A DNA stretch of 64,000 bases from Candidatus Heimdallarchaeota archaeon (GCA_020353515.1 CP070695.1:4561414-4625413); one strand, 5' to 3'. Shown: positions 1 to 64,000, numbered from the stretch's first letter. Notes: generated by a model not told the origin, from the sequence alone. Numbers and translations are program-made.

Positions 1-1
1 A

Positions 2-169
2 ACAGTAGGTATCCAAGCAGGACACATGAAACTTCATGCTCGGAACTTAGCTGCTTCAATGGGAGCTAAAGGGACAGAAATCGACGCTATTGTTCAAAAA
101 CTAGATGAAAGAAAGTTAAAAGTCACATTTGACACCGTAAAAGAGATTTATGATGAGATAAAATCTTAA
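2..169 (+). CDS. mvaA: Class II HMG-CoA reductase, C-terminal fragment (gene starts before the window)
   Basis: Frame +2 reads TVGIQAGHMKLHARNLAASMGA...EIKS*. GIQxGHMxLHARN is the catalytic-His flap motif of class II HMGR. Not in the ORF track. Confidence 0.85.
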   Translation, partial: TVGIQAGHMKLHARNLAASMGAKGTEIDAIVQKLDERKLKVTFDTVKEIYDEIKS

Positions 170-176
170 GAGTTAA

Positions 177-872
177 TCAATCATCATTTAGAAGGTTTAG
201 ATTGTCTATATACTCTAAACCATCATCTATTTTGTTATTTTCCTCCCATAAGTCTCTTCCCATCAGTCTCAACCTACAAGTAGTCTTCAATAGGTTTAAT
301 TTTATCAAAAGGTTTACTAAGATCCTGCCAGTAGCTCCCCAAATAATCTCACCCTGATAATCAAAAAAAGGTACTTTGAATGTGAGTTTGTCTTTATATG
401 TCATTTCTTTTATGTAAAACTGATCGGGAGGAGTTAAATCGGATAACGGGGTTTCTAAAACATAATCGATTTCAGATTTGAGAATATTACCACCATCAAC
501 CTCTCTAATGTCTTCGATATATCCAATAACTGGTGTGACAACATACTTACTTATTGTTAAAAGATCATCAAGCAAACCGATGACATGAATTTTTTTTATG
601 CCTAATTCTTCATCAATTTCTCGCAGAGCTGTAGAAATAATGTCTTTATCTTCATCATCTTCGAATCTCCCTCCTGGGAAAGATATTTCTCTTTTATGAT
701 GGCGTACGTTTTCAGTTCGACGTGTGAAAATTAAGTTCCAACTCTTCTCACGATGAACGAAAGGAATTAGTACTGCTGCTCTTTGAAAACCCTCTGTAAG
801 ATCAATGATTAAGCGAGTATCACTTTGAAGGACTAAATGTAACTCTTCAAGACATATTGGTAGATTTGGCAA
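177..872 (-). CDS. Nudix hydrolase, CoA pyrophosphatase (PCD1/NudL) family
   Basis: AAVLIP, LIFTRRTENVRHHKREISFPGG (CoA-diphosphatase motif), Nudix box ...TALREIDEELG, C-terminal IWGATGRIL. Confidence 0.9.
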   Translation of the reverse strand: MPNLPICLEELHLVLQSDTRLIIDLTEGFQRAAVLIPFVHREKSWNLIFTRRTENVRHHKREISFPGGRFEDDEDKDIISTALREIDEELGIKKIHVIGLLDDLLTISKYVVTPVIGYIEDIREVDGGNILKSEIDYVLETPLSDLTPPDQFYIKEMTYKDKLTFKVPFFDYQGEIIWGATGRILVNLLIKLNLLKTTCRLRLMGRDLWEENNKIDDGLEYIDNLNLLNDD

Positions 873-1126
873 TTATAGATCTCAATCGATTCCTTTGAAG
901 CTTTCTTTATAAAGTATATTCGTACTGTACCTTGTAAAGGGATTTATTTGGCTGAAATAGTATTCATATGAATGTCTTCGCACTTTTAATTGCACTTCTC
1001 TTACAATAACCTTTAATAGTAATTTAATGACTTCTCCATTCCGCTAAGTATTTAATTTGCAGATATTTATTAGATCATCGTCAAATATTATACAATCCAA
1101 CACTACATGATCTGAGGATTAAGAGA

Positions 1127-1510
1127 GTGCCTTTCATCAATATTTCATTTGCAGAAGCAAACCAAACCTTACAAGATCCATCAACTATTATTCAATTATT
1201 AAAAGAGAAGAAAATTAACCCCAAAGAGGCTAGTCTTTTGGAAAAATTAGGCCTTTATTCCAGAAATCGTCTTCCAGAAGTACTTGATGAAATCAGGACA
1301 CTTTGCGATGAAGCTTTTGGAGTAAAAGCTGAGGATGCCTTCCAAAGATTGTCTCGATTCGTAAAAAGCCAAAATAAGCGTGTATCTTGGGTTATTTTCT
1401 CAAGAACATTTCAATCTATTCAGTACGATGACCGAAATCCCCTAGAAGACTACAATCCTCGAGTATCAGAGGTCTTGACAATTACCTCAAAATTTAAAGT
1501 CATCAAATGA
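1127..1510 (+). CDS. Hypothetical protein, first gene of a 3-gene operon
   Basis: 127-aa ORF, GTG start preceded by a GAGGA-like RBS; 6-bp gap to the next gene. Confidence 0.6.
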   Translation: MPFINISFAEANQTLQDPSTIIQLLKEKKINPKEASLLEKLGLYSRNRLPEVLDEIRTLCDEAFGVKAEDAFQRLSRFVKSQNKRVSWVIFSRTFQSIQYDDRNPLEDYNPRVSEVLTITSKFKVIK

Positions 1511-1516
1511 GCAAAA

Positions 1517-3289
1517 GTGACACGAATGCAGTCATCAGATTGTGAAAAATTAGTGGAAGAAGCAACAGAGGCTTCTAAACATTCTCTTGATGTATCAGCT
1601 AAGATTTTTGAAGATGCAGCGAAGTGCTTTGATAAACTAGGAGATCGAAGAAAAGCTGGTCAATACCTCACATTAGCAGGTGATTTTTTCCTTGATTTGG
1701 ACAATAAAGAGAAAGCAGCCACTTGTTATGGAAAAGCAATTATGAGACATTTGATGATTGATGACATAGATACTGCTGAAATTCTACTTGAGAAAGGAAA
1801 AGAATATGGATTTTCCTCATCAACACATCAATATAGAATCGCATTAGATGCACTAGAAAGGCAAACTACCACAAAAATTGAAGAAGAGATATCTGAGGAA
1901 CAGGTACCTGAAATTGAAGTGCTCCCAGAGATTGATATTCTACCAATCGAAGAAGAAGAGGACCTAATCCCCCTCAAATCTGACTTATTTTCTCTTGATG
2001 AAGATGTTCAGCCAAAAAAACAAGAGTTCATTATACCTCAGCTTGAGAAAGAACAATCATCTACCTTAAGTTCATATGCAGTACTTGCTGCGGTATCCCA
2101 AGCAACCAGAGAAAAATCAACACAAGAAATAAAAACGAACGCATTTGTTAAGAATACATCTGGGGAATCACAATTCTTAGAACCTCAATTTGAACTGAGC
2201 CCTATCCAACCTATTGAAACATTACCAGTTTTAAGTGGTAAATCCACAATTGATCATTCAACTGAAGTAGAAACAAAGGATGTGGAGGTTCCAACTGAAT
2301 CGTTAGATGAATCAGATACCCTTGATTTAGATTATGCTGCAAAGGCTGAAATTACAAATGAATTTGAAGATGAATTAGTTGATATTGAAATTATTAACAC
2401 CATCCCTTTCAATTTTGAAGTAGTTAAAATTAAAGCAGATTTTAAATTGGATGAAAAAAAGCCAACGAACGAGGGGTTGGTTTTCACTTGGAAGAAAGAT
2501 AGGATTGAACCAGGGGAGAAGATTTCTGTCGAATATATTCTAAGAAAGCGTGTAGAACGTTCAATAGTCTTACGAAAAGAAAATAAAGTTTCCGTAGTCA
2601 ATTTATTTCATTCAGTCCAACAGCAGATGCAAGCAAATTTAGATTTTGTGAACACATCTGGAAAGGTTTTTTATGAAATTTTGATCGAGGATGTCATCCC
2701 CCCAGAACTAATCGTTAATGAAACAAAAACAAATAAGAAAATTAAACCCGTAACGATACCTACACATGATAGTACTCTTTATCGATGGATCTTCAGTAGC
2801 CTCCCCCCAGGTGACAACTTCTCTGTACTTTATGAATTCCGAGAAAAACCTCTAACTAGGCATTATAAAGATGAAATTGATTGCACAGATGGCTTAGTTC
2901 GAATTGAAAAGATTTCACAACCTATAGTAGACTCAAATCAATATGAATATATGTGGTTATTTTTTGTGGAAAAACCAATACCTGATAATATTACTATCAT
3001 TGATCGAATTCCTTCAGATTTTAAACTCTTACTAGTAGATCCTCCCCATTTAAATCCTTCTATTAAGAAAGAAAAGACTCATCAAGAACTAACTTGGCGA
3101 TTAAGTCCTGAGGAAGTTCCTACAGCAATAATTTTAAGAATAAGTGGAGAAGAATCCTTTACTCCATTAGCACCATCCATTGAGTTCGCTCGTGGAGATG
3201 AAATCCAACTTATTGAACGATCTACGTCATCAGAGAAAAAATTAGTTGATATTCGCCGATTAAGTCAGAGTCAGAAGGAGTCGAAGTAG
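1517..3289 (+). CDS. SNAP/TPR-like helical N-terminus, acidic linker and C-terminal tandem beta-sandwich domains
   Basis: N-terminal SAKIFEDAAKCF...AGQYLTLAGDFF...AATCYGKAI resembles alpha-SNAP-like helices. A long E/P-rich linker follows, then three repeats of the type (N/D)xIP..F.V...W (INTIPFNF..FTWK; EDVIPPEL..YRWI; IDRIPSDF..LTWR). Confidence 0.65.
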   Translation: MTRMQSSDCEKLVEEATEASKHSLDVSAKIFEDAAKCFDKLGDRRKAGQYLTLAGDFFLDLDNKEKAATCYGKAIMRHLMIDDIDTAEILLEKGKEYGFSSSTHQYRIALDALERQTTTKIEEEISEEQVPEIEVLPEIDILPIEEEEDLIPLKSDLFSLDEDVQPKKQEFIIPQLEKEQSSTLSSYAVLAAVSQATREKSTQEIKTNAFVKNTSGESQFLEPQFELSPIQPIETLPVLSGKSTIDHSTEVETKDVEVPTESLDESDTLDLDYAAKAEITNEFEDELVDIEIINTIPFNFEVVKIKADFKLDEKKPTNEGLVFTWKKDRIEPGEKISVEYILRKRVERSIVLRKENKVSVVNLFHSVQQQMQANLDFVNTSGKVFYEILIEDVIPPELIVNETKTNKKIKPVTIPTHDSTLYRWIFSSLPPGDNFSVLYEFREKPLTRHYKDEIDCTDGLVRIEKISQPIVDSNQYEYMWLFFVEKPIPDNITIIDRIPSDFKLLLVDPPHLNPSIKKEKTHQELTWRLSPEEVPTAIILRISGEESFTPLAPSIEFARGDEIQLIERSTSSEKKLVDIRRLSQSQKESK

Positions 3290-3310
3290 CCTTCATACTA
3301 CCAAGAATAT

Positions 3311-5242
3311 ATGGAATTACCAGGAATGGATATTACTATTCTAGCAGTACATTGGGATGATATTTCAGGCCCATCTATCATCTCATTATTCCCGCATACG
3401 ACTTTAAACGATCCTGAATCCGTTGCACTGCAGATTTATCTCGCATCAGTGACAGTTTTTGGCCAACATGGACATTCACAAAGAACTGAATTTTCTGTCC
3501 CTTTGTTAAGCCTAGGTCAAGATATCACAGCCCGTGTGGCATTTGATTCATGGCCTGATACATCCTTACGGGGAAAAGAGCGCCCTTTCTTTCTAGCTTT
3601 TATAACAGATCAGACTACAGGAGAAACACTCAAATCTCACCTTAATAATTTTTTTTTTGAATATCTTGATAGTTTGAAGAATGAGAAGTCGAATTTTTCA
3701 GCACAACAAGTCTGGGAATCCGTAATCACATCATTTCAAGCTCCAAAGGATAAAGAATTTGATGCCATTTCTTTTGAAGTCGATTCGGAATATGCTATCC
3801 CACGAGCCCTCACAGATCTTGAAACAGCTAAAGATGCTTGGGAGAACCTCAAAGATAGAAGTCAATTATGGACCGCTTTACGTGTTGCAAACCGATTAGA
3901 GAATGTTGATGATAAAGGAGCAGGATCTGCTTTCTCATTAGTTGGGAAAATCCTCTTAACGGGACACAGTTATCAAGAGGCAGGAGAAGCTTTTGAAAAA
4001 GCGACAAATTGTTACAATCGAGTTCGATTATTTGAGGAAGCCGGAGAAACCTCATATTTAGCTGGTAAATGTGCGTATTATTTAGAAGAATATGAAAAGG
4101 CAATTGATCTTATTCAAGCAGCAACCTTATGGATAAAAGATCCTGCTTTAGTCGCGTCACTAAATTATGACATGGGTATTGTACTCCATGAACAATCACG
4201 TTATGAAGAAGCAAATGTATGTTTTGAAAAGGCAGTTCGATTAGCAACAGATTTAGATACACAAACCGCAGCAGAATACTCTTCAACTTTTGCTAGTAGA
4301 TTGATGTATCAAGCAGAAAAAGAAAAAGAAGAAAATCCTGCATATGCTCTTGGACTAATCCGAAGATCAGCTGATCAAAGAGAAGAGGCCTCACGATTGC
4401 TACAACTGACTGAAGGAGGCTCTCAAACCGCAGCGACATCACTGATATTAGCCGTGAGTGCATATTTTTCACTCGGAAACAAAGAAATGGGGGTTAACTT
4501 ATTAGAGAAAGCAATAGATCTATTTATTGACGCGGAAGATTATATATCTGCAAGCAGGTCGTTATACGATGGTGCTCGGATGATTAGAGATGAAAAAAGA
4601 TCTTATGAGCTACTTTCCCGAGCACTAATTTTGCTGCAAGAAAAAGAAGCTAATTTTCAAGAGGATCGTTTAGTGGGATTAATTTCTTTTGAGAAGGGTA
4701 AAATAGAGGAAAAAATGAACCAGCTCTCAAACGCTCTTAACTCATTCGAGAATGCTATCATTCATTTAACTAAATCGGGCGCTCCCGAGCTAGATTTAAT
4801 ACCTATCCATATTCAATACGCTAATACCCTATTTAAGCTTGAAGATTTTGAAAAAGCTGCAGAATTCTTTCTCACAGGTACTAAAGGATTATCTTCACTT
4901 CTTCCAACAGAAACAGTTGTTGATCAAAAGAAAAAGGCACTCATGAATGCTTTAATTAGTTTACGACGAGCTAGTGCCGCTTATCATAACGCAGCGACCA
5001 TAATTTTAAAAGAAAAGGATGAAACCCGTGCAATTACGATGTTTGCTCATTCTGTTTCTCTTCTAATAGAATGGGTTGAAAACAATCCCAAAGATAATCA
5101 AAACGAAGTAAGAAAAGTGATTGGAACCCGTATCTCGCGATTATCGGTTAAAAAGGATCTTCTTTTGTTAGCGGAATCAAAATTCAAGATTGACTCAATG
5201 ATTGAAAGTTTGGATATGGCTCTTCAAACTTTTCGGACGTAA
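3311..5242 (+). CDS. N-terminal longin/uDENN-like domain fused to SNAP/TPR-like helical repeats
   Basis: ILAVHWDDISGPSIISLFP matches the FDxxxGPxI hairpin typical of uDENN/longin folds, with an LRGKER-type motif downstream. The remainder is TPR-like (EAGEAFEKA, YEKAIDLI, YEEANVCFEKA, FEKAAEFF). Confidence 0.65.
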   Translation: MELPGMDITILAVHWDDISGPSIISLFPHTTLNDPESVALQIYLASVTVFGQHGHSQRTEFSVPLLSLGQDITARVAFDSWPDTSLRGKERPFFLAFITDQTTGETLKSHLNNFFFEYLDSLKNEKSNFSAQQVWESVITSFQAPKDKEFDAISFEVDSEYAIPRALTDLETAKDAWENLKDRSQLWTALRVANRLENVDDKGAGSAFSLVGKILLTGHSYQEAGEAFEKATNCYNRVRLFEEAGETSYLAGKCAYYLEEYEKAIDLIQAATLWIKDPALVASLNYDMGIVLHEQSRYEEANVCFEKAVRLATDLDTQTAAEYSSTFASRLMYQAEKEKEENPAYALGLIRRSADQREEASRLLQLTEGGSQTAATSLILAVSAYFSLGNKEMGVNLLEKAIDLFIDAEDYISASRSLYDGARMIRDEKRSYELLSRALILLQEKEANFQEDRLVGLISFEKGKIEEKMNQLSNALNSFENAIIHLTKSGAPELDLIPIHIQYANTLFKLEDFEKAAEFFLTGTKGLSSLLPTETVVDQKKKALMNALISLRRASAAYHNAATIILKEKDETRAITMFAHSVSLLIEWVENNPKDNQNEVRKVIGTRISRLSVKKDLLLLAESKFKIDSMIESLDMALQTFRT

Positions 5243-5267
5243 TTACTCAAACTTCCCTTTGGAAGTA

Positions 5268-7529
5268 CTAAATAAACTTCGGTTTTAACTGATCAATGAG
5301 TTTTTCTTTCTTCATCTGCAGCTTTTCTTTTCGTTCATTCATACGATTGATGATTTCAGAATGTTTACTTTCAGAAATCTCATTATTGAGAAACTTTTCA
5401 TCAGCTGCATTTATAGAGTCATCAATGCCGGAGATAGCTTCTTCTATCTCTAGCAATTGAGGATCTTTTTGTGGATCATCAATGAGATCGAAAGTTGCGC
5501 TATCTGGGCTTGGTTCTTCAACTTTCTTGTCGAGCTCCTTGAGATCCTCATCTGATTTGTGAAATAATTTGACAACTTTTTCCCTATCGTAATGCTTGTT
5601 TTTACGCTTTGTTCCATGTCGTGGGGGTTTTGGGGGCCTTGGGGGCGTTGGGGACTTTAAGGATTTTAAACCTTTGATTGCCTTTAAACCTCTTCTAGGA
5701 GTATCAGTTAAAACTTCGTCCTCCCCTACAATGAATCCTAATTTCTCTCCTCCTGATTCTGCAAATAACAGCTGAGGATCTTCTTTAAAAAGAGTTTCAA
5801 CCCGCTTTGTAAATAATTGATTGAAGTTATGTTGATCCTGTATAATCCTTGATCTCATTTCTTCTAAATCAAGAGGATCCCCTTCTTGAATATCTATTCC
5901 AAAAACCCGTACTTTTTCTCCTTGAGGTGTTTCTATAACAGAAACAAATGGAGTTTGTACAAATGAATAATCAGGGGTTTCTAAAACTGTTACAAATCCA
6001 CCAAGGATTTGTACATATTGTCCAACACCTTTCATTTCAATTACTTTAACAATTCCCCCCAAAATATGAACCAATTCTAACATATTAGATTCAAAAACGT
6101 ATATTCCAGGTAATCTTACCAAAGAATAATCTTCAGTTTCTGTAATTGAATACTTAGATGGAGTGGCATCAACTGAGGAAAAAATACCTTGCGGCCCACG
6201 CCATGCTTTCAGGTCATTTATTGCTCTTTTACTCTTTTCAAAAATATCGGTTACAGCTTCAATCCCGACATTTTTCAGTTCTGTCTCTGTTAATTCGCTC
6301 ATATCTTTAGGGGTCAACTGAAGCTTTACTTTATCCCATTCTTCAGGTGGTAGCCAGATAGTGGTGGTGCCATCAATTTCTTGTTTTTTCGACGTATCCT
6401 GATCTTCGGTTTTTGTCTCTACTTCTGACTTTCCCATAAGAACTAAAGCTGTACCCTTCTCTGTGACTGTTGGAACTGCAATTGTCCCTTTAGCTGCAGT
6501 TAAGGATGTTTTCCCCTTACTTACAAGTTTCATATGGTCAGTTGGAATAGTATACACTCGTTCTGGTTTTTTAAACTCTGTGGCTTGAATTGTTTGAGCG
6601 AAACTTTGAACACGATTGCCAAGCTGACTTGTTGGGTTTATTGCTTGACCTGTGACAGCGTTTGCTAAAGACCCAAATTTATTTTCCTGCGTTTTTGGGG
6701 CAAAAATTAGAATAAAACCTATCAATAAGCTTAAGAAAGAGGTGAATTGAAAGATTTGAAGATATGCTGAACCAACCCATTGGAGTAAAAGAAAAATTAG
6801 AAAACAAAAGCCGCCAAATAGAAAAACATCACGCAATCTTTCCGTTCGGGATCTTAAGGCTTGATATTGATTAAACAAGTCAGTAGCACTAACTGCAGAA
6901 ACTGAGACTTGTTTGGGAGATACTGGAAGCAGACTACCAAGCAAGTACAAAAAGAATGAAATAATGAGCAAAGCATTAAAATCTATAAAAGGAAAATAGA
7001 CAGGATTGAATAGGTAAATTCCCTTAAAAACGTAAATTATCAAAGATACTGTCCAACAAGCTTGAAGGATCTTTTGGATATAGAACCAGTAACCCATTTT
7101 CAGAGTTTGAAAGGAAAAACTGTTCCACAAAATTACAAGAGGGATAATAAGGCTTACAATTGTTCTTTCGAGGTCACCATATGTAAATCCATTCAGATCA
7201 GGAACAACATAATTTGGAGTAGAAATTAAAATCAGAACAAAGAAAATAAAAATCTTTCCCGCACGATTCATTGGAGATGCTGCGGATTTATCATCCTCTA
7301 TGAGGTATTTATACACAGGTATGATTATAAATAGGGCGATTACACCAGTGAATAATGTCGCACGAAATATCACATTTTGTGGGAATAGAAATGCTGAAAG
7401 CCACCAGAATACCAACAGAAGCAAAAAGACTAAATCAAGAAAAGTTCTGGGTTTGAAAAATTGTTCAGTCTGGTCTAAAGCAAATCCTTCTAAAGACCGA
7501 TATTTTGGCAATTGAAATTGTTCCGTCAC
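5268..7529 (-). CDS. Multi-pass membrane protein with a large cytoplasmic C-terminus (beta-hairpin repeats, Pro-rich segment, helical hairpin)
   Basis: About 8 hydrophobic segments in the first 280 aa, followed by a beta-rich repeat region, PTPPRPPKPPR and a C-terminal coiled coil. Confidence 0.75.
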   Translation of the reverse strand: MTEQFQLPKYRSLEGFALDQTEQFFKPRTFLDLVFLLLLVFWWLSAFLFPQNVIFRATLFTGVIALFIIIPVYKYLIEDDKSAASPMNRAGKIFIFFVLILISTPNYVVPDLNGFTYGDLERTIVSLIIPLVILWNSFSFQTLKMGYWFYIQKILQACWTVSLIIYVFKGIYLFNPVYFPFIDFNALLIISFFLYLLGSLLPVSPKQVSVSAVSATDLFNQYQALRSRTERLRDVFLFGGFCFLIFLLLQWVGSAYLQIFQFTSFLSLLIGFILIFAPKTQENKFGSLANAVTGQAINPTSQLGNRVQSFAQTIQATEFKKPERVYTIPTDHMKLVSKGKTSLTAAKGTIAVPTVTEKGTALVLMGKSEVETKTEDQDTSKKQEIDGTTTIWLPPEEWDKVKLQLTPKDMSELTETELKNVGIEAVTDIFEKSKRAINDLKAWRGPQGIFSSVDATPSKYSITETEDYSLVRLPGIYVFESNMLELVHILGGIVKVIEMKGVGQYVQILGGFVTVLETPDYSFVQTPFVSVIETPQGEKVRVFGIDIQEGDPLDLEEMRSRIIQDQHNFNQLFTKRVETLFKEDPQLLFAESGGEKLGFIVGEDEVLTDTPRRGLKAIKGLKSLKSPTPPRPPKPPRHGTKRKNKHYDREKVVKLFHKSDEDLKELDKKVEEPSPDSATFDLIDDPQKDPQLLEIEEAISGIDDSINAADEKFLNNEISESKHSEIINRMNERKEKLQMKKEKLIDQLKPKFI

Positions 7530-7691
7530 GTAAATTCAACCTCTTCATAAGAATGGTCTTTAATAGCCGATTAGTGGTTGTATTGTAAGGGTTGCTTCTC
7601 TTACACTTTCATGTATGAGTCTTACCAAACACCTTTAAATAGTGTAGTTTTGTGGTATTAAACTAAAAAAGTATTAAATCGGTCAGTCAAT

Positions 7692-10600
7692 TTATTGTAT
7701 TAGAAGCTGACCTCCACAGAATGTACAGCCCTCCCGAGTAATTTCCAAAGGATTTACTAGAGCACCACATTCAGAACAAACCGTGAGTTCTTCATTTGGG
7801 GTATTTATTTCCAGAGTATTAACTTCTAATTGGCCATTTCCATTAGTGAATATTTCATTTGTCTCCAATTCTTGGAGTTCATCTTCAGAGATAATGGGAG
7901 TCTTCTCTAGCGGTTCTGTATCTTTTGATTTTAATGGTAGTATTTTAATAGGTTTGATTGATGGTTTATCTTGAAGAAGAATATCTAAACCCTGAGGCGT
8001 TACTTTTCTCCTTACAGGACTTTTTTGACTGATTTGCTTTTTAAATTTCACTCTAGGTTTCTTAACTTTTCTCTTAGTTCTTACATGCCTTTTTGGTTTC
8101 TTCTGATAATCTATTTTTTGTTCCTGACCTTGAGTTGTTGGTAGTTCACTTAAATCCAATTCGATGTTCGTCGTTTCAACTAATTGTTGAGCAGTTTTAG
8201 GATATTTTATCATCCTATCATAAATTCGACCGGGGCCAAAAATATCTTCTGTGTACTGCTTCATATCTATCAGTTTCATTAAATCCTCTTTCGTCGACAA
8301 CTCTCCAAGCATAAAACTAAGTGTGGCTATTGCATGCTTTACTAAAACTTCTTTTATCTTCTTAAATTCAAAATCAAACAGTTGATGAGGGATAACATGA
8401 TTTCCCTTGATATTCAACATTTGAACTCGTGTTCCAGGATCTACAGAATAACCGAGGTCTTTCAAAATATAGGCTGCTGAAACTTGAGGTAATTTTGATT
8501 TGTAAGCTCTCAACGGTTTATTGATCGCCTTGGGTTTAACAAAGTAGCTAGGATCCATTTTGCCCTCTGTCATTTCTGATCGAATCAGATTCGCTTGTCT
8601 ATCAGCATTTTCATATAATTGATTTAATGTAATAGGACTTTCGGGATTATAATGTTCTAAGTATGTGTTAATAATCCTTTCTTGAAAATATTTTTGCAGC
8701 TTTGAAAAATCTGCTCGTTTTGATTCCAGTCCTGTTAATTCCTTCTCAATCCAGGTATGGTTTTCTTGGTTGTAACTATAGACAATGTATTTCTTCTTTC
8801 CCATCATGAATTGGAAATCATAAGGCCCATCTTGCTCAAATTGGATAAGGCTTTTACTTGTTCGTTTAATTTTTTCAATTTCTCCGTTATTTATCCAATA
8901 ATTATCATTTCTTGAGAAAGCTGCAACACGATCATTGAGAATTTTATCAATAAGACTTATTTTGTAGACCTTTGATCCATTTCTGTTATGAGAATTTTCA
9001 ATTGTGACTGGAAAGTCTAAAGGAAATAATTTTGGTACCCAAAGCCATACTCCATCAGTATCTAACTCTACAACCAGTCCAATTTGTTCTAGTTGGTTCG
9101 CTGCCCAAAATATTAAATCAGCTGATAATTTCGTCGTAATGCCAGCACAGGGCATACTTGCATTCCTCACGCCTCCTTTCATACCTAGAAGGCCATAAAT
9201 ACTATTTAAAGGAACTTTCATACCAATTTGGGTACTTTCGTGGAATTTTTGTTGTCGTAGCAACCTTTGAGGGACTGGTTGATTATGATATTTCTGTGTA
9301 ATGATTTGTGAGAGTCTTTTAGCCTCAATCTTATGTCTAACCCGGGTATTGAAGAAATCGTCCATAATCCTTGCGACAAAATTGTAAGCTTTTTGACAAA
9401 CACGTGATCGAACAGACAGTAATATTGTTATTTTCTTAGTTCTTACATCCAAACTCAAAAATGAATTGTCTGGGAGCTGAATGTTCTCTGAAATATCTTC
9501 AAAGATGTCAAAATGATTTGTATTCAGCTTTGTTGTAAGTGTTGTCGCTTCAATTGCGTTGCGGAGCCATTGTTGAAGAGCTACAAACGGATCTTTCGAG
9601 ATATTTGATCCAAGATATGTGTGATTAACAGATACCTTTTCTAATTGTGATCCATTTTTGAGGATATAGGCTTCAGTCTTCTTCCCATCAAAGGTGAATA
9701 TTTCTCGAGACCGAGTGATACCATTTTGAATTGGTACATATTTTTTGCATTTTGCTTCATCCTGGGCTTTACAAACTGCACATTTAGCAGACCTAGTATC
9801 TTTAAAACGGCATGGTCGGTTTGCTGAAAGTTTAATAACCCAATCACCTTCAAAGAAACAACTGTTATCAGGTTCAACGAATTCACATACACGACACTTT
9901 GATATGGAAACTATACCTGATGGTTGAAGCTTGTATTGACGAATTTGAGATGGATACATTGATGTTACATCAACATGAACCCCTTTAAGTTGGGTCTTTC
10001 CATTTAAAGAAGATAGTTGGTCTATTTGAGCTAACACATCTTCAGCGACTTTTTCAACATTTATGGGATGATAGCTGGAGATTTCCTCTAAGATATCTCG
10101 GATAGAATTCAGTTGTCGAGTTAGTTCTTGATGTGGGGTTCCATTTTTTAAGAGCTCAACCTCTATTTCCTTTAAGAATCGTACTGGATCCTCTGAGTAT
10201 TCCACTTTCACTTCCCCCAATTCAGCTAATAGTCGTTTCTCAAATTCTTCTTTTATTACTTCTTTAGTTATTCTATTACTTTCTTTTACAATTACACCTT
10301 CAATGGTCTTTTTTAAGTTATCTAATACATCCTTGTTTACGGAATAATCGTAATAAAGATCACTTCGCCATATCCCTGGTCTTTTAGCCTCAACTAATCC
10401 CCCTGTGTAAGCTAATGACTCGATGACGACGCTAGGAGAAAAAGATGCTATATCGTTCTGTCCTATTCTCCTTCTTCCGATTATTTGATGTTTAAAATCC
10501 TCCGCATCAATTAAAAGGTCATCTAATGAACCTGCTCGTCGTGTTAATAATTCTGAAGCTGTAACTGGAAATATCTGGCCCATTGAAATGAAAAAATCAA

Positions 10601-11990
10601 GAACTATTTCTCGAACATATTTCCAAGTGATATACCCATCACAGCCTGCATAAGCAACGGCTGAGACTGGATCTTTTTTGATATTTAAGAGGATTTCTCT
10701 CCCTAAAGGTATTATTTTTAGCTTTTTCTCAACACTTGGTTTTAATCCAAGATCCTTTTTGGGTAGATAGCTATATTTTTCATTAAACAGGTATGCATCC
10801 AAATGGATAATTCCAGCACTAGTAACATGATCAATATTTGCTGATGAATAATATTTGTGTAAATCCTTTCTACTCAAGTTTCTTCCTTGACGAAATTTGA
10901 TTTCGAAACCTGTTTCTTTTTCTAAAGAAATTTTATACTTTTCTGAACGAATGGCGAGAAATGGGATATCAAAACGGCCCCCAAAGAAGTCTGTAAAAAC
11001 ATCTGGACGATAATCATCAACAGTTTGATAGAAGATTCGGATTAATTCTTTTTCAGTTGATACAATAATCACTTCTAACAGATACTTCTCGATTACATCT
11101 GTAAATTCCTGTACTGCTTCGGAGAAGACCCAATCAACCCAAGGTTTAGAATGATGTTCATCCTTTTGACGAAGGAGCATATAAAGATGTTTTTTTAGAT
11201 CTTTGGTATCAACTACTTTTGAATTAACAAGTAATTTGTTTTCGATTCCTGTAAACATTGATATCATTGATATTTGATCTTTATTAGGATTAGGATCACG
11301 TGTTTGCTCAAAATCGGTTTCAATATCAAATGCTAATATTTTTAAATGAGGAGGGGTTTTATTAGCTAATGGAGAAAGGTTTAGGATTTCTCCCCTGCTG
11401 ATTTCAGCAAGAAACCAGGCTCCAACTCGAACATCATGATCTATTGCACAACGATGATGAAATAACACATCAGCTTCACGCCATTCTTTTACTCCAGATA
11501 TTTCCTCGGTTTTTGTTCGGAGATTTGGAACTGATCCAGGACGATCCACGGTTACTTTAAGAAAACGATTTTTAACTAAAAAAGTCAGATTAGCTGCGTC
11601 ATAGTAATCACCACTCTCCACTCTAATTATCTGTTGGTCTCCAATCTCTCTGATTTGAGTCATTATACGATTGAGTTCTTCCTGTGACAATCCATCCTCA
11701 AGCAACAAGAAAAAGTAAGGTTCATGTCTTAAGAAAGCTTTTCTCTTCTGATGATCTTCATCTAGAAAATAAATTTGAATCCCATTAATTAGTTGCGATT
11801 TATTAAACTTTCTATTTTCGTACTGAGGATTGGTTTCATAAGTATCCTCCCATTGACTATGTGTTTCATAATCTAAAATGAAAATAGGTATTCTTTCACG
11901 TTCATTGTAACGAAATGGTTGGAACCATGATCTGTAGCCTGCATGAAAAGACCGTGATCGCGGTGTTTTTGACATAATACGTACCAGCAA
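7692..11990 (-). CDS. polB: Family B DNA polymerase, eukaryotic Pol epsilon (Pol2 N-terminal catalytic module)-like
   Basis: ExoI LAFDIET, ExoII GRFDIPFL, ExoIII YAGCD; Pol2-like SYLP, YTGGLVE..PGIWRSD, HVDVTSMYP..KLQP, LNSIYG, ELDTDGVW, ELTGLESKR; C-terminal CxxC..CxxC. The true start may be the ATG at 11975. Confidence 0.92.
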   Translation of the reverse strand: MLVRIMSKTPRSRSFHAGYRSWFQPFRYNERERIPIFILDYETHSQWEDTYETNPQYENRKFNKSQLINGIQIYFLDEDHQKRKAFLRHEPYFFLLLEDGLSQEELNRIMTQIREIGDQQIIRVESGDYYDAANLTFLVKNRFLKVTVDRPGSVPNLRTKTEEISGVKEWREADVLFHHRCAIDHDVRVGAWFLAEISRGEILNLSPLANKTPPHLKILAFDIETDFEQTRDPNPNKDQISMISMFTGIENKLLVNSKVVDTKDLKKHLYMLLRQKDEHHSKPWVDWVFSEAVQEFTDVIEKYLLEVIIVSTEKELIRIFYQTVDDYRPDVFTDFFGGRFDIPFLAIRSEKYKISLEKETGFEIKFRQGRNLSRKDLHKYYSSANIDHVTSAGIIHLDAYLFNEKYSYLPKKDLGLKPSVEKKLKIIPLGREILLNIKKDPVSAVAYAGCDGYITWKYVREIVLDFFISMGQIFPVTASELLTRRAGSLDDLLIDAEDFKHQIIGRRRIGQNDIASFSPSVVIESLAYTGGLVEAKRPGIWRSDLYYDYSVNKDVLDNLKKTIEGVIVKESNRITKEVIKEEFEKRLLAELGEVKVEYSEDPVRFLKEIEVELLKNGTPHQELTRQLNSIRDILEEISSYHPINVEKVAEDVLAQIDQLSSLNGKTQLKGVHVDVTSMYPSQIRQYKLQPSGIVSISKCRVCEFVEPDNSCFFEGDWVIKLSANRPCRFKDTRSAKCAVCKAQDEAKCKKYVPIQNGITRSREIFTFDGKKTEAYILKNGSQLEKVSVNHTYLGSNISKDPFVALQQWLRNAIEATTLTTKLNTNHFDIFEDISENIQLPDNSFLSLDVRTKKITILLSVRSRVCQKAYNFVARIMDDFFNTRVRHKIEAKRLSQIITQKYHNQPVPQRLLRQQKFHESTQIGMKVPLNSIYGLLGMKGGVRNASMPCAGITTKLSADLIFWAANQLEQIGLVVELDTDGVWLWVPKLFPLDFPVTIENSHNRNGSKVYKISLIDKILNDRVAAFSRNDNYWINNGEIEKIKRTSKSLIQFEQDGPYDFQFMMGKKKYIVYSYNQENHTWIEKELTGLESKRADFSKLQKYFQERIINTYLEHYNPESPITLNQLYENADRQANLIRSEMTEGKMDPSYFVKPKAINKPLRAYKSKLPQVSAAYILKDLGYSVDPGTRVQMLNIKGNHVIPHQLFDFEFKKIKEVLVKHAIATLSFMLGELSTKEDLMKLIDMKQYTEDIFGPGRIYDRMIKYPKTAQQLVETTNIELDLSELPTTQGQEQKIDYQKKPKRHVRTKRKVKKPRVKFKKQISQKSPVRRKVTPQGLDILLQDKPSIKPIKILPLKSKDTEPLEKTPIISEDELQELETNEIFTNGNGQLEVNTLEINTPNEELTVCSECGALVNPLEITREGCTFCGGQLLIQ

Positions 11991-12367
11991 CGAATAAAAT
12001 GGAAAGGGATAATGTAGCTACAAACTTATGAGGGGAGCTTTCAGGCGTTGATTCATCTTCTTTTAGACTCTTCGTAATCAGACGACGATGTTATCCTCTT
12101 TGCGCTTCTAAAATAAGAGATCAACAAATTCGGAAAAAACCCCTCTAATGAATCAAGTGTTATAATCTGACTTATCTCGATTTAAAAAGGTTCATGATAC
12201 CTCTTGGCTTTTATAAGGAAGATATATCTATGTAAAGTGCCTTTATAAACTATGATTTTAATTTTCTTCTTCATTCCTTCAACAGGTTTAGAAACTAACA
12301 AAAAACGAAAATAAATGATTATAGTCGGAATTTTTTGCATTAACAAAGTATTAACATAGGTGACATT

Positions 12368-14737
12368 GTGATTCAACCTAAAATTCCTTTGAAGTATAAT
12401 TCAAGTCATTTGACTCTATTCTTTACTAAAATCATAGACAAATTGGCCTCAGAAATCCCTTCACAGCTTGATGTTCCTAATCTGTTTGTTAACATATTTG
12501 GATCCCCTTCTTTTGACCAGAAAGAGGAAGGCAAGGTTGTAAAGATTAGCGCTGCATACTTATTGGTTACTCAGATTATTTTTTATCAAATCCTAAGTCT
12601 TAAACAAACAGATCTTCTTAAATTGGACATTGATTCTCTTAATCCTGATGTATTAACTGGTTGTTTTGAAAAAGCTTTAAGGATTACTAAAAATCCTGTT
12701 TTCAAACATAATATTGTAAAAAAACTAGATAATGGTACTTTCAGTATAATAAAGGGCTCTATAATAGATATAATTGAGTTAAAACCTGAATTGCTTCAAT
12801 ACGAGGTTTTAGCTTTAATTTTTAATTCATTAATCCCTAATTCCCTTCGAAAGAGGATTGGTGCATTTTATTCAGGATTTAAGACTGCTAAACTCTTAAG
12901 TCATTTTGCTATAAAAAAAGATTCGGTAACGATTTTCGATCCTGCCTGTGGTAGTGGAGCATTATTAGCCTCCTCTTACCAACGTAAAAAAGAATTAATA
13001 AAATTAAAGAAAGGTAAATTCACTGACGCAGATCATAGACGCTTTCTTTCTTCAGATATCACTGGAACAGATATCATGCCCTTTGCAATTCATCTTACTG
13101 CAATTCATCTTACCCTGCAAGCTCCATTTTGTGATGTTCAACAATATAAGTTGGCTATCCAAGACTCAATTTTATTAAATCCCACATCTAAACAACTGGA
13201 TCTAGATTTTATCGATCTTGTGATCATGAATCCTCCTTTTGTTAGACAGGAAAGTATGAGAAAAATCAGATCTTCATACAAAGAGGAAATATACCAAAAT
13301 TTTAAAGAATATTCACCACTTATCAACAAGAAAATGGGTTATTACTGTTATTTCCTTTTCCTTGCGGATAAATTTCTTAAATCAGGAGGAAAAATCGCAA
13401 CAGTCATTCCTGCAAGTTTTTTAAGGATTGATACAACGTTTAAAGTGAGGAAATGGTTACTGGAACAGTATGATATTCAGTATATTATCTGTCAGCAAGA
13501 TAAACCTAATTTTTCCGAAGATACTGCTTTTCGAGAAGTATTATTGATAGCTACGAAAAATGGTCCAACATCCGAGATAGAATATATTATTGTTAAAGAT
13601 CTTGAAACAACTGAATCTTTTGACAAATTTCCTGATTCTTGGAAAAGAAAAAAGGTGTTGTGTGATGATTTTTCCTCTACTAATCTCTTTCTACCTATAG
13701 CCACGATGAACAAATCTAATCTTCTTAAGATGTGGCAATTAATCTCAAACAGGAAAGATTTGATCTTGATTCATTCTTTTCAACGATCAATGAACTCTCA
13801 TCTCAAACGAGGTATTGAAACCACGGGAGGATTTAAGATCCAAAATCTGGTTATAAATGAAGGTAGATCCAGATACCTTCGTCCAACAGATATCTGGATC
13901 CACGACAACGAAACACCTAATCATGTGAATAGTCTCAATCGAAACTCTAACCTTCAAATTAGAATTCCTAAAGAGTGTCTTATTCCTCATTTACGTCGAA
14001 TGTCGGGCGAAACCAGGTTAGATGTCAGTAATAAGAAAGAATATGTAATTATTTCTCCATTTTCGCAATTAAGAGATTTTATTGACTTGAATGAGGATAA
14101 AACGAATATTCCAAGATTTAAAAAATGGAGAACCTACGTTGAAGAACGTACAACCAATCTTATGCTTGCACGACGTTTTGATATCTGTGCTTCAGGAACT
14201 TCTCTATTCTCTTTTTTCAGTAAGGACAAAAGAGCTCCACCTGGGGTTATGTGGAGTATTTTAAATTTACCCCCCGATGATGCTAAAATCATATGCTTAT
14301 TTTTTAATAGTACACTTAATATTCTTCAGATTTTTCTCAATAGGGTTGAAACTCGGGGAGCTTGGATGCAACTCCATGAATATGTTATCGAAGACCTAAA
14401 AGTCCCAAATATACGCAATTGGACTATTGAAGATAGGATCCCATTTTATGAATTATTTGATGAAATTAAGGATGAGGAGTTTCCTCCATTATGGCAGCAA
14501 CTTGCAATGAATGTCACAATTTCAGAAATAGAAAAGGAAGATTTATGTTTACTAGAAAAGCAATTCCCAAAATTAGCCCAAGTTGTTGGGAAACAGCATA
14601 GGTCCCGAAAGAAATTAGACACTCTTATCTTGGATAAATTAGGAATAAAAATGGAGATTAAAAAGGAATCTTTCTTACAAGAAATATATCTAAATCTTTT
14701 ATTAGAAATGGCTTTGTTGAAAAAACTGATGAATTAA
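12368..14737 (+). CDS. N6-adenine-type DNA methyltransferase with C-terminal target-recognition region (type IIG/Eco57I-like M+S architecture)
   Basis: RKRIGAFYS, motif I FDPACGSG, motif IV MNPPF. No recognisable nuclease domain. Confidence 0.88.
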   Translation: MIQPKIPLKYNSSHLTLFFTKIIDKLASEIPSQLDVPNLFVNIFGSPSFDQKEEGKVVKISAAYLLVTQIIFYQILSLKQTDLLKLDIDSLNPDVLTGCFEKALRITKNPVFKHNIVKKLDNGTFSIIKGSIIDIIELKPELLQYEVLALIFNSLIPNSLRKRIGAFYSGFKTAKLLSHFAIKKDSVTIFDPACGSGALLASSYQRKKELIKLKKGKFTDADHRRFLSSDITGTDIMPFAIHLTAIHLTLQAPFCDVQQYKLAIQDSILLNPTSKQLDLDFIDLVIMNPPFVRQESMRKIRSSYKEEIYQNFKEYSPLINKKMGYYCYFLFLADKFLKSGGKIATVIPASFLRIDTTFKVRKWLLEQYDIQYIICQQDKPNFSEDTAFREVLLIATKNGPTSEIEYIIVKDLETTESFDKFPDSWKRKKVLCDDFSSTNLFLPIATMNKSNLLKMWQLISNRKDLILIHSFQRSMNSHLKRGIETTGGFKIQNLVINEGRSRYLRPTDIWIHDNETPNHVNSLNRNSNLQIRIPKECLIPHLRRMSGETRLDVSNKKEYVIISPFSQLRDFIDLNEDKTNIPRFKKWRTYVEERTTNLMLARRFDICASGTSLFSFFSKDKRAPPGVMWSILNLPPDDAKIICLFFNSTLNILQIFLNRVETRGAWMQLHEYVIEDLKVPNIRNWTIEDRIPFYELFDEIKDEEFPPLWQQLAMNVTISEIEKEDLCLLEKQFPKLAQVVGKQHRSRKKLDTLILDKLGIKMEIKKESFLQEIYLNLLLEMALLKKLMN

Positions 14738-14907
14738 CTTTGTCCTATAAGTAGAAGAATTCATCTAATAGAATTAAAGAGAGTTTATGGGTGATTTATT
14801 GATAATATAAATAAAAATAATGAAATTCTTCCTACTTATTCGTAACTTTTATTAACTATTTATCTAATTTTCAAGAGGAACAGACAGAATAGGAGTCTCT
14901 TAATGAA

Positions 14908-15180
14908 ATGAGCTTTTGGGGTCGTCAGCTAGAAAAACATCGGACAGAAGTAATCGGAGCATTGGCTGCTCTTGTTCTTATATCTGCTGGATTAATTGTC
15001 CCTCTCTATATCCCCGATCAGTTACCTGAAGATCAAGCTCCTCCTGGATTTGAAGATACTACTTGGATTAAAAATCTTATTTCACTTCTTCTAATCGGAA
15101 TGGGTATTCTATGCTTTGCATGGCTATTTGTTATTCACCGATATATTATGCGAAAAAGTAAGAAAGATTATATGTATTGA
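14908..15180 (+). CDS. Small two-TM membrane protein
   Basis: Two hydrophobic helices, basic tail, AGGAG RBS upstream. Confidence 0.7.
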   Translation: MSFWGRQLEKHRTEVIGALAALVLISAGLIVPLYIPDQLPEDQAPPGFEDTTWIKNLISLLLIGMGILCFAWLFVIHRYIMRKSKKDYMY

Positions 15181-15275
15181 AACTATTTAATTTAACGAGT
15201 TAATTTTGACTTTTCTCAAAAGCAAATAAATAAGAAGTTCCTTTTCTATTTCCTTCCTAACAATTTTGAGGTAGA

Positions 15276-15677
15276 ATGATGCCGAAGCAGAAAGAGCCTG
15301 TTATTGTTTCTTCTAATGTGTGGGAAGTTCTTCTTGAAATCGAAGCTCTAAGGATGAAAGAGAGAAAATTAATTCGGAACCTCTGGTACGAATTGAAAGA
15401 ACAAGAACACCGGAAAATTCACCAAATGGTGTTTGAACAAGCTCTACAATCAAATTCTGCATTTCCTACTGTTTCTAAAAAAGAATTAAATGATTGGGTT
15501 TCTGAAAACATCACTACAGTCTTTATAACACTCATTGAACAAGGAGATATTATTGTTCAAGAGGAGGAACCAAGTAAGCCTCGCAAATGGTTGTCTCTAA
15601 GTGTGGAGAAAATTAAAAAGAAAGTTACTGAAACTCGTGAAAGAAGGTCACAAGAAGAAGAACAATCTTCGAATTAA
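15276..15677 (+). CDS. Hypothetical protein (possibly winged-helix-like)
   Basis: 133-aa ORF with a GAGGT RBS; overlaps the convergent MTase stop by 4 bp. Confidence 0.6.
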   Translation: MMPKQKEPVIVSSNVWEVLLEIEALRMKERKLIRNLWYELKEQEHRKIHQMVFEQALQSNSAFPTVSKKELNDWVSENITTVFITLIEQGDIIVQEEEPSKPRKWLSLSVEKIKKKVTETRERRSQEEEQSSN

Positions 15678-17587
15678 CTGAATTGTTTCCTAATTAAGCT
15701 TATTTCTTCTTCTTTTAGATCAAATAGTGTGTAAAAAAGTAGATCGAGTTCTTCCTCAGTCTGGTTTATCTCTTCTTTTAACAAATCATTGAGCGATGTC
15801 TTAAGCTTTGTCTTTTGAATTGAGGCCAACTGTTTATTTAAATCTAATAATCTATCAACTTTCTGTACAACAACTTCAACATTTTCAGTTGCTATAAATG
15901 GTAAATCTTCAATTTGTCTTGGATAATATTCATAGACAGCCCCCAACCTTTTCCCTTTAATCTTAAAGTAGAATTCACACAATTTTGAATTTAAATATCC
16001 TAATAAATAACATATATCAATTTCTTCTGTGGGGATGATTAAAACAATATCTTGAGAAAAATAACACCCTTTATTATCTATTGTGAAATTATTATGAACT
16101 GATTTATACGGTGTGATGATTTTTGGTTTTTTCCAGTCAATTGTAAATCTCTCATCCCCTTTTCTCCAATGAAACCACGTACTTACTCTTGCCCGATTCA
16201 TTACTTCTTCTTTATGTTTTAGGAAATACTTTTCTAAATTCGGAAAATTTGAAAGCTCTTTGATTGTTTTTCTATTTGACATTATAACATAAAGTTGAGG
16301 ATCTATTGAGCCAAAACGACTGATCTGACTATTTTTCAACCAATCTCTAAGGTTTTCTTTCTCAATTGAATATTTCTCTACTTCTCCTTTTGTTATAATA
16401 AAAACAGAGTCTTTACCTGTCTGAATACCTTTGCTTATTAGCGAATAATCTTTTAATTTGCCAGTAGATTTATATTCAATTTTATCCAAGAGAGCCTGAA
16501 TTTTTGTGTCAATAAAATACCACTTTTTCCCAGTTAACAGATTTTGTTTAACACAATACCTCTTGAAAAAGGGTGGTTCTAATTTCAGAGGAGGTTTGAA
16601 TTTTTTGCTTAGCTTATAGACAATAATCTTGTTTTTCTTCCTAGTTTTTTGAAAAGAGTAAATTGCTGTATCAATGTTAGCATCCTTAAATATTTTAAAA
16701 TCAGAGAAATCAATTATCTTCTGAATAGCAGTCTCTTTTAAGATATACTCTCTCAATTTCCTCGCTTTAAAAGCTTCCATTAAATATCTTGGAGAAATAA
16801 ATGTAATATAGCCATTTTTATTACTTAATTCGATTGCTTTCTGGAAGAAATAATAATAAATATCGTTCTTCCCTGTATAAACCTCACTATATCTCTTTTT
16901 GTAATATCTCCTCCTTTCTAAGTCTTCAATAATATTAATATAGGGGGGATTTCCTATAATAATGTCGAATCCTCCTTTATTCAAGATATCTTTGAAATTT
17001 TGTGACCAAATAAAGGCTTTATCACCTCTCAAATTTTCATCTTCAATTAAACTATCACCACATTTAATATTTTGTGATAAATCCATACTTTTTCTATCTT
17101 TTCTAGCAATCTTTGAATAGAGACTGAATTTCGTTTTTTCTATAGAGGATTCATTAATATCTACTCCATAGATGTTATTTTCGATTATTTTTCTAGATTG
17201 TTCATCGTCTACCCTTTTATCAAGATTGAATCTGATATGCTTCCTAGTTGTAAGCTTTTTACCCTTGATTTTCTCATAGTGAACTCCTAGATCTTTTACT
17301 AACCTTATTTCTTTAGCAATTTCGAACAGTAAATCGACTGCCTTAATTAGAAAGACTCCGTATCCACAGGCTGGATCTAATATCTTGATATGTTTTAATT
17401 TACTCTCAAGTTTTCCAATATCTTCAATATTTTCTAAGATTAGATCGTTAAGATTTGCTACACCTCCCTTTGAAAGATAGGGAATGATAGTATTCTTGCA
17501 AATGAAATCTGCGATGTAATTAGGTGTATAAAATACTCCCTCTTCTTTCCGCCTTTTTATTTCATCGTTGTCATAAACTACTCTCAT
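15674..17587 (-). CDS. N6-adenine DNA methyltransferase (Eco57I/TaqI-like, with TaqI_C-like TRD)
   Basis: RRKEEGVFYTP, ILDPACGYG, IYGVDIN, FDIIIGNPPY, C-terminal YLLGYLNSKL. Confidence 0.92.
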   Translation of the reverse strand: MRVVYDNDEIKRRKEEGVFYTPNYIADFICKNTIIPYLSKGGVANLNDLILENIEDIGKLESKLKHIKILDPACGYGVFLIKAVDLLFEIAKEIRLVKDLGVHYEKIKGKKLTTRKHIRFNLDKRVDDEQSRKIIENNIYGVDINESSIEKTKFSLYSKIARKDRKSMDLSQNIKCGDSLIEDENLRGDKAFIWSQNFKDILNKGGFDIIIGNPPYINIIEDLERRRYYKKRYSEVYTGKNDIYYYFFQKAIELSNKNGYITFISPRYLMEAFKARKLREYILKETAIQKIIDFSDFKIFKDANIDTAIYSFQKTRKKNKIIVYKLSKKFKPPLKLEPPFFKRYCVKQNLLTGKKWYFIDTKIQALLDKIEYKSTGKLKDYSLISKGIQTGKDSVFIITKGEVEKYSIEKENLRDWLKNSQISRFGSIDPQLYVIMSNRKTIKELSNFPNLEKYFLKHKEEVMNRARVSTWFHWRKGDERFTIDWKKPKIITPYKSVHNNFTIDNKGCYFSQDIVLIIPTEEIDICYLLGYLNSKLCEFYFKIKGKRLGAVYEYYPRQIEDLPFIATENVEVVVQKVDRLLDLNKQLASIQKTKLKTSLNDLLKEEINQTEEELDLLFYTLFDLKEEEISLIRKQFS

Positions 17588-17593
17588 CTTTTG

Positions 17594-19909
17594 TCATCTA
17601 TAAACGAGGTAATAATCAAAATACTCCAGAGCTTTATAACGGTAGTCATGTTCCAGCTTTGGATGGGCTTTCAAAGTCACAAGAAATTCTACTTTGTTAA
17701 GTTTATAGATTAATGCAGCTATAGCATCTAAGGTAGTTATTGAATCTTGATAATCTGTTTCTAAGCGAGCTTTTGAAAGGGAGGAAGAAGCTTCCATTTT
17801 TCGTCTTGCCCATTCTTTTCCTTGCGGAATGAACTTTTTGACAAGAGAAACCATCTTTTTGTGAAGTTCGTTTCTTGGGTTGAACAGAGGAACAGGCATA
17901 CTATCTATAATGTACTGATTGATATTTATTCCATAACAAAGCTGGCGGATTCTAAACTCAAATGGTACAGAACACATAATCCCTGCTAAATAGAACTCTA
18001 CGTTTGTAATACTGGGAAAATTATAGATACAAATTACACTATTCGAAATAACGGATTTAGGAGGTAAAATAGCTATTCGCATACGTCTACGTCGGTGATT
18101 TCCAGAAAAATTCTTCCATACGATGATTGTTTGATCCCAAAACGAGATCTTCTGCTTATATTCTTCAAATGACCGAATCCAATAACGGGGATAGGTGTCA
18201 TCAAATCCTAACCTCACTAAATGACGCCCTTCTATAAGAGGAAAAGGGGTGACATCATTAACTAGAAGATTACGATCATTGGTCATATCCACCCCTCGTG
18301 AAGTTTTACATCCCCATTTATCAGAAGAAAGAGAGGGAAATTTAGTTATCTTCTTTATTATCTTCAATTCGTGTTGATTTCGTACAGCTGGAACGATAGA
18401 CATTGGTGAAACTTTAAGAATTTCCTCTTGTGCAAAAAAAATAAGATTATTCGTACTTTCAGCCAAATCTTTCACTTTAATCTTAGTTAGGGTCTCAGTT
18501 GATGAAATTCCTTTAATAAACGGGAATTCTTCACCTGGAGCCTTCTTTTGAGCTAGAATGATGAGAATACTGAGACCAGCCTCTGCATCTGGGAACATTT
18601 CTTTGTTAGAGATGATTTCAATCACCAAATGAAGATAGAGTTTTGTTAACAAAACTCGACGTAAGGGTTGACTATAGAATTCACCCAACAGTCCTCCGGG
18701 AAGAATGACGCCCAAAAAACCGTTATCGCAACAAAGATTGAAAAAACGCTCAAAAAAAAGCTTAAATAGGTTTTTCTCTCCAGGTTGCCATTGAAAATAT
18801 AAATTAAAATATTCTGTAGTGTTTTTGTAAAATCCTTTTAATTTCAGATAATTAGAATAAGATTCTTTGTCGTTTTTTCGAATAGTAGTAATCTGTTGCG
18901 CATAATCAGCTTTACCAAGGGCAGTAGATCCTAACCACTCCCGATCATAAAGTTTCCATTTATCCCAAGGAGGATTTCCAATGACTGCTGTGAAACCATA
19001 TTCTTTAGAGAAGAAAACTTCTGGAAATTCAATTTCCCAGAGAAACGAAACCCGTTTTCGATCTAAAGTATCTTCATATAAAAATGAAAATAATAGCTTT
19101 GATACGACTTCATTAAATATCTTGTTTTTTAGTAAAGCTTTTTGTTTTTCATTTCTTTTTGATAATTCGGTTAGTTCTCCTTTCAGTGCTTCATTCCAAT
19201 GGATTTTTTGCATTTGTTTTCGCTGGGAAAGGAGAATGTTGATTTCTAAAGAGTTTTGGGAAAATAATTCATCTTTCGCTTTAATAATCATTCGGATGGG
19301 AGAAATTAATGAGTTTCCAACTCTCAGATTAAAGTGAATAGCGATTTCAGCTAACTTCCTTACTTTTGGGTTAATAATCTTATTTATGATTTTTAAACGA
19401 GCCTGTTTTACAATCTCTGGATCAAGATCCACCCCATAAATCATCGATCTAATAATATGAAATTTCCAAATATCTAATGTTAACTGGTCTCTTTTTCCTA
19501 CCAATGAAAAATCCAATGACAATTTTTGTTGGAAATAAGTTGTTATAAATGTTAGATAAGAAGATAAATGAGTGTAATCCCACAGTTCACTTAAAAATCC
19601 TTCAAAATAACAAATAACAGCAACTAAGAATACGCCATCTCCCATTGCTGGATCCACAAAACGTAACTTTAGTACCCTATCCAACAGCTCCTGAACAGTG
19701 GAGTAATCGATTATCTCTCCAAATGAATGCCACGGCTTCCAAAAACACTCTAAGAGTATAGACTCACATAGTTCACGGACTATTTGGTTTGCTATAGAGG
19801 GATGAGTAAAAAATTGACCATGCTGTTTTTTTTTAACAATAAGCGAGTCTTTGTAAAGCATTTGAAATTCCTGTGAATTGTTATTGAGATTAGTCTTTTG
19901 CTTTTTCAA
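17594..19909 (-). CDS. N6-adenine DNA methyltransferase (Eco57I-like, NPPW)
   Basis: GQFFTH, FVDPAMGDG, IYGVDLD, NLRVGNSL, FLWEIEFPEVF, VIGNPPW. Confidence 0.9.
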   Translation of the reverse strand: MKKQKTNLNNNSQEFQMLYKDSLIVKKKQHGQFFTHPSIANQIVRELCESILLECFWKPWHSFGEIIDYSTVQELLDRVLKLRFVDPAMGDGVFLVAVICYFEGFLSELWDYTHLSSYLTFITTYFQQKLSLDFSLVGKRDQLTLDIWKFHIIRSMIYGVDLDPEIVKQARLKIINKIINPKVRKLAEIAIHFNLRVGNSLISPIRMIIKAKDELFSQNSLEINILLSQRKQMQKIHWNEALKGELTELSKRNEKQKALLKNKIFNEVVSKLLFSFLYEDTLDRKRVSFLWEIEFPEVFFSKEYGFTAVIGNPPWDKWKLYDREWLGSTALGKADYAQQITTIRKNDKESYSNYLKLKGFYKNTTEYFNLYFQWQPGEKNLFKLFFERFFNLCCDNGFLGVILPGGLLGEFYSQPLRRVLLTKLYLHLVIEIISNKEMFPDAEAGLSILIILAQKKAPGEEFPFIKGISSTETLTKIKVKDLAESTNNLIFFAQEEILKVSPMSIVPAVRNQHELKIIKKITKFPSLSSDKWGCKTSRGVDMTNDRNLLVNDVTPFPLIEGRHLVRLGFDDTYPRYWIRSFEEYKQKISFWDQTIIVWKNFSGNHRRRRMRIAILPPKSVISNSVICIYNFPSITNVEFYLAGIMCSVPFEFRIRQLCYGININQYIIDSMPVPLFNPRNELHKKMVSLVKKFIPQGKEWARRKMEASSSLSKARLETDYQDSITTLDAIAALIYKLNKVEFLVTLKAHPKLEHDYRYKALEYFDYYLVYR

Positions 19910-22478
19910 TACGCATTTTTACTAAATTTTTCAATTCGTTAAATAAACTATCGATAAGTATCGGTGAAAGTAAAAGCAAATTAGCTATCAAATCATTGAT
20001 CAGTTTTTTTATTTCTTTTGGCCTTCCATGGATTAGAGAATAAGGAGAATATTCTAGAAGTTGTAAGAAAGAGTGATTAACATCCTGTGAATGTGACTCT
20101 TTTAAGAATTCGTAACTAGGAACTTTGAGTAACTCATACTCATAAACTTTTATATCTAAACCACCCTCACCTAAATTGCTACGTCCTAGAAGTTCTATCT
20201 GTAAAGTAGTAACAAAAGAATTAAGAAATAAGAAATAAAATGGAAATAAGTCAGTTTCCTGAATAAATTTGATGCCATATAAACGTGCATCAAAATAGAA
20301 ATGATGTGGATTATAGAAAAAAGGAAACCGATCATTGATTGTCATAAGACAAAGAAGATTGAATGATTTATATTCTTTTGATGGTAAACTATACCATTTC
20401 CTTCGTGAACTGCAGGTTGGCCTATGGTTAAATTTTTTTCCTATGGCTGGGATCCATTCTTCTCCCCAACGAATGTATTCTTGAATACCTGATTTTAGTG
20501 CATTATCCGAAGCTTGGTTTGGTATTAAGATAACAACATATTTTATATCTTGCTCCCGTATTTTGTAAGTTCTGAGATCACGAGGGGATTTAATTAAGTA
20601 GTTAGGAATCCAATGTGATCCATCAACATCTGTAAAGAAATATTGCCACGAAATTTGTTCAGAGATGTCATCAATCTGATGCATCCAATATTCTTTTTCA
20701 ATGAAGAACATTGGTTCACTTTTATGAAATCCTTGAGCCTTAAACTCTTTAATAGTGACTTCATCTTTTAGATACAGCATTAATTGTCCTGTTTTCGCGT
20801 CCCAATCAGATGTGAAGAATGTATTTGTCTCACCTGGTTTACCTACATAAAAAAACTCGTTTGCACCACTTGTGAACCCTCTCCGTACGCAAGCAATTTC
20901 ACCCAACTTAATTAATTTATTTTCAAGCTTTTCCATCAGATTAAAGTAATCATATGGAGCCCGAAAAAATATACTCCATTTAGATTTTACATACAAGTCT
21001 TTATGTTCAATAGAAACAACTCGAATCTCTGGTGATGAAGTTTTTAGGTTGAAAAAATCAAAATTAGCTAGTTGTTCAAGATCTGCTTTTTTACCAATTG
21101 ATACAAAGTTTACCAAACTTTTATCTTTATTTATATCCTGAAAGGTCTTTTCTTCCTTTCTTTTAAGCTTCAAAATAGCTGTGTTAACATCTACATCTGA
21201 AATTAACTTCTTTAATCTACTACTGACTATTGATTCGATCATATAATTATTTAAAATGAAATTTTGGAACGATTTGCCATAATCAACATCCATCCACGAA
21301 TTTGGGATTATTAAACCAACACTATCTCCTTCTCTCAAAAAGTTGGTTGCATGAATTAAAAAATAAATATATAATCCAGATCTCCCTGAAATTGGATTTC
21401 TAGCAGGGATCTGCCTTTGTGAAATATTATTGAGATCTTCTTCTATTTTTCTTTTTAAAAACTCTTTGTAATCTAAAGATATCTGCTCATGCCGCGTGTA
21501 AGGAGGATTCATAAGAATTGTTGTCGTTCCTGAATCCTTTCTAGGAAACTCCAGTGAATCCTCATTGCAGTCAAAAAAATCATCTTTAATAAGCCTCCAA
21601 TCAATAGAAGATATTGATTTTGATAAAAGGAAGAACTGGACTGCACTTTCAGTAATATCTGCCAAAAGAGGATCTTTTTCAATACCTATCAATTCAATTC
21701 GATTATTAAGGGTGATTTTGCACTCCAACATTACTTGCAGTGCACCTAAAAGAAAAACCCCCGTTCCACACGCAGGATCAATAACTCTCTTGGTTTTTTT
21801 TGTGATATTCTGTTTACTAATAAAATTTGCAACTTGTATTGGAGTGAAAATTTGACCTTGTGATTGTTTATGTCCCTCTGGTATTCCTATATCGAAAATA
21901 TAGGGCAATATTAATTGATTTTTTCCTCTTGTTTCTCCCTTAATTTTTAGAATCAACTCAATAGATAGACTACAACACTCCCAGTTCATAAAAAGAAGGT
22001 AGAGTAGTTTATTGAAATGAAATTCATTTTTCATAATGGGAATCATAGACTCTTGTTCAGTTTTAACTTCCCAAAGATTTTCTATCATACTAATAAACTG
22101 ATTTTGAGCCTCTCTTGAATCAATTTCTCCCTTCTTATGAGTAGAGACTAAGTAAGAGATGTGTTGCAGAAAAATCCTAAGGTTATTACTATAATCTTCC
22201 TTTTGAAAAGAGACCAACAGTTTATCATAAAAAAGGGTAATTAATATCTTGGATAGGGGTTTGACAAACGCTGTTATTTTATTTTCCCATTCGATCCATG
22301 AAATCTCATGTAATACCGCTTTAATCCTTTCTTGAAGCCGAGAATCTTGAGTGAGCTGGCTTTGAATGTTATTCTCCACTAATATGCATATAGATCGAAG
22401 AAAGTCAAGAAAATAATGAGGAGAACTCTTTTCAATTGATTTCATTTCTTCAAATCTCCTGGTTGTATGTTTTTTCAC
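19890..22478 (-). CDS. N6-adenine-type DNA methyltransferase with C-terminal TRD
   Basis: GQIFTP, VIDPACGTG, LMNPPY, IIPNSWMDVDYG, VRRGFTSGANEFFY. Confidence 0.9.
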   Translation of the reverse strand: MKKHTTRRFEEMKSIEKSSPHYFLDFLRSICILVENNIQSQLTQDSRLQERIKAVLHEISWIEWENKITAFVKPLSKILITLFYDKLLVSFQKEDYSNNLRIFLQHISYLVSTHKKGEIDSREAQNQFISMIENLWEVKTEQESMIPIMKNEFHFNKLLYLLFMNWECCSLSIELILKIKGETRGKNQLILPYIFDIGIPEGHKQSQGQIFTPIQVANFISKQNITKKTKRVIDPACGTGVFLLGALQVMLECKITLNNRIELIGIEKDPLLADITESAVQFFLLSKSISSIDWRLIKDDFFDCNEDSLEFPRKDSGTTTILMNPPYTRHEQISLDYKEFLKRKIEEDLNNISQRQIPARNPISGRSGLYIYFLIHATNFLREGDSVGLIIPNSWMDVDYGKSFQNFILNNYMIESIVSSRLKKLISDVDVNTAILKLKRKEEKTFQDINKDKSLVNFVSIGKKADLEQLANFDFFNLKTSSPEIRVVSIEHKDLYVKSKWSIFFRAPYDYFNLMEKLENKLIKLGEIACVRRGFTSGANEFFYVGKPGETNTFFTSDWDAKTGQLMLYLKDEVTIKEFKAQGFHKSEPMFFIEKEYWMHQIDDISEQISWQYFFTDVDGSHWIPNYLIKSPRDLRTYKIREQDIKYVVILIPNQASDNALKSGIQEYIRWGEEWIPAIGKKFNHRPTCSSRRKWYSLPSKEYKSFNLLCLMTINDRFPFFYNPHHFYFDARLYGIKFIQETDLFPFYFLFLNSFVTTLQIELLGRSNLGEGGLDIKVYEYELLKVPSYEFLKESHSQDVNHSFLQLLEYSPYSLIHGRPKEIKKLINDLIANLLLLSPILIDSLFNELKNLVKMRIEKAKD

Positions 22479-22490
22479 GACTCACCTGTT

Positions 22491-23243
22491 TTAAGAAGAA
22501 AAAAATGAATCTAGTGGAGTAATTTTTGGAACCTTGCGATCGTAGTATTCGCAAATCTCAACCATTGGACAAATTGGACATTTTGGTTTTTGAGCAATGC
22601 AAATTGTAGCCCCTAGATCTAATATACTTTGATTAACTGTCCAAACATTCTTTCCATTCTCTATCATAGCTTCAGAAAGCTTCCAAATCTCTTTTTCAAA
22701 TTTTGCGTTTTTCTCCCAATCCCACAAACCAAAAATTCTAGCTAAAACTCTCTCTACATTAACATCTACTATTGCAGCAGTTTTTTCAAAAGCAAAACTA
22801 AGAATTGCTCCCGCAGTATAACGTCCTATTCCTTTTAGAGCTAAGAGCTCATCTAGGTTGGAGGGAAATTGGCCTTTTTTCTCATAAAAGATTTGTTTAG
22901 CAATTTCATGTAAGTATTCCCCTCTTCGCTTGTACCCCAGTTCATCAGTAATCTTCTTTACATCTTGAATTGAAGACTTAGCCAATGTCTGAATGGTTGG
23001 GAATCGCTTCAAAAATTTGCTATAAATGGGGATTACAATATCTACATTCGTTTGTTGAAGCATTATTTCACTTACAAGAATCTTGTACGGATCACGAGTT
23101 CTTCGCCATGGTAAATCACGACCGTTTTGTTCAAACCATGCAACTAATGCTTTAGAAAAAAAGGCCAAACGGTCATCTCGTGTAGTTTCACCTAATACTT
23201 GTTCTTTCCTAGATAATCTTTGACCCTTCTTCTTATCAACCAT
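22491..23243 (-). CDS. mutY: A/G-specific adenine glycosylase, short MutY (HhH-GPD with [4Fe-4S] FCL motif)
   Basis: RDLPWR, SEIMLQQT, HhH LKGIGRYTAGAI, VDVNVERV, CIAQKPKCPICPMVEIC. No C-terminal Nudix-like domain. Confidence 0.88.
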   Translation of the reverse strand: MVDKKKGQRLSRKEQVLGETTRDDRLAFFSKALVAWFEQNGRDLPWRRTRDPYKILVSEIMLQQTNVDIVIPIYSKFLKRFPTIQTLAKSSIQDVKKITDELGYKRRGEYLHEIAKQIFYEKKGQFPSNLDELLALKGIGRYTAGAILSFAFEKTAAIVDVNVERVLARIFGLWDWEKNAKFEKEIWKLSEAMIENGKNVWTVNQSILDLGATICIAQKPKCPICPMVEICEYYDRKVPKITPLDSFFSS

Positions 23244-23358
23244 CTTATTTTGTGCAAATTAATCGGTGTATTTTAGATTTTCAGGTTAAAAAACACATTA
23301 GATTTAGGAGAGACTACAAGATTATATCAGCTTTTAAAGATAGAATTATGAAAAGAAT

Positions 23359-23843
23359 TCAGTAATAACTTCTAATTCGGTGATCAGACTCAATATAATT
23401 CTTCTTTGCCTCTTGATCTTGTGGATTCACCTTGAGAACCTTTGAAAAACAAAACTTTTCTCCCAGTTTTTCATTTGAAAATACAATTGGCCTAACTTCT
23501 TCCTTGCAACCATCGAATTTGAATCAATCTTTAGAGCTTGCTGGAAATATGCTTCAGCACTAAAGTAATCACCTGTTTTAGCCATTCGTGAAGCTTTCTG
23601 AATAATTTCAATTGTTTCAGGTGTTCCTAGCTCAGATCCTTCATCACTCAGAGGTGAAGAGCAATATGGACACTGAACAAGCCCAACCATACTAAGGCTT
23701 TCAAAGCAACCTATACAGATAAATCGGGCACATTCAGAACATTTAACTCTTTCAGTAATACGACTTTTAGTCTTTGCACAGAGAGAACAAAAAAAGGGTT
23801 CTTTATTGATTAAAGATACAGATTTATTCAGAAAAACCACCAA
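23359..23843 (-). pseudogene. RING/zinc-finger plus TPR protein, frameshifted near 23450
   Basis: Four CxxC pairs (CSLC, CSEC, CIGC, CPYC), then TPR. The track ORF stops at 23427, but another frame continues CFSKVLKVNPQDQEAKKNY...YY* to 23359, completing the second TPR. Confidence 0.7.
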
Positions 23844-24173
23844 AAGTTCATGATAGGTACTAAGTAGAATTTAGTATTATTTTAAATTTATCATCCCCAA
23901 CCTTGTTTTCCGAAAACCGCTGAATTTAATTTTATGTCAGAATTCATTTTCCAATTTGGGAATTATAGTTGTGTAATTTTATTTAGAAGGTTAATAGCTT
24001 TTTCTGTGGAAATGAGTCAATACTTTAATTTATTGAATAATAAAATCTCCTATGACTAATAATTAATATACTCTGTATAAACTCTTAGGACAACACGTTA
24101 GTTTTGAAGAGATGCCTAATTATCATCATTAAATTCGTTAAATTAAGAGAAGAGTAAGTAAAGGTCGTTATTC

Positions 24174-25823
24174 GTGATTTTGCCTGGAATAAGATATTAT
24201 AGAAAAAAAATATCATTTCAAGCGCTAATATTACTTCTTTTAATCTCAGTATCTTTTTTTAGTTATATAACTTCTTTCGGTCACTTTAAAACAAAGTTGA
24301 GAGTAATTAACACAATTGAACCCCAGTTTGAAAAAGGACATATTACGGGACAAACAGAGATTAAGATACCAAGGAGAACTGTACAAGCAGCAGACTTCGT
24401 AATAAGCATATATCAAGAGGATGATGCATTTAATGGTTATAATCTTTTTGTGGTTGATCCAAAAAGTTCTGATCAAAGTAAATGTAATAATACCTTACTT
24501 ATTACGGATATGGCTGGAAAAATTATCAAAAAAAGGAATGTTGGCTATGGTTCTGGCACTGTTTTTGCAGAATTCATAAACTCAACCACGATCCTTATGG
24601 GGGAGCCTTCTGGAGCTGTATTATGGGATATTTATACAAATGCAAGTCTTTCGACAGGCGCGAGAGGACATCATGAATATGAATATAATCCAAACAATAA
24701 TACCATTTTCACTTTCAATCTCTACAACATAGAAATTGAGGGAGTATCTTATAGATTCGATTACATCAATGAATATAATTTAACAGGGCATCTAGTTTGG
24801 TCTCTGGATACAAGGTCGTTCATTTCTCATACTCAATGGTGCCCATTCCAAGACATGGTTGGTAAGGATAGGGGGATTACTCATTCTAATACATTTTTTT
24901 TTGATTCAGAAGAAGATATTTTTTATTATAATCCTCGGAATCTAAACACCTTCTATAAGATTGATCATAAGACCAGTGAGGTCATTTGGGGATTGGGGCA
25001 ATATGGAGACTTTACTCTCTATGATATCAAAGGTAACAAGAGACAAAGTCTCTTCTTTCATCCTCATGCTATAGAGAAAATCGATGATAACAAGTTCATC
25101 CTTTTTGATAATGATAAGCATAACTTTGGGGATCCTTCAAGTTCTAAATCTCGGATTGTTGAATTGGAAATTGATGAATCAACCATGACCGCCAATGAAT
25201 CGTGGGTTTGGGTAGCACCTAATAGCTATTACAGCCACGCGTTAGGAGATGCGGACAGACTCCCTAATGGTAACCGACTTGGAACATTTGGAACTTCATC
25301 GCATCCTGATTCAAGTCTTGGGGCAAGATTAGTAGAGGTTAATAATCAGGGGAAAATCGTATGGGAGCTGAATTTCCCACATACAGAGAAATATACTCAT
25401 GAAGTCAACCGAATGGAACGAATATGCTTCTCCCCAGTACTTAGTTCCCCTCCAGATGTGAAAACTTTTCCTAATGATAATATATCAGTCACATGGCAAA
25501 CATGGTATAATTTTCGTGCAAAAAGAAAGATGAATGGCTTTTACTCCCTATTTCTTGATGGGGAACTGATCGAAGAAGGGAAACATGTCTTTGAGAAATT
25601 TTGGAAACCAACAGATTTAACTTTTGATCTAGGGAAATTAAATCTAGGAACATACAATCTTCTTATAGAAGTTGAAGATGAGGGAGAACATGTAACAACG
25701 GATGAAATTATAATCTATGTTGATTATCATGAATCCACATCAACTATTGCGATTAGTACGAACAGTATTTTACTTGGATTAGTAATTCTAATAATTTGGA
25801 GAAAAAGAGCAGCAAAAAAGTAA
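24174..25823 (+). CDS. Arylsulfotransferase (ASST)-family beta-propeller, secreted/membrane-anchored
   Basis: N-terminal TM; GHHEY, THSN, HPHA, LFDN, GDADRLPNGNRL motifs; Ig-like segment; C-terminal TM with basic tail. Confidence 0.85.
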   Translation: MILPGIRYYRKKISFQALILLLLISVSFFSYITSFGHFKTKLRVINTIEPQFEKGHITGQTEIKIPRRTVQAADFVISIYQEDDAFNGYNLFVVDPKSSDQSKCNNTLLITDMAGKIIKKRNVGYGSGTVFAEFINSTTILMGEPSGAVLWDIYTNASLSTGARGHHEYEYNPNNNTIFTFNLYNIEIEGVSYRFDYINEYNLTGHLVWSLDTRSFISHTQWCPFQDMVGKDRGITHSNTFFFDSEEDIFYYNPRNLNTFYKIDHKTSEVIWGLGQYGDFTLYDIKGNKRQSLFFHPHAIEKIDDNKFILFDNDKHNFGDPSSSKSRIVELEIDESTMTANESWVWVAPNSYYSHALGDADRLPNGNRLGTFGTSSHPDSSLGARLVEVNNQGKIVWELNFPHTEKYTHEVNRMERICFSPVLSSPPDVKTFPNDNISVTWQTWYNFRAKRKMNGFYSLFLDGELIEEGKHVFEKFWKPTDLTFDLGKLNLGTYNLLIEVEDEGEHVTTDEIIIYVDYHESTSTIAISTNSILLGLVILIIWRKRAAKK

Positions 25824-25887
25824 TGAAAAGAATTCTTAAAAATATGAAACAAGCTGTTTGTATTAAATTAAGAGGATGAGTGGTTAA

Positions 25888-26712
25888 ATGAGTAAGGAGA
25901 AAGAAAGTACTACGAAAAAACTAGGTCGATTTTTGGGTAAAAAAGTTGTTGATGCTGGACATATTATCGATAGAGAAATTAGAAAGGCAGGGAAAACAGC
26001 TAGGGATGAATTCAAAGAATTTGATATTACTAATGTTACCGTTGAGCCCCCGAAGAAACCTAAAGGAGAATCCATTGTTCATTTTACTCGGCGTGCTCGT
26101 CCGACGAAAACCTATACTCAAGCAAACCGTACTGTTCAATTTTTTTCACGAAATCCAGAAAAAAAGGAGATGAATCCTGGTATTGATGGATTGGTGAGCT
26201 TTTCGATTCTTATTGTTCCTTTTGCGGTTCTCATTGGGGCCTTAATCATTATGGGGCTACTTGATGAACCCTTAGCTATTATATTATTAATCCTCTATGC
26301 AATCCTGATAGCTATTCCGGGAGCTTATCTTGGACTCGACGCTATATTTGATGGAGCTCGAGCCGTCATTAAAGGAGGGACAACGACCCTAATTGCGATC
26401 TTTCGGGGCTTTATTGAATTTATTTCGTTGATGATTCAAGGAATAGCAGAATTATGTCTACTGCTATTGAATGGGTTATTCGGATTTGCTAAGGGTGCAT
26501 TTGATACTTTAGCTGATTATGTAGTCTTTATTGGTGTTTACACTTTGTTTGCGGTTGGGATCTACTTTTTACTTCAGGTTATAGAAATAAATCAGATCAC
26601 CAACTCTTTTATCATTCTAGGATTCTTAGTTTTGCTACCAGCTCTTCTACCTGCAAGCATCGCTCACCGCTATTGGCTTCTTTGGAGATTAAATCGCCAA
26701 ACTGCATCTTAG
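25888..26712 (+). CDS. Hypothetical membrane protein
   Basis: Basic soluble N-terminus, then about 4-5 hydrophobic helices. Confidence 0.75.
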   Translation: MSKEKESTTKKLGRFLGKKVVDAGHIIDREIRKAGKTARDEFKEFDITNVTVEPPKKPKGESIVHFTRRARPTKTYTQANRTVQFFSRNPEKKEMNPGIDGLVSFSILIVPFAVLIGALIIMGLLDEPLAIILLILYAILIAIPGAYLGLDAIFDGARAVIKGGTTTLIAIFRGFIEFISLMIQGIAELCLLLLNGLFGFAKGAFDTLADYVVFIGVYTLFAVGIYFLLQVIEINQITNSFIILGFLVLLPALLPASIAHRYWLLWRLNRQTAS

Positions 26713-26754
26713 CAAAACAAATAATGTAATAAATCTGAATCTACTTCAAATCCT

Positions 26755-27252
26755 TTGGTCACGTCTATCTATCAGGAGTTTTTCAATGTGGATAATACAT
26801 CATTAGATGATATTGACTTAACAATAATTCGTGAACTAAGTAAGAATGGAAAGGAATCGTATGAAAAAATAGCTAGTGAGTGTGGGGTCAGTGCACAGAC
26901 TATTTCAGACCGTGTAAAAAAACTTCGGAATAAGAACATAATAACGAGATTCACTATTGATGTAGATCCTGTAAAAGTGAACTATCCAATTGAATTTATC
27001 TGTGAATTGGATATTAACGCGAGCGTAATGGACGATGTGCTTGCAGTACTAGAAGAAATTGATGAAATACATATTATTAAGATTACCACAGGGATCCATG
27101 ATATCTTGTGTATTGGAAATGCTCAGAATATAGAGAATCTACATACTATTGTTGAAAGAAAGATATCCACAATTCCTGGTGTCAATAAAACTTATACTTC
27201 TATCACTTTGAAAAAGATCAAACATAACCAAATCTTAAATTTTAACACCTAA
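26755..27252 (+). CDS. Lrp/AsnC family transcriptional regulator
   Basis: LDDIDLTIIRELSKNGKESYEKIA...GVSAQTISDRVKKL HTH; RAM domain TTGIHDI...IPGVNKTYTSI. Confidence 0.93.
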   Translation: MVTSIYQEFFNVDNTSLDDIDLTIIRELSKNGKESYEKIASECGVSAQTISDRVKKLRNKNIITRFTIDVDPVKVNYPIEFICELDINASVMDDVLAVLEEIDEIHIIKITTGIHDILCIGNAQNIENLHTIVERKISTIPGVNKTYTSITLKKIKHNQILNFNT

Positions 27253-27403
27253 TTAATGAACTATTTAACTTTAGAGCTAAACAAATCACCGTTTTTAGTC
27301 AAAAAATTAATTGTTACTTGAATTGATTCGAAATTTACCAGATTAGTCAAATTTAAAAAATCAAAAGATTTATCATTTGAAAAATATAAGGAAAGATAAG
27401 AAA

Positions 27404-28597
27404 ATGTCTGCAAAAGTTTACTTAGGTTCTCTTCAACATGGAACCAATGCTAAATTTGCCACTTTCGCTGCTAAGGTAGAAAAAATCGTTGAATTACTTG
27501 ATTTTTCAACTATCAAAAAGCAGGATAAGGTTGCTGTTAAGATGCATCTTGGATTTCAAGATGGTTTTCAAACAGTTCCAGTCTTCTTCGTTCGACGTAT
27601 TGTAAAAGCTATTAAAAAGGTTGGAGGCTGGCCTTTCATTACTGATAATCCTACAGCAGTTTACAATGCCGTTGAACGTGGTTATACGCAAGAAACATGT
27701 GGATGTCCTATTATACCTATCAGTGGAGTGAAAGACGGTTATAAAGTAGAAATGCGTGTTGATTACAAAAATGTAGATACAATGGATATGGCTGGAGTGC
27801 TACATGATGCTGATGCCTTGGTAGATTTGAGTCACATTAAGGGACATAATTCATGTGGGTTTGGTGGTGCTATCAAGAACATCGCAGTTGGGGGATACGC
27901 TGCACAAACACGTTGGAACAAGATCCATGGAGTAGAACAATCCATTCCTTATTGGGATCCAGAAAAGTGCTCTCCTGAACATGCGAAGAAGCTAGTACTC
28001 TCGTGTCCATACAAACAAATGAAATATGATGAAGAAAAACACAAACTCACAATTCCCTTTGATATGTGTAACCAATGCGATGAATGTTTAGAAGCAGATA
28101 AAGATGTGGGATGTTTAGAATATAAACAAGAGCATTTCTCGGCTTTCCAAGAATTATTAGCGATTGCAGCCAAAAATGTCTTGGATACATTTGAAGATGA
28201 GAAAAAGTTCTTCATCAGCTTCTTATTAGAAATAACTGCTATGTGCGATTGTTGGGGCTTCGCTCAACCCTGTGTGGTAAATGATATTGGAGTCTTAGGG
28301 AGTAGGGATATCGTGGCGATAGAAACCGCTGCTCTAGATCTCATTGCGCAAGAAGGTCTTATTGAAAAAAATGTTCCCCCTCACTTTAAGCATGCTAATC
28401 TAGACCCAACTGTGAATCTTCATCCGTTCCAACGCTTACATGGCAGATTCAAAAATCCATACTTAGCTGTTGAATTTACGAAAGAGCTTGGATTAGGAAC
28501 ACAAAAGTACGAACTAATAGAAGTCTTATCTCCAGAAGAAACAATGAAAGCAGAACCTCCTAAAGGTATAAGTGAACGTGATCCCTCATTTTATTAG
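27404..28597 (+). CDS. DUF362 family Fe-S protein
   Basis: KVAVKMHLG, SHIKGH..GFGGAIKNI, ferredoxin-like CPY..CNQCDEC, MCDC, DIGVLGSRDIVAIETA. Start placed at the ATG of MSAKV. Confidence 0.85.
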   Translation: MSAKVYLGSLQHGTNAKFATFAAKVEKIVELLDFSTIKKQDKVAVKMHLGFQDGFQTVPVFFVRRIVKAIKKVGGWPFITDNPTAVYNAVERGYTQETCGCPIIPISGVKDGYKVEMRVDYKNVDTMDMAGVLHDADALVDLSHIKGHNSCGFGGAIKNIAVGGYAAQTRWNKIHGVEQSIPYWDPEKCSPEHAKKLVLSCPYKQMKYDEEKHKLTIPFDMCNQCDECLEADKDVGCLEYKQEHFSAFQELLAIAAKNVLDTFEDEKKFFISFLLEITAMCDCWGFAQPCVVNDIGVLGSRDIVAIETAALDLIAQEGLIEKNVPPHFKHANLDPTVNLHPFQRLHGRFKNPYLAVEFTKELGLGTQKYELIEVLSPEETMKAEPPKGISERDPSFY

Positions 28598-28735
28598 TTA
28601 TCGATCTGTTTAAAAGAATGTACGAATTTAATCAGAATAATATTGTTTGGAGTGAACCATTCATCAGCCTAAAAAATAAATTCTTTAAAACAACGTAATT
28701 ATCTGTTTCTTAGGTAATAAACTGAGGTAGTAAAG

Positions 28736-29215
28736 ATGAGTGATGTAAGTAGTGGATTAATCAAACTCGCTTATCGAGGTGTAGCTGGGGTTTTCGTCTT
28801 ACTTTTCATGTTTGTATTTGGAGTCGTGGGTATTGCCCTTGGATTTGCTGGTGGTCTTATCACTGCCTTATCCTGGATTCCTTTGGCTTATCCAGAAATA
28901 TTAACACAAGTTCCAGTTATAATGATGGGTGAACAAAGTGTCACAGACCCAGTCATTGCTACATTAATTTTGGTAATCGCAGGTCTTCTTCTTTTAGCCA
29001 TTGGCTTTTTGTTTTTAGCAATAACTTACATGATTGGGAAAGGAGCAATCATTGTGGATAAAGAACTTGCTAGTATTGTAGATAACGCCTTTTCAGGTGC
29101 AGGGAAAGATCGGATAACTCGTTTAGAGCGATTAGCTGCTTTACGTAACAGTGGTGTTCTATCAGAGAAGGAATTTGAACGAGAAAAATCATTGATTCTA
29201 GAACCTGAGGAATAA
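28736..29215 (+). CDS. Membrane protein with C-terminal SHOCT domain
   Basis: Hydrophobic helices followed by RLERLAALRNSGVLSEKEFEREKSLIL. Confidence 0.82.
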   Translation: MSDVSSGLIKLAYRGVAGVFVLLFMFVFGVVGIALGFAGGLITALSWIPLAYPEILTQVPVIMMGEQSVTDPVIATLILVIAGLLLLAIGFLFLAITYMIGKGAIIVDKELASIVDNAFSGAGKDRITRLERLAALRNSGVLSEKEFEREKSLILEPEE

Positions 29216-29236
29216 AACGAATTCCCCCCCTTTTTT

Positions 29237-29932
29237 TTATATTTTAATTTTCATGGGTTCCTTTATTTTAGGAATTATGACGTTGAGACCAGGCATTTCT
29301 TTTCGTGCTAGAGTCTTAAACTTCTCCATTTGGTCTTGGTTACCATGCATTGTCACTATGACTTTCGGTGTAACGTCCAAAGCCATCTTAAGAGCATTTT
29401 CTGGAGAACAACTAGGTGAGGGAGCACCAGTGGGTAGAAAAGCTAGATCTGCGTGGTATTTTTTCAATGGTATATATCCAGAGTCCCCCCCATGAAAGAT
29501 ACTGAATTCAGGCCATTTCATTTTGAATAAGGTTATTGACCCAGGATGGACTCCACTAACAGAAGAAATCTCAATGCCATCAATTGATAGTTTTTCACCT
29601 TTGATTAAAGATTTCAACTTATCAACAGGAATCTCTTTTTCTAATTCTTTAGCAACCTGGGGATCCGCAATTACCTTAGCACCAGAAACTTTGAAAATAC
29701 TTGCAGTTGTTTCAAGATCAAAATGGTCTCTGTGTCCATGAGTATTTAACTGCAGATCAAGATTTTTTAGAGCTTTTATCTGGTCTTCGCTATCTAAACA
29801 TATTTTACACATATCTATGGCAATAGTATTATCTTTCGTTTTTAGAATAACACCTGAAAAGCCAAAATAAATAAAACCTATTTCATTCTTCTCTATTGGC
29901 AACGAAAATAATTCTGTGATTGGATTAGACAT
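29237..29932 (-). CDS. Metallo-beta-lactamase-fold hydrolase
   Basis: THGHRDH, GVH, FHGGDSG, TMHG metal-binding motifs. Confidence 0.88.
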   Translation of the reverse strand: MSNPITELFSLPIEKNEIGFIYFGFSGVILKTKDNTIAIDMCKICLDSEDQIKALKNLDLQLNTHGHRDHFDLETTASIFKVSGAKVIADPQVAKELEKEIPVDKLKSLIKGEKLSIDGIEISSVSGVHPGSITLFKMKWPEFSIFHGGDSGYIPLKKYHADLAFLPTGAPSPSCSPENALKMALDVTPKVIVTMHGNQDQMEKFKTLARKEMPGLNVIIPKIKEPMKIKI

Positions 29933-30011
29933 TTAATCGAACACCTCATAATCCACAGCCTTCTAAACATAATTTCTTTAAAAACTCATAGATCACTAAA
30001 TCAGCTCAATC

Positions 30012-30575
30012 CAAATTGAAACTCTAGACTTAACACTCCTACAAGCTTGTCTAAATTTTCAGAACTTAATATTATCTGATAATCCAATCAAAAAAAATTG
30101 AGTTAGATCCATTACAACATTGTCCCGATCTGAAAAGACTATATTTAAACAGGAACCAAATGGAGACACTCGATCTCCACTACAAGATTGCTCTAATTTT
30201 CAAGAATTATTTTTAAGTGAAAACCAAATTAAAAATATTGATCTAGACCCCCTAAAGGAATGTCCTGATCTCAAACTTCTAATGCTTAATGATAATCAGA
30301 TAGAAAAACTAGATCTCAATCCCATTAAACACTGTCCCAACTTAAGGGAGATAAACCTCTCAAATAACCATTTAAAAGAGATTAGCCTCTCTCCCTTAGA
30401 AACCCATTCCTCGATAGAAGATATAAACTTAGCAAAGAATAATTTGAAGACAATTGATACATCATCGTTGGTAGACTGTCCATCCCTTAGAACAGTAAGG
30501 TTAGAGAAAAACCCATTCGAAAATCGACCGTTTCTCATTGTAAAACAACAGGAATTACCATTCCTTAAACTCTAA
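30012..30575 (+). pseudogene. Leucine-rich-repeat protein, 5' part disrupted by at least two frameshifts
   Basis: 22-aa LRRs (LxLxxNQIxxLDLxPLxxCPxL) in the track ORF continue upstream in two other frames: QIETLDLTLLQACLNFQNLILSDNPIK and IELDPLQHCPDLKRLYLNRNQMETLDL. Confidence 0.8.
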
Positions 30576-30735
30576 AGCGAAAAGTATTACCGACAACAGT
30601 ACTCGCTTCAAGCAAAAATCATTGCTTTATAATGACATTATAGTCGTTTCCTTGATGATAACCCATATAAAGGGGGTACTATATGAAACCTCTCAGAGTA
30701 ATAAGCTGATTTTAATCTGTATTGAGGTTTTAGAA

Positions 30736-31935
30736 ATGACTAGCTCAAAAAAATTCATGGATATTGACATGAAATTTGGTGCACACAATTATCATCCCAT
30801 TCCTGTTGTTGTAGCAAAAGCTCAGGGTGTTTGGGTATACGATCCAGAAGGAAAAAAGTATTTAGACTGCTTGTCTGCTTACTCAGCCGTCAATCAAGGC
30901 CATGTACATCCGAAAGTTGTCAAAGCATTGAAAGATCAACTCGAACGAGTTGCTTTAACCTCTCGCGCTTTTCACAATGATCGGATGGGGCTTTATTTGA
31001 AACATTTACTAGATGTTTGCGGGGAAGGATTTGATATGGCCCTTCCTATGAACACTGGAGCAGAAGCAGTTGAAACTGCCATCAAAATGGTTCGACGCTG
31101 GGGTTATGAGGTTAAAAAGGTTGAACATAACAAAGCAGAGATCATTGTATGTGCCGAAAATTTTCATGGAAGAACAACAACCATTGTAGGATTTTCTACT
31201 GATCCTCTTGCCAATAGAAATTTTGGTCCTTACACTCCTGGGTTCAAAATTATTCCTTTTGATGATCCTGAGGCTTTAGAGAAAGCAATTACTCCAAACA
31301 CAGTAGCTTTCTTAGTAGAACCTATCCAAGGAGAAGCAGGTGTTATTGTACCAACAGATGGATATCTGAAGAAAATACGAGACATTTGTACGAAAAATAA
31401 TATTCTCCTAGTACTTGATGAAATACAGACTGGGTTCGGACGGACTGGAAAGATGTTTTGTCATCAACATGAAGGTATTATTCCTGATGTTATGACTTTA
31501 GGAAAAGCTCTTGGAGGAGGATTGCTCCCAGTTTCTGCTGTTGTTTCTCGAAAAGAGATAATGAAGGTCTTTATTCCTGGATCTCATGGGTCCACGTTTG
31601 GTGGTTTTCCTCTAGCATGTGCAGTTGGAGAAGCTGCACTGGATGTTCTAGTCGAGGAGAAGCTAGCTGAACGATCAGCAGAATTAGGAGCATATTTTCT
31701 CGAAGAGCTGAAAAAAATCAACCATCCACGTATTAAAGAAGTTAGAGGAAAAGGATTATTCACTGCTGTGGAACTCCATGAAAAAGCACGACCACTAACT
31801 GAGAAACTCATTGAAGAAGGTATATTAGCCAAAGAAACTCATGACTTTACTATTCGATTTGCTCCTCCTCTTATTATCACAAAAGAAGAATTGGATTGGG
31901 CGTTAACAATAATTAAAAAAGTTCTTGGATCATGA
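30736..31935 (+). CDS. rocD: Ornithine aminotransferase (class III PLP aminotransferase)
   Basis: [66 protein letters not shown]. Start placed at ATG 30736 after a GAGGT RBS. Confidence 0.95.
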
Positions 31936-31951
31936 CACGAATTCTTGGTTT

Positions 31952-32602
31952 TCATCCCCATATAAGTATTACAAGCAGAAAAATCCCTAAAAGACCTGTG
32001 ATCAAACCATTAAAGAACAACCACCATCGTGATGCATGGAGTGGAAGAGTTCTCCTCATTTCCCAAGTATCTCTCTCCTTTTCACTCTTTACAGGCATTT
32101 TAAATGGTAAGTGGATCAGATAGGTTCCTTGGAGTGCCTTAATTGTCTCCATTCCAGTTAATCCTGACACAAATCCACCAACTAACATTGCGGTTGTACG
32201 GGTCACTCCTTTTTCTTTTACCTCTTTCTCGGGATCAACACTTGGAAAGAGATCCAGTAACAAATGAGATGCGAATCCTAGAAAGAAGGGAGTGAAAACC
32301 AGTGCCAAAATAAGAATCTCCTCAGGAAAACCCATAAATTTTTGAATAAAAAAAGTTATAGCGATAATTAGGGGAATAAATACACTATGAGTAGCTATAT
32401 CCCTATGATGCATCCAATTCAATAGTAAATCCCAATCAGGAGCCTCTGCCCCAATTAGTGCCATAAGAAAGGCGGTAACAATCCATAACGGTGAGATTTC
32501 TTTAAGTTCTGAGATATAATTCATATTAACAAACCAGTAGATCACGATATAAATCAGAAATACGATTATTGCGGTTATTAAGTGCCATTTTCGATTTGCC
32601 AT
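31952..32602 (-). CDS. Membrane-bound metal-dependent hydrolase (YdjM-like)
   Basis: N-terminal H, PDWD, HHRDIATHS, SHLLLD within TM helices. Confidence 0.78.
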   Translation of the reverse strand: MANRKWHLITAIIVFLIYIVIYWFVNMNYISELKEISPLWIVTAFLMALIGAEAPDWDLLLNWMHHRDIATHSVFIPLIIAITFFIQKFMGFPEEILILALVFTPFFLGFASHLLLDLFPSVDPEKEVKEKGVTRTTAMLVGGFVSGLTGMETIKALQGTYLIHLPFKMPVKSEKERDTWEMRRTLPLHASRWWLFFNGLITGLLGIFLLVILIWG

Positions 32603-32742
32603 TTGACGTTGCCATCCTTGATTTTTCTTTTCAGCAATTCATCTCTACCTTTAATTTATTTCTGTTTGCTCCCAAAATTGCTTTATAATCCTCTCAATTA
32701 TTGGTTTATAAAAGACCATAATGATAATGAGGATCGTTACAT

Positions 32743-33243
32743 ATGATGGACTGGAAACACTTACGGCCAGCAGTCTGGCCAGGCTCAGAAATGCAGAAAT
32801 GTATTCCACAGGGGGATGTTCAACCTAATGGTATTGATATATCCATTGGGAAATTATTCAAATTAACTGGAGAAGTCAAACTGATTTCTGAGAAAAAAAT
32901 ACGAAAATATCCTGAACTGCATGAATTGGAGCCTCTTAACAGCTTTTGGTGCTTGGATCCTGGATCTTATCTTGTTGAGGTAGCAGAAGAAATTATGATC
33001 CCCAATGACGCTATTGGTTATGTTGCACCTCGCTCAACACTACTTCGGATGGGAGCGACTGTTTATTCTGGAATATGGGACAAAGGATTTCAAGGTGTTG
33101 GAAACAATCGTGGAAGAATTCTATTACAAACCTCTTTACCCTTTCAAATTCATATCTCTGTTGCCATCGCTCAAATGATCTTCATAAGTGCGGTTGATGA
33201 TAAAACAGTTTATCAGGGAAACTACCAACCCACTTCAAAATAA
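32743..33243 (+). CDS. dut: Archaeal-type dUTPase (dCTP deaminase/dUTPase family)
   Basis: QPNGID, PRSTLLRMG, WDKGFQG, IAQMIF, YQGNYQ. Confidence 0.82.
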   Translation: MMDWKHLRPAVWPGSEMQKCIPQGDVQPNGIDISIGKLFKLTGEVKLISEKKIRKYPELHELEPLNSFWCLDPGSYLVEVAEEIMIPNDAIGYVAPRSTLLRMGATVYSGIWDKGFQGVGNNRGRILLQTSLPFQIHISVAIAQMIFISAVDDKTVYQGNYQPTSK

Positions 33244-33287
33244 TTTGAATTTGAAAAAGGGAATCTTACAGAGAAACCCAAAGAAGC

Positions 33288-33578
33288 TTAGGAAGAGATA
33301 ATCCGGAATATCTGAGGTGAAATTCTCTCTGAATGGCATTCAGGGCATTTATGAGGATCAGATATTCGAGATCTGCCCGAAAAAGTATAATTACAATTCA
33401 TACAGACTGCGGGTCTAACCTCGATCCTTTTATTGTCATATCGGATTGTTTTTCTCACCGAATCTAAATCCTGAGCAACGACTTTTACTGGAACGTTCGT
33501 TAAATCCGCTAATTCCAATAAAGTCTTTCCTTCATTCTCAGATAGAAGCTCTACTATCTTTTCTCTCCGCGTTTTCAT
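33288..33578 (-). CDS. Archaeal HTH plus Zn-ribbon transcriptional regulator
   Basis: TRREKIVELL HTH; PAVCMNCNYTF...PHKCPECHSERI. Confidence 0.88.
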   Translation of the reverse strand: MKTRREKIVELLSENEGKTLLELADLTNVPVKVVAQDLDSVRKTIRYDNKRIEVRPAVCMNCNYTFSGRSRISDPHKCPECHSERISPQIFRIISS

Positions 33579-33729
33579 AACTTTTCAACTCTTTCTTTTG
33601 TGATCAGAATAAGTGCAGATAAGAAGTGTGTAAAGAAGAGGATTGTATCAATATAAGCGATTTTCAGATTTATGTAAAGTCTTTTCTACAAAGACAGAGC
33701 GAATGAAAGACAACATTATGGGACTTGAA

Positions 33730-34122
33730 TTAAGCTTCATTCTCCTCTAATGTTTCTTCTTCTATCACAGGTAAAATTATTTTGAGAGGCCCATATTGAA
33801 TGGTTGGTAACGTTATTACGTCATATAACGAACTATTTGAAGGTATTCTTGAAATATTACTCATCCTGGCTATATAACTCACTCCTGCAATTGTAACAAG
33901 TACTGGACTCCAATATAAGAAGAAAAAAATATTTAGGCTCATAGGATTAAACCAGTGACTTGATAACCAATTAAAATATTCAAACAAACGATAAGGGGAT
34001 TGTAGCACTGTAAAGAAAAACAGAATATATGGTAAAATTAAATAGACACCTAAAAATATCTTTGCTACTACAATTAAATTCTTCTGTTGTAAGTTTTTTT
34101 CTTGATTTAATTGATTATTCAT
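33730..34122 (-). CDS. Two-TM membrane protein, tandem paralog A
   Basis: Two TM helices; C-terminal tail nearly identical to that of 34141..34542. Confidence 0.75.
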   Translation of the reverse strand: MNNQLNQEKNLQQKNLIVVAKIFLGVYLILPYILFFFTVLQSPYRLFEYFNWLSSHWFNPMSLNIFFFLYWSPVLVTIAGVSYIARMSNISRIPSNSSLYDVITLPTIQYGPLKIILPVIEEETLEENEA

Positions 34123-34300
34123 ATTGAATCAAACCCGTGATTACTTTAGATATGAATCCTTTTTGGAAACTTCATTCTCCTCTAATGTTTCTTCTTCTAT
34201 CACAGGAAATATTATTTTTAGTGGCCCATATTGAATGGTTGGTAACGTTATTACATCATATAAAGAAGAGTTCAAAGGTATTCTCGAAATATTAGTCATC
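33735..34300. repeat. Imperfect direct repeat of about 131 bp (33735-33865 and 34170-34300)
   Basis: Both copies read cttcattctcctctaatgtttcttcttctatcacagg...ggcccatattgaatggttggtaacgttattac; offset 435 bp. Confidence 0.9.
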
Positions 34301-34542
34301 CGAATTATATAAGCAAAAATACCGACAACCATCAGTACTGGTCCCCAAAGAAAAGTCAAAACTACAAAAATCACCAATGGTGAAAAGAACTCATTCAACC
34401 AAACTGCTGGATCAAATGCAATTAAAACCAAATACAGCACGAAAGAGACTATTAAATCCAGTAATATGATGTTCTTAATTAACTTCCCAGATGAATGCCT
34501 ACTATAGACATCTTGTTTAAATATGGGCCGATTCTCCATCAT
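34141..34542 (-). CDS. Two-TM membrane protein, tandem paralog B
   Basis: Two TM helices; shared tail RMxNISRIPxNSSLYDVITLPTIQYGPLKIIxPVIEEETLEENE. Confidence 0.75.
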   Translation of the reverse strand: MMENRPIFKQDVYSRHSSGKLIKNIILLDLIVSFVLYLVLIAFDPAVWLNEFFSPLVIFVVLTFLWGPVLMVVGIFAYIIRMTNISRIPLNSSLYDVITLPTIQYGPLKIIFPVIEEETLEENEVSKKDSYLK

Positions 34543-34664
34543 TAATCAGACTTATTAGAAATTTTCAGTAATTAATATTTTATGGTACAATTATTAAAAT
34601 TTAAGATTATCCATTGGAACGAATCGCTATTTCTATTCTGCATATTTTGACACAACCATTTCCG

Positions 34665-34685
34665 AGAGAAAAAAGTTTTTTCTCT
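34665..34685. promoter_or_regulatory. Perfect 10-bp inverted repeat in a divergent intergenic region (possible operator)
   Basis: AGAGAAAAAA-G-TTTTTTCTCT. Low complexity; function inferred only. Confidence 0.3.
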
Positions 34686-34765
34686 GCGAAAAACCGATAA
34701 TTATTAGGTATAATATTTCACAAAAAAAGACAGAATTGTCCTAATAGTAATTTTTCCCTGTTTAT

Positions 34766-36106
34766 TTGGTGGTATTCATGTTTGAAATGCTTTTTATTGG
34801 TTTATTTGTAGCTGGTGCCATTTATGTTGTATTCTTTTTAATCTACTCCACTATCAAGGAAGAAAAGGATTTTTCTCTTGATGTATATCGTTATCTCAGT
34901 CGACGATATAATAAAACTGTCGTAGTCGATTACGGGGGACTTTCTTCTGATCCAATCATACAATCTCGTGATGCTGGTCCATTTAAACTTATTGAAGTCA
35001 AGGTAGTAACAGAAAAAGGAGGAAAAACAACTGATCAAGATCTAATTTTACGTGGGGAAGTTGATCCTCAAAAATTTAAAAAAGGGGAGAAATCAGCCAA
35101 CCTTTCCCTCAGTCCTCAACTGCGATGGAAAAAACTTGCCCACGATATTGTTATTGGTATTCCCCGACTTGATGACCGTTTTATTATTTCCTCTGATGAT
35201 CCTTTTTTCCCTCGATTCATATTGACTACAGATCTCGGTGATCTCATCCAGAAGAGTTTTGATCTAGAGGAATATTTCATTAGATGGATGGGTGACAGTC
35301 CTATAGTTCAGGTACGAATGGAAACGATGAGTTCCAACAGTTTTATCCAAGCTTTCAATATCCTCCTTGGGACAATCGGCGCGCTTTCTGAAAAAGGCTA
35401 TCTTTCCCGGACTGGTGTCAAAAAGAAAAAGAGGGAATTTCATATTCCTTCTCCATCACATGAAGAGAAAAAACCATTATCTATTCCTTTTGAATCAGTT
35501 CAATTGCAAGTAGAGAAGAAACTAGAAATAACTAAATCAGGAGAAGAGACCTCGAAGCCAGAAACGCCTGTTATTGGCTGGGAGTCTCTTCCAGAGGATT
35601 CACTAATGCTTGAAAAACCAATTGAAAAGGAATCAATTGAAAGTCCATATAAGTCTCTTTTTACCTCTATACAATATCAAGCTAAGAAAATCGAGTACGA
35701 ACGTGATCGTGTCAGAATATTAACCTTCTCAAGAGCTTCTGAAGAAATCTTTGTCACTTTTCCACAGGAAAATAAAGCACACTTCACAACTTTGGTGGAT
35801 CGCTCTCCACCAGCAGAATTTGAGCTCCAAATTGAGTATCAGGGACAAGCGCGGCAAACAGATTGGAGTAATGCATGGAAAGACATCAAAATAGTTGGAC
35901 CTCCAGATATTATAGAAAAATTGCAAATACGAACAGGAATTGCTCACCGAATTGCAAATACTGGTGAAATAAGGGCAATAGTGAGAGGTCATCCTGATAA
36001 AAAGTTAGAATGTGAATTAACAGTTGTTAAAACAATAAGAGGTATTAATGCAGGGTATTCTCTACTAAAAGATATTATTTGGTTTTTCGAGATGATTTTC
36101 ATGTAA
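34766..36106 (+). CDS. Single-pass membrane protein, hypothetical
   Basis: N-terminal TM; two soluble alpha/beta regions separated by a P/E/K-rich linker. Confidence 0.75.
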   Translation: MVVFMFEMLFIGLFVAGAIYVVFFLIYSTIKEEKDFSLDVYRYLSRRYNKTVVVDYGGLSSDPIIQSRDAGPFKLIEVKVVTEKGGKTTDQDLILRGEVDPQKFKKGEKSANLSLSPQLRWKKLAHDIVIGIPRLDDRFIISSDDPFFPRFILTTDLGDLIQKSFDLEEYFIRWMGDSPIVQVRMETMSSNSFIQAFNILLGTIGALSEKGYLSRTGVKKKKREFHIPSPSHEEKKPLSIPFESVQLQVEKKLEITKSGEETSKPETPVIGWESLPEDSLMLEKPIEKESIESPYKSLFTSIQYQAKKIEYERDRVRILTFSRASEEIFVTFPQENKAHFTTLVDRSPPAEFELQIEYQGQARQTDWSNAWKDIKIVGPPDIIEKLQIRTGIAHRIANTGEIRAIVRGHPDKKLECELTVVKTIRGINAGYSLLKDIIWFFEMIFM

Positions 36107-36338
36107 GTAGTGATCTGTATAAAACAGGGATAATCGATTTTGCAATAAAACAACAAAGATAAATCTAATAAGGAGAAAGTATTGTTCTCTCTTACTTTGG
36201 AAAAGCTATTAAAACTAAGCCTTTTAAAACGACTAAATTCAGAACTTTCGGACAAACTCTCGAGTAAAGCATATTAAAAATCATTAGATAAACTACCTGT
36301 CTTTGAAAGCATAAACAAACTTTGATGAGAGATAACCT

Positions 36339-36965
36339 TTGACAGTTCTCAAAATTGTACTAATTGGCGATGGTGGCGTTGGAAAAACTGCTATCCGGGA
36401 GAGATACCTTGGAAAAGGTTTTAAAGCCCAATATCTCTTGACCATTGGTGCGGATTTCGCCATGAGGGACGATACAATTCGAGGGGATTCTGTTCGATAC
36501 CAAATATGGGACTTAGCAGGACAACAACGATTTGATGCAGTTAGAGAAGTATATTATAAGGGAAGCGTCGGAGCACTGCTTGTATATGATGTTACACGCC
36601 CTGATTCCTACTTCAACACCCCCAAATGGATAAATGAACTTTGGACAAATAATGGTAGGGGTAGAGTGCCCATTGTGGTAGTCGCAAACAAAATTGATAT
36701 GCGAGAACTATCCGATGACACAGTGTCTCCAGAACAAGGGAGGGTCTTTACTGAACGACTTACTAAGCTAACCAGACCAGAAGGTTTTGATTGTTATTAC
36801 ATCGAAACTTCAGCTAAGACTGGAGTAAACATTCAAGCTGCTTTCACACTACTCGGTGAGAACATTATGAGATTTGTAAGCAGACAACGTAAAACAAGTC
36901 GAACATCAACAAGCCGTTTACGAGCAGCAGCTCAGCAACAAAGATCGCATTCAAGACGATACTAG
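36339..36965 (+). CDS. Rab-like small GTPase with polybasic C-terminal tail
   Basis: GDGGVGKT, TIGADF, WDLAGQ, NKID, ETSAKTG. Confidence 0.95.
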   Translation: MTVLKIVLIGDGGVGKTAIRERYLGKGFKAQYLLTIGADFAMRDDTIRGDSVRYQIWDLAGQQRFDAVREVYYKGSVGALLVYDVTRPDSYFNTPKWINELWTNNGRGRVPIVVVANKIDMRELSDDTVSPEQGRVFTERLTKLTRPEGFDCYYIETSAKTGVNIQAAFTLLGENIMRFVSRQRKTSRTSTSRLRAAAQQQRSHSRRY

Positions 36966-36995
36966 CTCATTTTTTCGCTCTAGGGATTTAATATT

Positions 36996-37703
36996 CTAAA
37001 ACAGTGACCTAAAGTAAACTAGGATGTGTTTCAGACTAATTTTCGATTCTCCTGCTTCTCGAGTTTGAAAAGTATAAGAAAATTCCCCAATAGAGGTTTT
37101 CCTTGGTAGAACCTTTAACATATCGAATAACAACTTATAACCTTTAGGAGAAACAGTTTTTGGATGTTGGTCAAGAATCTCGGCTATAAATTGAGTTTCC
37201 CCCCCAAAGAAACCACTCATAATATCTTTCGGGCGAGGTCGTCGTCTTATTAGCAGAGAGATTTTACCAAGTGTAGTAGCTCCCCAAGAAATTAGCTTAC
37301 GCCGAAAACCCCACCCTTCAACACTTGATCGGCTTCCAATAACCAATTGATTTCCTTCTGACAATAAAAGAAGGCCATCAGCAATTCTTTCTGGGGGATG
37401 TTGAAAATCACAATCAATAACAAAAAAAAAGTCAGTTGAAGTAATTTTAATCGCATCTACTAGGGATATTGTTAATCCTTTGACAGGTTCATCCTTACGA
37501 TCTAGAAAGCGAATTTTGGGGTTTTTATTCCCCCAATTTCTCACAATTTCTGCAGTTTTATCAGTAGAGCCATCATCAGCCACAATAATCGAAACTTGAG
37601 GGTATAATGATACCAATCGAGTTATCATTCTATCAATATTACTCTCTTCATTCAATGTGGGAGTAATGACAGTTAATCGGGCAGTAGAAGGTGTTTGATC
37701 CAT
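36996..37703 (-). CDS. GT2 glycosyltransferase, dolichol/polyprenol-phosphate mannosyltransferase (DPM1-like)
   Basis: PTLNE, DDGSTD, DCDFQHPP, GSR, DIMSGFF, REAGESK. Confidence 0.9.
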   Translation of the reverse strand: MDQTPSTARLTVITPTLNEESNIDRMITRLVSLYPQVSIIVADDGSTDKTAEIVRNWGNKNPKIRFLDRKDEPVKGLTISLVDAIKITSTDFFFVIDCDFQHPPERIADGLLLLSEGNQLVIGSRSSVEGWGFRRKLISWGATTLGKISLLIRRRPRPKDIMSGFFGGETQFIAEILDQHPKTVSPKGYKLLFDMLKVLPRKTSIGEFSYTFQTREAGESKISLKHILVYFRSLF

Positions 37704-37958
37704 ATAAATCCCACATAAGACAAGAAATTCTTATAATACTTTGTTTATAAAAATTTAAAAGATTTACTTCATTCCTGTAAGCTCAAGAAATATATATCAG
37801 AGGAGACCTTTGGTTAAAATCTTTTTTTTTCTTTTTCTTTTATTTTCTTTCGTCATCGAAATAGCATTTGCGGAGAACTTGAATGTGTAAGCTTTTTTAG
37901 CATTGATTTTGGAAATACATCTAAAGAATATACACATTCAAAGCTAGGGATTTCATTC

Positions 37959-38381
37959 ATGTCTCTCCGACCAATACTACAAAAATTTGCAGAAGGCTTT
38001 TCGGTTACTGGAATCTTTTTACAAACTCCTCAGGAAATCTTTCCAATTATTCAACAAAAGGCTGATTCTCTTTTACTCCTTAAACGTCATCCAAATCTTC
38101 AAACTGGCATTACTGAATTGAAAGTAGAGGATACTAACATGGGGGTTTTGGTGGATGTGCTGGATTCTGATACAAACATCGTTATTATTTCAGCGCCCAA
38201 ACATATCCAAGAGATTTCAGCTCATTGGAAGCGCTTCCTCCCTGTAGTTAAAAAACAGATCCAAATAGAAGAATTTATTCGTCAGGAAAGTATTGAAAAT
38301 AAGTTAATTAATCGATTAGAAGACATTCGTATCGCACTCAACAAAACAACCACAATTTTGAAGGAGAAAATGAAAATATGA
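37959..38381 (+). CDS. Hypothetical protein, possible roadblock/longin-like fold with a C-terminal helix
   Basis: Helix-beta-beta-helix-beta-beta-beta-helix-like pattern by eye; ATGA overlap with the next gene. Confidence 0.55.
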   Translation: MSLRPILQKFAEGFSVTGIFLQTPQEIFPIIQQKADSLLLLKRHPNLQTGITELKVEDTNMGVLVDVLDSDTNIVIISAPKHIQEISAHWKRFLPVVKKQIQIEEFIRQESIENKLINRLEDIRIALNKTTTILKEKMKI

Positions 38382-39679
38382 ATCAGGATCCTAATAATTC
38401 AGAAGAATTAGACCTCCAACTTGCCCAACGGATCATTGAATTGACAAAAGTTGTAGAAGAAAACAAGGTGATGATTGAAAAACTCGCATCAAACTTGGAA
38501 CATGGGAATTCTACAATAGAAGAATGTGAAAAACAATTACAAGATTGGGATTTAAAACTTGGAACGAGTTTTGAGGAAATAAGAAACCAGATTAGTGCGT
38601 TGGATGAGAAATTAGAACAGCAAGACCAAAATGTGAAAAATGAAAATCAAAAATTCGTAACTCAAGTAACTGAATTAGAAGAAAAGCTCAACCACCAAAT
38701 TCAAAACATAGATACTAAATTCGATGAAGTCTCAAGTCAATTCACAGAAATCCAAGAAGTTCAAAACAAGCATGATGAAACAATTTCATCTCAACAAAAT
38801 ACTCTTGAGGAGCAAAAAACAGAAATTCAAGATCGTGTACGAGAAGAACAATTCAAGAATACCTTTGATGAAGCAGTAAAAGATCTTAATGAGAAAATAT
38901 CTTCTCTAAATCAAAATCAAGAATCCTTACAATCAGAAATAGAAAATTATATCGAAAAAACTCAGGAACAATTCGAAAGTCTAGCAAAAACAATAGAATT
39001 AGTAGCAGACGGATTATCACAGCTTGAAGACCAAAACAAGAATCATTCTTTAATTTTAGAAGAACAACGAAATAGTTTGCGTCAATTTAAACAGAAATTA
39101 AAAGATTTAATTAGTCTTTCAAAAGAGGATCAAAAAACTCATTTCGAAAATTTTTCACGGATTATTGAAAGCTACAATGAAAATATTCGAACAGAATTGA
39201 CCATTGCAGCACAATCGCTCAAAGAATCAGATACTCAGATCCTTGATGAAGTTTCAGCTAGTTTTATGCCGAAAAAAGTAGGAAAAGAACTTCAAAAGAC
39301 GATTGCTGATCTAGCAAGCGAACTAAAGATGGAAACTCAAAAAACACGCGATGATTTAGTGCAAGGTCTTCAGGAAAATGTCCAAGAATATGAAAAAACA
39401 ATGGAGGGACAAAATACAAGTATAAAAAATTATCAAAAACAATTGGAAGAATTTCAAGACGAAATTTTAGCCATTATTGATCGTAAAGTTAATGAGAAAT
39501 ATGAGGTAGTATTTTCTCTTCTATCAAAGGTAGCAGTTCAAGCTGAGGAGCTCGCTCTCCTTATAAAAACTTCAGAAATTCACATATCATCATTTTCTTC
39601 ACAGAAAGATCAAATTCTTTCGGTTAATGATGAAGAAAATCAAGAAGAAGAATTTTCTCCCTCCGAAAGCTCCTTATAA
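38378..39679 (+). CDS. Long coiled-coil protein
   Basis: About 400 aa of Q/E/K/L-rich heptads with almost no Pro/Gly; no ATPase motifs. Confidence 0.8.
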   Translation: MNQDPNNSEELDLQLAQRIIELTKVVEENKVMIEKLASNLEHGNSTIEECEKQLQDWDLKLGTSFEEIRNQISALDEKLEQQDQNVKNENQKFVTQVTELEEKLNHQIQNIDTKFDEVSSQFTEIQEVQNKHDETISSQQNTLEEQKTEIQDRVREEQFKNTFDEAVKDLNEKISSLNQNQESLQSEIENYIEKTQEQFESLAKTIELVADGLSQLEDQNKNHSLILEEQRNSLRQFKQKLKDLISLSKEDQKTHFENFSRIIESYNENIRTELTIAAQSLKESDTQILDEVSASFMPKKVGKELQKTIADLASELKMETQKTRDDLVQGLQENVQEYEKTMEGQNTSIKNYQKQLEEFQDEILAIIDRKVNEKYEVVFSLLSKVAVQAEELALLIKTSEIHISSFSSQKDQILSVNDEENQEEEFSPSESSL

Positions 39680-39784
39680 GACGATAAAGAATGAAATAAA
39701 AAATAGAAGAATTTTGAGAGAAATAATAGAAAAAATCAAAATGTTCGACATTACTATCTTATAGATTACTGATGTGAATAAACC

Positions 39785-40312
39785 GTGACGATGGAAAGAC
39801 CGCTTAAAGTAGTAATTGCGGGAGAAAAACGGGTTGGAAAGTCAACCCTCGTCCATAGATTTATTCATAATCAATTTCCATTGAGAGGATTACGATCAAC
39901 TGTAGGATTTGACTTCACCATCAAAACGATAACTCTAGAAGATGGGGCAACTACAGTTATTCATCTGTTTGATTTTGGGGGTGAACCTGGTTATAAGAAG
40001 ATATTTCCTCAATATGCTTCTGACAGTGATGGACTCATTCTCGCTTTCGATCCGTCACGAGAGGAAACACTTGATGCCTTACATGATTGGATAAATGTTT
40101 ATGACCAACGAGTACGTAAGAAAGAAAGTGTAAACTTTCTAGTTTCAACAAAAGCTGATTTAGGGATTTCTACTTCTCCTCTCAAAATAAATGAATTCAG
40201 GAATAAATATCCCATTGCAGAATATTTCAAAACGAGTGCTCTCACAGGGGAAAACACACAAAGAGTATTCCAAAGGATGGCTGTCATTATTCAACAATCC
40301 CGAAAAAAATGA
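39785..40312 (+). CDS. Rab-like small GTPase (divergent)
   Basis: GEKRVGKS, TVGFDF, FDFGGE, TKAD, TSALTG. Confidence 0.9.
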   Translation: MTMERPLKVVIAGEKRVGKSTLVHRFIHNQFPLRGLRSTVGFDFTIKTITLEDGATTVIHLFDFGGEPGYKKIFPQYASDSDGLILAFDPSREETLDALHDWINVYDQRVRKKESVNFLVSTKADLGISTSPLKINEFRNKYPIAEYFKTSALTGENTQRVFQRMAVIIQQSRKK

Positions 40313-40340
40313 TCATTTTACCTAAGAGGCTGCTATCATA

Positions 40341-40895
40341 ATGAAAACTAAATTCTTTGCCGACACAAGCATATTAACAGTTAAAGTAGTGGTAGCGGGT
40401 CCAGGAGGAGTGGGTAAAACCACATTACTAAAGCGATATGAGACAAATAACTTTATACCAGCGGTTAGTACTGTAGGCATCAATTTTTTGGTCATGGATC
40501 AGGAAGTCGGAGAAACTGTTTTACGAATTGCATATTGGGATTACGCAGGGGAAGATCGCTTTCGATCCCTCTTTCCTGGTTATTGTCAAGGTTCATCTGG
40601 CGCATTGGTTGCTTTTGATACATCCAGAATTCAAACCCTGTCAGAATTGCCTGAATGGTTAAGAATGATACGAGAACACAATGATCCAGATATTCCTATT
40701 GTTCTAATTGGAAATAAATTAGATACTACGAACGATAAAACTAGAGAATTGATTGTGAAGTCTGCAGGGAACTTTGTCAAAGAATATAATCTTTCTGGTT
40801 ATTATTTATGCTCTGCAAAGACTGGAGAGGGGATGGAATCACCATTTGCCCATTTAGGTATTCTTATAATTGAAAGTAAAAAACGTCAAAGGTAA
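40341..40895 (+). CDS. Rab-like small GTPase
   Basis: GPGGVGKT, TVGINF, WDYAGE, GNKLD, CSAKTG. Confidence 0.93.
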   Translation: MKTKFFADTSILTVKVVVAGPGGVGKTTLLKRYETNNFIPAVSTVGINFLVMDQEVGETVLRIAYWDYAGEDRFRSLFPGYCQGSSGALVAFDTSRIQTLSELPEWLRMIREHNDPDIPIVLIGNKLDTTNDKTRELIVKSAGNFVKEYNLSGYYLCSAKTGEGMESPFAHLGILIIESKKRQR

Positions 40896-40961
40896 ATAAA
40901 AAGTAAAACAGGGAGGTTTGAAGATCTTTGCTCCCTTCAACCAACAAAGATATCACTTGGG

Positions 40962-42455
40962 TTAAATAATAGCTTCTAGGATTCCATTCAGCTTCTCTTC
41001 AACAAATCCTCTAGCGGAAAGATATCGTTTGTAAAATTTCCTGTACTCATCACGCACCATTTTTTCGTATGAAATGAAGAATAAGAGAATTGTCGCGATT
41101 AACGAGGCAATACCCGCTAGTAAAAACATAATGGCTGTGAACGAATACTGCCAATCAATCAAAAATGTGAGTAAAAAACCACCTAAGATAGCAACAAACG
41201 GTTGAGTCCATAACGAGCCAAATTTATTGATGCCCATAAATTGAGCTTCTTTTCCTTCAGGTACCAGATCCGCAGGTAAAGAAGCACGGACAGCTTCAAT
41301 AAAAACCGCCCCAAAGCCTCCAATGGCAGCAATTATTATAAAAATATGATAATAATTCCCAATTTCTATACCAGCCAGTAAGAAACAAAACCCTGAGTAT
41401 ATTAGGGATCCAACAATAGCTGTTTTAACCTTACCAAATTTTTGGATGAAGAGCCCGGCGGGAATCGCCATAGCAGCTGAAACCAACCCTGTTACTAACA
41501 GGGCGAAAGGAGTTTGATCCTTAGGAAGCCCTGCCGCAACAAGATGGATAATCAGGTATAATGCAACTGCTTCACTAGCAAACCCCCAGAATGATTGAAC
41601 GAAGAACATTTTTCCAAAATCTGAACCCGAAAAATTAAGAAGGTACCGAGGTGTTTGTAAGATATCAGTAATGGGGGAATCAATAGGTGGATATGGAGGA
41701 TTTGCTTTTTCAACTAAAATGAAAACGAGAAATCCACAAACAATGATTATCAAAGCAGGAAATAGAAATAGACCAAATTCTGCTAAAAATGACAGTTGAA
41801 AAACATCAGCCAAATCCAAGAGAGCTGAAGTAAACACATCAAAAAATACTAATCCCATTAAGCTACCCAGTATTGTAAATCCAGCTAAAACCAATCCAAC
41901 CCATCCTCGTTGTTCTTTAGTAAATAACTCTGAAAGCAATGCTCCATGAGGAGATGAAGCTAATCCAAGACCTACATAGATCAGAAAAAAGCACAGTGGA
42001 AATAAGATTATCATCAGATCTTCATTTGCTGTTCCTGCAAAAATCGGGGTCAGAAGCAGCATTATACCTGCAAGTAAACTCCCACCTAATATATAAGGTG
42101 CCCGAGCTCCATACCTTGAACGGTAATCATCGGAAAAAGCACCACCTATAATTACAGTTGCTAGAAAACCAACTGACCCTGCAGCAATCGAATAACTAAA
42201 AATAGTTTCAGCAAGTTCTGGTGATAATTCAAGGAATTCCTGGAGATAACTGAGATTAAAATATGCTATAATGAATGCTACAATTACTGCATTCGCTGTC
42301 CCAAAAATACCTAAAGCGACAATATTTCTAACTTTCTGTGATAAGAATCGCGTTCTTAATTCTTGCGTTGTTAAGAACTTGAATCTTTTTTTACTTTCTT
42401 CAGGAACGTTATTTGATTTTTCAACATCCATTTCTGACACTTCAGCTACTACCAA
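40962..42455 (-). CDS. MFS transporter (GPH/SLC45-like)
   Basis: About 12 TM; GAFSDDYRSRYGARAPY loop motif; ALLSELF...QRG. Confidence 0.88.
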   Translation of the reverse strand: MVVAEVSEMDVEKSNNVPEESKKRFKFLTTQELRTRFLSQKVRNIVALGIFGTANAVIVAFIIAYFNLSYLQEFLELSPELAETIFSYSIAAGSVGFLATVIIGGAFSDDYRSRYGARAPYILGGSLLAGIMLLLTPIFAGTANEDLMIILFPLCFFLIYVGLGLASSPHGALLSELFTKEQRGWVGLVLAGFTILGSLMGLVFFDVFTSALLDLADVFQLSFLAEFGLFLFPALIIIVCGFLVFILVEKANPPYPPIDSPITDILQTPRYLLNFSGSDFGKMFFVQSFWGFASEAVALYLIIHLVAAGLPKDQTPFALLVTGLVSAAMAIPAGLFIQKFGKVKTAIVGSLIYSGFCFLLAGIEIGNYYHIFIIIAAIGGFGAVFIEAVRASLPADLVPEGKEAQFMGINKFGSLWTQPFVAILGGFLLTFLIDWQYSFTAIMFLLAGIASLIATILLFFISYEKMVRDEYRKFYKRYLSARGFVEEKLNGILEAII

Positions 42456-42882
42456 TTATTTTTCAGTAGAAATTTTTATTTTTTAAAATTCCTTTCAAAT
42501 CTGTTCATAATTCTACTTGTCGAACAAGTTAGGAGAAAATCTCATTTCGCAGAATTGGGAGGTATCAGAGGAAGATATCTTTTATAATATTCAATGATCT
42601 GAAAGTCTACATTCATTTCAAAAAAATACCCTCAAACGAAATTATAGGATAGGTTAATATTTCCACAGAAACAGAATTCTACTAATTCTTGATCTCATAC
42701 TATCCTTGTTTGAATACATTTATAATGGCAGATGTTAGGCTAGTTCCAGAAACTTATGAAAATTTAAAAGGAATGGCTTTAATCGCTAACCTATAATAGT
42801 ATTCATGGTAAGCATTTTTTCAAATTTTTGTTTTAAAGTTTTTTTTCAGTAAATATTGAAATTTAACAATGAGGTAGAACCA

Positions 42883-45800
42883 ATGGTACATATAAAGGAG
42901 ATAAGAATGACTGGGTGGAAGTCATATGGGCCTGGTACCGTTAGGATGCCTCTAGCAACAGGATTTACAGTAATAGTTGGACCAAACGGCAGTGGGAAAT
43001 CTAATAGCATAGATGGAGTCAACTTCTGTTTAGGAGCCTTGTCAAAAAAATCAATGAGAGCCGAAAAAATGATTGGCCTCATTTATAATGGAATCGGAGG
43101 AAAAAAACCAGCAGAAAGGGCTACAGTCGAAATTATATTTGACAATAGTGATTATGCTATTCCTCTTAAAGAAAAAGAAGTGATTGTTAGTCGAGAATTA
43201 AAACGAAATGGCTCTGGAACTTATAGATTGAATGGAAAGCGGACTACACGAACAGATATCTTGGATAAACTTCGGATCGCTGGAATAGATGTCATTAATT
43301 CCTACAATATTATCGCTCAGGGTCAAGTGGGCGAAATTGTCGGAATGAATCCCATACAACGACGTCAATTAATGGAAAACCTAGCTGGTGTTGGTCAATT
43401 TGATGAAAAAAAGAGGACAGCACTTATTGAGCTAGATGAAGCTCAGCGAAGAATGGATGAACTCCAATTATTAGTAAATGAAGTTGCCAAACGTGTTGAA
43501 GTTTTACGTAAGGAAAAAGAAGATGCAGAACGCTGGACTCAACTTGATCAAGAGATTCTACAGCTTAAAGCACTTTTAATTTCATATGCATTTCATAATA
43601 ATCAACAAAATGCTTCTCAATTCGATGAGGAAATAACAAACTTTCGTACAGATCAAGAAACCAAAATTAACGAACGTGAGCAAGCTAATGAAAGAATTGA
43701 AGAAGTTACTGAAAAAATTAGGTTTTTAGAAGATCAATCAATCCGATTAGAGACTTCTCTCTCAGAAATTCGAACATCAGCAGAAGAAAAGAATATAGAG
43801 AAAGCGAAAATCGAGGAAAAAACGGAATATAACAAGAAAACAATTAAATCTAATGAAAAGCGTATTAAACAACTCCAAGAGCGTTTAGATCAAATTGCCA
43901 AAAAAACCGAAGAAGATTTCAAAAATAAAGAGGAGTTAGAAGAATCAAAAAAGGAACTTCAGACAAAGATCGAGGAAACGCAAAATCAACGAGCAGCAAT
44001 TGAAAGTGAATTAGAGCAAAAAAGTCAGCAATATGATGAAATAAAAAATGAATATGATGATGCTGAGCGTAGACATCGAGTAGAAAGTGACCGATTGACA
44101 AAAACTCAGGTTTCTTTTGAAGTTTCGCAAAATATGGTAACTGCATTCCAAAATAATGTTAATGAGTTTGAAAAACGTCAAAAGGACCTAGAGGATCAAA
44201 TTTTAGCATCACAATCAAGATCTCAAGAACTTTCTCAAAGTCTAATAGAAGATCAAAAACAGCTCGATGAAGCCAAATCTAAGGTGGGAGACGTCGATCA
44301 GAAGAAAATGAATTTAGACACAAAGATAAACTCATTAGAGAGTGAGAGTCGGGAGCTTAATGATAAATATTTAGTCCTCAAGGCACGGATAGACACAATA
44401 TCGTCATTTTTAAAATCAGAAGAAGGAAAAGAGAACCCAGCAGTTTCTTTTATTAGTACCAGAGCAAATAATGGGGAAATTCAGGGTGTATTGGGAGAAT
44501 TTCAGAACTTATCAAGTGATGGGGAAAGTTTACCTACAGAAGTAGGTCATCTCTCCGATGCAATAATAACAGAATCAATTGATTCAGCTATTGGATGTAT
44601 CCAACTTTTAAAGGACAATGCGGTTGGTGCAGCTAATTTTATACCTTTGGAAAAGTATAAACTAAAATCTACTGAAAAATTCTCAAATATTGTAAAAAAG
44701 ATACGTGAACAGAACGAAGTAGTATCTAATCTCAAAGAAGCAGCAAAAACCTGGCGTAAAAGAGAACAGACAATCTCAACTGTTGATGGGGATGTATTTT
44801 ATTCTAATGGAATTATATATGGTGGATTTCACCTTGCTGCAGCACAAGAAACAGTTGATGAGCTTCGTACTGAAATGGATAACACACGTGAGCAACGGGA
44901 TAGTTTAAGAAATCAATTAAAAGAGGAACAAGAGAATAAAAAGAAGTTAATTGACCTTGAAAAAGTAATTACTCAATCTATTCAAAAATTGGAAAAACAG
45001 ATCCAGAATGCTACAATCCAACAAACTCAGCAAGAAAACGAGGTTAACCTCTACCAAGATAATATGGAGAAAAACAGACTGGAATTGGAACCCCTTCAAC
45101 AACAACTTCAAGATCGTTTGAAATCTAGAGACGAACAGCAAAAAGAAATGGAGTTCTATGAAGAAAGTCTTGAAAAAATCGCTAATGAGATCAGTGAAAT
45201 TGAACAAAGACTCGAAGCTGCTGATACACGACCTCTCCTGGAAAAAATGAATCAGGTTGAACAACAGCTTGGAAAGTTACAAGGGAAATTCACAGGTGTC
45301 GAATCACGGATTGAAAGTTTGGTTACAAGTAAAGAAGAAAAAGAGCAAAGATCAAAAGAAACTAGTGAGGAAATTAATGCAGTACAAGTCGAAAATGCAA
45401 ATTTAACAGGTGAATTACAAGCTTTAGAAGAACAACACACCCAATTAGGTGATCAGCTCTCAAAGATATTAGAAAATGAGGAAGAAGTATCAAGGGAGAT
45501 GAAAGATGTGAAATCAGACCTTGGTACTCAAAAGAAATATCAGGGGCAACTTATCAAAGATAAAGAAGAATTAAACGAAAATATTGCAAAATTTGAAGAA
45601 AAAATTACTGAAATTAAACTACAGCGTGAACGTTTAACTGTAGAACTGGAAAATCTACAGAATGAAGCGTCAGATCTCAACATTGAGATCATTCCTGCAG
45701 ATGCAGAAGAATTACAGAAAGTAAATAAAAGTAAGATTACGAAGGATATCGAGCAAAAGACTACTGAGAGGACGCGATTAGAACCCGTCAATATGAGAGC

Positions 45801-46464
45801 ATTGAAAGAATTTCAAGAAGAAAACGCCCGATACATTGAATTATTGGATCGGAGGGACATTCTTATAGAAGAACGTCAGGTGATTCTTGATTTTATTGAA
45901 GAGATAGAGACGGAGAAGTATAGCGTCTTTATGAAAGTCTTCCGATCTGTAAATAAACACTTTGGTTCAATCTTTCACGAATTATCAGGAGGAGATGCTA
46001 GATTAATCCTAGAAAAAGATCCAAAAAAGGGTGAGGATATTTTCGAGGGAGGTATGTTCATTGAGGCTCATCCTGCTGGAAAAAAGGTCGCTTCTCTTGA
46101 ATCCATGTCTGGTGGTGAGAAAGCATTGACTGCACTAGCATTTATCTTTGCAGTCCAAACTGTTGATGCTCAGCCATTTTATATCTTAGATGAAATCGAC
46201 GCTGCTTTAGATCCCATGAACGTTCGGAGAGTGGCAAAATTACTTTATCGAATGAGTAGAAGTGTGGGCCAAGAAGATGATGGAAAAACAGGAAGAGAAC
46301 GGAAATCTTCACCAGGTGCCCAATTCTTAGTTATCAGTCATCGTGACATCTTAATGGCATGGGCTGACAGATTATACGGTTGTACCAATGTTAAAGGATT
46401 AAGTTCCGTCTTCTCAATCCAGATGAGTGAAGAAAAACAGTTAGAACGGGCTGAAGCTTTCTAA
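42883..46464 (+). CDS. smc: Chromosome segregation ATPase SMC
   Basis: GWKSY, Walker A GPNGSGKSN, Q-loop IAQG, coiled coils, hinge GX6GX3GG (GDVFYSNGIIYGG), PVNMRA, signature MSGGEK, Walker B LDEIDAALD, ISH. Start at ATG 42883 after GAGGT. Confidence 0.97.
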   Translation: MVHIKEIRMTGWKSYGPGTVRMPLATGFTVIVGPNGSGKSNSIDGVNFCLGALSKKSMRAEKMIGLIYNGIGGKKPAERATVEIIFDNSDYAIPLKEKEVIVSRELKRNGSGTYRLNGKRTTRTDILDKLRIAGIDVINSYNIIAQGQVGEIVGMNPIQRRQLMENLAGVGQFDEKKRTALIELDEAQRRMDELQLLVNEVAKRVEVLRKEKEDAERWTQLDQEILQLKALLISYAFHNNQQNASQFDEEITNFRTDQETKINEREQANERIEEVTEKIRFLEDQSIRLETSLSEIRTSAEEKNIEKAKIEEKTEYNKKTIKSNEKRIKQLQERLDQIAKKTEEDFKNKEELEESKKELQTKIEETQNQRAAIESELEQKSQQYDEIKNEYDDAERRHRVESDRLTKTQVSFEVSQNMVTAFQNNVNEFEKRQKDLEDQILASQSRSQELSQSLIEDQKQLDEAKSKVGDVDQKKMNLDTKINSLESESRELNDKYLVLKARIDTISSFLKSEEGKENPAVSFISTRANNGEIQGVLGEFQNLSSDGESLPTEVGHLSDAIITESIDSAIGCIQLLKDNAVGAANFIPLEKYKLKSTEKFSNIVKKIREQNEVVSNLKEAAKTWRKREQTISTVDGDVFYSNGIIYGGFHLAAAQETVDELRTEMDNTREQRDSLRNQLKEEQENKKKLIDLEKVITQSIQKLEKQIQNATIQQTQQENEVNLYQDNMEKNRLELEPLQQQLQDRLKSRDEQQKEMEFYEESLEKIANEISEIEQRLEAADTRPLLEKMNQVEQQLGKLQGKFTGVESRIESLVTSKEEKEQRSKETSEEINAVQVENANLTGELQALEEQHTQLGDQLSKILENEEEVSREMKDVKSDLGTQKKYQGQLIKDKEELNENIAKFEEKITEIKLQRERLTVELENLQNEASDLNIEIIPADAEELQKVNKSKITKDIEQKTTERTRLEPVNMRALKEFQEENARYIELLDRRDILIEERQVILDFIEEIETEKYSVFMKVFRSVNKHFGSIFHELSGGDARLILEKDPKKGEDIFEGGMFIEAHPAGKKVASLESMSGGEKALTALAFIFAVQTVDAQPFYILDEIDAALDPMNVRRVAKLLYRMSRSVGQEDDGKTGRERKSSPGAQFLVISHRDILMAWADRLYGCTNVKGLSSVFSIQMSEEKQLERAEAF

Positions 46465-46485
46465 GATTAAATCTGAGGTTCTAAA

Positions 46486-47331
46486 TTGACTGAAGTAGTG
46501 GAAACAGAAGAGGAAGACGACGAAGACGATTATATTCGATTGTTCAGTCATAGTGGCCAATTCTTCCTCGAAGAGCCGTACATCTACCTCATCAATCCAG
46601 ATCTGTTTCCAGAACGGGTATCATTCATTCGTGATTTTAAAATGAAAGAGATACTTCCAGATTTTCATCAAAAATTACAGAAACAAGGATTAGATTTCCG
46701 AATTCTTGGTCAAGCAATATATTCAGCTTCACGTATTCACAAGAAGAAAGTTAGTGTCGCAATTCAATATGAAAAAAAGCAAGAAGAAAAACTAGCTATC
46801 CGCGCTAAAAGACGAGAATTTCAATTTAAGATTCCACTTCTTTTTTATGTAACTAGAGACCTCCTTGCTTTGGCAGAGTCAGCTGATCCTGAATCTTTTT
46901 ATGCTGAGCTCTTACTAGGCCTTCAAGAGGAAGATGAAAAGAAAAAATTAGAAAAGATTAAAGCAGAAAGGAAATTGATGAAGGGGGATGTGAAACGACG
47001 AAGACGAAAGTTAGAATTGGCAGACTTCGAAAGTTTTGACTATGAACTCGATTTAGACAGGGTTGCCATTGAAGATATTGTGAAAAATACATTTGAAATC
47101 ATTAAGAAAATTGCTTTCGAAGATAAGAATAAAGAAGCAGAATTTACGAAAGTTGTTAGAGAAATGGAGAGAGAAAGTAAAACTGATGAACAGAGACGTC
47201 TTATTAGAGCACGAGTGTTAATCTCTTGTCTTTACCTCTTCCGTGATGAGCTTATCACTGCAGAACAAGAGCTAAATCCTCCTTATGAAATTTATATTCA
47301 AGTAACTGCTAGAGGGAAAAGAAAAAAATAA
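46486..47331 (+). CDS. scpA: Kleisin (divergent ScpA)
   Basis: 21 bp after smc. N-terminal DFRILGQAIYSASRIHKKK helix and C-terminal winged helix RARVLISCLYLFRDELITAEQ...YEIYI. Confidence 0.8.
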   Translation: MTEVVETEEEDDEDDYIRLFSHSGQFFLEEPYIYLINPDLFPERVSFIRDFKMKEILPDFHQKLQKQGLDFRILGQAIYSASRIHKKKVSVAIQYEKKQEEKLAIRAKRREFQFKIPLLFYVTRDLLALAESADPESFYAELLLGLQEEDEKKKLEKIKAERKLMKGDVKRRRRKLELADFESFDYELDLDRVAIEDIVKNTFEIIKKIAFEDKNKEAEFTKVVREMERESKTDEQRRLIRARVLISCLYLFRDELITAEQELNPPYEIYIQVTARGKRKK

Positions 47332-47353
47332 GAAAAGAGGAAAAGGGACGAAA

Positions 47354-49756
47354 TTACATTCCTACCTCAGTACGGGTAATTTCAATTGAACGGGCTAAGA
47401 AATAATCCCCAAGTACGATTTTCCCCATCAATGTGACAAATGCATCAGAGAAACTCGCGATACCGACTGTTTCTCCTTGATCTTCTGTGATCCCGATAAT
47501 TACCTCTTCCCCATCCCGGTCTGCAGCAATATACTTATCAACACCCTCAAACTTGGTAACATCTACTCTTCGAACACGGACATTTGGCTTTGAAAAGAGC
47601 CTTTTTAAGAGATCAGTATGTTTAGCTGGATCTAAAACTGAGACTAAATTGATTCTTTGATGACTTTTCGTCTCGAGGATTATCTCAACAGGAATATTAT
47701 CAGCCTGAGGAATCAATAATGTCATTCCTCCTTTCATCCTTGAGAACATATCTTGCATGTAGTTTAAGACCGCCTCCCGAGAAACAATCGGAGCTGTTTG
47801 AACTTCAGGATGTTTTGTATCCGTTACCAAAGATGAAATTTTTTCTAAAGAGAATAAGTAATTTTTAAACACCTCTTCATTTCTTTGTGATACTTCTTTA
47901 AATTTAGAAGTATAATCTACAAGTTCTGTCTCCAGAGTTGTGATTTCAGCTTGAATACTAGAAGCTATCAACTCACTAGTAGTGGAAAGTTGATCAGAGG
48001 CACTTTTGCTCATTTCAGTCACTACATTACCCATTTTTTCCTGGAGTTCTCGAGTTTGAACAATTAACTTTTCTGACATTTTGACTGCAGTTTCGGTTAA
48101 TGAGGTGTTGAATTTGGCATCATATTCTTTTATCTGACCATTGATTTCCTCAATAAACTGATTAATATTCTCTAGCAGGGCATTGGTCTCTTGAGTAGTT
48201 AAAGTTTCCATTTCTTGATGTTTTGCATTAACTGCTGCTTTGAAGCTTTCCATCATGTGCTTGAATGATTCTAGCGCCTGAGATCTTGATGTAGAGACCT
48301 CTGTTTTAAATTTTGTAAGTTCCTCTTTCAAATATAGGTCTTGTGGGGTTAATGTCTGCTTAAATTGTTCTAAGTGTGAACTTATTTCGGTTTTCAAAGC
48401 TTCAACGACTTGACTCAATTCTTGTAAAGCAGCTCCTTTAATCTCTTCTGTCTTATCTTTTGCATCTGCGGTCATTTCATTGAATGCTGCAGTGATTCCT
48501 TCCCGTGTTTGTTCATAAGTTGACTGTGTCTCCTGCGTTAATCCTCCAAAGGTTGATTCCGTGTTTATGACAATTTTTTGAACATCACCATCTGTTTGCA
48601 CCTTAACTGCTTCTGAAAACTCTTCAATTGATGTTTGAACTTGATTTCTAGCTTCTGTCACTTTTTGAGATAACGTTTCTTGCGCTTGTTGCAACATTTC
48701 AATAAGTTGATTCTGAGTGGTTACTAAAGAATTATTAAGCGCCTGTTGTAAGCTCTCTGCACTACCAACAGTCTTAGACTTGATCTCATCCCTTGTAGAG
48801 GAAAATGCTCCAATTGCATCTTGCTTACTCAAGTCAAGGTGTTGATGAACTTTCTCATTATATGATTCAAGAGTCGTTCCCAATTTAAGTTGGCTATCTT
48901 CGCTAACTTTGGTAACTCTCTCCGCTATCTCTGAGGTGATGTTTGTCACATGAGATTTTAATTTTTCATCCCGCTCGTCAATCGATTGGAATAACACTTG
49001 CCCAGTCGTATCCATTGATTGATGGACATTTTGAATCCCTTGGGTAAGGGATTCTTGAGACTGTGAAACTAAAGTGTCTATCTGGGTTGTTAATGCCTGA
49101 TTTCGTTCACTTTCTGAAGTTTCTAGTTCAGAAACGCCTCTTTGATATTTTTCAAGTAGCTGTTGATTGGTTTGTTGTAGCTTAGTTCCCATTTCCTTCG
49201 CTTTATCATTATATACTTCTTTTAGGTTTGACACTAAAGTTTGATGCTCACTCTGCTTTGTTTCGAAGATTTTAGTGATTTTGGTTTTTGTTTCGTCAGT
49301 CCCTTGCTCCACCTCGAGAGTGTATCGAGCTATTCTCGCTTCAATATCCCCTTCTGCTTTCATCTCTGCTTGATTTATAGCTGTTTGAGCTGTTCCTATA
49401 CCATCAGAGATTTTTTGTGACTCTTCACGTATCTTACCTAGAATAATTTCCATTTTTTTAGCTACATGTTCATCAAGTTGAGCTGCCAATGCTTCCATTT
49501 GGGAAATAGTAGTCTCAGCAGAGGCTTTTAGATCATTAAAAGGAAGGATCGCATTATATCGAGAAGCAATCCCCGGAATCTGATACACATACCCCTTATT
49601 CTGTAATCCTTCTATCGATTTAATAGCATCAGCTGAAGTGAATTCAGCATTCTTAATTATTTCACCGAGAGAAAGAGGTCCCAACGCTAGAAGAAATATA
49701 TACACTTTTGACTCTTGAGAATTAAGATCTAATGATTCGAGTCCTAGATTAACCAT
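47354..49756 (-). CDS. TrmB-family wHTH protein with a ~600-aa helical/coiled-coil insertion and TrmB-type C-terminal domain
   Basis: LESLDLNSQESKVYIFLLALGPLSLGEI...LQNKGYV...RYNAILP (TrmB HTH); long amphipathic helical region; C-terminal alpha/beta domain (REAVLNYMQDMF..LLIP..AADRDGEEVIIG). Confidence 0.78.
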   Translation of the reverse strand: MVNLGLESLDLNSQESKVYIFLLALGPLSLGEIIKNAEFTSADAIKSIEGLQNKGYVYQIPGIASRYNAILPFNDLKASAETTISQMEALAAQLDEHVAKKMEIILGKIREESQKISDGIGTAQTAINQAEMKAEGDIEARIARYTLEVEQGTDETKTKITKIFETKQSEHQTLVSNLKEVYNDKAKEMGTKLQQTNQQLLEKYQRGVSELETSESERNQALTTQIDTLVSQSQESLTQGIQNVHQSMDTTGQVLFQSIDERDEKLKSHVTNITSEIAERVTKVSEDSQLKLGTTLESYNEKVHQHLDLSKQDAIGAFSSTRDEIKSKTVGSAESLQQALNNSLVTTQNQLIEMLQQAQETLSQKVTEARNQVQTSIEEFSEAVKVQTDGDVQKIVINTESTFGGLTQETQSTYEQTREGITAAFNEMTADAKDKTEEIKGAALQELSQVVEALKTEISSHLEQFKQTLTPQDLYLKEELTKFKTEVSTSRSQALESFKHMMESFKAAVNAKHQEMETLTTQETNALLENINQFIEEINGQIKEYDAKFNTSLTETAVKMSEKLIVQTRELQEKMGNVVTEMSKSASDQLSTTSELIASSIQAEITTLETELVDYTSKFKEVSQRNEEVFKNYLFSLEKISSLVTDTKHPEVQTAPIVSREAVLNYMQDMFSRMKGGMTLLIPQADNIPVEIILETKSHQRINLVSVLDPAKHTDLLKRLFSKPNVRVRRVDVTKFEGVDKYIAADRDGEEVIIGITEDQGETVGIASFSDAFVTLMGKIVLGDYFLARSIEITRTEVGM

Positions 49757-50112
49757 TATGTCACTTCCTAAGTTTATTTCTTATTTTTTTCATGATTTTG
49801 CAGACTTTTAACTTTGTACATCGTTTGCCTAAATTAAGTTTTTCTTATATCATGAGGTTAAATGCAAATTTTCAAAGCATTTTCCACCCAAATCCTCGGT
49901 GATTCGTAAATAACTCCAATAAAGCCGACAAAATAGTTTAAACAATTCCTTATGAGATTTAAGGTGGTATCAGCATTCTATCTATTATGTATTCAAAGTT
50001 TATCACTTATATTCATAAGCAAAAAATCAAGTGAAATTGAAAAATCAATATAAAGTCTTGATTCCCTGACTCTAATAACAGAATTAAATTTGCTTCGGGT
50101 CTGGATTTAATA

Positions 50113-50673
50113 ATGGACATTAAAGCTTTGAAAGAAAAAAATGTGATAGAGGCTGCATTATATCTTTATGATCGTCCGATGAGCTTTACTGAGTTAGCAG
50201 AACTTATTCAGAAGGATGAGGGTGAAGTAGAACGACTCATTGAGAAAATTCGAGATGATCATATGGATCAGAAAAGAGCTTATACCATTATTAATACTGA
50301 AAAAAATGTTGTACAATTGAAACTGAGAGAGGAGATAGCTGCCCACTTACATTGGCCTTTTATCCAGCGTTCTGAGGTTCCCCGGCATTTACTTAAGGTT
50401 CTAAGCCTCACTGCCTTTAAAGAATATGTACTAGAGGAAAAAGTAACCCCAAGTAAACTTCAAAGAATCCTAGGAAAAAGAGTAAGAGAAGATTTAGAAG
50501 AATTAAAAGCAATGAACTTAATTACGATTACCCCTAAGGGGAAAAGAAACATTATCAACGTAACTGAGGACTTCTTAAACCTTTTTAAACTACCCTTTGA
50601 GCCAGAAAAAACAAAAATAGCAATACGAACTGGATTAAAAGAATATGCTCTCCGTGAACTTCAGTTTGAATAA
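50113..50673 (+). CDS. scpB: ScpB/kite tandem winged-helix protein, paralog 1 (divergent)
   Basis: IEAALYLYDRPMSFTELA (first WH); LKVLSLTAF...LEELKAMNLI...VTEDFLNLFKL (second WH). Confidence 0.82.
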   Translation: MDIKALKEKNVIEAALYLYDRPMSFTELAELIQKDEGEVERLIEKIRDDHMDQKRAYTIINTEKNVVQLKLREEIAAHLHWPFIQRSEVPRHLLKVLSLTAFKEYVLEEKVTPSKLQRILGKRVREDLEELKAMNLITITPKGKRNIINVTEDFLNLFKLPFEPEKTKIAIRTGLKEYALRELQFE

Positions 50674-50690
50674 AATTTTGAGGAAATAGC

Positions 50691-51866
50691 ATGTTTCGTC
50701 TGTTTCGCCGTCGAAAAAAAGATAAAAAGAAAGAAAAAGATATTGAGGAGAAATCTGAATCAAAAACTGAATTACCTCCTCAACCTTCAGAATTAGTTGT
50801 AGAAGATCAAGACAATTCTGATATACAACCAATAAAAGACCTCACTGTTGCTGAAATCCCATTTGAAGAAAGATTTGCTACAATTCCAAAAATTATAACA
50901 GAACCCATTCCTGAAGTTCCTGATACAGTCGAACCTATTTTGGACTTCTTGCCCTTTGCTGAAACAGTAGCTGAAACAGAGGTTTCAATAACTAGTTTTA
51001 TATCTCCTGAACTCTTAAAACCTCAGCCTGAGGTTGAACAAAGCATTCCTATTGTGCGTAAATTAACCACGGCAGAACTTCCGCCCATCACTTTAGAGGA
51101 GCGTATTGAAGGTGCCCTATTTTCTATCGGAAGACCAATTCACGTCAGAGAACTGATTGAAAGTTTTCAAGAAGAATCGCCTCTTGTTAAACGAACGTTA
51201 AGGAAAGTTTCAAGACAAAGAAAGCGAAGTTCCCCCATAATTATTGAAGAAATATCTAAGGACAGATGGGTACTACAACTTAATCCAAAGTATCATGAAT
51301 TTTTCCAGTCTATTGAGACGGAGAAATTCATGACACCAGAAGAGCGGCGAATTGTAACTGAAATTGCCTATCGGCAACCAATTTCTTTAGCAATGGTGAA
51401 AAAGATTGTCAAAAAAATTGGGCCTGTAAAGATCACTGAAATTTGTCGTAATCTTGAAGCTAGAGGATATGTTGTTGGTGAAAAACGTGCACGATCTCTT
51501 GTTTACACATCGACTCCAAAATTCGCTCATGATTTTGGCTTCGATGACGAAAGCCGACGTTTAAAACTTCAAATGCTATGGCGACTGAAGCGCTTAATGG
51601 GTGATTATGAAGAGGAACCAGATGAGAAAGAGATAGACGAAAAACTCAAAGAAGAAGAGGAGAGGGAAAAAGAAGAAGAAGAAACAGTAGACCGGATTGA
51701 CGAAGAGGATGAAAGGGAATTAGTAGAAGAAGCAGAGATAGAAGAGGAATCAAAAAAAGTCATTGAAAAAACAGAGATAATTGAAGATAAAAAAGGAGAG
51801 GAAGAGATTTTAGAGGTAAAATTCACTGAGGAAGTAGAACCTGAAACTGAAACGGAAAGCGAATAA
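50691..51866 (+). CDS. scpB: ScpB/kite protein, paralog 2, with N-terminal extension and acidic C-terminal tail
   Basis: IEGALFSIGRPI, EIAYRQPIS, LEARGYV, YTSTPKFAHDFG; about 130-aa P/E-rich leader and about 85-aa E-rich tail. Confidence 0.88.
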   Translation: MFRLFRRRKKDKKKEKDIEEKSESKTELPPQPSELVVEDQDNSDIQPIKDLTVAEIPFEERFATIPKIITEPIPEVPDTVEPILDFLPFAETVAETEVSITSFISPELLKPQPEVEQSIPIVRKLTTAELPPITLEERIEGALFSIGRPIHVRELIESFQEESPLVKRTLRKVSRQRKRSSPIIIEEISKDRWVLQLNPKYHEFFQSIETEKFMTPEERRIVTEIAYRQPISLAMVKKIVKKIGPVKITEICRNLEARGYVVGEKRARSLVYTSTPKFAHDFGFDDESRRLKLQMLWRLKRLMGDYEEEPDEKEIDEKLKEEEEREKEEEETVDRIDEEDERELVEEAEIEEESKKVIEKTEIIEDKKGEEEILEVKFTEEVEPETETESE

Positions 51867-51903
51867 AGAAAATTTCTTCTAAGGTATTCTTACAATAGAG
51901 AAA

Positions 51904-52440
51904 TTACTCGAGATTTAAAGAAGAAAGGTGTTGGCTTACCATATCAATATAGACTTTTATAATTATCTCTCCACCAAGTTTAGCAGAGCATTCATAAAAA
52001 GGAATCCCATACTGTTCAGTGAAACTTTTACCTTCCTGATTAGTTACAGTTCGAGAATCGTCCAGATCAATCTTATTTCCAATTATTGATATTAAGGCAT
52101 TCTCTCCGACCGCACCTCGAAAGTCAGAAATCCAGCGATCAAGTTCTAAGAATGACTCACGTCTAGTAATATCGTAAACAACTATGCATCCGAAAGCTCC
52201 CTCGAAGTAAGTCTTTCTAATCTTTCCAAAATACTCCTGACCAGCTGTATCAATTAAAAGTAATTTTATTTGATGATTATCAACAGTGACTCGCTTTGTT
52301 GTAATATCCACTCCGATAGTCGGTGTATAACTTGAAGAGAACTTATTTTCAGCATATCGACGGATTAAACTGGTTTTTCCTACTCCATAAGATCCTGCTG
52401 CACAGATCTTCAATATCAAGTCATCTTTAGGAGCACTCAT
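51904..52440 (-). CDS. Rab-like small GTPase, tandem paralog A
   Basis: GSYGVGKT, YTPTIGVD, DTAGQE, GNKID, ECSAK. Confidence 0.95.
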   Translation of the reverse strand: MSAPKDDLILKICAAGSYGVGKTSLIRRYAENKFSSSYTPTIGVDITTKRVTVDNHQIKLLLIDTAGQEYFGKIRKTYFEGAFGCIVVYDITRRESFLELDRWISDFRGAVGENALISIIGNKIDLDDSRTVTNQEGKSFTEQYGIPFYECSAKLGGEIIIKVYIDMVSQHLSSLNLE

Positions 52441-52671
52441 TTCCCAATAACCTCGATTTTCTCGTAAGTAAACAAAGTTAAACTTTAATAACTTTTCAGC
52501 TAAACCAGCTTTCTTATAGATTTAGTAATCCCAATGAACTGGATGTTTTCCCATTCTTTTATATTATTGTGAACTTTGACATATCATGAATTTATGATAT
52601 TAAAACAGTTCTGATTTTACAAGATAATTTTGGTGACTTATAAAAAAAGAAATAACATTGATTTTTTGAAC

Positions 52672-53217
52672 CTAGATCATATTTTCTTTCTGTAAACTTA
52701 AAAAATATTGGCGTACAAGATCTTCGTATATTTGGGGAATGATTTCTCCACCGAGCTTAGCTGAACACTCGTAGAACGGCACTCCATACTGATCTGCTAC
52801 TTTTTGACCTTGTTCAGGAGTCACACAACGGAGATCTTCTAAATCAATCTTATTTCCAATTATTGATATCGAAGCAGCATCCCCAACCACACTTCTAAAG
52901 TCTGAAATCCAGCGATCAAGTTCTGTGAATGTTTCTTCTCGTGTAATATCATAAACAATGATGCATCCGAATGCTCCCTCAAAGTATGTTTTTCGGATTC
53001 TGCCAAAATACTCTTCTCCTGCCGTATCCACTAATACAATCTTTACTAGATGATCATCAACAGTGATCTTTTTTGTTGTAATATCTACCCCTATGGTTGG
53101 TAGATAATCGTGAATAAACTTCCCTTCAGCGTACCGACGAATCAAACTTGTTTTTCCAACTTGGTAAGATCCTGCTGAACAGATCTTGAGTACCCAAAGA
53201 TCTCGACTTGAACGCAT
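52672..53217 (-). CDS. Rab-like small GTPase, tandem paralog B
   Basis: GSYQVGKT, YLPTIGVD, DTAGEE, GNKID, ECSAK; closely similar to 51904..52440. Confidence 0.95.
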   Translation of the reverse strand: MRSSRDLWVLKICSAGSYQVGKTSLIRRYAEGKFIHDYLPTIGVDITTKKITVDDHLVKIVLVDTAGEEYFGRIRKTYFEGAFGCIIVYDITREETFTELDRWISDFRSVVGDAASISIIGNKIDLEDLRCVTPEQGQKVADQYGVPFYECSAKLGGEIIPQIYEDLVRQYFLSLQKENMI

Positions 53218-53491
53218 CCTTCACGAACCTCAATCATTGATAAAAACAAAGATTTTCTCTATAATGGTTTTGAACAGATCGCTACAGATGAAATTGTTTC
53301 AATCTATAACTTACTATTACTTTTATTTTTCACTATTTATTTACATCTTTCCGAATATGTGGAGAATTGTGCGCAACTTCTTCACCATTGTTATGCAAGA
53401 TAACTAAAAACAATCTTAAAGAAGTGGGATTTGCCTAGTAAGGTAGAATAATGTTATTAAATAACCTAAAAAACTAGGAGACGTATTTATT

Positions 53492-54064
53492 TTGACAGCA
53501 GAAATTATTGATATTCGATTACATGGTAGAGGGGGACAGGGCGTGATGACCAGTAGTTATCTGATAGCTGAAGCTGCCCTACTTGAGGATAAGTATGTCC
53601 ACGCTTTTCCCTCATTTGGACCAGAACGTTCAGGTGCCCCTATTGCAGCATTTGCACGCATCTCCGATGAACGTTTTTATGTTAAGACGGAGATTTATGA
53701 ACCAGATATAGTCATCATTCAAGATCCCACACTCCTAGGACAGGTGGATGTCTTAGCAGGCCTTCAGGAGGGGGGCCTTGTAATTATAAACACGGAAGAT
53801 CCAAACTCAGAAGGAATTCGGAAGCTAAAGGAATCGCGTTCTGACGCTAAATTTGCCACTATTGATGCTACTGCAATTGCAGCAGAAGAAATTGGAATTA
53901 AACAAACTAACACTGCTATTCTTGGAGCTTTGATCAAACTTACAAATGGCGGTATAATAACCCTTGAATCGGTTAAGAAAGCGATTATGGCCCGATTCCG
54001 TGAAGAACCAGCTAGAAAAAACGTAAAAGCTATTGAACGTTCTTTTAATGAGGTGATAAACTAA
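53492..54064 (+). CDS. porC: Pyruvate/2-oxoacid:ferredoxin oxidoreductase gamma subunit
   Basis: HGRGGQG, FPSFGPERSGAP, NTAILGA. Confidence 0.93.
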   Translation: MTAEIIDIRLHGRGGQGVMTSSYLIAEAALLEDKYVHAFPSFGPERSGAPIAAFARISDERFYVKTEIYEPDIVIIQDPTLLGQVDVLAGLQEGGLVIINTEDPNSEGIRKLKESRSDAKFATIDATAIAAEEIGIKQTNTAILGALIKLTNGGIITLESVKKAIMARFREEPARKNVKAIERSFNEVIN

Positions 54065-54411
54065 TGCCTGTTCTTCCTACAGATATTTCAGATGAAGAGT
54101 TCAAACAATGGGTAAAAGAAAAATGGGGTTATAAAAAACTCCCTATTGCTGGCAGTACACCACCAGGGAGTGCAAAATTTTTCCGTACTGGTGATTGGGC
54201 TGCCCAACGTCCCAAATTAATTGTTGAAAATTGTATATCCTGTTTAGAATGCTATTTTCTGTGCCCAGACAGTGCAATCACAATGGAAACTGGTGATGAT
54301 GACAAGGCTCACCCGAAATTCGACTACTTCTATTGCAAGGGCTGTGGTATCTGTGCAAATGAATGCCCTGGCAGAAAAGGTGAGAAAGCTATAATTATGG
54401 AGGATATTTAG
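54064..54411 (+). CDS. porD: Pyruvate/2-oxoacid:ferredoxin oxidoreductase delta subunit
   Basis: TGDW..RP, CISCLECYFLCP, YCKGCGICANECP. Confidence 0.93.
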   Translation: MPVLPTDISDEEFKQWVKEKWGYKKLPIAGSTPPGSAKFFRTGDWAAQRPKLIVENCISCLECYFLCPDSAITMETGDDDKAHPKFDYFYCKGCGICANECPGRKGEKAIIMEDI

Positions 54412-55587
54412 ATGTCAAGAATTGCAGTAACCGGTGATGATGCTGTTGCATTAGCTGCAAAAGCTGTTAATCCTGATGTGGTAGCAGCATATCCCATCAC
54501 CCCTCAAACAATAATAGTTGAAAGATTTGCTGATTTCGTTGCAGATGGCGAAGTGGACACTGAATTCGTAACCGTTGAATCAGAACACAGTGCAATGTCT
54601 GCCTGTGTAGGTGCTAGTTCTGTTGGTGCTCGTGTGTTCACAAGTACTGCTTCTGCAGGCCTTATGCTTATGTATGAAATTGTCTTCATTGCAGCTTCGT
54701 CTCGTACCCCAATAGTTATGGCCCTAGCAAATAGAGCGATTAGTGGTCCTATAAATATTCATGGAGAGCAAACTGATCAGCTTCTTCTACGAGATTCTGG
54801 TTGGATTAGTATGTTCTGTGAAGATAATCAGGAAGCTCACGATCACACTATCTTAGGTTTCAAAATTGGAGAACACCCTGATGTATTACTCCCTGTAGCA
54901 GTTGGACTTGATGGATTTATTCTTTCTCATGCTATAGAAGGAATTGAACCCTTTTCCAAAGAAGAAACAATGAAATTCCTTGGTGGAGATAGACAAACAG
55001 ATTTTAAATTGACTCCTTCAAACCCCATGAGTATTGGCCTCTTACACTTACAGGATTATTATATGGAGGCTCGTGCACAAGTAGGAGAGGCTCAAGAAAG
55101 GTCAAGAAAGGTCATTTTAGAAGTATTTGATGAATGGGGAAAAATCACAGGGCGAAAATACAAACCAGTCGAGTCTTATATGATGGAAGATGCAGAATAT
55201 GCTTTTGTCACAATGGGATCCTCTGCTGGAAATGCTAGAACAACCGTTGATGAGCTCCGTGCAAAAGGTGAGAAAGTAGGATTAATAAAAATTCGGGTTT
55301 ACCGTCCTTTCTGGGGTAACGAGATTATAGAATTATGTAAAAATCTTAAAGGATTGATTTCAATAGAACGAGCGCATTCATTCGGCGGGCCTGGTGGTAT
55401 TCTAAGTCAGGATATAAAATCAACCCTTTTTGGTAGTGAAGTCTCTCCCTTAATGGCCGAATACACCATTGGTTTGGGTGGGCGTGATACACTTATCGAA
55501 GGTTATCATGGAATGTACAACAGAGCTAAGAAGGCTTTTGAAGAGGGGAAAAATTTGCCCATTTTCTGGTGGGGGTTACGTGAATAA
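54412..55587 (+). CDS. porA: Pyruvate/2-oxoacid:ferredoxin oxidoreductase alpha subunit
   Basis: AAYPITPQT, ESEHSAMS, NRAISGPINIH, DGFILSH, YRPF, GLGGRD. Confidence 0.95.
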   Translation: MSRIAVTGDDAVALAAKAVNPDVVAAYPITPQTIIVERFADFVADGEVDTEFVTVESEHSAMSACVGASSVGARVFTSTASAGLMLMYEIVFIAASSRTPIVMALANRAISGPINIHGEQTDQLLLRDSGWISMFCEDNQEAHDHTILGFKIGEHPDVLLPVAVGLDGFILSHAIEGIEPFSKEETMKFLGGDRQTDFKLTPSNPMSIGLLHLQDYYMEARAQVGEAQERSRKVILEVFDEWGKITGRKYKPVESYMMEDAEYAFVTMGSSAGNARTTVDELRAKGEKVGLIKIRVYRPFWGNEIIELCKNLKGLISIERAHSFGGPGGILSQDIKSTLFGSEVSPLMAEYTIGLGGRDTLIEGYHGMYNRAKKAFEEGKNLPIFWWGLRE

Positions 55588-55600
55588 AGGAAGTGAAACC

Positions 55601-56566
55601 ATGACAATCAATGTACCGAAATATAGACTAAAAGATTTATTAAACAAACCTGTTTCCTTTACTGGTGGCCACCGCCTATGTGCTGGATGTGCAGCTGGAT
55701 CTATGGCACGACAAGTAACAATGGCCTTTAATAAACCAACAATGATATTTAATTCTACTGGATGTCTCGAAGTGGCTTCAACCATTTATCCTTTTTCCGC
55801 ATGGGAGGTTCCATGGCTTCATGTCGCGTTTGAGAATTCAGCAGCAGTTGCTAGCGGTGCTGAAGCAGCAATTAAAGCAATGATAAAAAAAGGTACTTAT
55901 AAAGAGGGAAAAACCGATATTGTTATTTTTGGTGGAGACGGTGGTACCTATGATATTGGTATTCAAGCAATTTCAGGAGCTTTTGAAAGAGGCCATGACC
56001 TCCTCTACATTCTATACGACAATGGAGCATATATGAATACAGGAATCCAAAGATCTGGAGGAACACCCTTCAGTGCCTCTACAACAACCTCACCTGCGGG
56101 ATCAGTAGTTCCAGGAAAAACTCAATTTAGAAAGCCTATAACTGACATCATGGTTGCTCATCGCATTCCTTTCGTAGCAACCGCAGCTCCTGCTTACCCA
56201 GCAGATTTGGTTGCTAAAGTCAGAGCAGGACTTGATGTGGATGGCCCTGCATTCATGCATGTTGAGTGTTCTTGCAACCGAGGACAACGATTTGAGCCAG
56301 CAAAATCAATAGAATATGTAAAAATGGCTGTAGAAACCTGTCTTCACCCTTTATATACTGTAATTGAGGGTGAATACACACTGAGTCGTCCCAGTGAACG
56401 TATTGCCAAAGATCCTTCAAGAAAAGTACCTCTAGTTGAATTTCTTAGAAAAGAAGGACGATGGCGACACCTCTTCAGGCCTACTAAACGAACGGATCTT
56501 ATTGAAAAATTCCAAGCCGAAGTGGATAAACGCTGGGAAGAACTTCTTGCAAAAGCAGGTATCTAG
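55601..56566 (+). CDS. porB: Pyruvate/2-oxoacid:ferredoxin oxidoreductase beta subunit (TPP-binding)
   Basis: GHRLCAGC, TGCLEV, GGDGGTYDIG, YDNGAYMNTGIQRS. Start moved to ATG 55601 to avoid overlapping porA. Confidence 0.95.
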   Translation: MTINVPKYRLKDLLNKPVSFTGGHRLCAGCAAGSMARQVTMAFNKPTMIFNSTGCLEVASTIYPFSAWEVPWLHVAFENSAAVASGAEAAIKAMIKKGTYKEGKTDIVIFGGDGGTYDIGIQAISGAFERGHDLLYILYDNGAYMNTGIQRSGGTPFSASTTTSPAGSVVPGKTQFRKPITDIMVAHRIPFVATAAPAYPADLVAKVRAGLDVDGPAFMHVECSCNRGQRFEPAKSIEYVKMAVETCLHPLYTVIEGEYTLSRPSERIAKDPSRKVPLVEFLRKEGRWRHLFRPTKRTDLIEKFQAEVDKRWEELLAKAGI

Positions 56567-56580
56567 ACTTCCTTTACCTA

Positions 56581-56600
56581 CTACCTTTTTCTTTTTTTCT
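56581..56600 (+). terminator. Probable archaeal oligo-T terminator after porB
   Basis: ctacctttttctttttttct, 15 bp after the porB stop. Confidence 0.5.
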
Positions 56601-56936
56601 CATCTTGGTTTAGATGATAGTAACTTGGGATTGGGATTGCATAGAAGACGACACGTTTCTGATAATTCCCATAGTACCATCTCCTGTTGTTGTATAGGAA
56701 TGACTGTGAACTTCCATGTGAGAGTTACCATACAACCAACTTGAGATATTTTATGTCCATTACTTTATTTAAGCCTTCTTTACCACTTCATCCAACTTAA
56801 ACAGCAATTATTTTCCTTTTCAACCTTTTTGATCCTATTATTCTTTATCTCTCTGCTTTTTTATTTTTGAGATAATTTTTGTCTCATCATCCATCCCCCA
56901 TCCGAAGGAAGGGGACTTCTGGTTGAGGTAAATCAA
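56600..56936 (-). mobile_element. tnpB: Degenerate IS200/IS605-family remnant: subterminal hairpin plus 5' fragment of tnpB
   Basis: Minus strand 56731-56600 reads MVTLTWKFTVIPIQQQEMVLWELSETCRLLCN..., resembling the TnpB N-terminal HTH. Upstream GAAGTCCCCTTCCTTCGGATGGGGGATG hairpin resembles IS200/IS605 ends. Confidence 0.68.
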
Positions 56937-57025
56937 AAAAGAAGATTTATACGTAATCATGTGGGATAATAATTAAAAGATGATTTCTCAGGTAGATAAA
57001 AAGATTTCAAACTGGAGAGTAAAAA

Positions 57026-57196
57026 TTGATAGAATCTGGAATATCAGTTAAAGATACTGGAAAAGGACTCCAACTGACCTTGGATGGAGAAATGTATCGT
57101 AGAATTGCTCAGGAGTGGGAACAAGGAAAGTTAAAACCTTTCTATTCACATTTAAAAGAATTTATAAGACAAATAGAAAGAGATTATGGTTCTTAA
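57026..57196 (+). CDS. Small hypothetical protein (56 aa), below the ORF-track cutoff
   Basis: TTG start after GGAGAG; MIESGISVKDTGKGLQLTLDGEMYRRIAQEWEQGKLKPFYSHLKEFIRQIERDYGS*; ends 14 bp from a convergent gene. Confidence 0.55.
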   Translation: MIESGISVKDTGKGLQLTLDGEMYRRIAQEWEQGKLKPFYSHLKEFIRQIERDYGS

Positions 57197-57210
57197 ACAT
57201 TACATCTAAA

Positions 57211-57543
57211 CTACCAATCATAGGGGGAAATACCATCAACCAATTCTCCCTCGAACAGAATTAATAGGTCATAAATATCTTTACATACAGCAATTTGCTC
57301 CGAATTGAGGTTTTTTTCAGCCTGTAAGATAAAGAGTAGTGCTTCATCTTCCCAAATAACTCGTATTTTTATCATATTACTTTTATAAAACACAAAAAAA
57401 GTAGGTGTTTTCTCTGAGTATTGAAATCTAATTTCATTCTCTTGTAAAGTCGTTTTTAGATCTACTTTGAAGTCATTCCATACCGATTTATCAGCAAACC
57501 GAATATTAAACCTTTTTTGATCTTGGATATCATTCAATCTCAA
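57211..57543 (-). CDS. Hypothetical protein
   Basis: 110-aa ORF overlapping the upstream gene's stop (operon). Confidence 0.65.
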   Translation of the reverse strand: MRLNDIQDQKRFNIRFADKSVWNDFKVDLKTTLQENEIRFQYSEKTPTFFVFYKSNMIKIRVIWEDEALLFILQAEKNLNSEQIAVCKDIYDLLILFEGELVDGISPYDW

Positions 57544-58900
57544 TCTGACTCCATTTCTTCGCTATAAACCTGTTGATTTCACGTGCTACCAAATTTGGTT
57601 CCTCAAAAATCACCATATGGCTGCCTGGGATCTCCCTAAAAGTAAGAAGATCGGATGAAACACATTCAATTAACTCCTCTCTTAAATCCTTGGGAATAAG
57701 CTTATCGTTCTTACCCCACACCACCAATATGGGTTTTGTTGATGATTGGAGCTTTTTTGTATAATCACGAGGTATAAAATCTTTGAATATTTCATAATAC
57801 ACTTTGTCAGGGACGTTAAAAGCACTCTGAATAAATGGATTTACGATCTCCTTTTTTGTACTTCTAGAAAAAAGGATCTTTGGGGCTAATTTTTTAACCT
57901 GTCCTTTGAATGAACCCCAAATCGGAGTCGGAGGCAAAACTTTAACTCCATTCCTAAAGTTATCAGGAGCACGATGGGCGCCCGAAACTAAGATAAATTG
58001 GTTTATGTTTGAATATTTTGGTTTCAAAAACTCCTCTAGGATAATTGCAGAAAATAAAGAATGGGCTCCTAATACAATCTCTTTTTCTGTACCAAGATAC
58101 TCTATAAAATCCTTCAAATCTTGTACATAATCCTTTAACTTAAATTCTACATCTTGATCAATTGGTTCAGTAAAACCACGAGTTCCTAAGATATATAGCT
58201 GATATTTTCCCAGAAGAGAAGAAATCATTGGATAATAATTCTCGATTTCTCCACCAACGGGTGAAAGTAATATTAAGATAGTGTCATGGGAGTAAGAAGT
58301 ACTATAGAAACTGACTTTACGACCGCTGAGTTCTATCATTTGGGTTTGGTAAGGAAATTGTGGTTCCAATGGAGACAGGACGGTTTTTGTTACTTCTTTA
58401 GGTTTAGTTGTCAAAATACGTAATCGAGAAGTAACATCTCCAAGTATCTGTTGGAATTGTTCAACAGGTGTCATTAATAATTTCGCAAATGCTTTAACTA
58501 CATCTACCTCTGTATCTTCAGCTTCTTTAGCTTGTACTACCTTATACTCTTCCTGAAATGTAAGAATCTCGTTTTTTACAGCTTCTAGATCGGAAATACT
58601 GAACGAAAACAGAGGTGTCATTACATTTGGTCCTTCACCCAACTCCAGTTGAAGATAATTCTGTTTTTTCATCTTTTGACGTTTTTCAATCAATTTTACT
58701 GTTTGAAGATGATTCAATGGATAATTTACAATAATTATGGGTGAGCTTTCAGCGGTTTGAACAGCGAACTCAATCCTTTGTTTTGTACTATTGAGTCGTA
58801 GAAGTCCATGACGTTTTTCACGAATGCGTGAATCCCCTTCATGATAGGTAGCCAACCATTCTGCTCTAATCTCTTCTGACAAGTTTTCAGACGTCCTCAA
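57530..58900 (-). CDS. Alpha/beta hydrolase with an N-terminal PH-like domain
   Basis: Nucleophile elbow variant GAHSLF, PILVVWGKNDKLIP, GSHMVIFEEP; beta-rich N-terminal ~120 aa ending in a helix. Confidence 0.8.
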   Translation of the reverse strand: MRTSENLSEEIRAEWLATYHEGDSRIREKRHGLLRLNSTKQRIEFAVQTAESSPIIIVNYPLNHLQTVKLIEKRQKMKKQNYLQLELGEGPNVMTPLFSFSISDLEAVKNEILTFQEEYKVVQAKEAEDTEVDVVKAFAKLLMTPVEQFQQILGDVTSRLRILTTKPKEVTKTVLSPLEPQFPYQTQMIELSGRKVSFYSTSYSHDTILILLSPVGGEIENYYPMISSLLGKYQLYILGTRGFTEPIDQDVEFKLKDYVQDLKDFIEYLGTEKEIVLGAHSLFSAIILEEFLKPKYSNINQFILVSGAHRAPDNFRNGVKVLPPTPIWGSFKGQVKKLAPKILFSRSTKKEIVNPFIQSAFNVPDKVYYEIFKDFIPRDYTKKLQSSTKPILVVWGKNDKLIPKDLREELIECVSSDLLTFREIPGSHMVIFEEPNLVAREINRFIAKKWSQIEIE

Positions 58901-58911
58901 AACACTGAAGT

Positions 58912-59103
58912 TTACTTCTCTGTTAATTTCTTTGTAGTTTTGTGAATCTTATCCTTAACAATATCCGTCACCCCACTCTTCTCCAGTTCTTCCTTGATTG
59001 ATTCTTTAGCTATGTCTGCAGCTGCTCCTCCTACTGCTCTGGTTGTGATGTTTAATGCCTCTTTGGAAGCCCCTTTCACAATTTTCTTAGTTATTTTCTT
59101 CAA
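58912..59103 (-). CDS. Small basic helical protein
   Basis: 63 aa, co-oriented 11 bp upstream of the hydrolase gene. Confidence 0.55.
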   Translation of the reverse strand: MKKITKKIVKGASKEALNITTRAVGGAAADIAKESIKEELEKSGVTDIVKDKIHKTTKKLTEK

Positions 59104-59236
59104 AATCTATACCCGAAAGAACTTTATCAGCACTCTTCAAAAATCATTGCATAGAGGTTTCAAAACAAGATGCCTTGAAGGATGAATAATCATCACTAAA
59201 CGGTGAATCTATGTTTCTTGTAGGAGATGAAAGTCC

Positions 59237-61906
59237 ATGAAACCATGGTATGAAATAGTTCACCCTCATTCAATGATTCTTTCAGGACACATAAGGGAGA
59301 ACTTTTTTCTTGCTGATCTAGGTAATATAATCCAAGAGTCAGCCCCCTCAGATTATTTAAATCCTAGGAAGTTCTTTCAACAAACCCTCCTTACAAGAGG
59401 ATTACTAAACATTTTCACTACTATTCAGACTAAATTATGTAGAGGAGAAGGTAGTGGAATAATTAAACTACAGACACCGTTTGGAGGTGGAAAAACACAT
59501 ACTTTAATTTCTATTTATCACTATGCTATAAGTGGAGTCGAAGTTCACAATTATCTCCCAAAAAATTTGTCTCCCTTTAAAGCAGAAATTGTAACAATTG
59601 TAGGGACAAATTTAAACCCTGTAGAGGGGCGACACGAGGATAATATCTTCATTCACACAATTTGGGGGGATATGGCTTTTCAACTTGCTGGTGTCGATGG
59701 CTACAAAGAATTTGAAGCCAATGATATAGAACGTATTAGTCCTGGAAAGGAAAAATTAACAAAATTTCTCAAACAACATCAACCATTTCTACTTTTATTT
59801 GATGAAATGGCTGAATATGTTGCAAAAGCACGAGGGATATCAGTAAATGAGTCGAATCTTGGAATTCAAACATTAATCTTTCTTCAAGAATTAACTGAAG
59901 CAATCGCTTCACTACCTAGGGGATTATTAGTTATTACTCTTCCAGTTCACGGATATGAAGATTTTTCGGAATCAAAACTCGACATTATCAATAGAATCAA
60001 TCGAATCTTAGGACGTGTAGAATCGAGTGAGACCCCAATTGAACGAGAAGACCTATACAAGTTAATTACAAAAAGACTGATAAGAAAAGTGCTTATCCAA
60101 GAAGCTCGTGATGATGTTATCTCAGAATATGTAAGACTCTATCAAAATAAGCGATCTGAACTTCCAGAAAGGATTCAGAACCCTGTGTTTTATAATAAGA
60201 TGAAGGATTCATACCCATTCCATCCTGAACTTATCGATCTGCTGTATGATAGATGGCGAAGCCTCCCATCATTTCAAGGTACAAGGGCAATCTTAAAAAT
60301 CTTAACCCGAACACTTATTCACTTATATGCCTCTAAAGAAAAAGTTAACCTTATTCTTCCTTCGGATATCAATTTGAACGAATCAAATCTTAAGAATGAC
60401 TTCTTAAAGCATATAGATGTTAAATTCGCCTCGATTTTAAATTCAGATGTGCTTGGATTTGATTCTAATGCCACATTTCTAGATAAAAAGTATCCAAATT
60501 GGAACAACTTTGCCTTAGGAATTTCACAGACAATTTTTCTTTATTCTTTCGCACAAGAGGAGATACCAAGAGGCTTAAATCTCTCTGAACTAAAATTAAA
60601 TTTGATAAGACCAGGTACCACCGTTTCCCTACTCTCAGAGGTTCTTCATCGACTCCATTCAACTCTCTCTTACTTACACTTTAGAGATGGACGGAATTTT
60701 TTTAGTCATGAATCCAATTTAAACCACAAAATTCAAGACTTAAAGGAACTATTTCAAGATCAATTTGAAGAAGAATTGAGAAGAGAAATTAAAAAGCACG
60801 TTGGCAAAAAATTAACGACAATTATTTGGCCAAGTTGCTCTAATGAGATACCTGATGATCAACGACTAAAGATCGTTCTAGTTCATCCTTCTGTCAAGAA
60901 AAATACATTAGAGGATTGGTTAGAAAAAAAAGGGACATCATTCCGTCAGAATAAAAACACGATTTTTTTTGTATTACCACATATTTCTCATCTTACCGTT
61001 CTACAAGATTTAATACAGACAAAACTCGCTTTGATTGAATTACATAAGAAGGTCAAGGATGAAGATCTAGAACTTCGCTTAGAAATTAAACAACGACATG
61101 AAAGAATTAATGAAACACTAGCCTACCATATTAGGAAGACTTATTCGATTCTTTACGATGGGCAGAGGACAATATCTTTCAGCCTTCCTTCAGTTGAATA
61201 TGAACCTCTAACAAAATGGTTTCACCGTGAATTGACTGCTCGCGAACTAATTGTGACAAAGCTCCATTATCGAAAACTTAAGGAGCTATTTCTAAGCTCA
61301 AATCATTGTATTTCAACATACCAGATTCTTGAACAATTTTTCGTTGATCTTAATCTATTTAAAATCGAATCAGTCGAAATTATTAAACAAGCTATTTGCT
61401 GGGGCGTCAAAGAAGGTGCCTTTGGGAGAGCACTTCTTCAGGGGGAAGGGATTCAAACAAGTTCCTTCTTCTTTTCTGTAGAAATTCCTCCAACGCAGAT
61501 CATGTTTACATCGAATGAATTTCTAATTAATAGGGAAATTGCGAGAACAATTAATAATCAAATAGCTCAAAATCCTGAAATTATAGAAGTAATTATTCCA
61601 GAAGAACGCAAGAATAGTGCCTCTTCTTCCGAATTAATATTTAAGAAAACTTTGGAAACTAAAGATGAAGCTGATGAGATTCATTCATTATCTCTGGAGG
61701 TGCAGGATCTTAATTCAAAATCTCTACTTGATTTCTACCGTGGAGTTATAGAACCACTTGAATCCAATAACGCAGATATTTCTATAAAAATAAAATTAGA
61801 TGTGAAGAGTAAGAAAAAGATCCCTGAAACTACAATTAACACAACTATAAAGGAAACGATTTCTCAACTTGGAGCCCAAATTACCATAATTGATGAAGAG
61901 GAATAG
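59237..61906 (+). CDS. DUF499-family AAA+ ATPase
   Basis: MKPWYEIVHPH, Walker A LQTPFGGGKTH, TIWGDMAFQL, Walker B LLFDE, SYPFHPELI, FQGTRAIL, IPDD; AGGAG RBS. Confidence 0.9.
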   Translation: MKPWYEIVHPHSMILSGHIRENFFLADLGNIIQESAPSDYLNPRKFFQQTLLTRGLLNIFTTIQTKLCRGEGSGIIKLQTPFGGGKTHTLISIYHYAISGVEVHNYLPKNLSPFKAEIVTIVGTNLNPVEGRHEDNIFIHTIWGDMAFQLAGVDGYKEFEANDIERISPGKEKLTKFLKQHQPFLLLFDEMAEYVAKARGISVNESNLGIQTLIFLQELTEAIASLPRGLLVITLPVHGYEDFSESKLDIINRINRILGRVESSETPIEREDLYKLITKRLIRKVLIQEARDDVISEYVRLYQNKRSELPERIQNPVFYNKMKDSYPFHPELIDLLYDRWRSLPSFQGTRAILKILTRTLIHLYASKEKVNLILPSDINLNESNLKNDFLKHIDVKFASILNSDVLGFDSNATFLDKKYPNWNNFALGISQTIFLYSFAQEEIPRGLNLSELKLNLIRPGTTVSLLSEVLHRLHSTLSYLHFRDGRNFFSHESNLNHKIQDLKELFQDQFEEELRREIKKHVGKKLTTIIWPSCSNEIPDDQRLKIVLVHPSVKKNTLEDWLEKKGTSFRQNKNTIFFVLPHISHLTVLQDLIQTKLALIELHKKVKDEDLELRLEIKQRHERINETLAYHIRKTYSILYDGQRTISFSLPSVEYEPLTKWFHRELTARELIVTKLHYRKLKELFLSSNHCISTYQILEQFFVDLNLFKIESVEIIKQAICWGVKEGAFGRALLQGEGIQTSSFFFSVEIPPTQIMFTSNEFLINREIARTINNQIAQNPEIIEVIIPEERKNSASSSELIFKKTLETKDEADEIHSLSLEVQDLNSKSLLDFYRGVIEPLESNNADISIKIKLDVKSKKKIPETTINTTIKETISQLGAQITIIDEEE

Positions 61907-61929
61907 AATTCACATCAACAATAAAATTT

Positions 61930-63813
61930 CTACTGTCTATTTGTTCTAAAAAAAAGATATATTCGTTCTGCTACAGCACGATTAATTCCTTCAACTTGAC
62001 ACAATTCCTCAACAGTCGCCTCTCGAATTCTGTTTATATCACCAAAATGTTGTAGTAAGGAATTTCTTCGTTTCGTTCCTATCCCCACAATTTGATCTAA
62101 TTGGGATTTTGGTTCACGTAACCTTCTCCGACGATGATAAGTAATGGCAAATCGATGGGCTTCGTCACGACATTGTTTGAGTAGATTGAGGGCAGCACTA
62201 TTTTGAGGTATTGCAAGGGGGTTTTTCTTTTTTGGAAGAAAAACTTCCTCTTCTTTCTTAGCAATCCCGATAACAGGGATTTTTTGGTTAGATCGTAACA
62301 GGACAGCATATACACCGTTTACTTGAGGTTTACCTCCATCTATTACGATTAAATCTGGTAGAGATGTAGCAAACTGCGAGTCATCATGCTTAAGACGACG
62401 GGTTAGTACTTCTTGTAACATTGCTACATCATTAGGTTCAGGTTTAACTGATTTTATCTTAAAACGGCGATATTGTGATTTTACTGATTCTCCATTTTGA
62501 AAAACAACCATAGAACCTACAGGGAGAGTTCCTTGAATATTGGAGATATCATAAGTTTCTATTCGTTGGGGGATATTTACTAGATTGAGATACTTTTGAA
62601 GTTCGACTAAGGCTTCTGTTTTGACTTGTTTTTTCTTTTGAATTGACTTGATTTTTTCACTAAGCTCTAATTGAAGTTTGTAAACTTGTATTTTGAGAAT
62701 AGAGTTATCAAGAATATTGGGTTTGACCTTGATCCTGACACTTCTCCCCTGTTTTTTAGACAACCAATTTTCTAAAATCTCTCTCTCCTGGTCCAGTTCA
62801 CTTGAAACTTCAATAATATCAGGAATGAAATCTGTTTTGAAATAATAATGAGTAATGAAAGATTTAAGGATCTCTATTTCTGGTAACGCTTCAAGAATTC
62901 CTAAAAATTTTGATTCATGGTCTATAATATTGTCATCACGAATCCAAAAAATTCCAAACATATAATAATTTGAATTCTCTAGTAGAATAATGATATCTTT
63001 ATCTCTAGGTTGAGGAAATTCTGTTTGAGACTCAATTATAGTTTTTATTTGACTAATACGATCACGAATTTTAGCAGCTGATTCAAAATCTAAATCTTTG
63101 GCAGCTTGATCCATTCTTAGGTATAAAACTTCTAATAGATCCTTTTTCTTGCCCTGAAGAAATAATACAAATTGATCAACTATTTGTTGATATTCTTCAA
63201 CGGATATTTTACCAACACAGGGAGCAGAACAGCGATGAATGGAGTAATCTAAACACTCCTTTTTTGCTCGAAAACAGTAACTTTTGTTAGCAATAGGGAA
63301 GAGCCTACGAAGAGAACGAACAGATGCACGAAGAGCCTTAACATCTTTTTTCCTACTAAAATACCAATCCTTAGGATTTGTGATACTTCGGACTATAAGC
63401 AATCGGGAAAAGGGCTCTTCATCTGAAGGTACGGTAATCTGAATCCTGGGGTATTGTTTATCATCTTTCCAATCAATATTATATCGAGGAGAATGAATTT
63501 GAATTAAATCCCTTTCACGGAGAAATGCAGCTTCTATAGATTTATGAATTTCATAATCTATTGATTTGATTTTGGAAGCTAGTCGCCTGGTTTTTCGATC
63601 AGGAAAGTCTTTCCTTAAATAGGAAGCCACACGCTTTTTTAGATTTGATGTGGCTCCAATATAGATTATTTTCCCCTTTTCATTTAACATGAGATAGACG
63701 CCTGGAGCTGATGGAAGTGTATTCAAAACTTTAGAATTAAAAGAAGAGACCTCAGTTGGCATTCTACTCATTAAATTTCCATATGATTTTTTCCTTAAAT
63801 GTAATCCATACAC
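61930..63813 (-). CDS. uvrC: Excinuclease ABC subunit C
   Basis: GIY-YIG (PGVYLM..IYIG), Cys-rich region, UVR domain (LDFESAAKIRD), RNase H-like domain (YDISN, DLIVIDGG, RDEAHRFA), HhH. The true start is probably 63771 or 63762. Confidence 0.95.
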   Translation of the reverse strand: MYGLHLRKKSYGNLMSRMPTEVSSFNSKVLNTLPSAPGVYLMLNEKGKIIYIGATSNLKKRVASYLRKDFPDRKTRRLASKIKSIDYEIHKSIEAAFLRERDLIQIHSPRYNIDWKDDKQYPRIQITVPSDEEPFSRLLIVRSITNPKDWYFSRKKDVKALRASVRSLRRLFPIANKSYCFRAKKECLDYSIHRCSAPCVGKISVEEYQQIVDQFVLFLQGKKKDLLEVLYLRMDQAAKDLDFESAAKIRDRISQIKTIIESQTEFPQPRDKDIIILLENSNYYMFGIFWIRDDNIIDHESKFLGILEALPEIEILKSFITHYYFKTDFIPDIIEVSSELDQEREILENWLSKKQGRSVRIKVKPNILDNSILKIQVYKLQLELSEKIKSIQKKKQVKTEALVELQKYLNLVNIPQRIETYDISNIQGTLPVGSMVVFQNGESVKSQYRRFKIKSVKPEPNDVAMLQEVLTRRLKHDDSQFATSLPDLIVIDGGKPQVNGVYAVLLRSNQKIPVIGIAKKEEEVFLPKKKNPLAIPQNSAALNLLKQCRDEAHRFAITYHRRRRLREPKSQLDQIVGIGTKRRNSLLQHFGDINRIREATVEELCQVEGINRAVAERIYLFFRTNRQ

Positions 63814-63861
63814 TTCATTGTCATAAATTGAAGATCAAAAAGGAAAAAAGGATTTAGTCAA

Positions 63862-63999
63862 TTATTTATGGATAACTTCACGCCATTGATTAACTATAGC
63901 TTGAAACTCTTCAATCTTATTCTTGTTATTGAAGAGTAGAAATACATCAATTCTTCTTTCTTTTCCAGGGGGTAGTTTAAAGCTATTACTGCACACCAT
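63862..63999 (-). CDS. C-terminal fragment of a gene running off the window end
   Basis: Open minus frame ...VCSNSFKLPPGKERRIDVFLLFNNKNKIEEFQAIVNQWREVIHK*. Confidence 0.5.
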   Translation of the reverse strand: MVCSNSFKLPPGKERRIDVFLLFNNKNKIEEFQAIVNQWREVIHK

Positions 64000-64000
64000 C

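Follow-up and report, generated by a model that had tools for sequence, protein, structure and literature searches.

Our analyses identify a conserved three-gene operon on the forward strand (1127..5242) of the window, a stretch of 64,000 nucleotides from a Candidatus Heimdallarchaeota genome. The encoded proteins resemble a GTPase-regulating complex more than a vesicle-coat adaptor. The genes, referred to here as A, B and C, encode products of 127, 587-590 and 643 aa, respectively, and occur as a single-copy operon in the Asgard order Hodarchaeales. Judging from its sequence, the head of C is a longin of the folliculin/SMCR8/NPRL2/C9orf72 type, not an adaptin or DENN-GEF longin. The reading that we favour, with a probability of about 45%, is that A-B-C constitutes a scaffolded GAP for an Arf-related GTPase. 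It starts from observed domain identities, motif conservation, operon conservation and the co-occurrence of C with B, from which we infer binding and catalysis.

Asgard archaea are close relatives of eukaryotes and have Arf-related, Rag-like and Rab-like GTPases. The domain class of the C longin, whose GAP activity is putative, has already been published for Asgard, and the GP motif plus an arginine finger has been tied to GAP longins and reported in this group in PMC12290439, where it is left open whether the GP-motif longins of Asgard act as GAPs and, if so, on which GTPase. In this operon we have a soluble, single-copy GAP candidate whose arginine is invariant, together with two partners encoded alongside it and, in the same genome, a named candidate substrate (G000:C1:2624312-2624908); the GAP question therefore becomes directly testable. 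If the scaffolded GAP reading is true, the heterodimeric longin GAPs of eukaryotes would descend from a homodimer attached to an Ig-repeat scaffold. For B, no described function was found in the literature searched, despite its recurrence across Asgard classes.

The first-pass annotation had singled out three tightly spaced, co-oriented genes (gaps of 6 and 21 bp), an observation which we confirm, and a comparison of synteny across Asgard genomes, the check that it suggested, showed gene order to be conserved. B and C are adjacent in 20/20 scorable same-genus loci and A and B in 19/19, while the order A-B-C is kept in all seven distant Hodarchaeales loci, whose flanks are fully different; in G023, A-B lies on one contig and C on another. 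An AAGGAG ribosome-binding-like site occurs in the end of B (3275..3280). In many relatives, the apparent start of C is an ACG situated 9 nt beyond this site, whereas here that codon is CCT and an ATG is found at 3311. The shared frame of B and C in most relatives is attributable to the fixed spacing from this site to the C start; a read-through fusion was considered and rejected, given tandem stops at two loci (L007, L012) and an out-of-frame arrangement at three others (L002, L009, L020). A promoter scan stayed at chance level. The expectation that the proteins of the operon are soluble and cytoplasmic was supported, the hydropathy of B peaking at 1.1 (19-residue window) with no transmembrane helix and no hydrophobic N-terminal signal; no transmembrane-type hydrophobic helix was found in any listed B-type representative. 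Gene order and gene fusions suggest that A, B and C may physically form one complex.

Gene C (3311..5242, 643 aa) encodes a GAP-type longin fused to a TPR solenoid. The longin occupies residues 8-143 (3332..3739), and the earlier longin/uDENN call for this protein was upheld by a match to C9orf72, the sole significant one of the longin profile against PDB (E 8e-4 and 2e-3, over 130 positions), and by the nearest Atlas cluster, which carries NPR2 on 19% of its members (score 0.91). The Pfam Folliculin match was weak (E 0.043, 2/23 members). The WD (W15-D16) and GP (G20-P21) motifs of the GAP-longin pocket (3353..3373) occur in 45/45 orthologues covering the region and align to the WD and GP of C9orf72. 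R87 (3569..3571), which lies in the loop joining longin strands 4 and 5 and is a putative arginine finger, is present in 58/58 orthologues and at 7/7 distant loci; together with D83, WD and GP, it is invariant in orthologues down to ~25% identity. The AF2 model of C displays the longin order of strands and helices, with R87 between strands 72-82 and 90-100. By motif and position, we take R87 to be equivalent to SMCR8 R147 and FLCN R164. SMCR8 Arg147 and the longin-dimer GTPase pocket have been described (10.1101/2021.04.13.439632), and the GP motif is reported in PMC12290439 from GAP longins (FLCN, SMCR8, C9orf72, NPRL2) and as absent from adaptins, TRAPP and DENND. The SNAP/TPR solenoid annotated behind the longin corresponds to a TPR superhelix (residues 163-642, 3797..5236), all-helical in the model; whole-chain fold searches of C were filled by TPR matches, the longin having been searched only within the full chain. 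No DENN module (cDENN, dDENN) was found behind the longin, the TPR superhelix occupying that place instead, and a second, C-terminal longin is absent from the C of this window.

Gene A (1127..1510) encodes a single-copy, small soluble protein of no known family, for which Pfam gave nothing convincing (best a weak SHOCT-like match, E 0.003). It sits directly upstream of the TPR-headed B, and its homologues precede B in other Asgard classes (E 1e-6 to 1e-10) as well as at the seven distant Hodarchaeales loci. A resemblance seen by eye between A and parts of two upstream or N-terminal modules of other Heimdallarchaeia was unsupported (profile probability <1%) and was discarded.

Gene B (1517..3289), the scaffold protein, comprises 590 aa from the GTG at 1517 or 587 aa from its probable start, the ATG at 1526. 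Its head (1526..1894, 123 residues) consists of six SNAP/TPR-like helices, in agreement with the SNAP-like helices first annotated; elsewhere in Heimdallarchaeia, a distinct gene of ~200 aa precedes the B orthologue, and its first half is the counterpart of the head. Of the acidic linker of roughly 150 aa proposed earlier, two acidic stretches remain, with a conserved strand-helix-beta-hairpin between them. Linker 1 (1895..2005) bears conserved short hydrophobic motifs, with 18 D/E against 2 K/R in residues 116-160, and linker 2 (2210..2320) is acidic, weakly conserved, of low model confidence (pLDDT <50 for residues 229-263) and absent in most other lineages. The intervening element (2006..2209), lying within the supposed hinge, is aligned in every B lineage, where it immediately precedes the sandwiches. 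The three beta-sandwich repeats recognized at first reading are present and probably of DUF11 type: sandwiches 1 and 2 with their connecting hairpin (2333..2845, DUF11-related) make up the core common to all Asgard B-type proteins, and a connecting hairpin, sandwich 3 and a final strand (2855..3235) are missing in Lokiarchaeia-type B. TPR/SNAP matches dominated the whole-chain fold search of B, in which the sandwiches were searched only as part of the full chain.

The DUF11 profile (PF01345) matched 7/31 B orthologues (best E 2e-7), the B of the window not being among them, and the nearest Atlas shapes to B are DUF11 proteins at low TM. The B core profile also matches giant proteins with 10-31 repeats, one sandwich each time, while the full two-sandwich unit occurs only in proteins matching Asgard B-type profiles, every named one of which is Asgard. 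B profiles had no match among PDB sequences. The proposed relation of the sandwiches to mu-homology and adaptin-ear domains was not supported by Pfam family profiles: mu-homology (PF00928) matched 0/31 sandwich regions at E up to 0.5, and adaptin-ear families matched 0/31 orthologues. A single distant B orthologue gave a mu-homology match of E 0.013, far below the cut-off. A separate Asgard family shows homology to the B repeat unit, and one of its members scores above the Pfam mu-homology cut-off (33.7 bits vs 31.6) and served as positive control; against this family, the B unit reached 97.7% to the last two sandwiches and 78-85% to one sandwich of the mu-like part. A remote kinship of the B sandwich unit to the Asgard mu-homology family thus remains, as far as profiles indicate. 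Foldseek rows to ribophorin I, pilins, delta-COP and TRAPPII, obtained with full-length chains, had TM by target <=0.2 and rmsd >19; ribophorin I was rejected as a relative, being a weak row only and B having no signal or membrane helix.

What is new in the distribution of these genes is the occurrence of B, as a single-copy gene, in nearly all Heimdallarchaeia searched, that of the A-B pair in Jordarchaeia/Freyarchaeia, and that of gelsolin-headed B relatives adjoining C relatives in Lokiarchaeia. B heads have been exchanged across Asgard classes (TPR, gelsolin-like, vWA, zinc ribbon). Long C-type genes were identified in 7/71 Loki-class genomes, all seven among the 13 with B-type genes, and 9/11 long copies adjoin B; the tenth probably belongs to the same operon continued across a contig break, and the eleventh lies at a contig end. 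In one genome (G284), the best match of a Hodarchaeales-only C profile (99%, 586 columns) shares a four-gene string with the best matches of a Heimdall-only B profile. The two tandem C copies of that genome, of which just one has the arginine, as in the SMCR8/C9orf72 pair, are only suggestive of a longin-longin dimer. Loki C relatives also have a second, C-terminal longin, and in several copies adjoining B the arginine, or all of the first longin, is gone. With these queries, a C-type longin was not found in most B-bearing Heimdallarchaeia outside Hodarchaeales, on which account we regard C as accessory. TPR-longin genes of ~615-645 aa beside B at three other Heimdallarchaeia loci were rejected as C orthologues, the match being generic (93-95%) and in the TPR part. 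The C-type longin, arginine included, is also the output domain of response regulators that are paralogues of the C head, and may therefore be a general signalling module; longin response-regulator fusions in Asgard are described by Liu et al. (10.1101/2020.10.19.343400). This shuffling, like the Loki C copies without the arginine, is an observation at odds with a GAP.

This genome contains about 55 small-GTPase-like genes. In one sister lineage (L065, L144; 95% identical), the gene immediately before A, in the same orientation, is of the Arf family, and in two Loki proteins an Arf-like domain is fused directly to a C-type longin with the arginine retained; both the neighbour and the fusions point to one gene here, the ArfR named above as candidate substrate. 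The adjacency concerns one lineage only, and the neighbours at other loci are Rab-like or Rag-like GTPases, an observation that speaks against ArfR as substrate. The neighbours at two loci (L143, L145), Arf according to precomputed Pfam, were found to be Rab-like by sequence and were set aside, as were the window's own GTPases (36339-53217), which lie >31 kb off, have Rab-like motifs and were unseen in the fetched flanks of relatives.

In the mechanism that we infer, a soluble A-B-C complex would switch off a small GTPase, most likely ArfR, with C as the catalytic subunit. One C chain would combine the WD/GP surface of C9orf72 with the GP and arginine finger of SMCR8/FLCN, and because a single chain bears the marks of both eukaryotic subunits, two copies may come together as a symmetric counterpart of the longin-dimer GAP pocket known from eukaryotes, R87 being inserted into the GTPase site. 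The TPR solenoid of C would dock the longin onto the A-B scaffold, whose constant core would be A plus the head and hairpin of B, and the tandem DUF11-type sandwiches may act as protein-binding platforms placing the GAP at its target structure. It is a speculative and rather unlikely extension that such a symmetrically self-pairing protein on a mu-kin scaffold was the forerunner of the C9orf72-SMCR8/folliculin GAPs, as an ArfR GAP tied to a gelsolin/actin or coat-like platform before eukaryotes.

Different scenarios might explain the same operon. A co-regulated signalling scaffold devoid of catalysis or of a stable trio, with A-B acting alone and the longin serving solely as an effector or sensor that binds a GTPase or a further longin, has a minor but appreciable likelihood: besides the Heimdallarchaeia with B and no detectable C, detectable C is absent in 6/13 B-positive Loki-class genomes, some C relatives are devoid of the arginine or of the first longin, and the domain has been shuffled into two-component proteins. 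However, the invariance of R87, D83, WD and GP to ~25% identity fits a catalytic site, and gene order has been retained despite fully changed flanks. A GEF function of C, of the DENN, Mon1-Ccz1 or TRAPP kind, is very improbable. Most eukaryotic longin complexes are GEFs according to PMC12290439, and the second longin of Loki C relatives has a weak Intu_longin_1 match (E 0.003), but the C of the window has neither this second longin nor a DENN module, and it carries the GP motif, which the same paper reports as absent from DENND and TRAPP longins. Of the small-GTPase regulation annotated earlier, the link to a small GTPase is supported; the GEF label is not, given the GP motif, the invariant arginine and the missing DENN module.

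An actin-cortex scaffold, in which B links GTPase control to actin through a gelsolin domain, fused in Lokiarchaeia and separate in Hodarchaeales, is compatible with the GAP reading and is unlikely. Many Loki B relatives carry at their start a domain resembling gelsolin (villin E 4e-10; Asgard gelsolin 7c2f E 9e-7), the best match here of the Loki gelsolin profile is a gelsolin-like gene ~2.5 kb upstream of A, which recurs at the same place in other same-genus loci, and in G209 the second gene downstream of a C copy encodes actin. Yet a gelsolin domain is missing from the B of the window, between the gelsolin-like gene and A stand HMG-CoA reductase and, on the opposite strand, a Nudix gene, the gelsolin-like gene barely outscores three others (E 1e-6 vs 9e-6) and was unseen within the fetched flanks of the seven distant loci, and the actin neighbour is a single case. 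The adaptor label was likewise not sustained, and a precursor-like coat adaptor, in which B would supply trunk, hinge and ear and C the longin subunit, an Arf-related GTPase recruiting them for cargo sorting, is improbable. The arrangement of a helical head, an acidic linker containing short motifs, and sandwiches, the ArfR adjacency, and the homology of the B unit to the mu-homology-bearing Asgard family, a gene of which is strung together with B relatives in G284 and G304, both of the Loki class, are in its favour, as are weak Foldseek rows to TRAPPII and the delta-COP mu-homology domain (E ~0.01; for delta-COP, E 0.012, TM by target 0.20, rmsd 23). Against this, both solenoids are TPR/SNAP, with no Adaptin_N or HEAT match in B, whose 123-residue head is not a HEAT trunk; the C longin is of GAP and not sigma/mu type, its profile matching C9orf72 and not adaptor chains; mu and ear families match 0/31 B orthologues, and the B model has no platform-like alpha/beta elements after the sandwiches; B has no membrane anchor, and the real mu-like gene of this genome lies 2.4 Mb from the operon.

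Among known systems, AP/COPI subunits resemble B in their layout of helical head, linker and sandwich and in the distant sandwich kinship to the Asgard mu-homology family, but B and C differ from them in having no HEAT trunk, ear platform or mu-homology family match and a longin of GAP rather than sigma/mu type. Asgard adaptor domains are unfused and sparse (Eme et al. 2023, PMC10307638), whereas B is single-copy in nearly all Heimdallarchaeia searched. In comparison with alpha/gamma-SNAP, B matches over ~120 residues only, below the Pfam cut-off, and other TPR proteins score within 2 Z units of its SNAP match. Unlike the DUF11 surface proteins of prokaryotes, B has no more than two or three units, with a conserved hairpin linking them, and is not membrane-anchored. 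The Asgard NPRL2-like/FLCN/SMCR8-type longins (10.1101/2020.10.19.343400; PMC12290439) have domain class and motifs in common with C; the longin-TPR fusion, the A/B operon and the Hodarchaeales-Lokiarchaeia B-C link were not found in the available portions of those papers. Finally, C9orf72-SMCR8-WDR41, FLCN-FNIP2 and NPRL2-NPRL3 (6lt0, 7mge, 7o2w) share with C the longin subtype, WD, GP and the arginine of the strand 4-5 loop. In contrast to these eukaryotic longin GAPs, C has neither DENN module nor beta-propeller partner, its longin continues into a TPR solenoid, the marks of both subunits are united in one chain, and its partners are A and an Ig-repeat scaffold.

The operon lies on the forward strand of the window, with gene A (127 aa) called at 1127-1510, gene B, which encodes an Ig-repeat scaffold with DUF11-type sandwiches, at 1517-3289, and gene C, which encodes a longin-TPR protein, at 3311-5242; the tight spacing reported by the first-pass annotation was confirmed, the gaps being 6 and 21 bp. 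B probably starts at ATG 1526, from which its residues are numbered. No membrane helix was found in A, B or C, no family could be assigned to A, and named homologues place the source genome in Hodarchaeales. Downstream, on the reverse strand, lie two genes. The first (5268-7529) encodes a 753-aa membrane protein whose soluble tail is large; it also has a proline-rich stretch, a coiled coil at the C-terminus and a weak CdvA-like match (E 0.07). The second (7692-11990) encodes a 1432-aa family B DNA polymerase in which a cysteine-rich stretch separates the exonuclease match from the polymerase match and a cysteine motif lies at the C-terminus. The first gene is convergent with C in several same-genus loci, a similar-sized gene being convergent in locus L142, and a family B polymerase gene is likewise found beside the operon in L141 and L143.

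At the B-C junction (window 3275-3313, compared with loci L004-L008, L011-L014 and L016), the start of C in many same-genus genomes appears to be ACG. The arrangement AAGGAG, 9 nt and ACG occurs in nine same-genus loci, four further loci have ATG or TTG in place of the ACG, and no canonical start codon is present 5' of the WD motif of C in L008, L013 and L014. In the window the codon at this position is CCT, with an ATG downstream. The WD/GP region is missing from 13 of 58 database entries of C, in some of them probably owing to the ACG start.

The order of the three genes is conserved: B adjoins C in 20/20 and A adjoins B in 19/19 scorable same-genus loci, and the order A-B-C is whole in all seven distant loci, where the flanking genes differ. 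One sister-family genome carries C on a separate contig. Gene A is single-copy in 23 of the 24 Hodarchaeales genomes, and in other classes its distant homologues lie directly 5' of a TPR-headed B, at five loci that the sources assign to Jordarchaeia and Freyarchaeia and at a sixth locus. The sandwiches of B were found in all Heimdallarchaeia genomes searched except two, usually as one strong match each. Outside Hodarchaeales, the B orthologues of this class have a different N-terminus, and a homologue of the B head is often supplied by an upstream gene of about 200 aa (94.8% profile match); no C-type longin-TPR gene was found in these genomes outside Hodarchaeales. In loci L034-L050 from these other Heimdallarchaeia, the N-terminus of B is an unrelated alpha/beta domain of about 100 aa, duplicated in some representatives.

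Two-sandwich relatives of B occur in 13 of 71 genomes of Lokiarchaeia, and long relatives of C, with a longin-TPR-longin architecture or the same without the first longin, in seven, every one of them B-positive. Of the 11 C copies, nine are next to B, a further one probably is too, across a contig break, and the last lies at a contig end. No P value is attached to these counts, since neighbours of B went into building the Lokiarchaeial C profile and related genomes are not independent. In a non-circular check in genome G284, the top match of a Hodarchaeales-only C profile fell in the same four-gene string as the B matches, and the reverse search into the source genome returned C as best single-domain match. 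On this pattern of adjacency and distribution, A-B looks like the core of the module and C like a regulatory subunit, kept only with B.

Many Lokiarchaeial B relatives carry a gelsolin-like domain at the N-terminus, and the source genome has a gelsolin-like gene some 2.5 kb 5' of A. This gene (277 aa, contig C1, 4559206-4560036), just ahead of the window and 5' of HMG-CoA reductase, recurs at the same position in other same-genus loci. It is also the top source-genome match to the gelsolin heads, by a small margin. In genome G209 an actin gene lies two genes downstream of one C copy on the same strand, and two C copies there probably belong, despite a contig break, to a single operon with a gelsolin-headed B (L149:4344-8776 and L124). 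A scaffold of the actin cortex, a role compatible with GAP activity of C, is a distinctly unlikely account of the module.

The suggestion that the B sandwiches are mu-homology domains holds as remote kinship, and not as membership. In a separate Asgard family of about 595 aa with a mu-homology N-terminus, one member of which exceeds the Pfam cut-off, profile comparisons give B a match of 97.7% to the last two sandwiches and of 78-85% to one sandwich of the mu-like part; this gene and B relatives share a gene string in G284 and G304, and in the source genome they lie 2.4 Mb apart. By these profile matches and gene positions, B is remotely related to the mu-like proteins of Asgard archaea and is no mu subunit. 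That the module is a proto-adaptor seems improbable. The closer adaptor-like candidate is the source-genome member of the mu-homology/DUF11 family (737 aa, C1:2178654-2180864, equal to L121:8655-10865), with an N-terminal PBS-type HEAT repeat. In G304 one strand (L151:6733-15000) holds a mu-homology gene, genes for a 757-aa protein that includes a Rag-like GTPase domain and for a 789-aa coiled-coil protein, and a B-type gene.

As to substrate, an Arf-family gene lies directly 5' of A in one sister lineage, and two Lokiarchaeial proteins fuse an Arf-like domain to a C-type longin, the putative arginine finger being retained; the best source-genome match of both is the same 199-aa Arf-related GTPase (C1:2624312-2624908). 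Since Rab-like and Rag-like GTPase genes also occur among the operon neighbours, this substrate stays a candidate. The fusions (L153:4467-7838 in G284 and L154:1017-3866 in G193) have the GP-motif longin, the former running on into PAS, GAF and a weak histidine-kinase ATPase match. Two paralogues of the C longin in the source genome, a 293-aa response-regulator fusion (C1:4481634-4482512) and a protein of 204 aa that has a short helical tail (C1:187795-188406), also have an arginine at the finger position. The window also contains, at 36339-53217, five genes for small GTPases bearing Rab-like motifs, two tandem pairs among them; no link between them and the operon was found.

The longin class of C, that of folliculin, SMCR8, NPRL2 and C9orf72, is already published. 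No description of the operon was found in the literature searched, which lacked most subscription papers. New here is the reach of the module, with B across Heimdallarchaeia, A-B in Jordarchaeia and Freyarchaeia and B linked to C in Lokiarchaeia; so are the gelsolin heads of B relatives, the Arf-longin fusions and the relation of B to the mu-homology family.

The analysis shows which domains the proteins carry, their motifs, the order of the genes and their co-occurrence; binding, a longin dimer, catalysis and the substrate of C are inferred. Our leading but tentative reading is that C is a GAP for an Arf-related GTPase (probability about 0.45). A non-catalytic or loosely coupled scaffold is unlikely, and exchange (GEF) activity of C is very improbable. 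Acting as a GAP, C would dock through its TPR solenoid on the A-B scaffold, the B sandwiches would bind a target, and two paired C longins would form the pocket, as the longins of SMCR8 and C9orf72 do jointly (10.1101/2021.04.13.439632).
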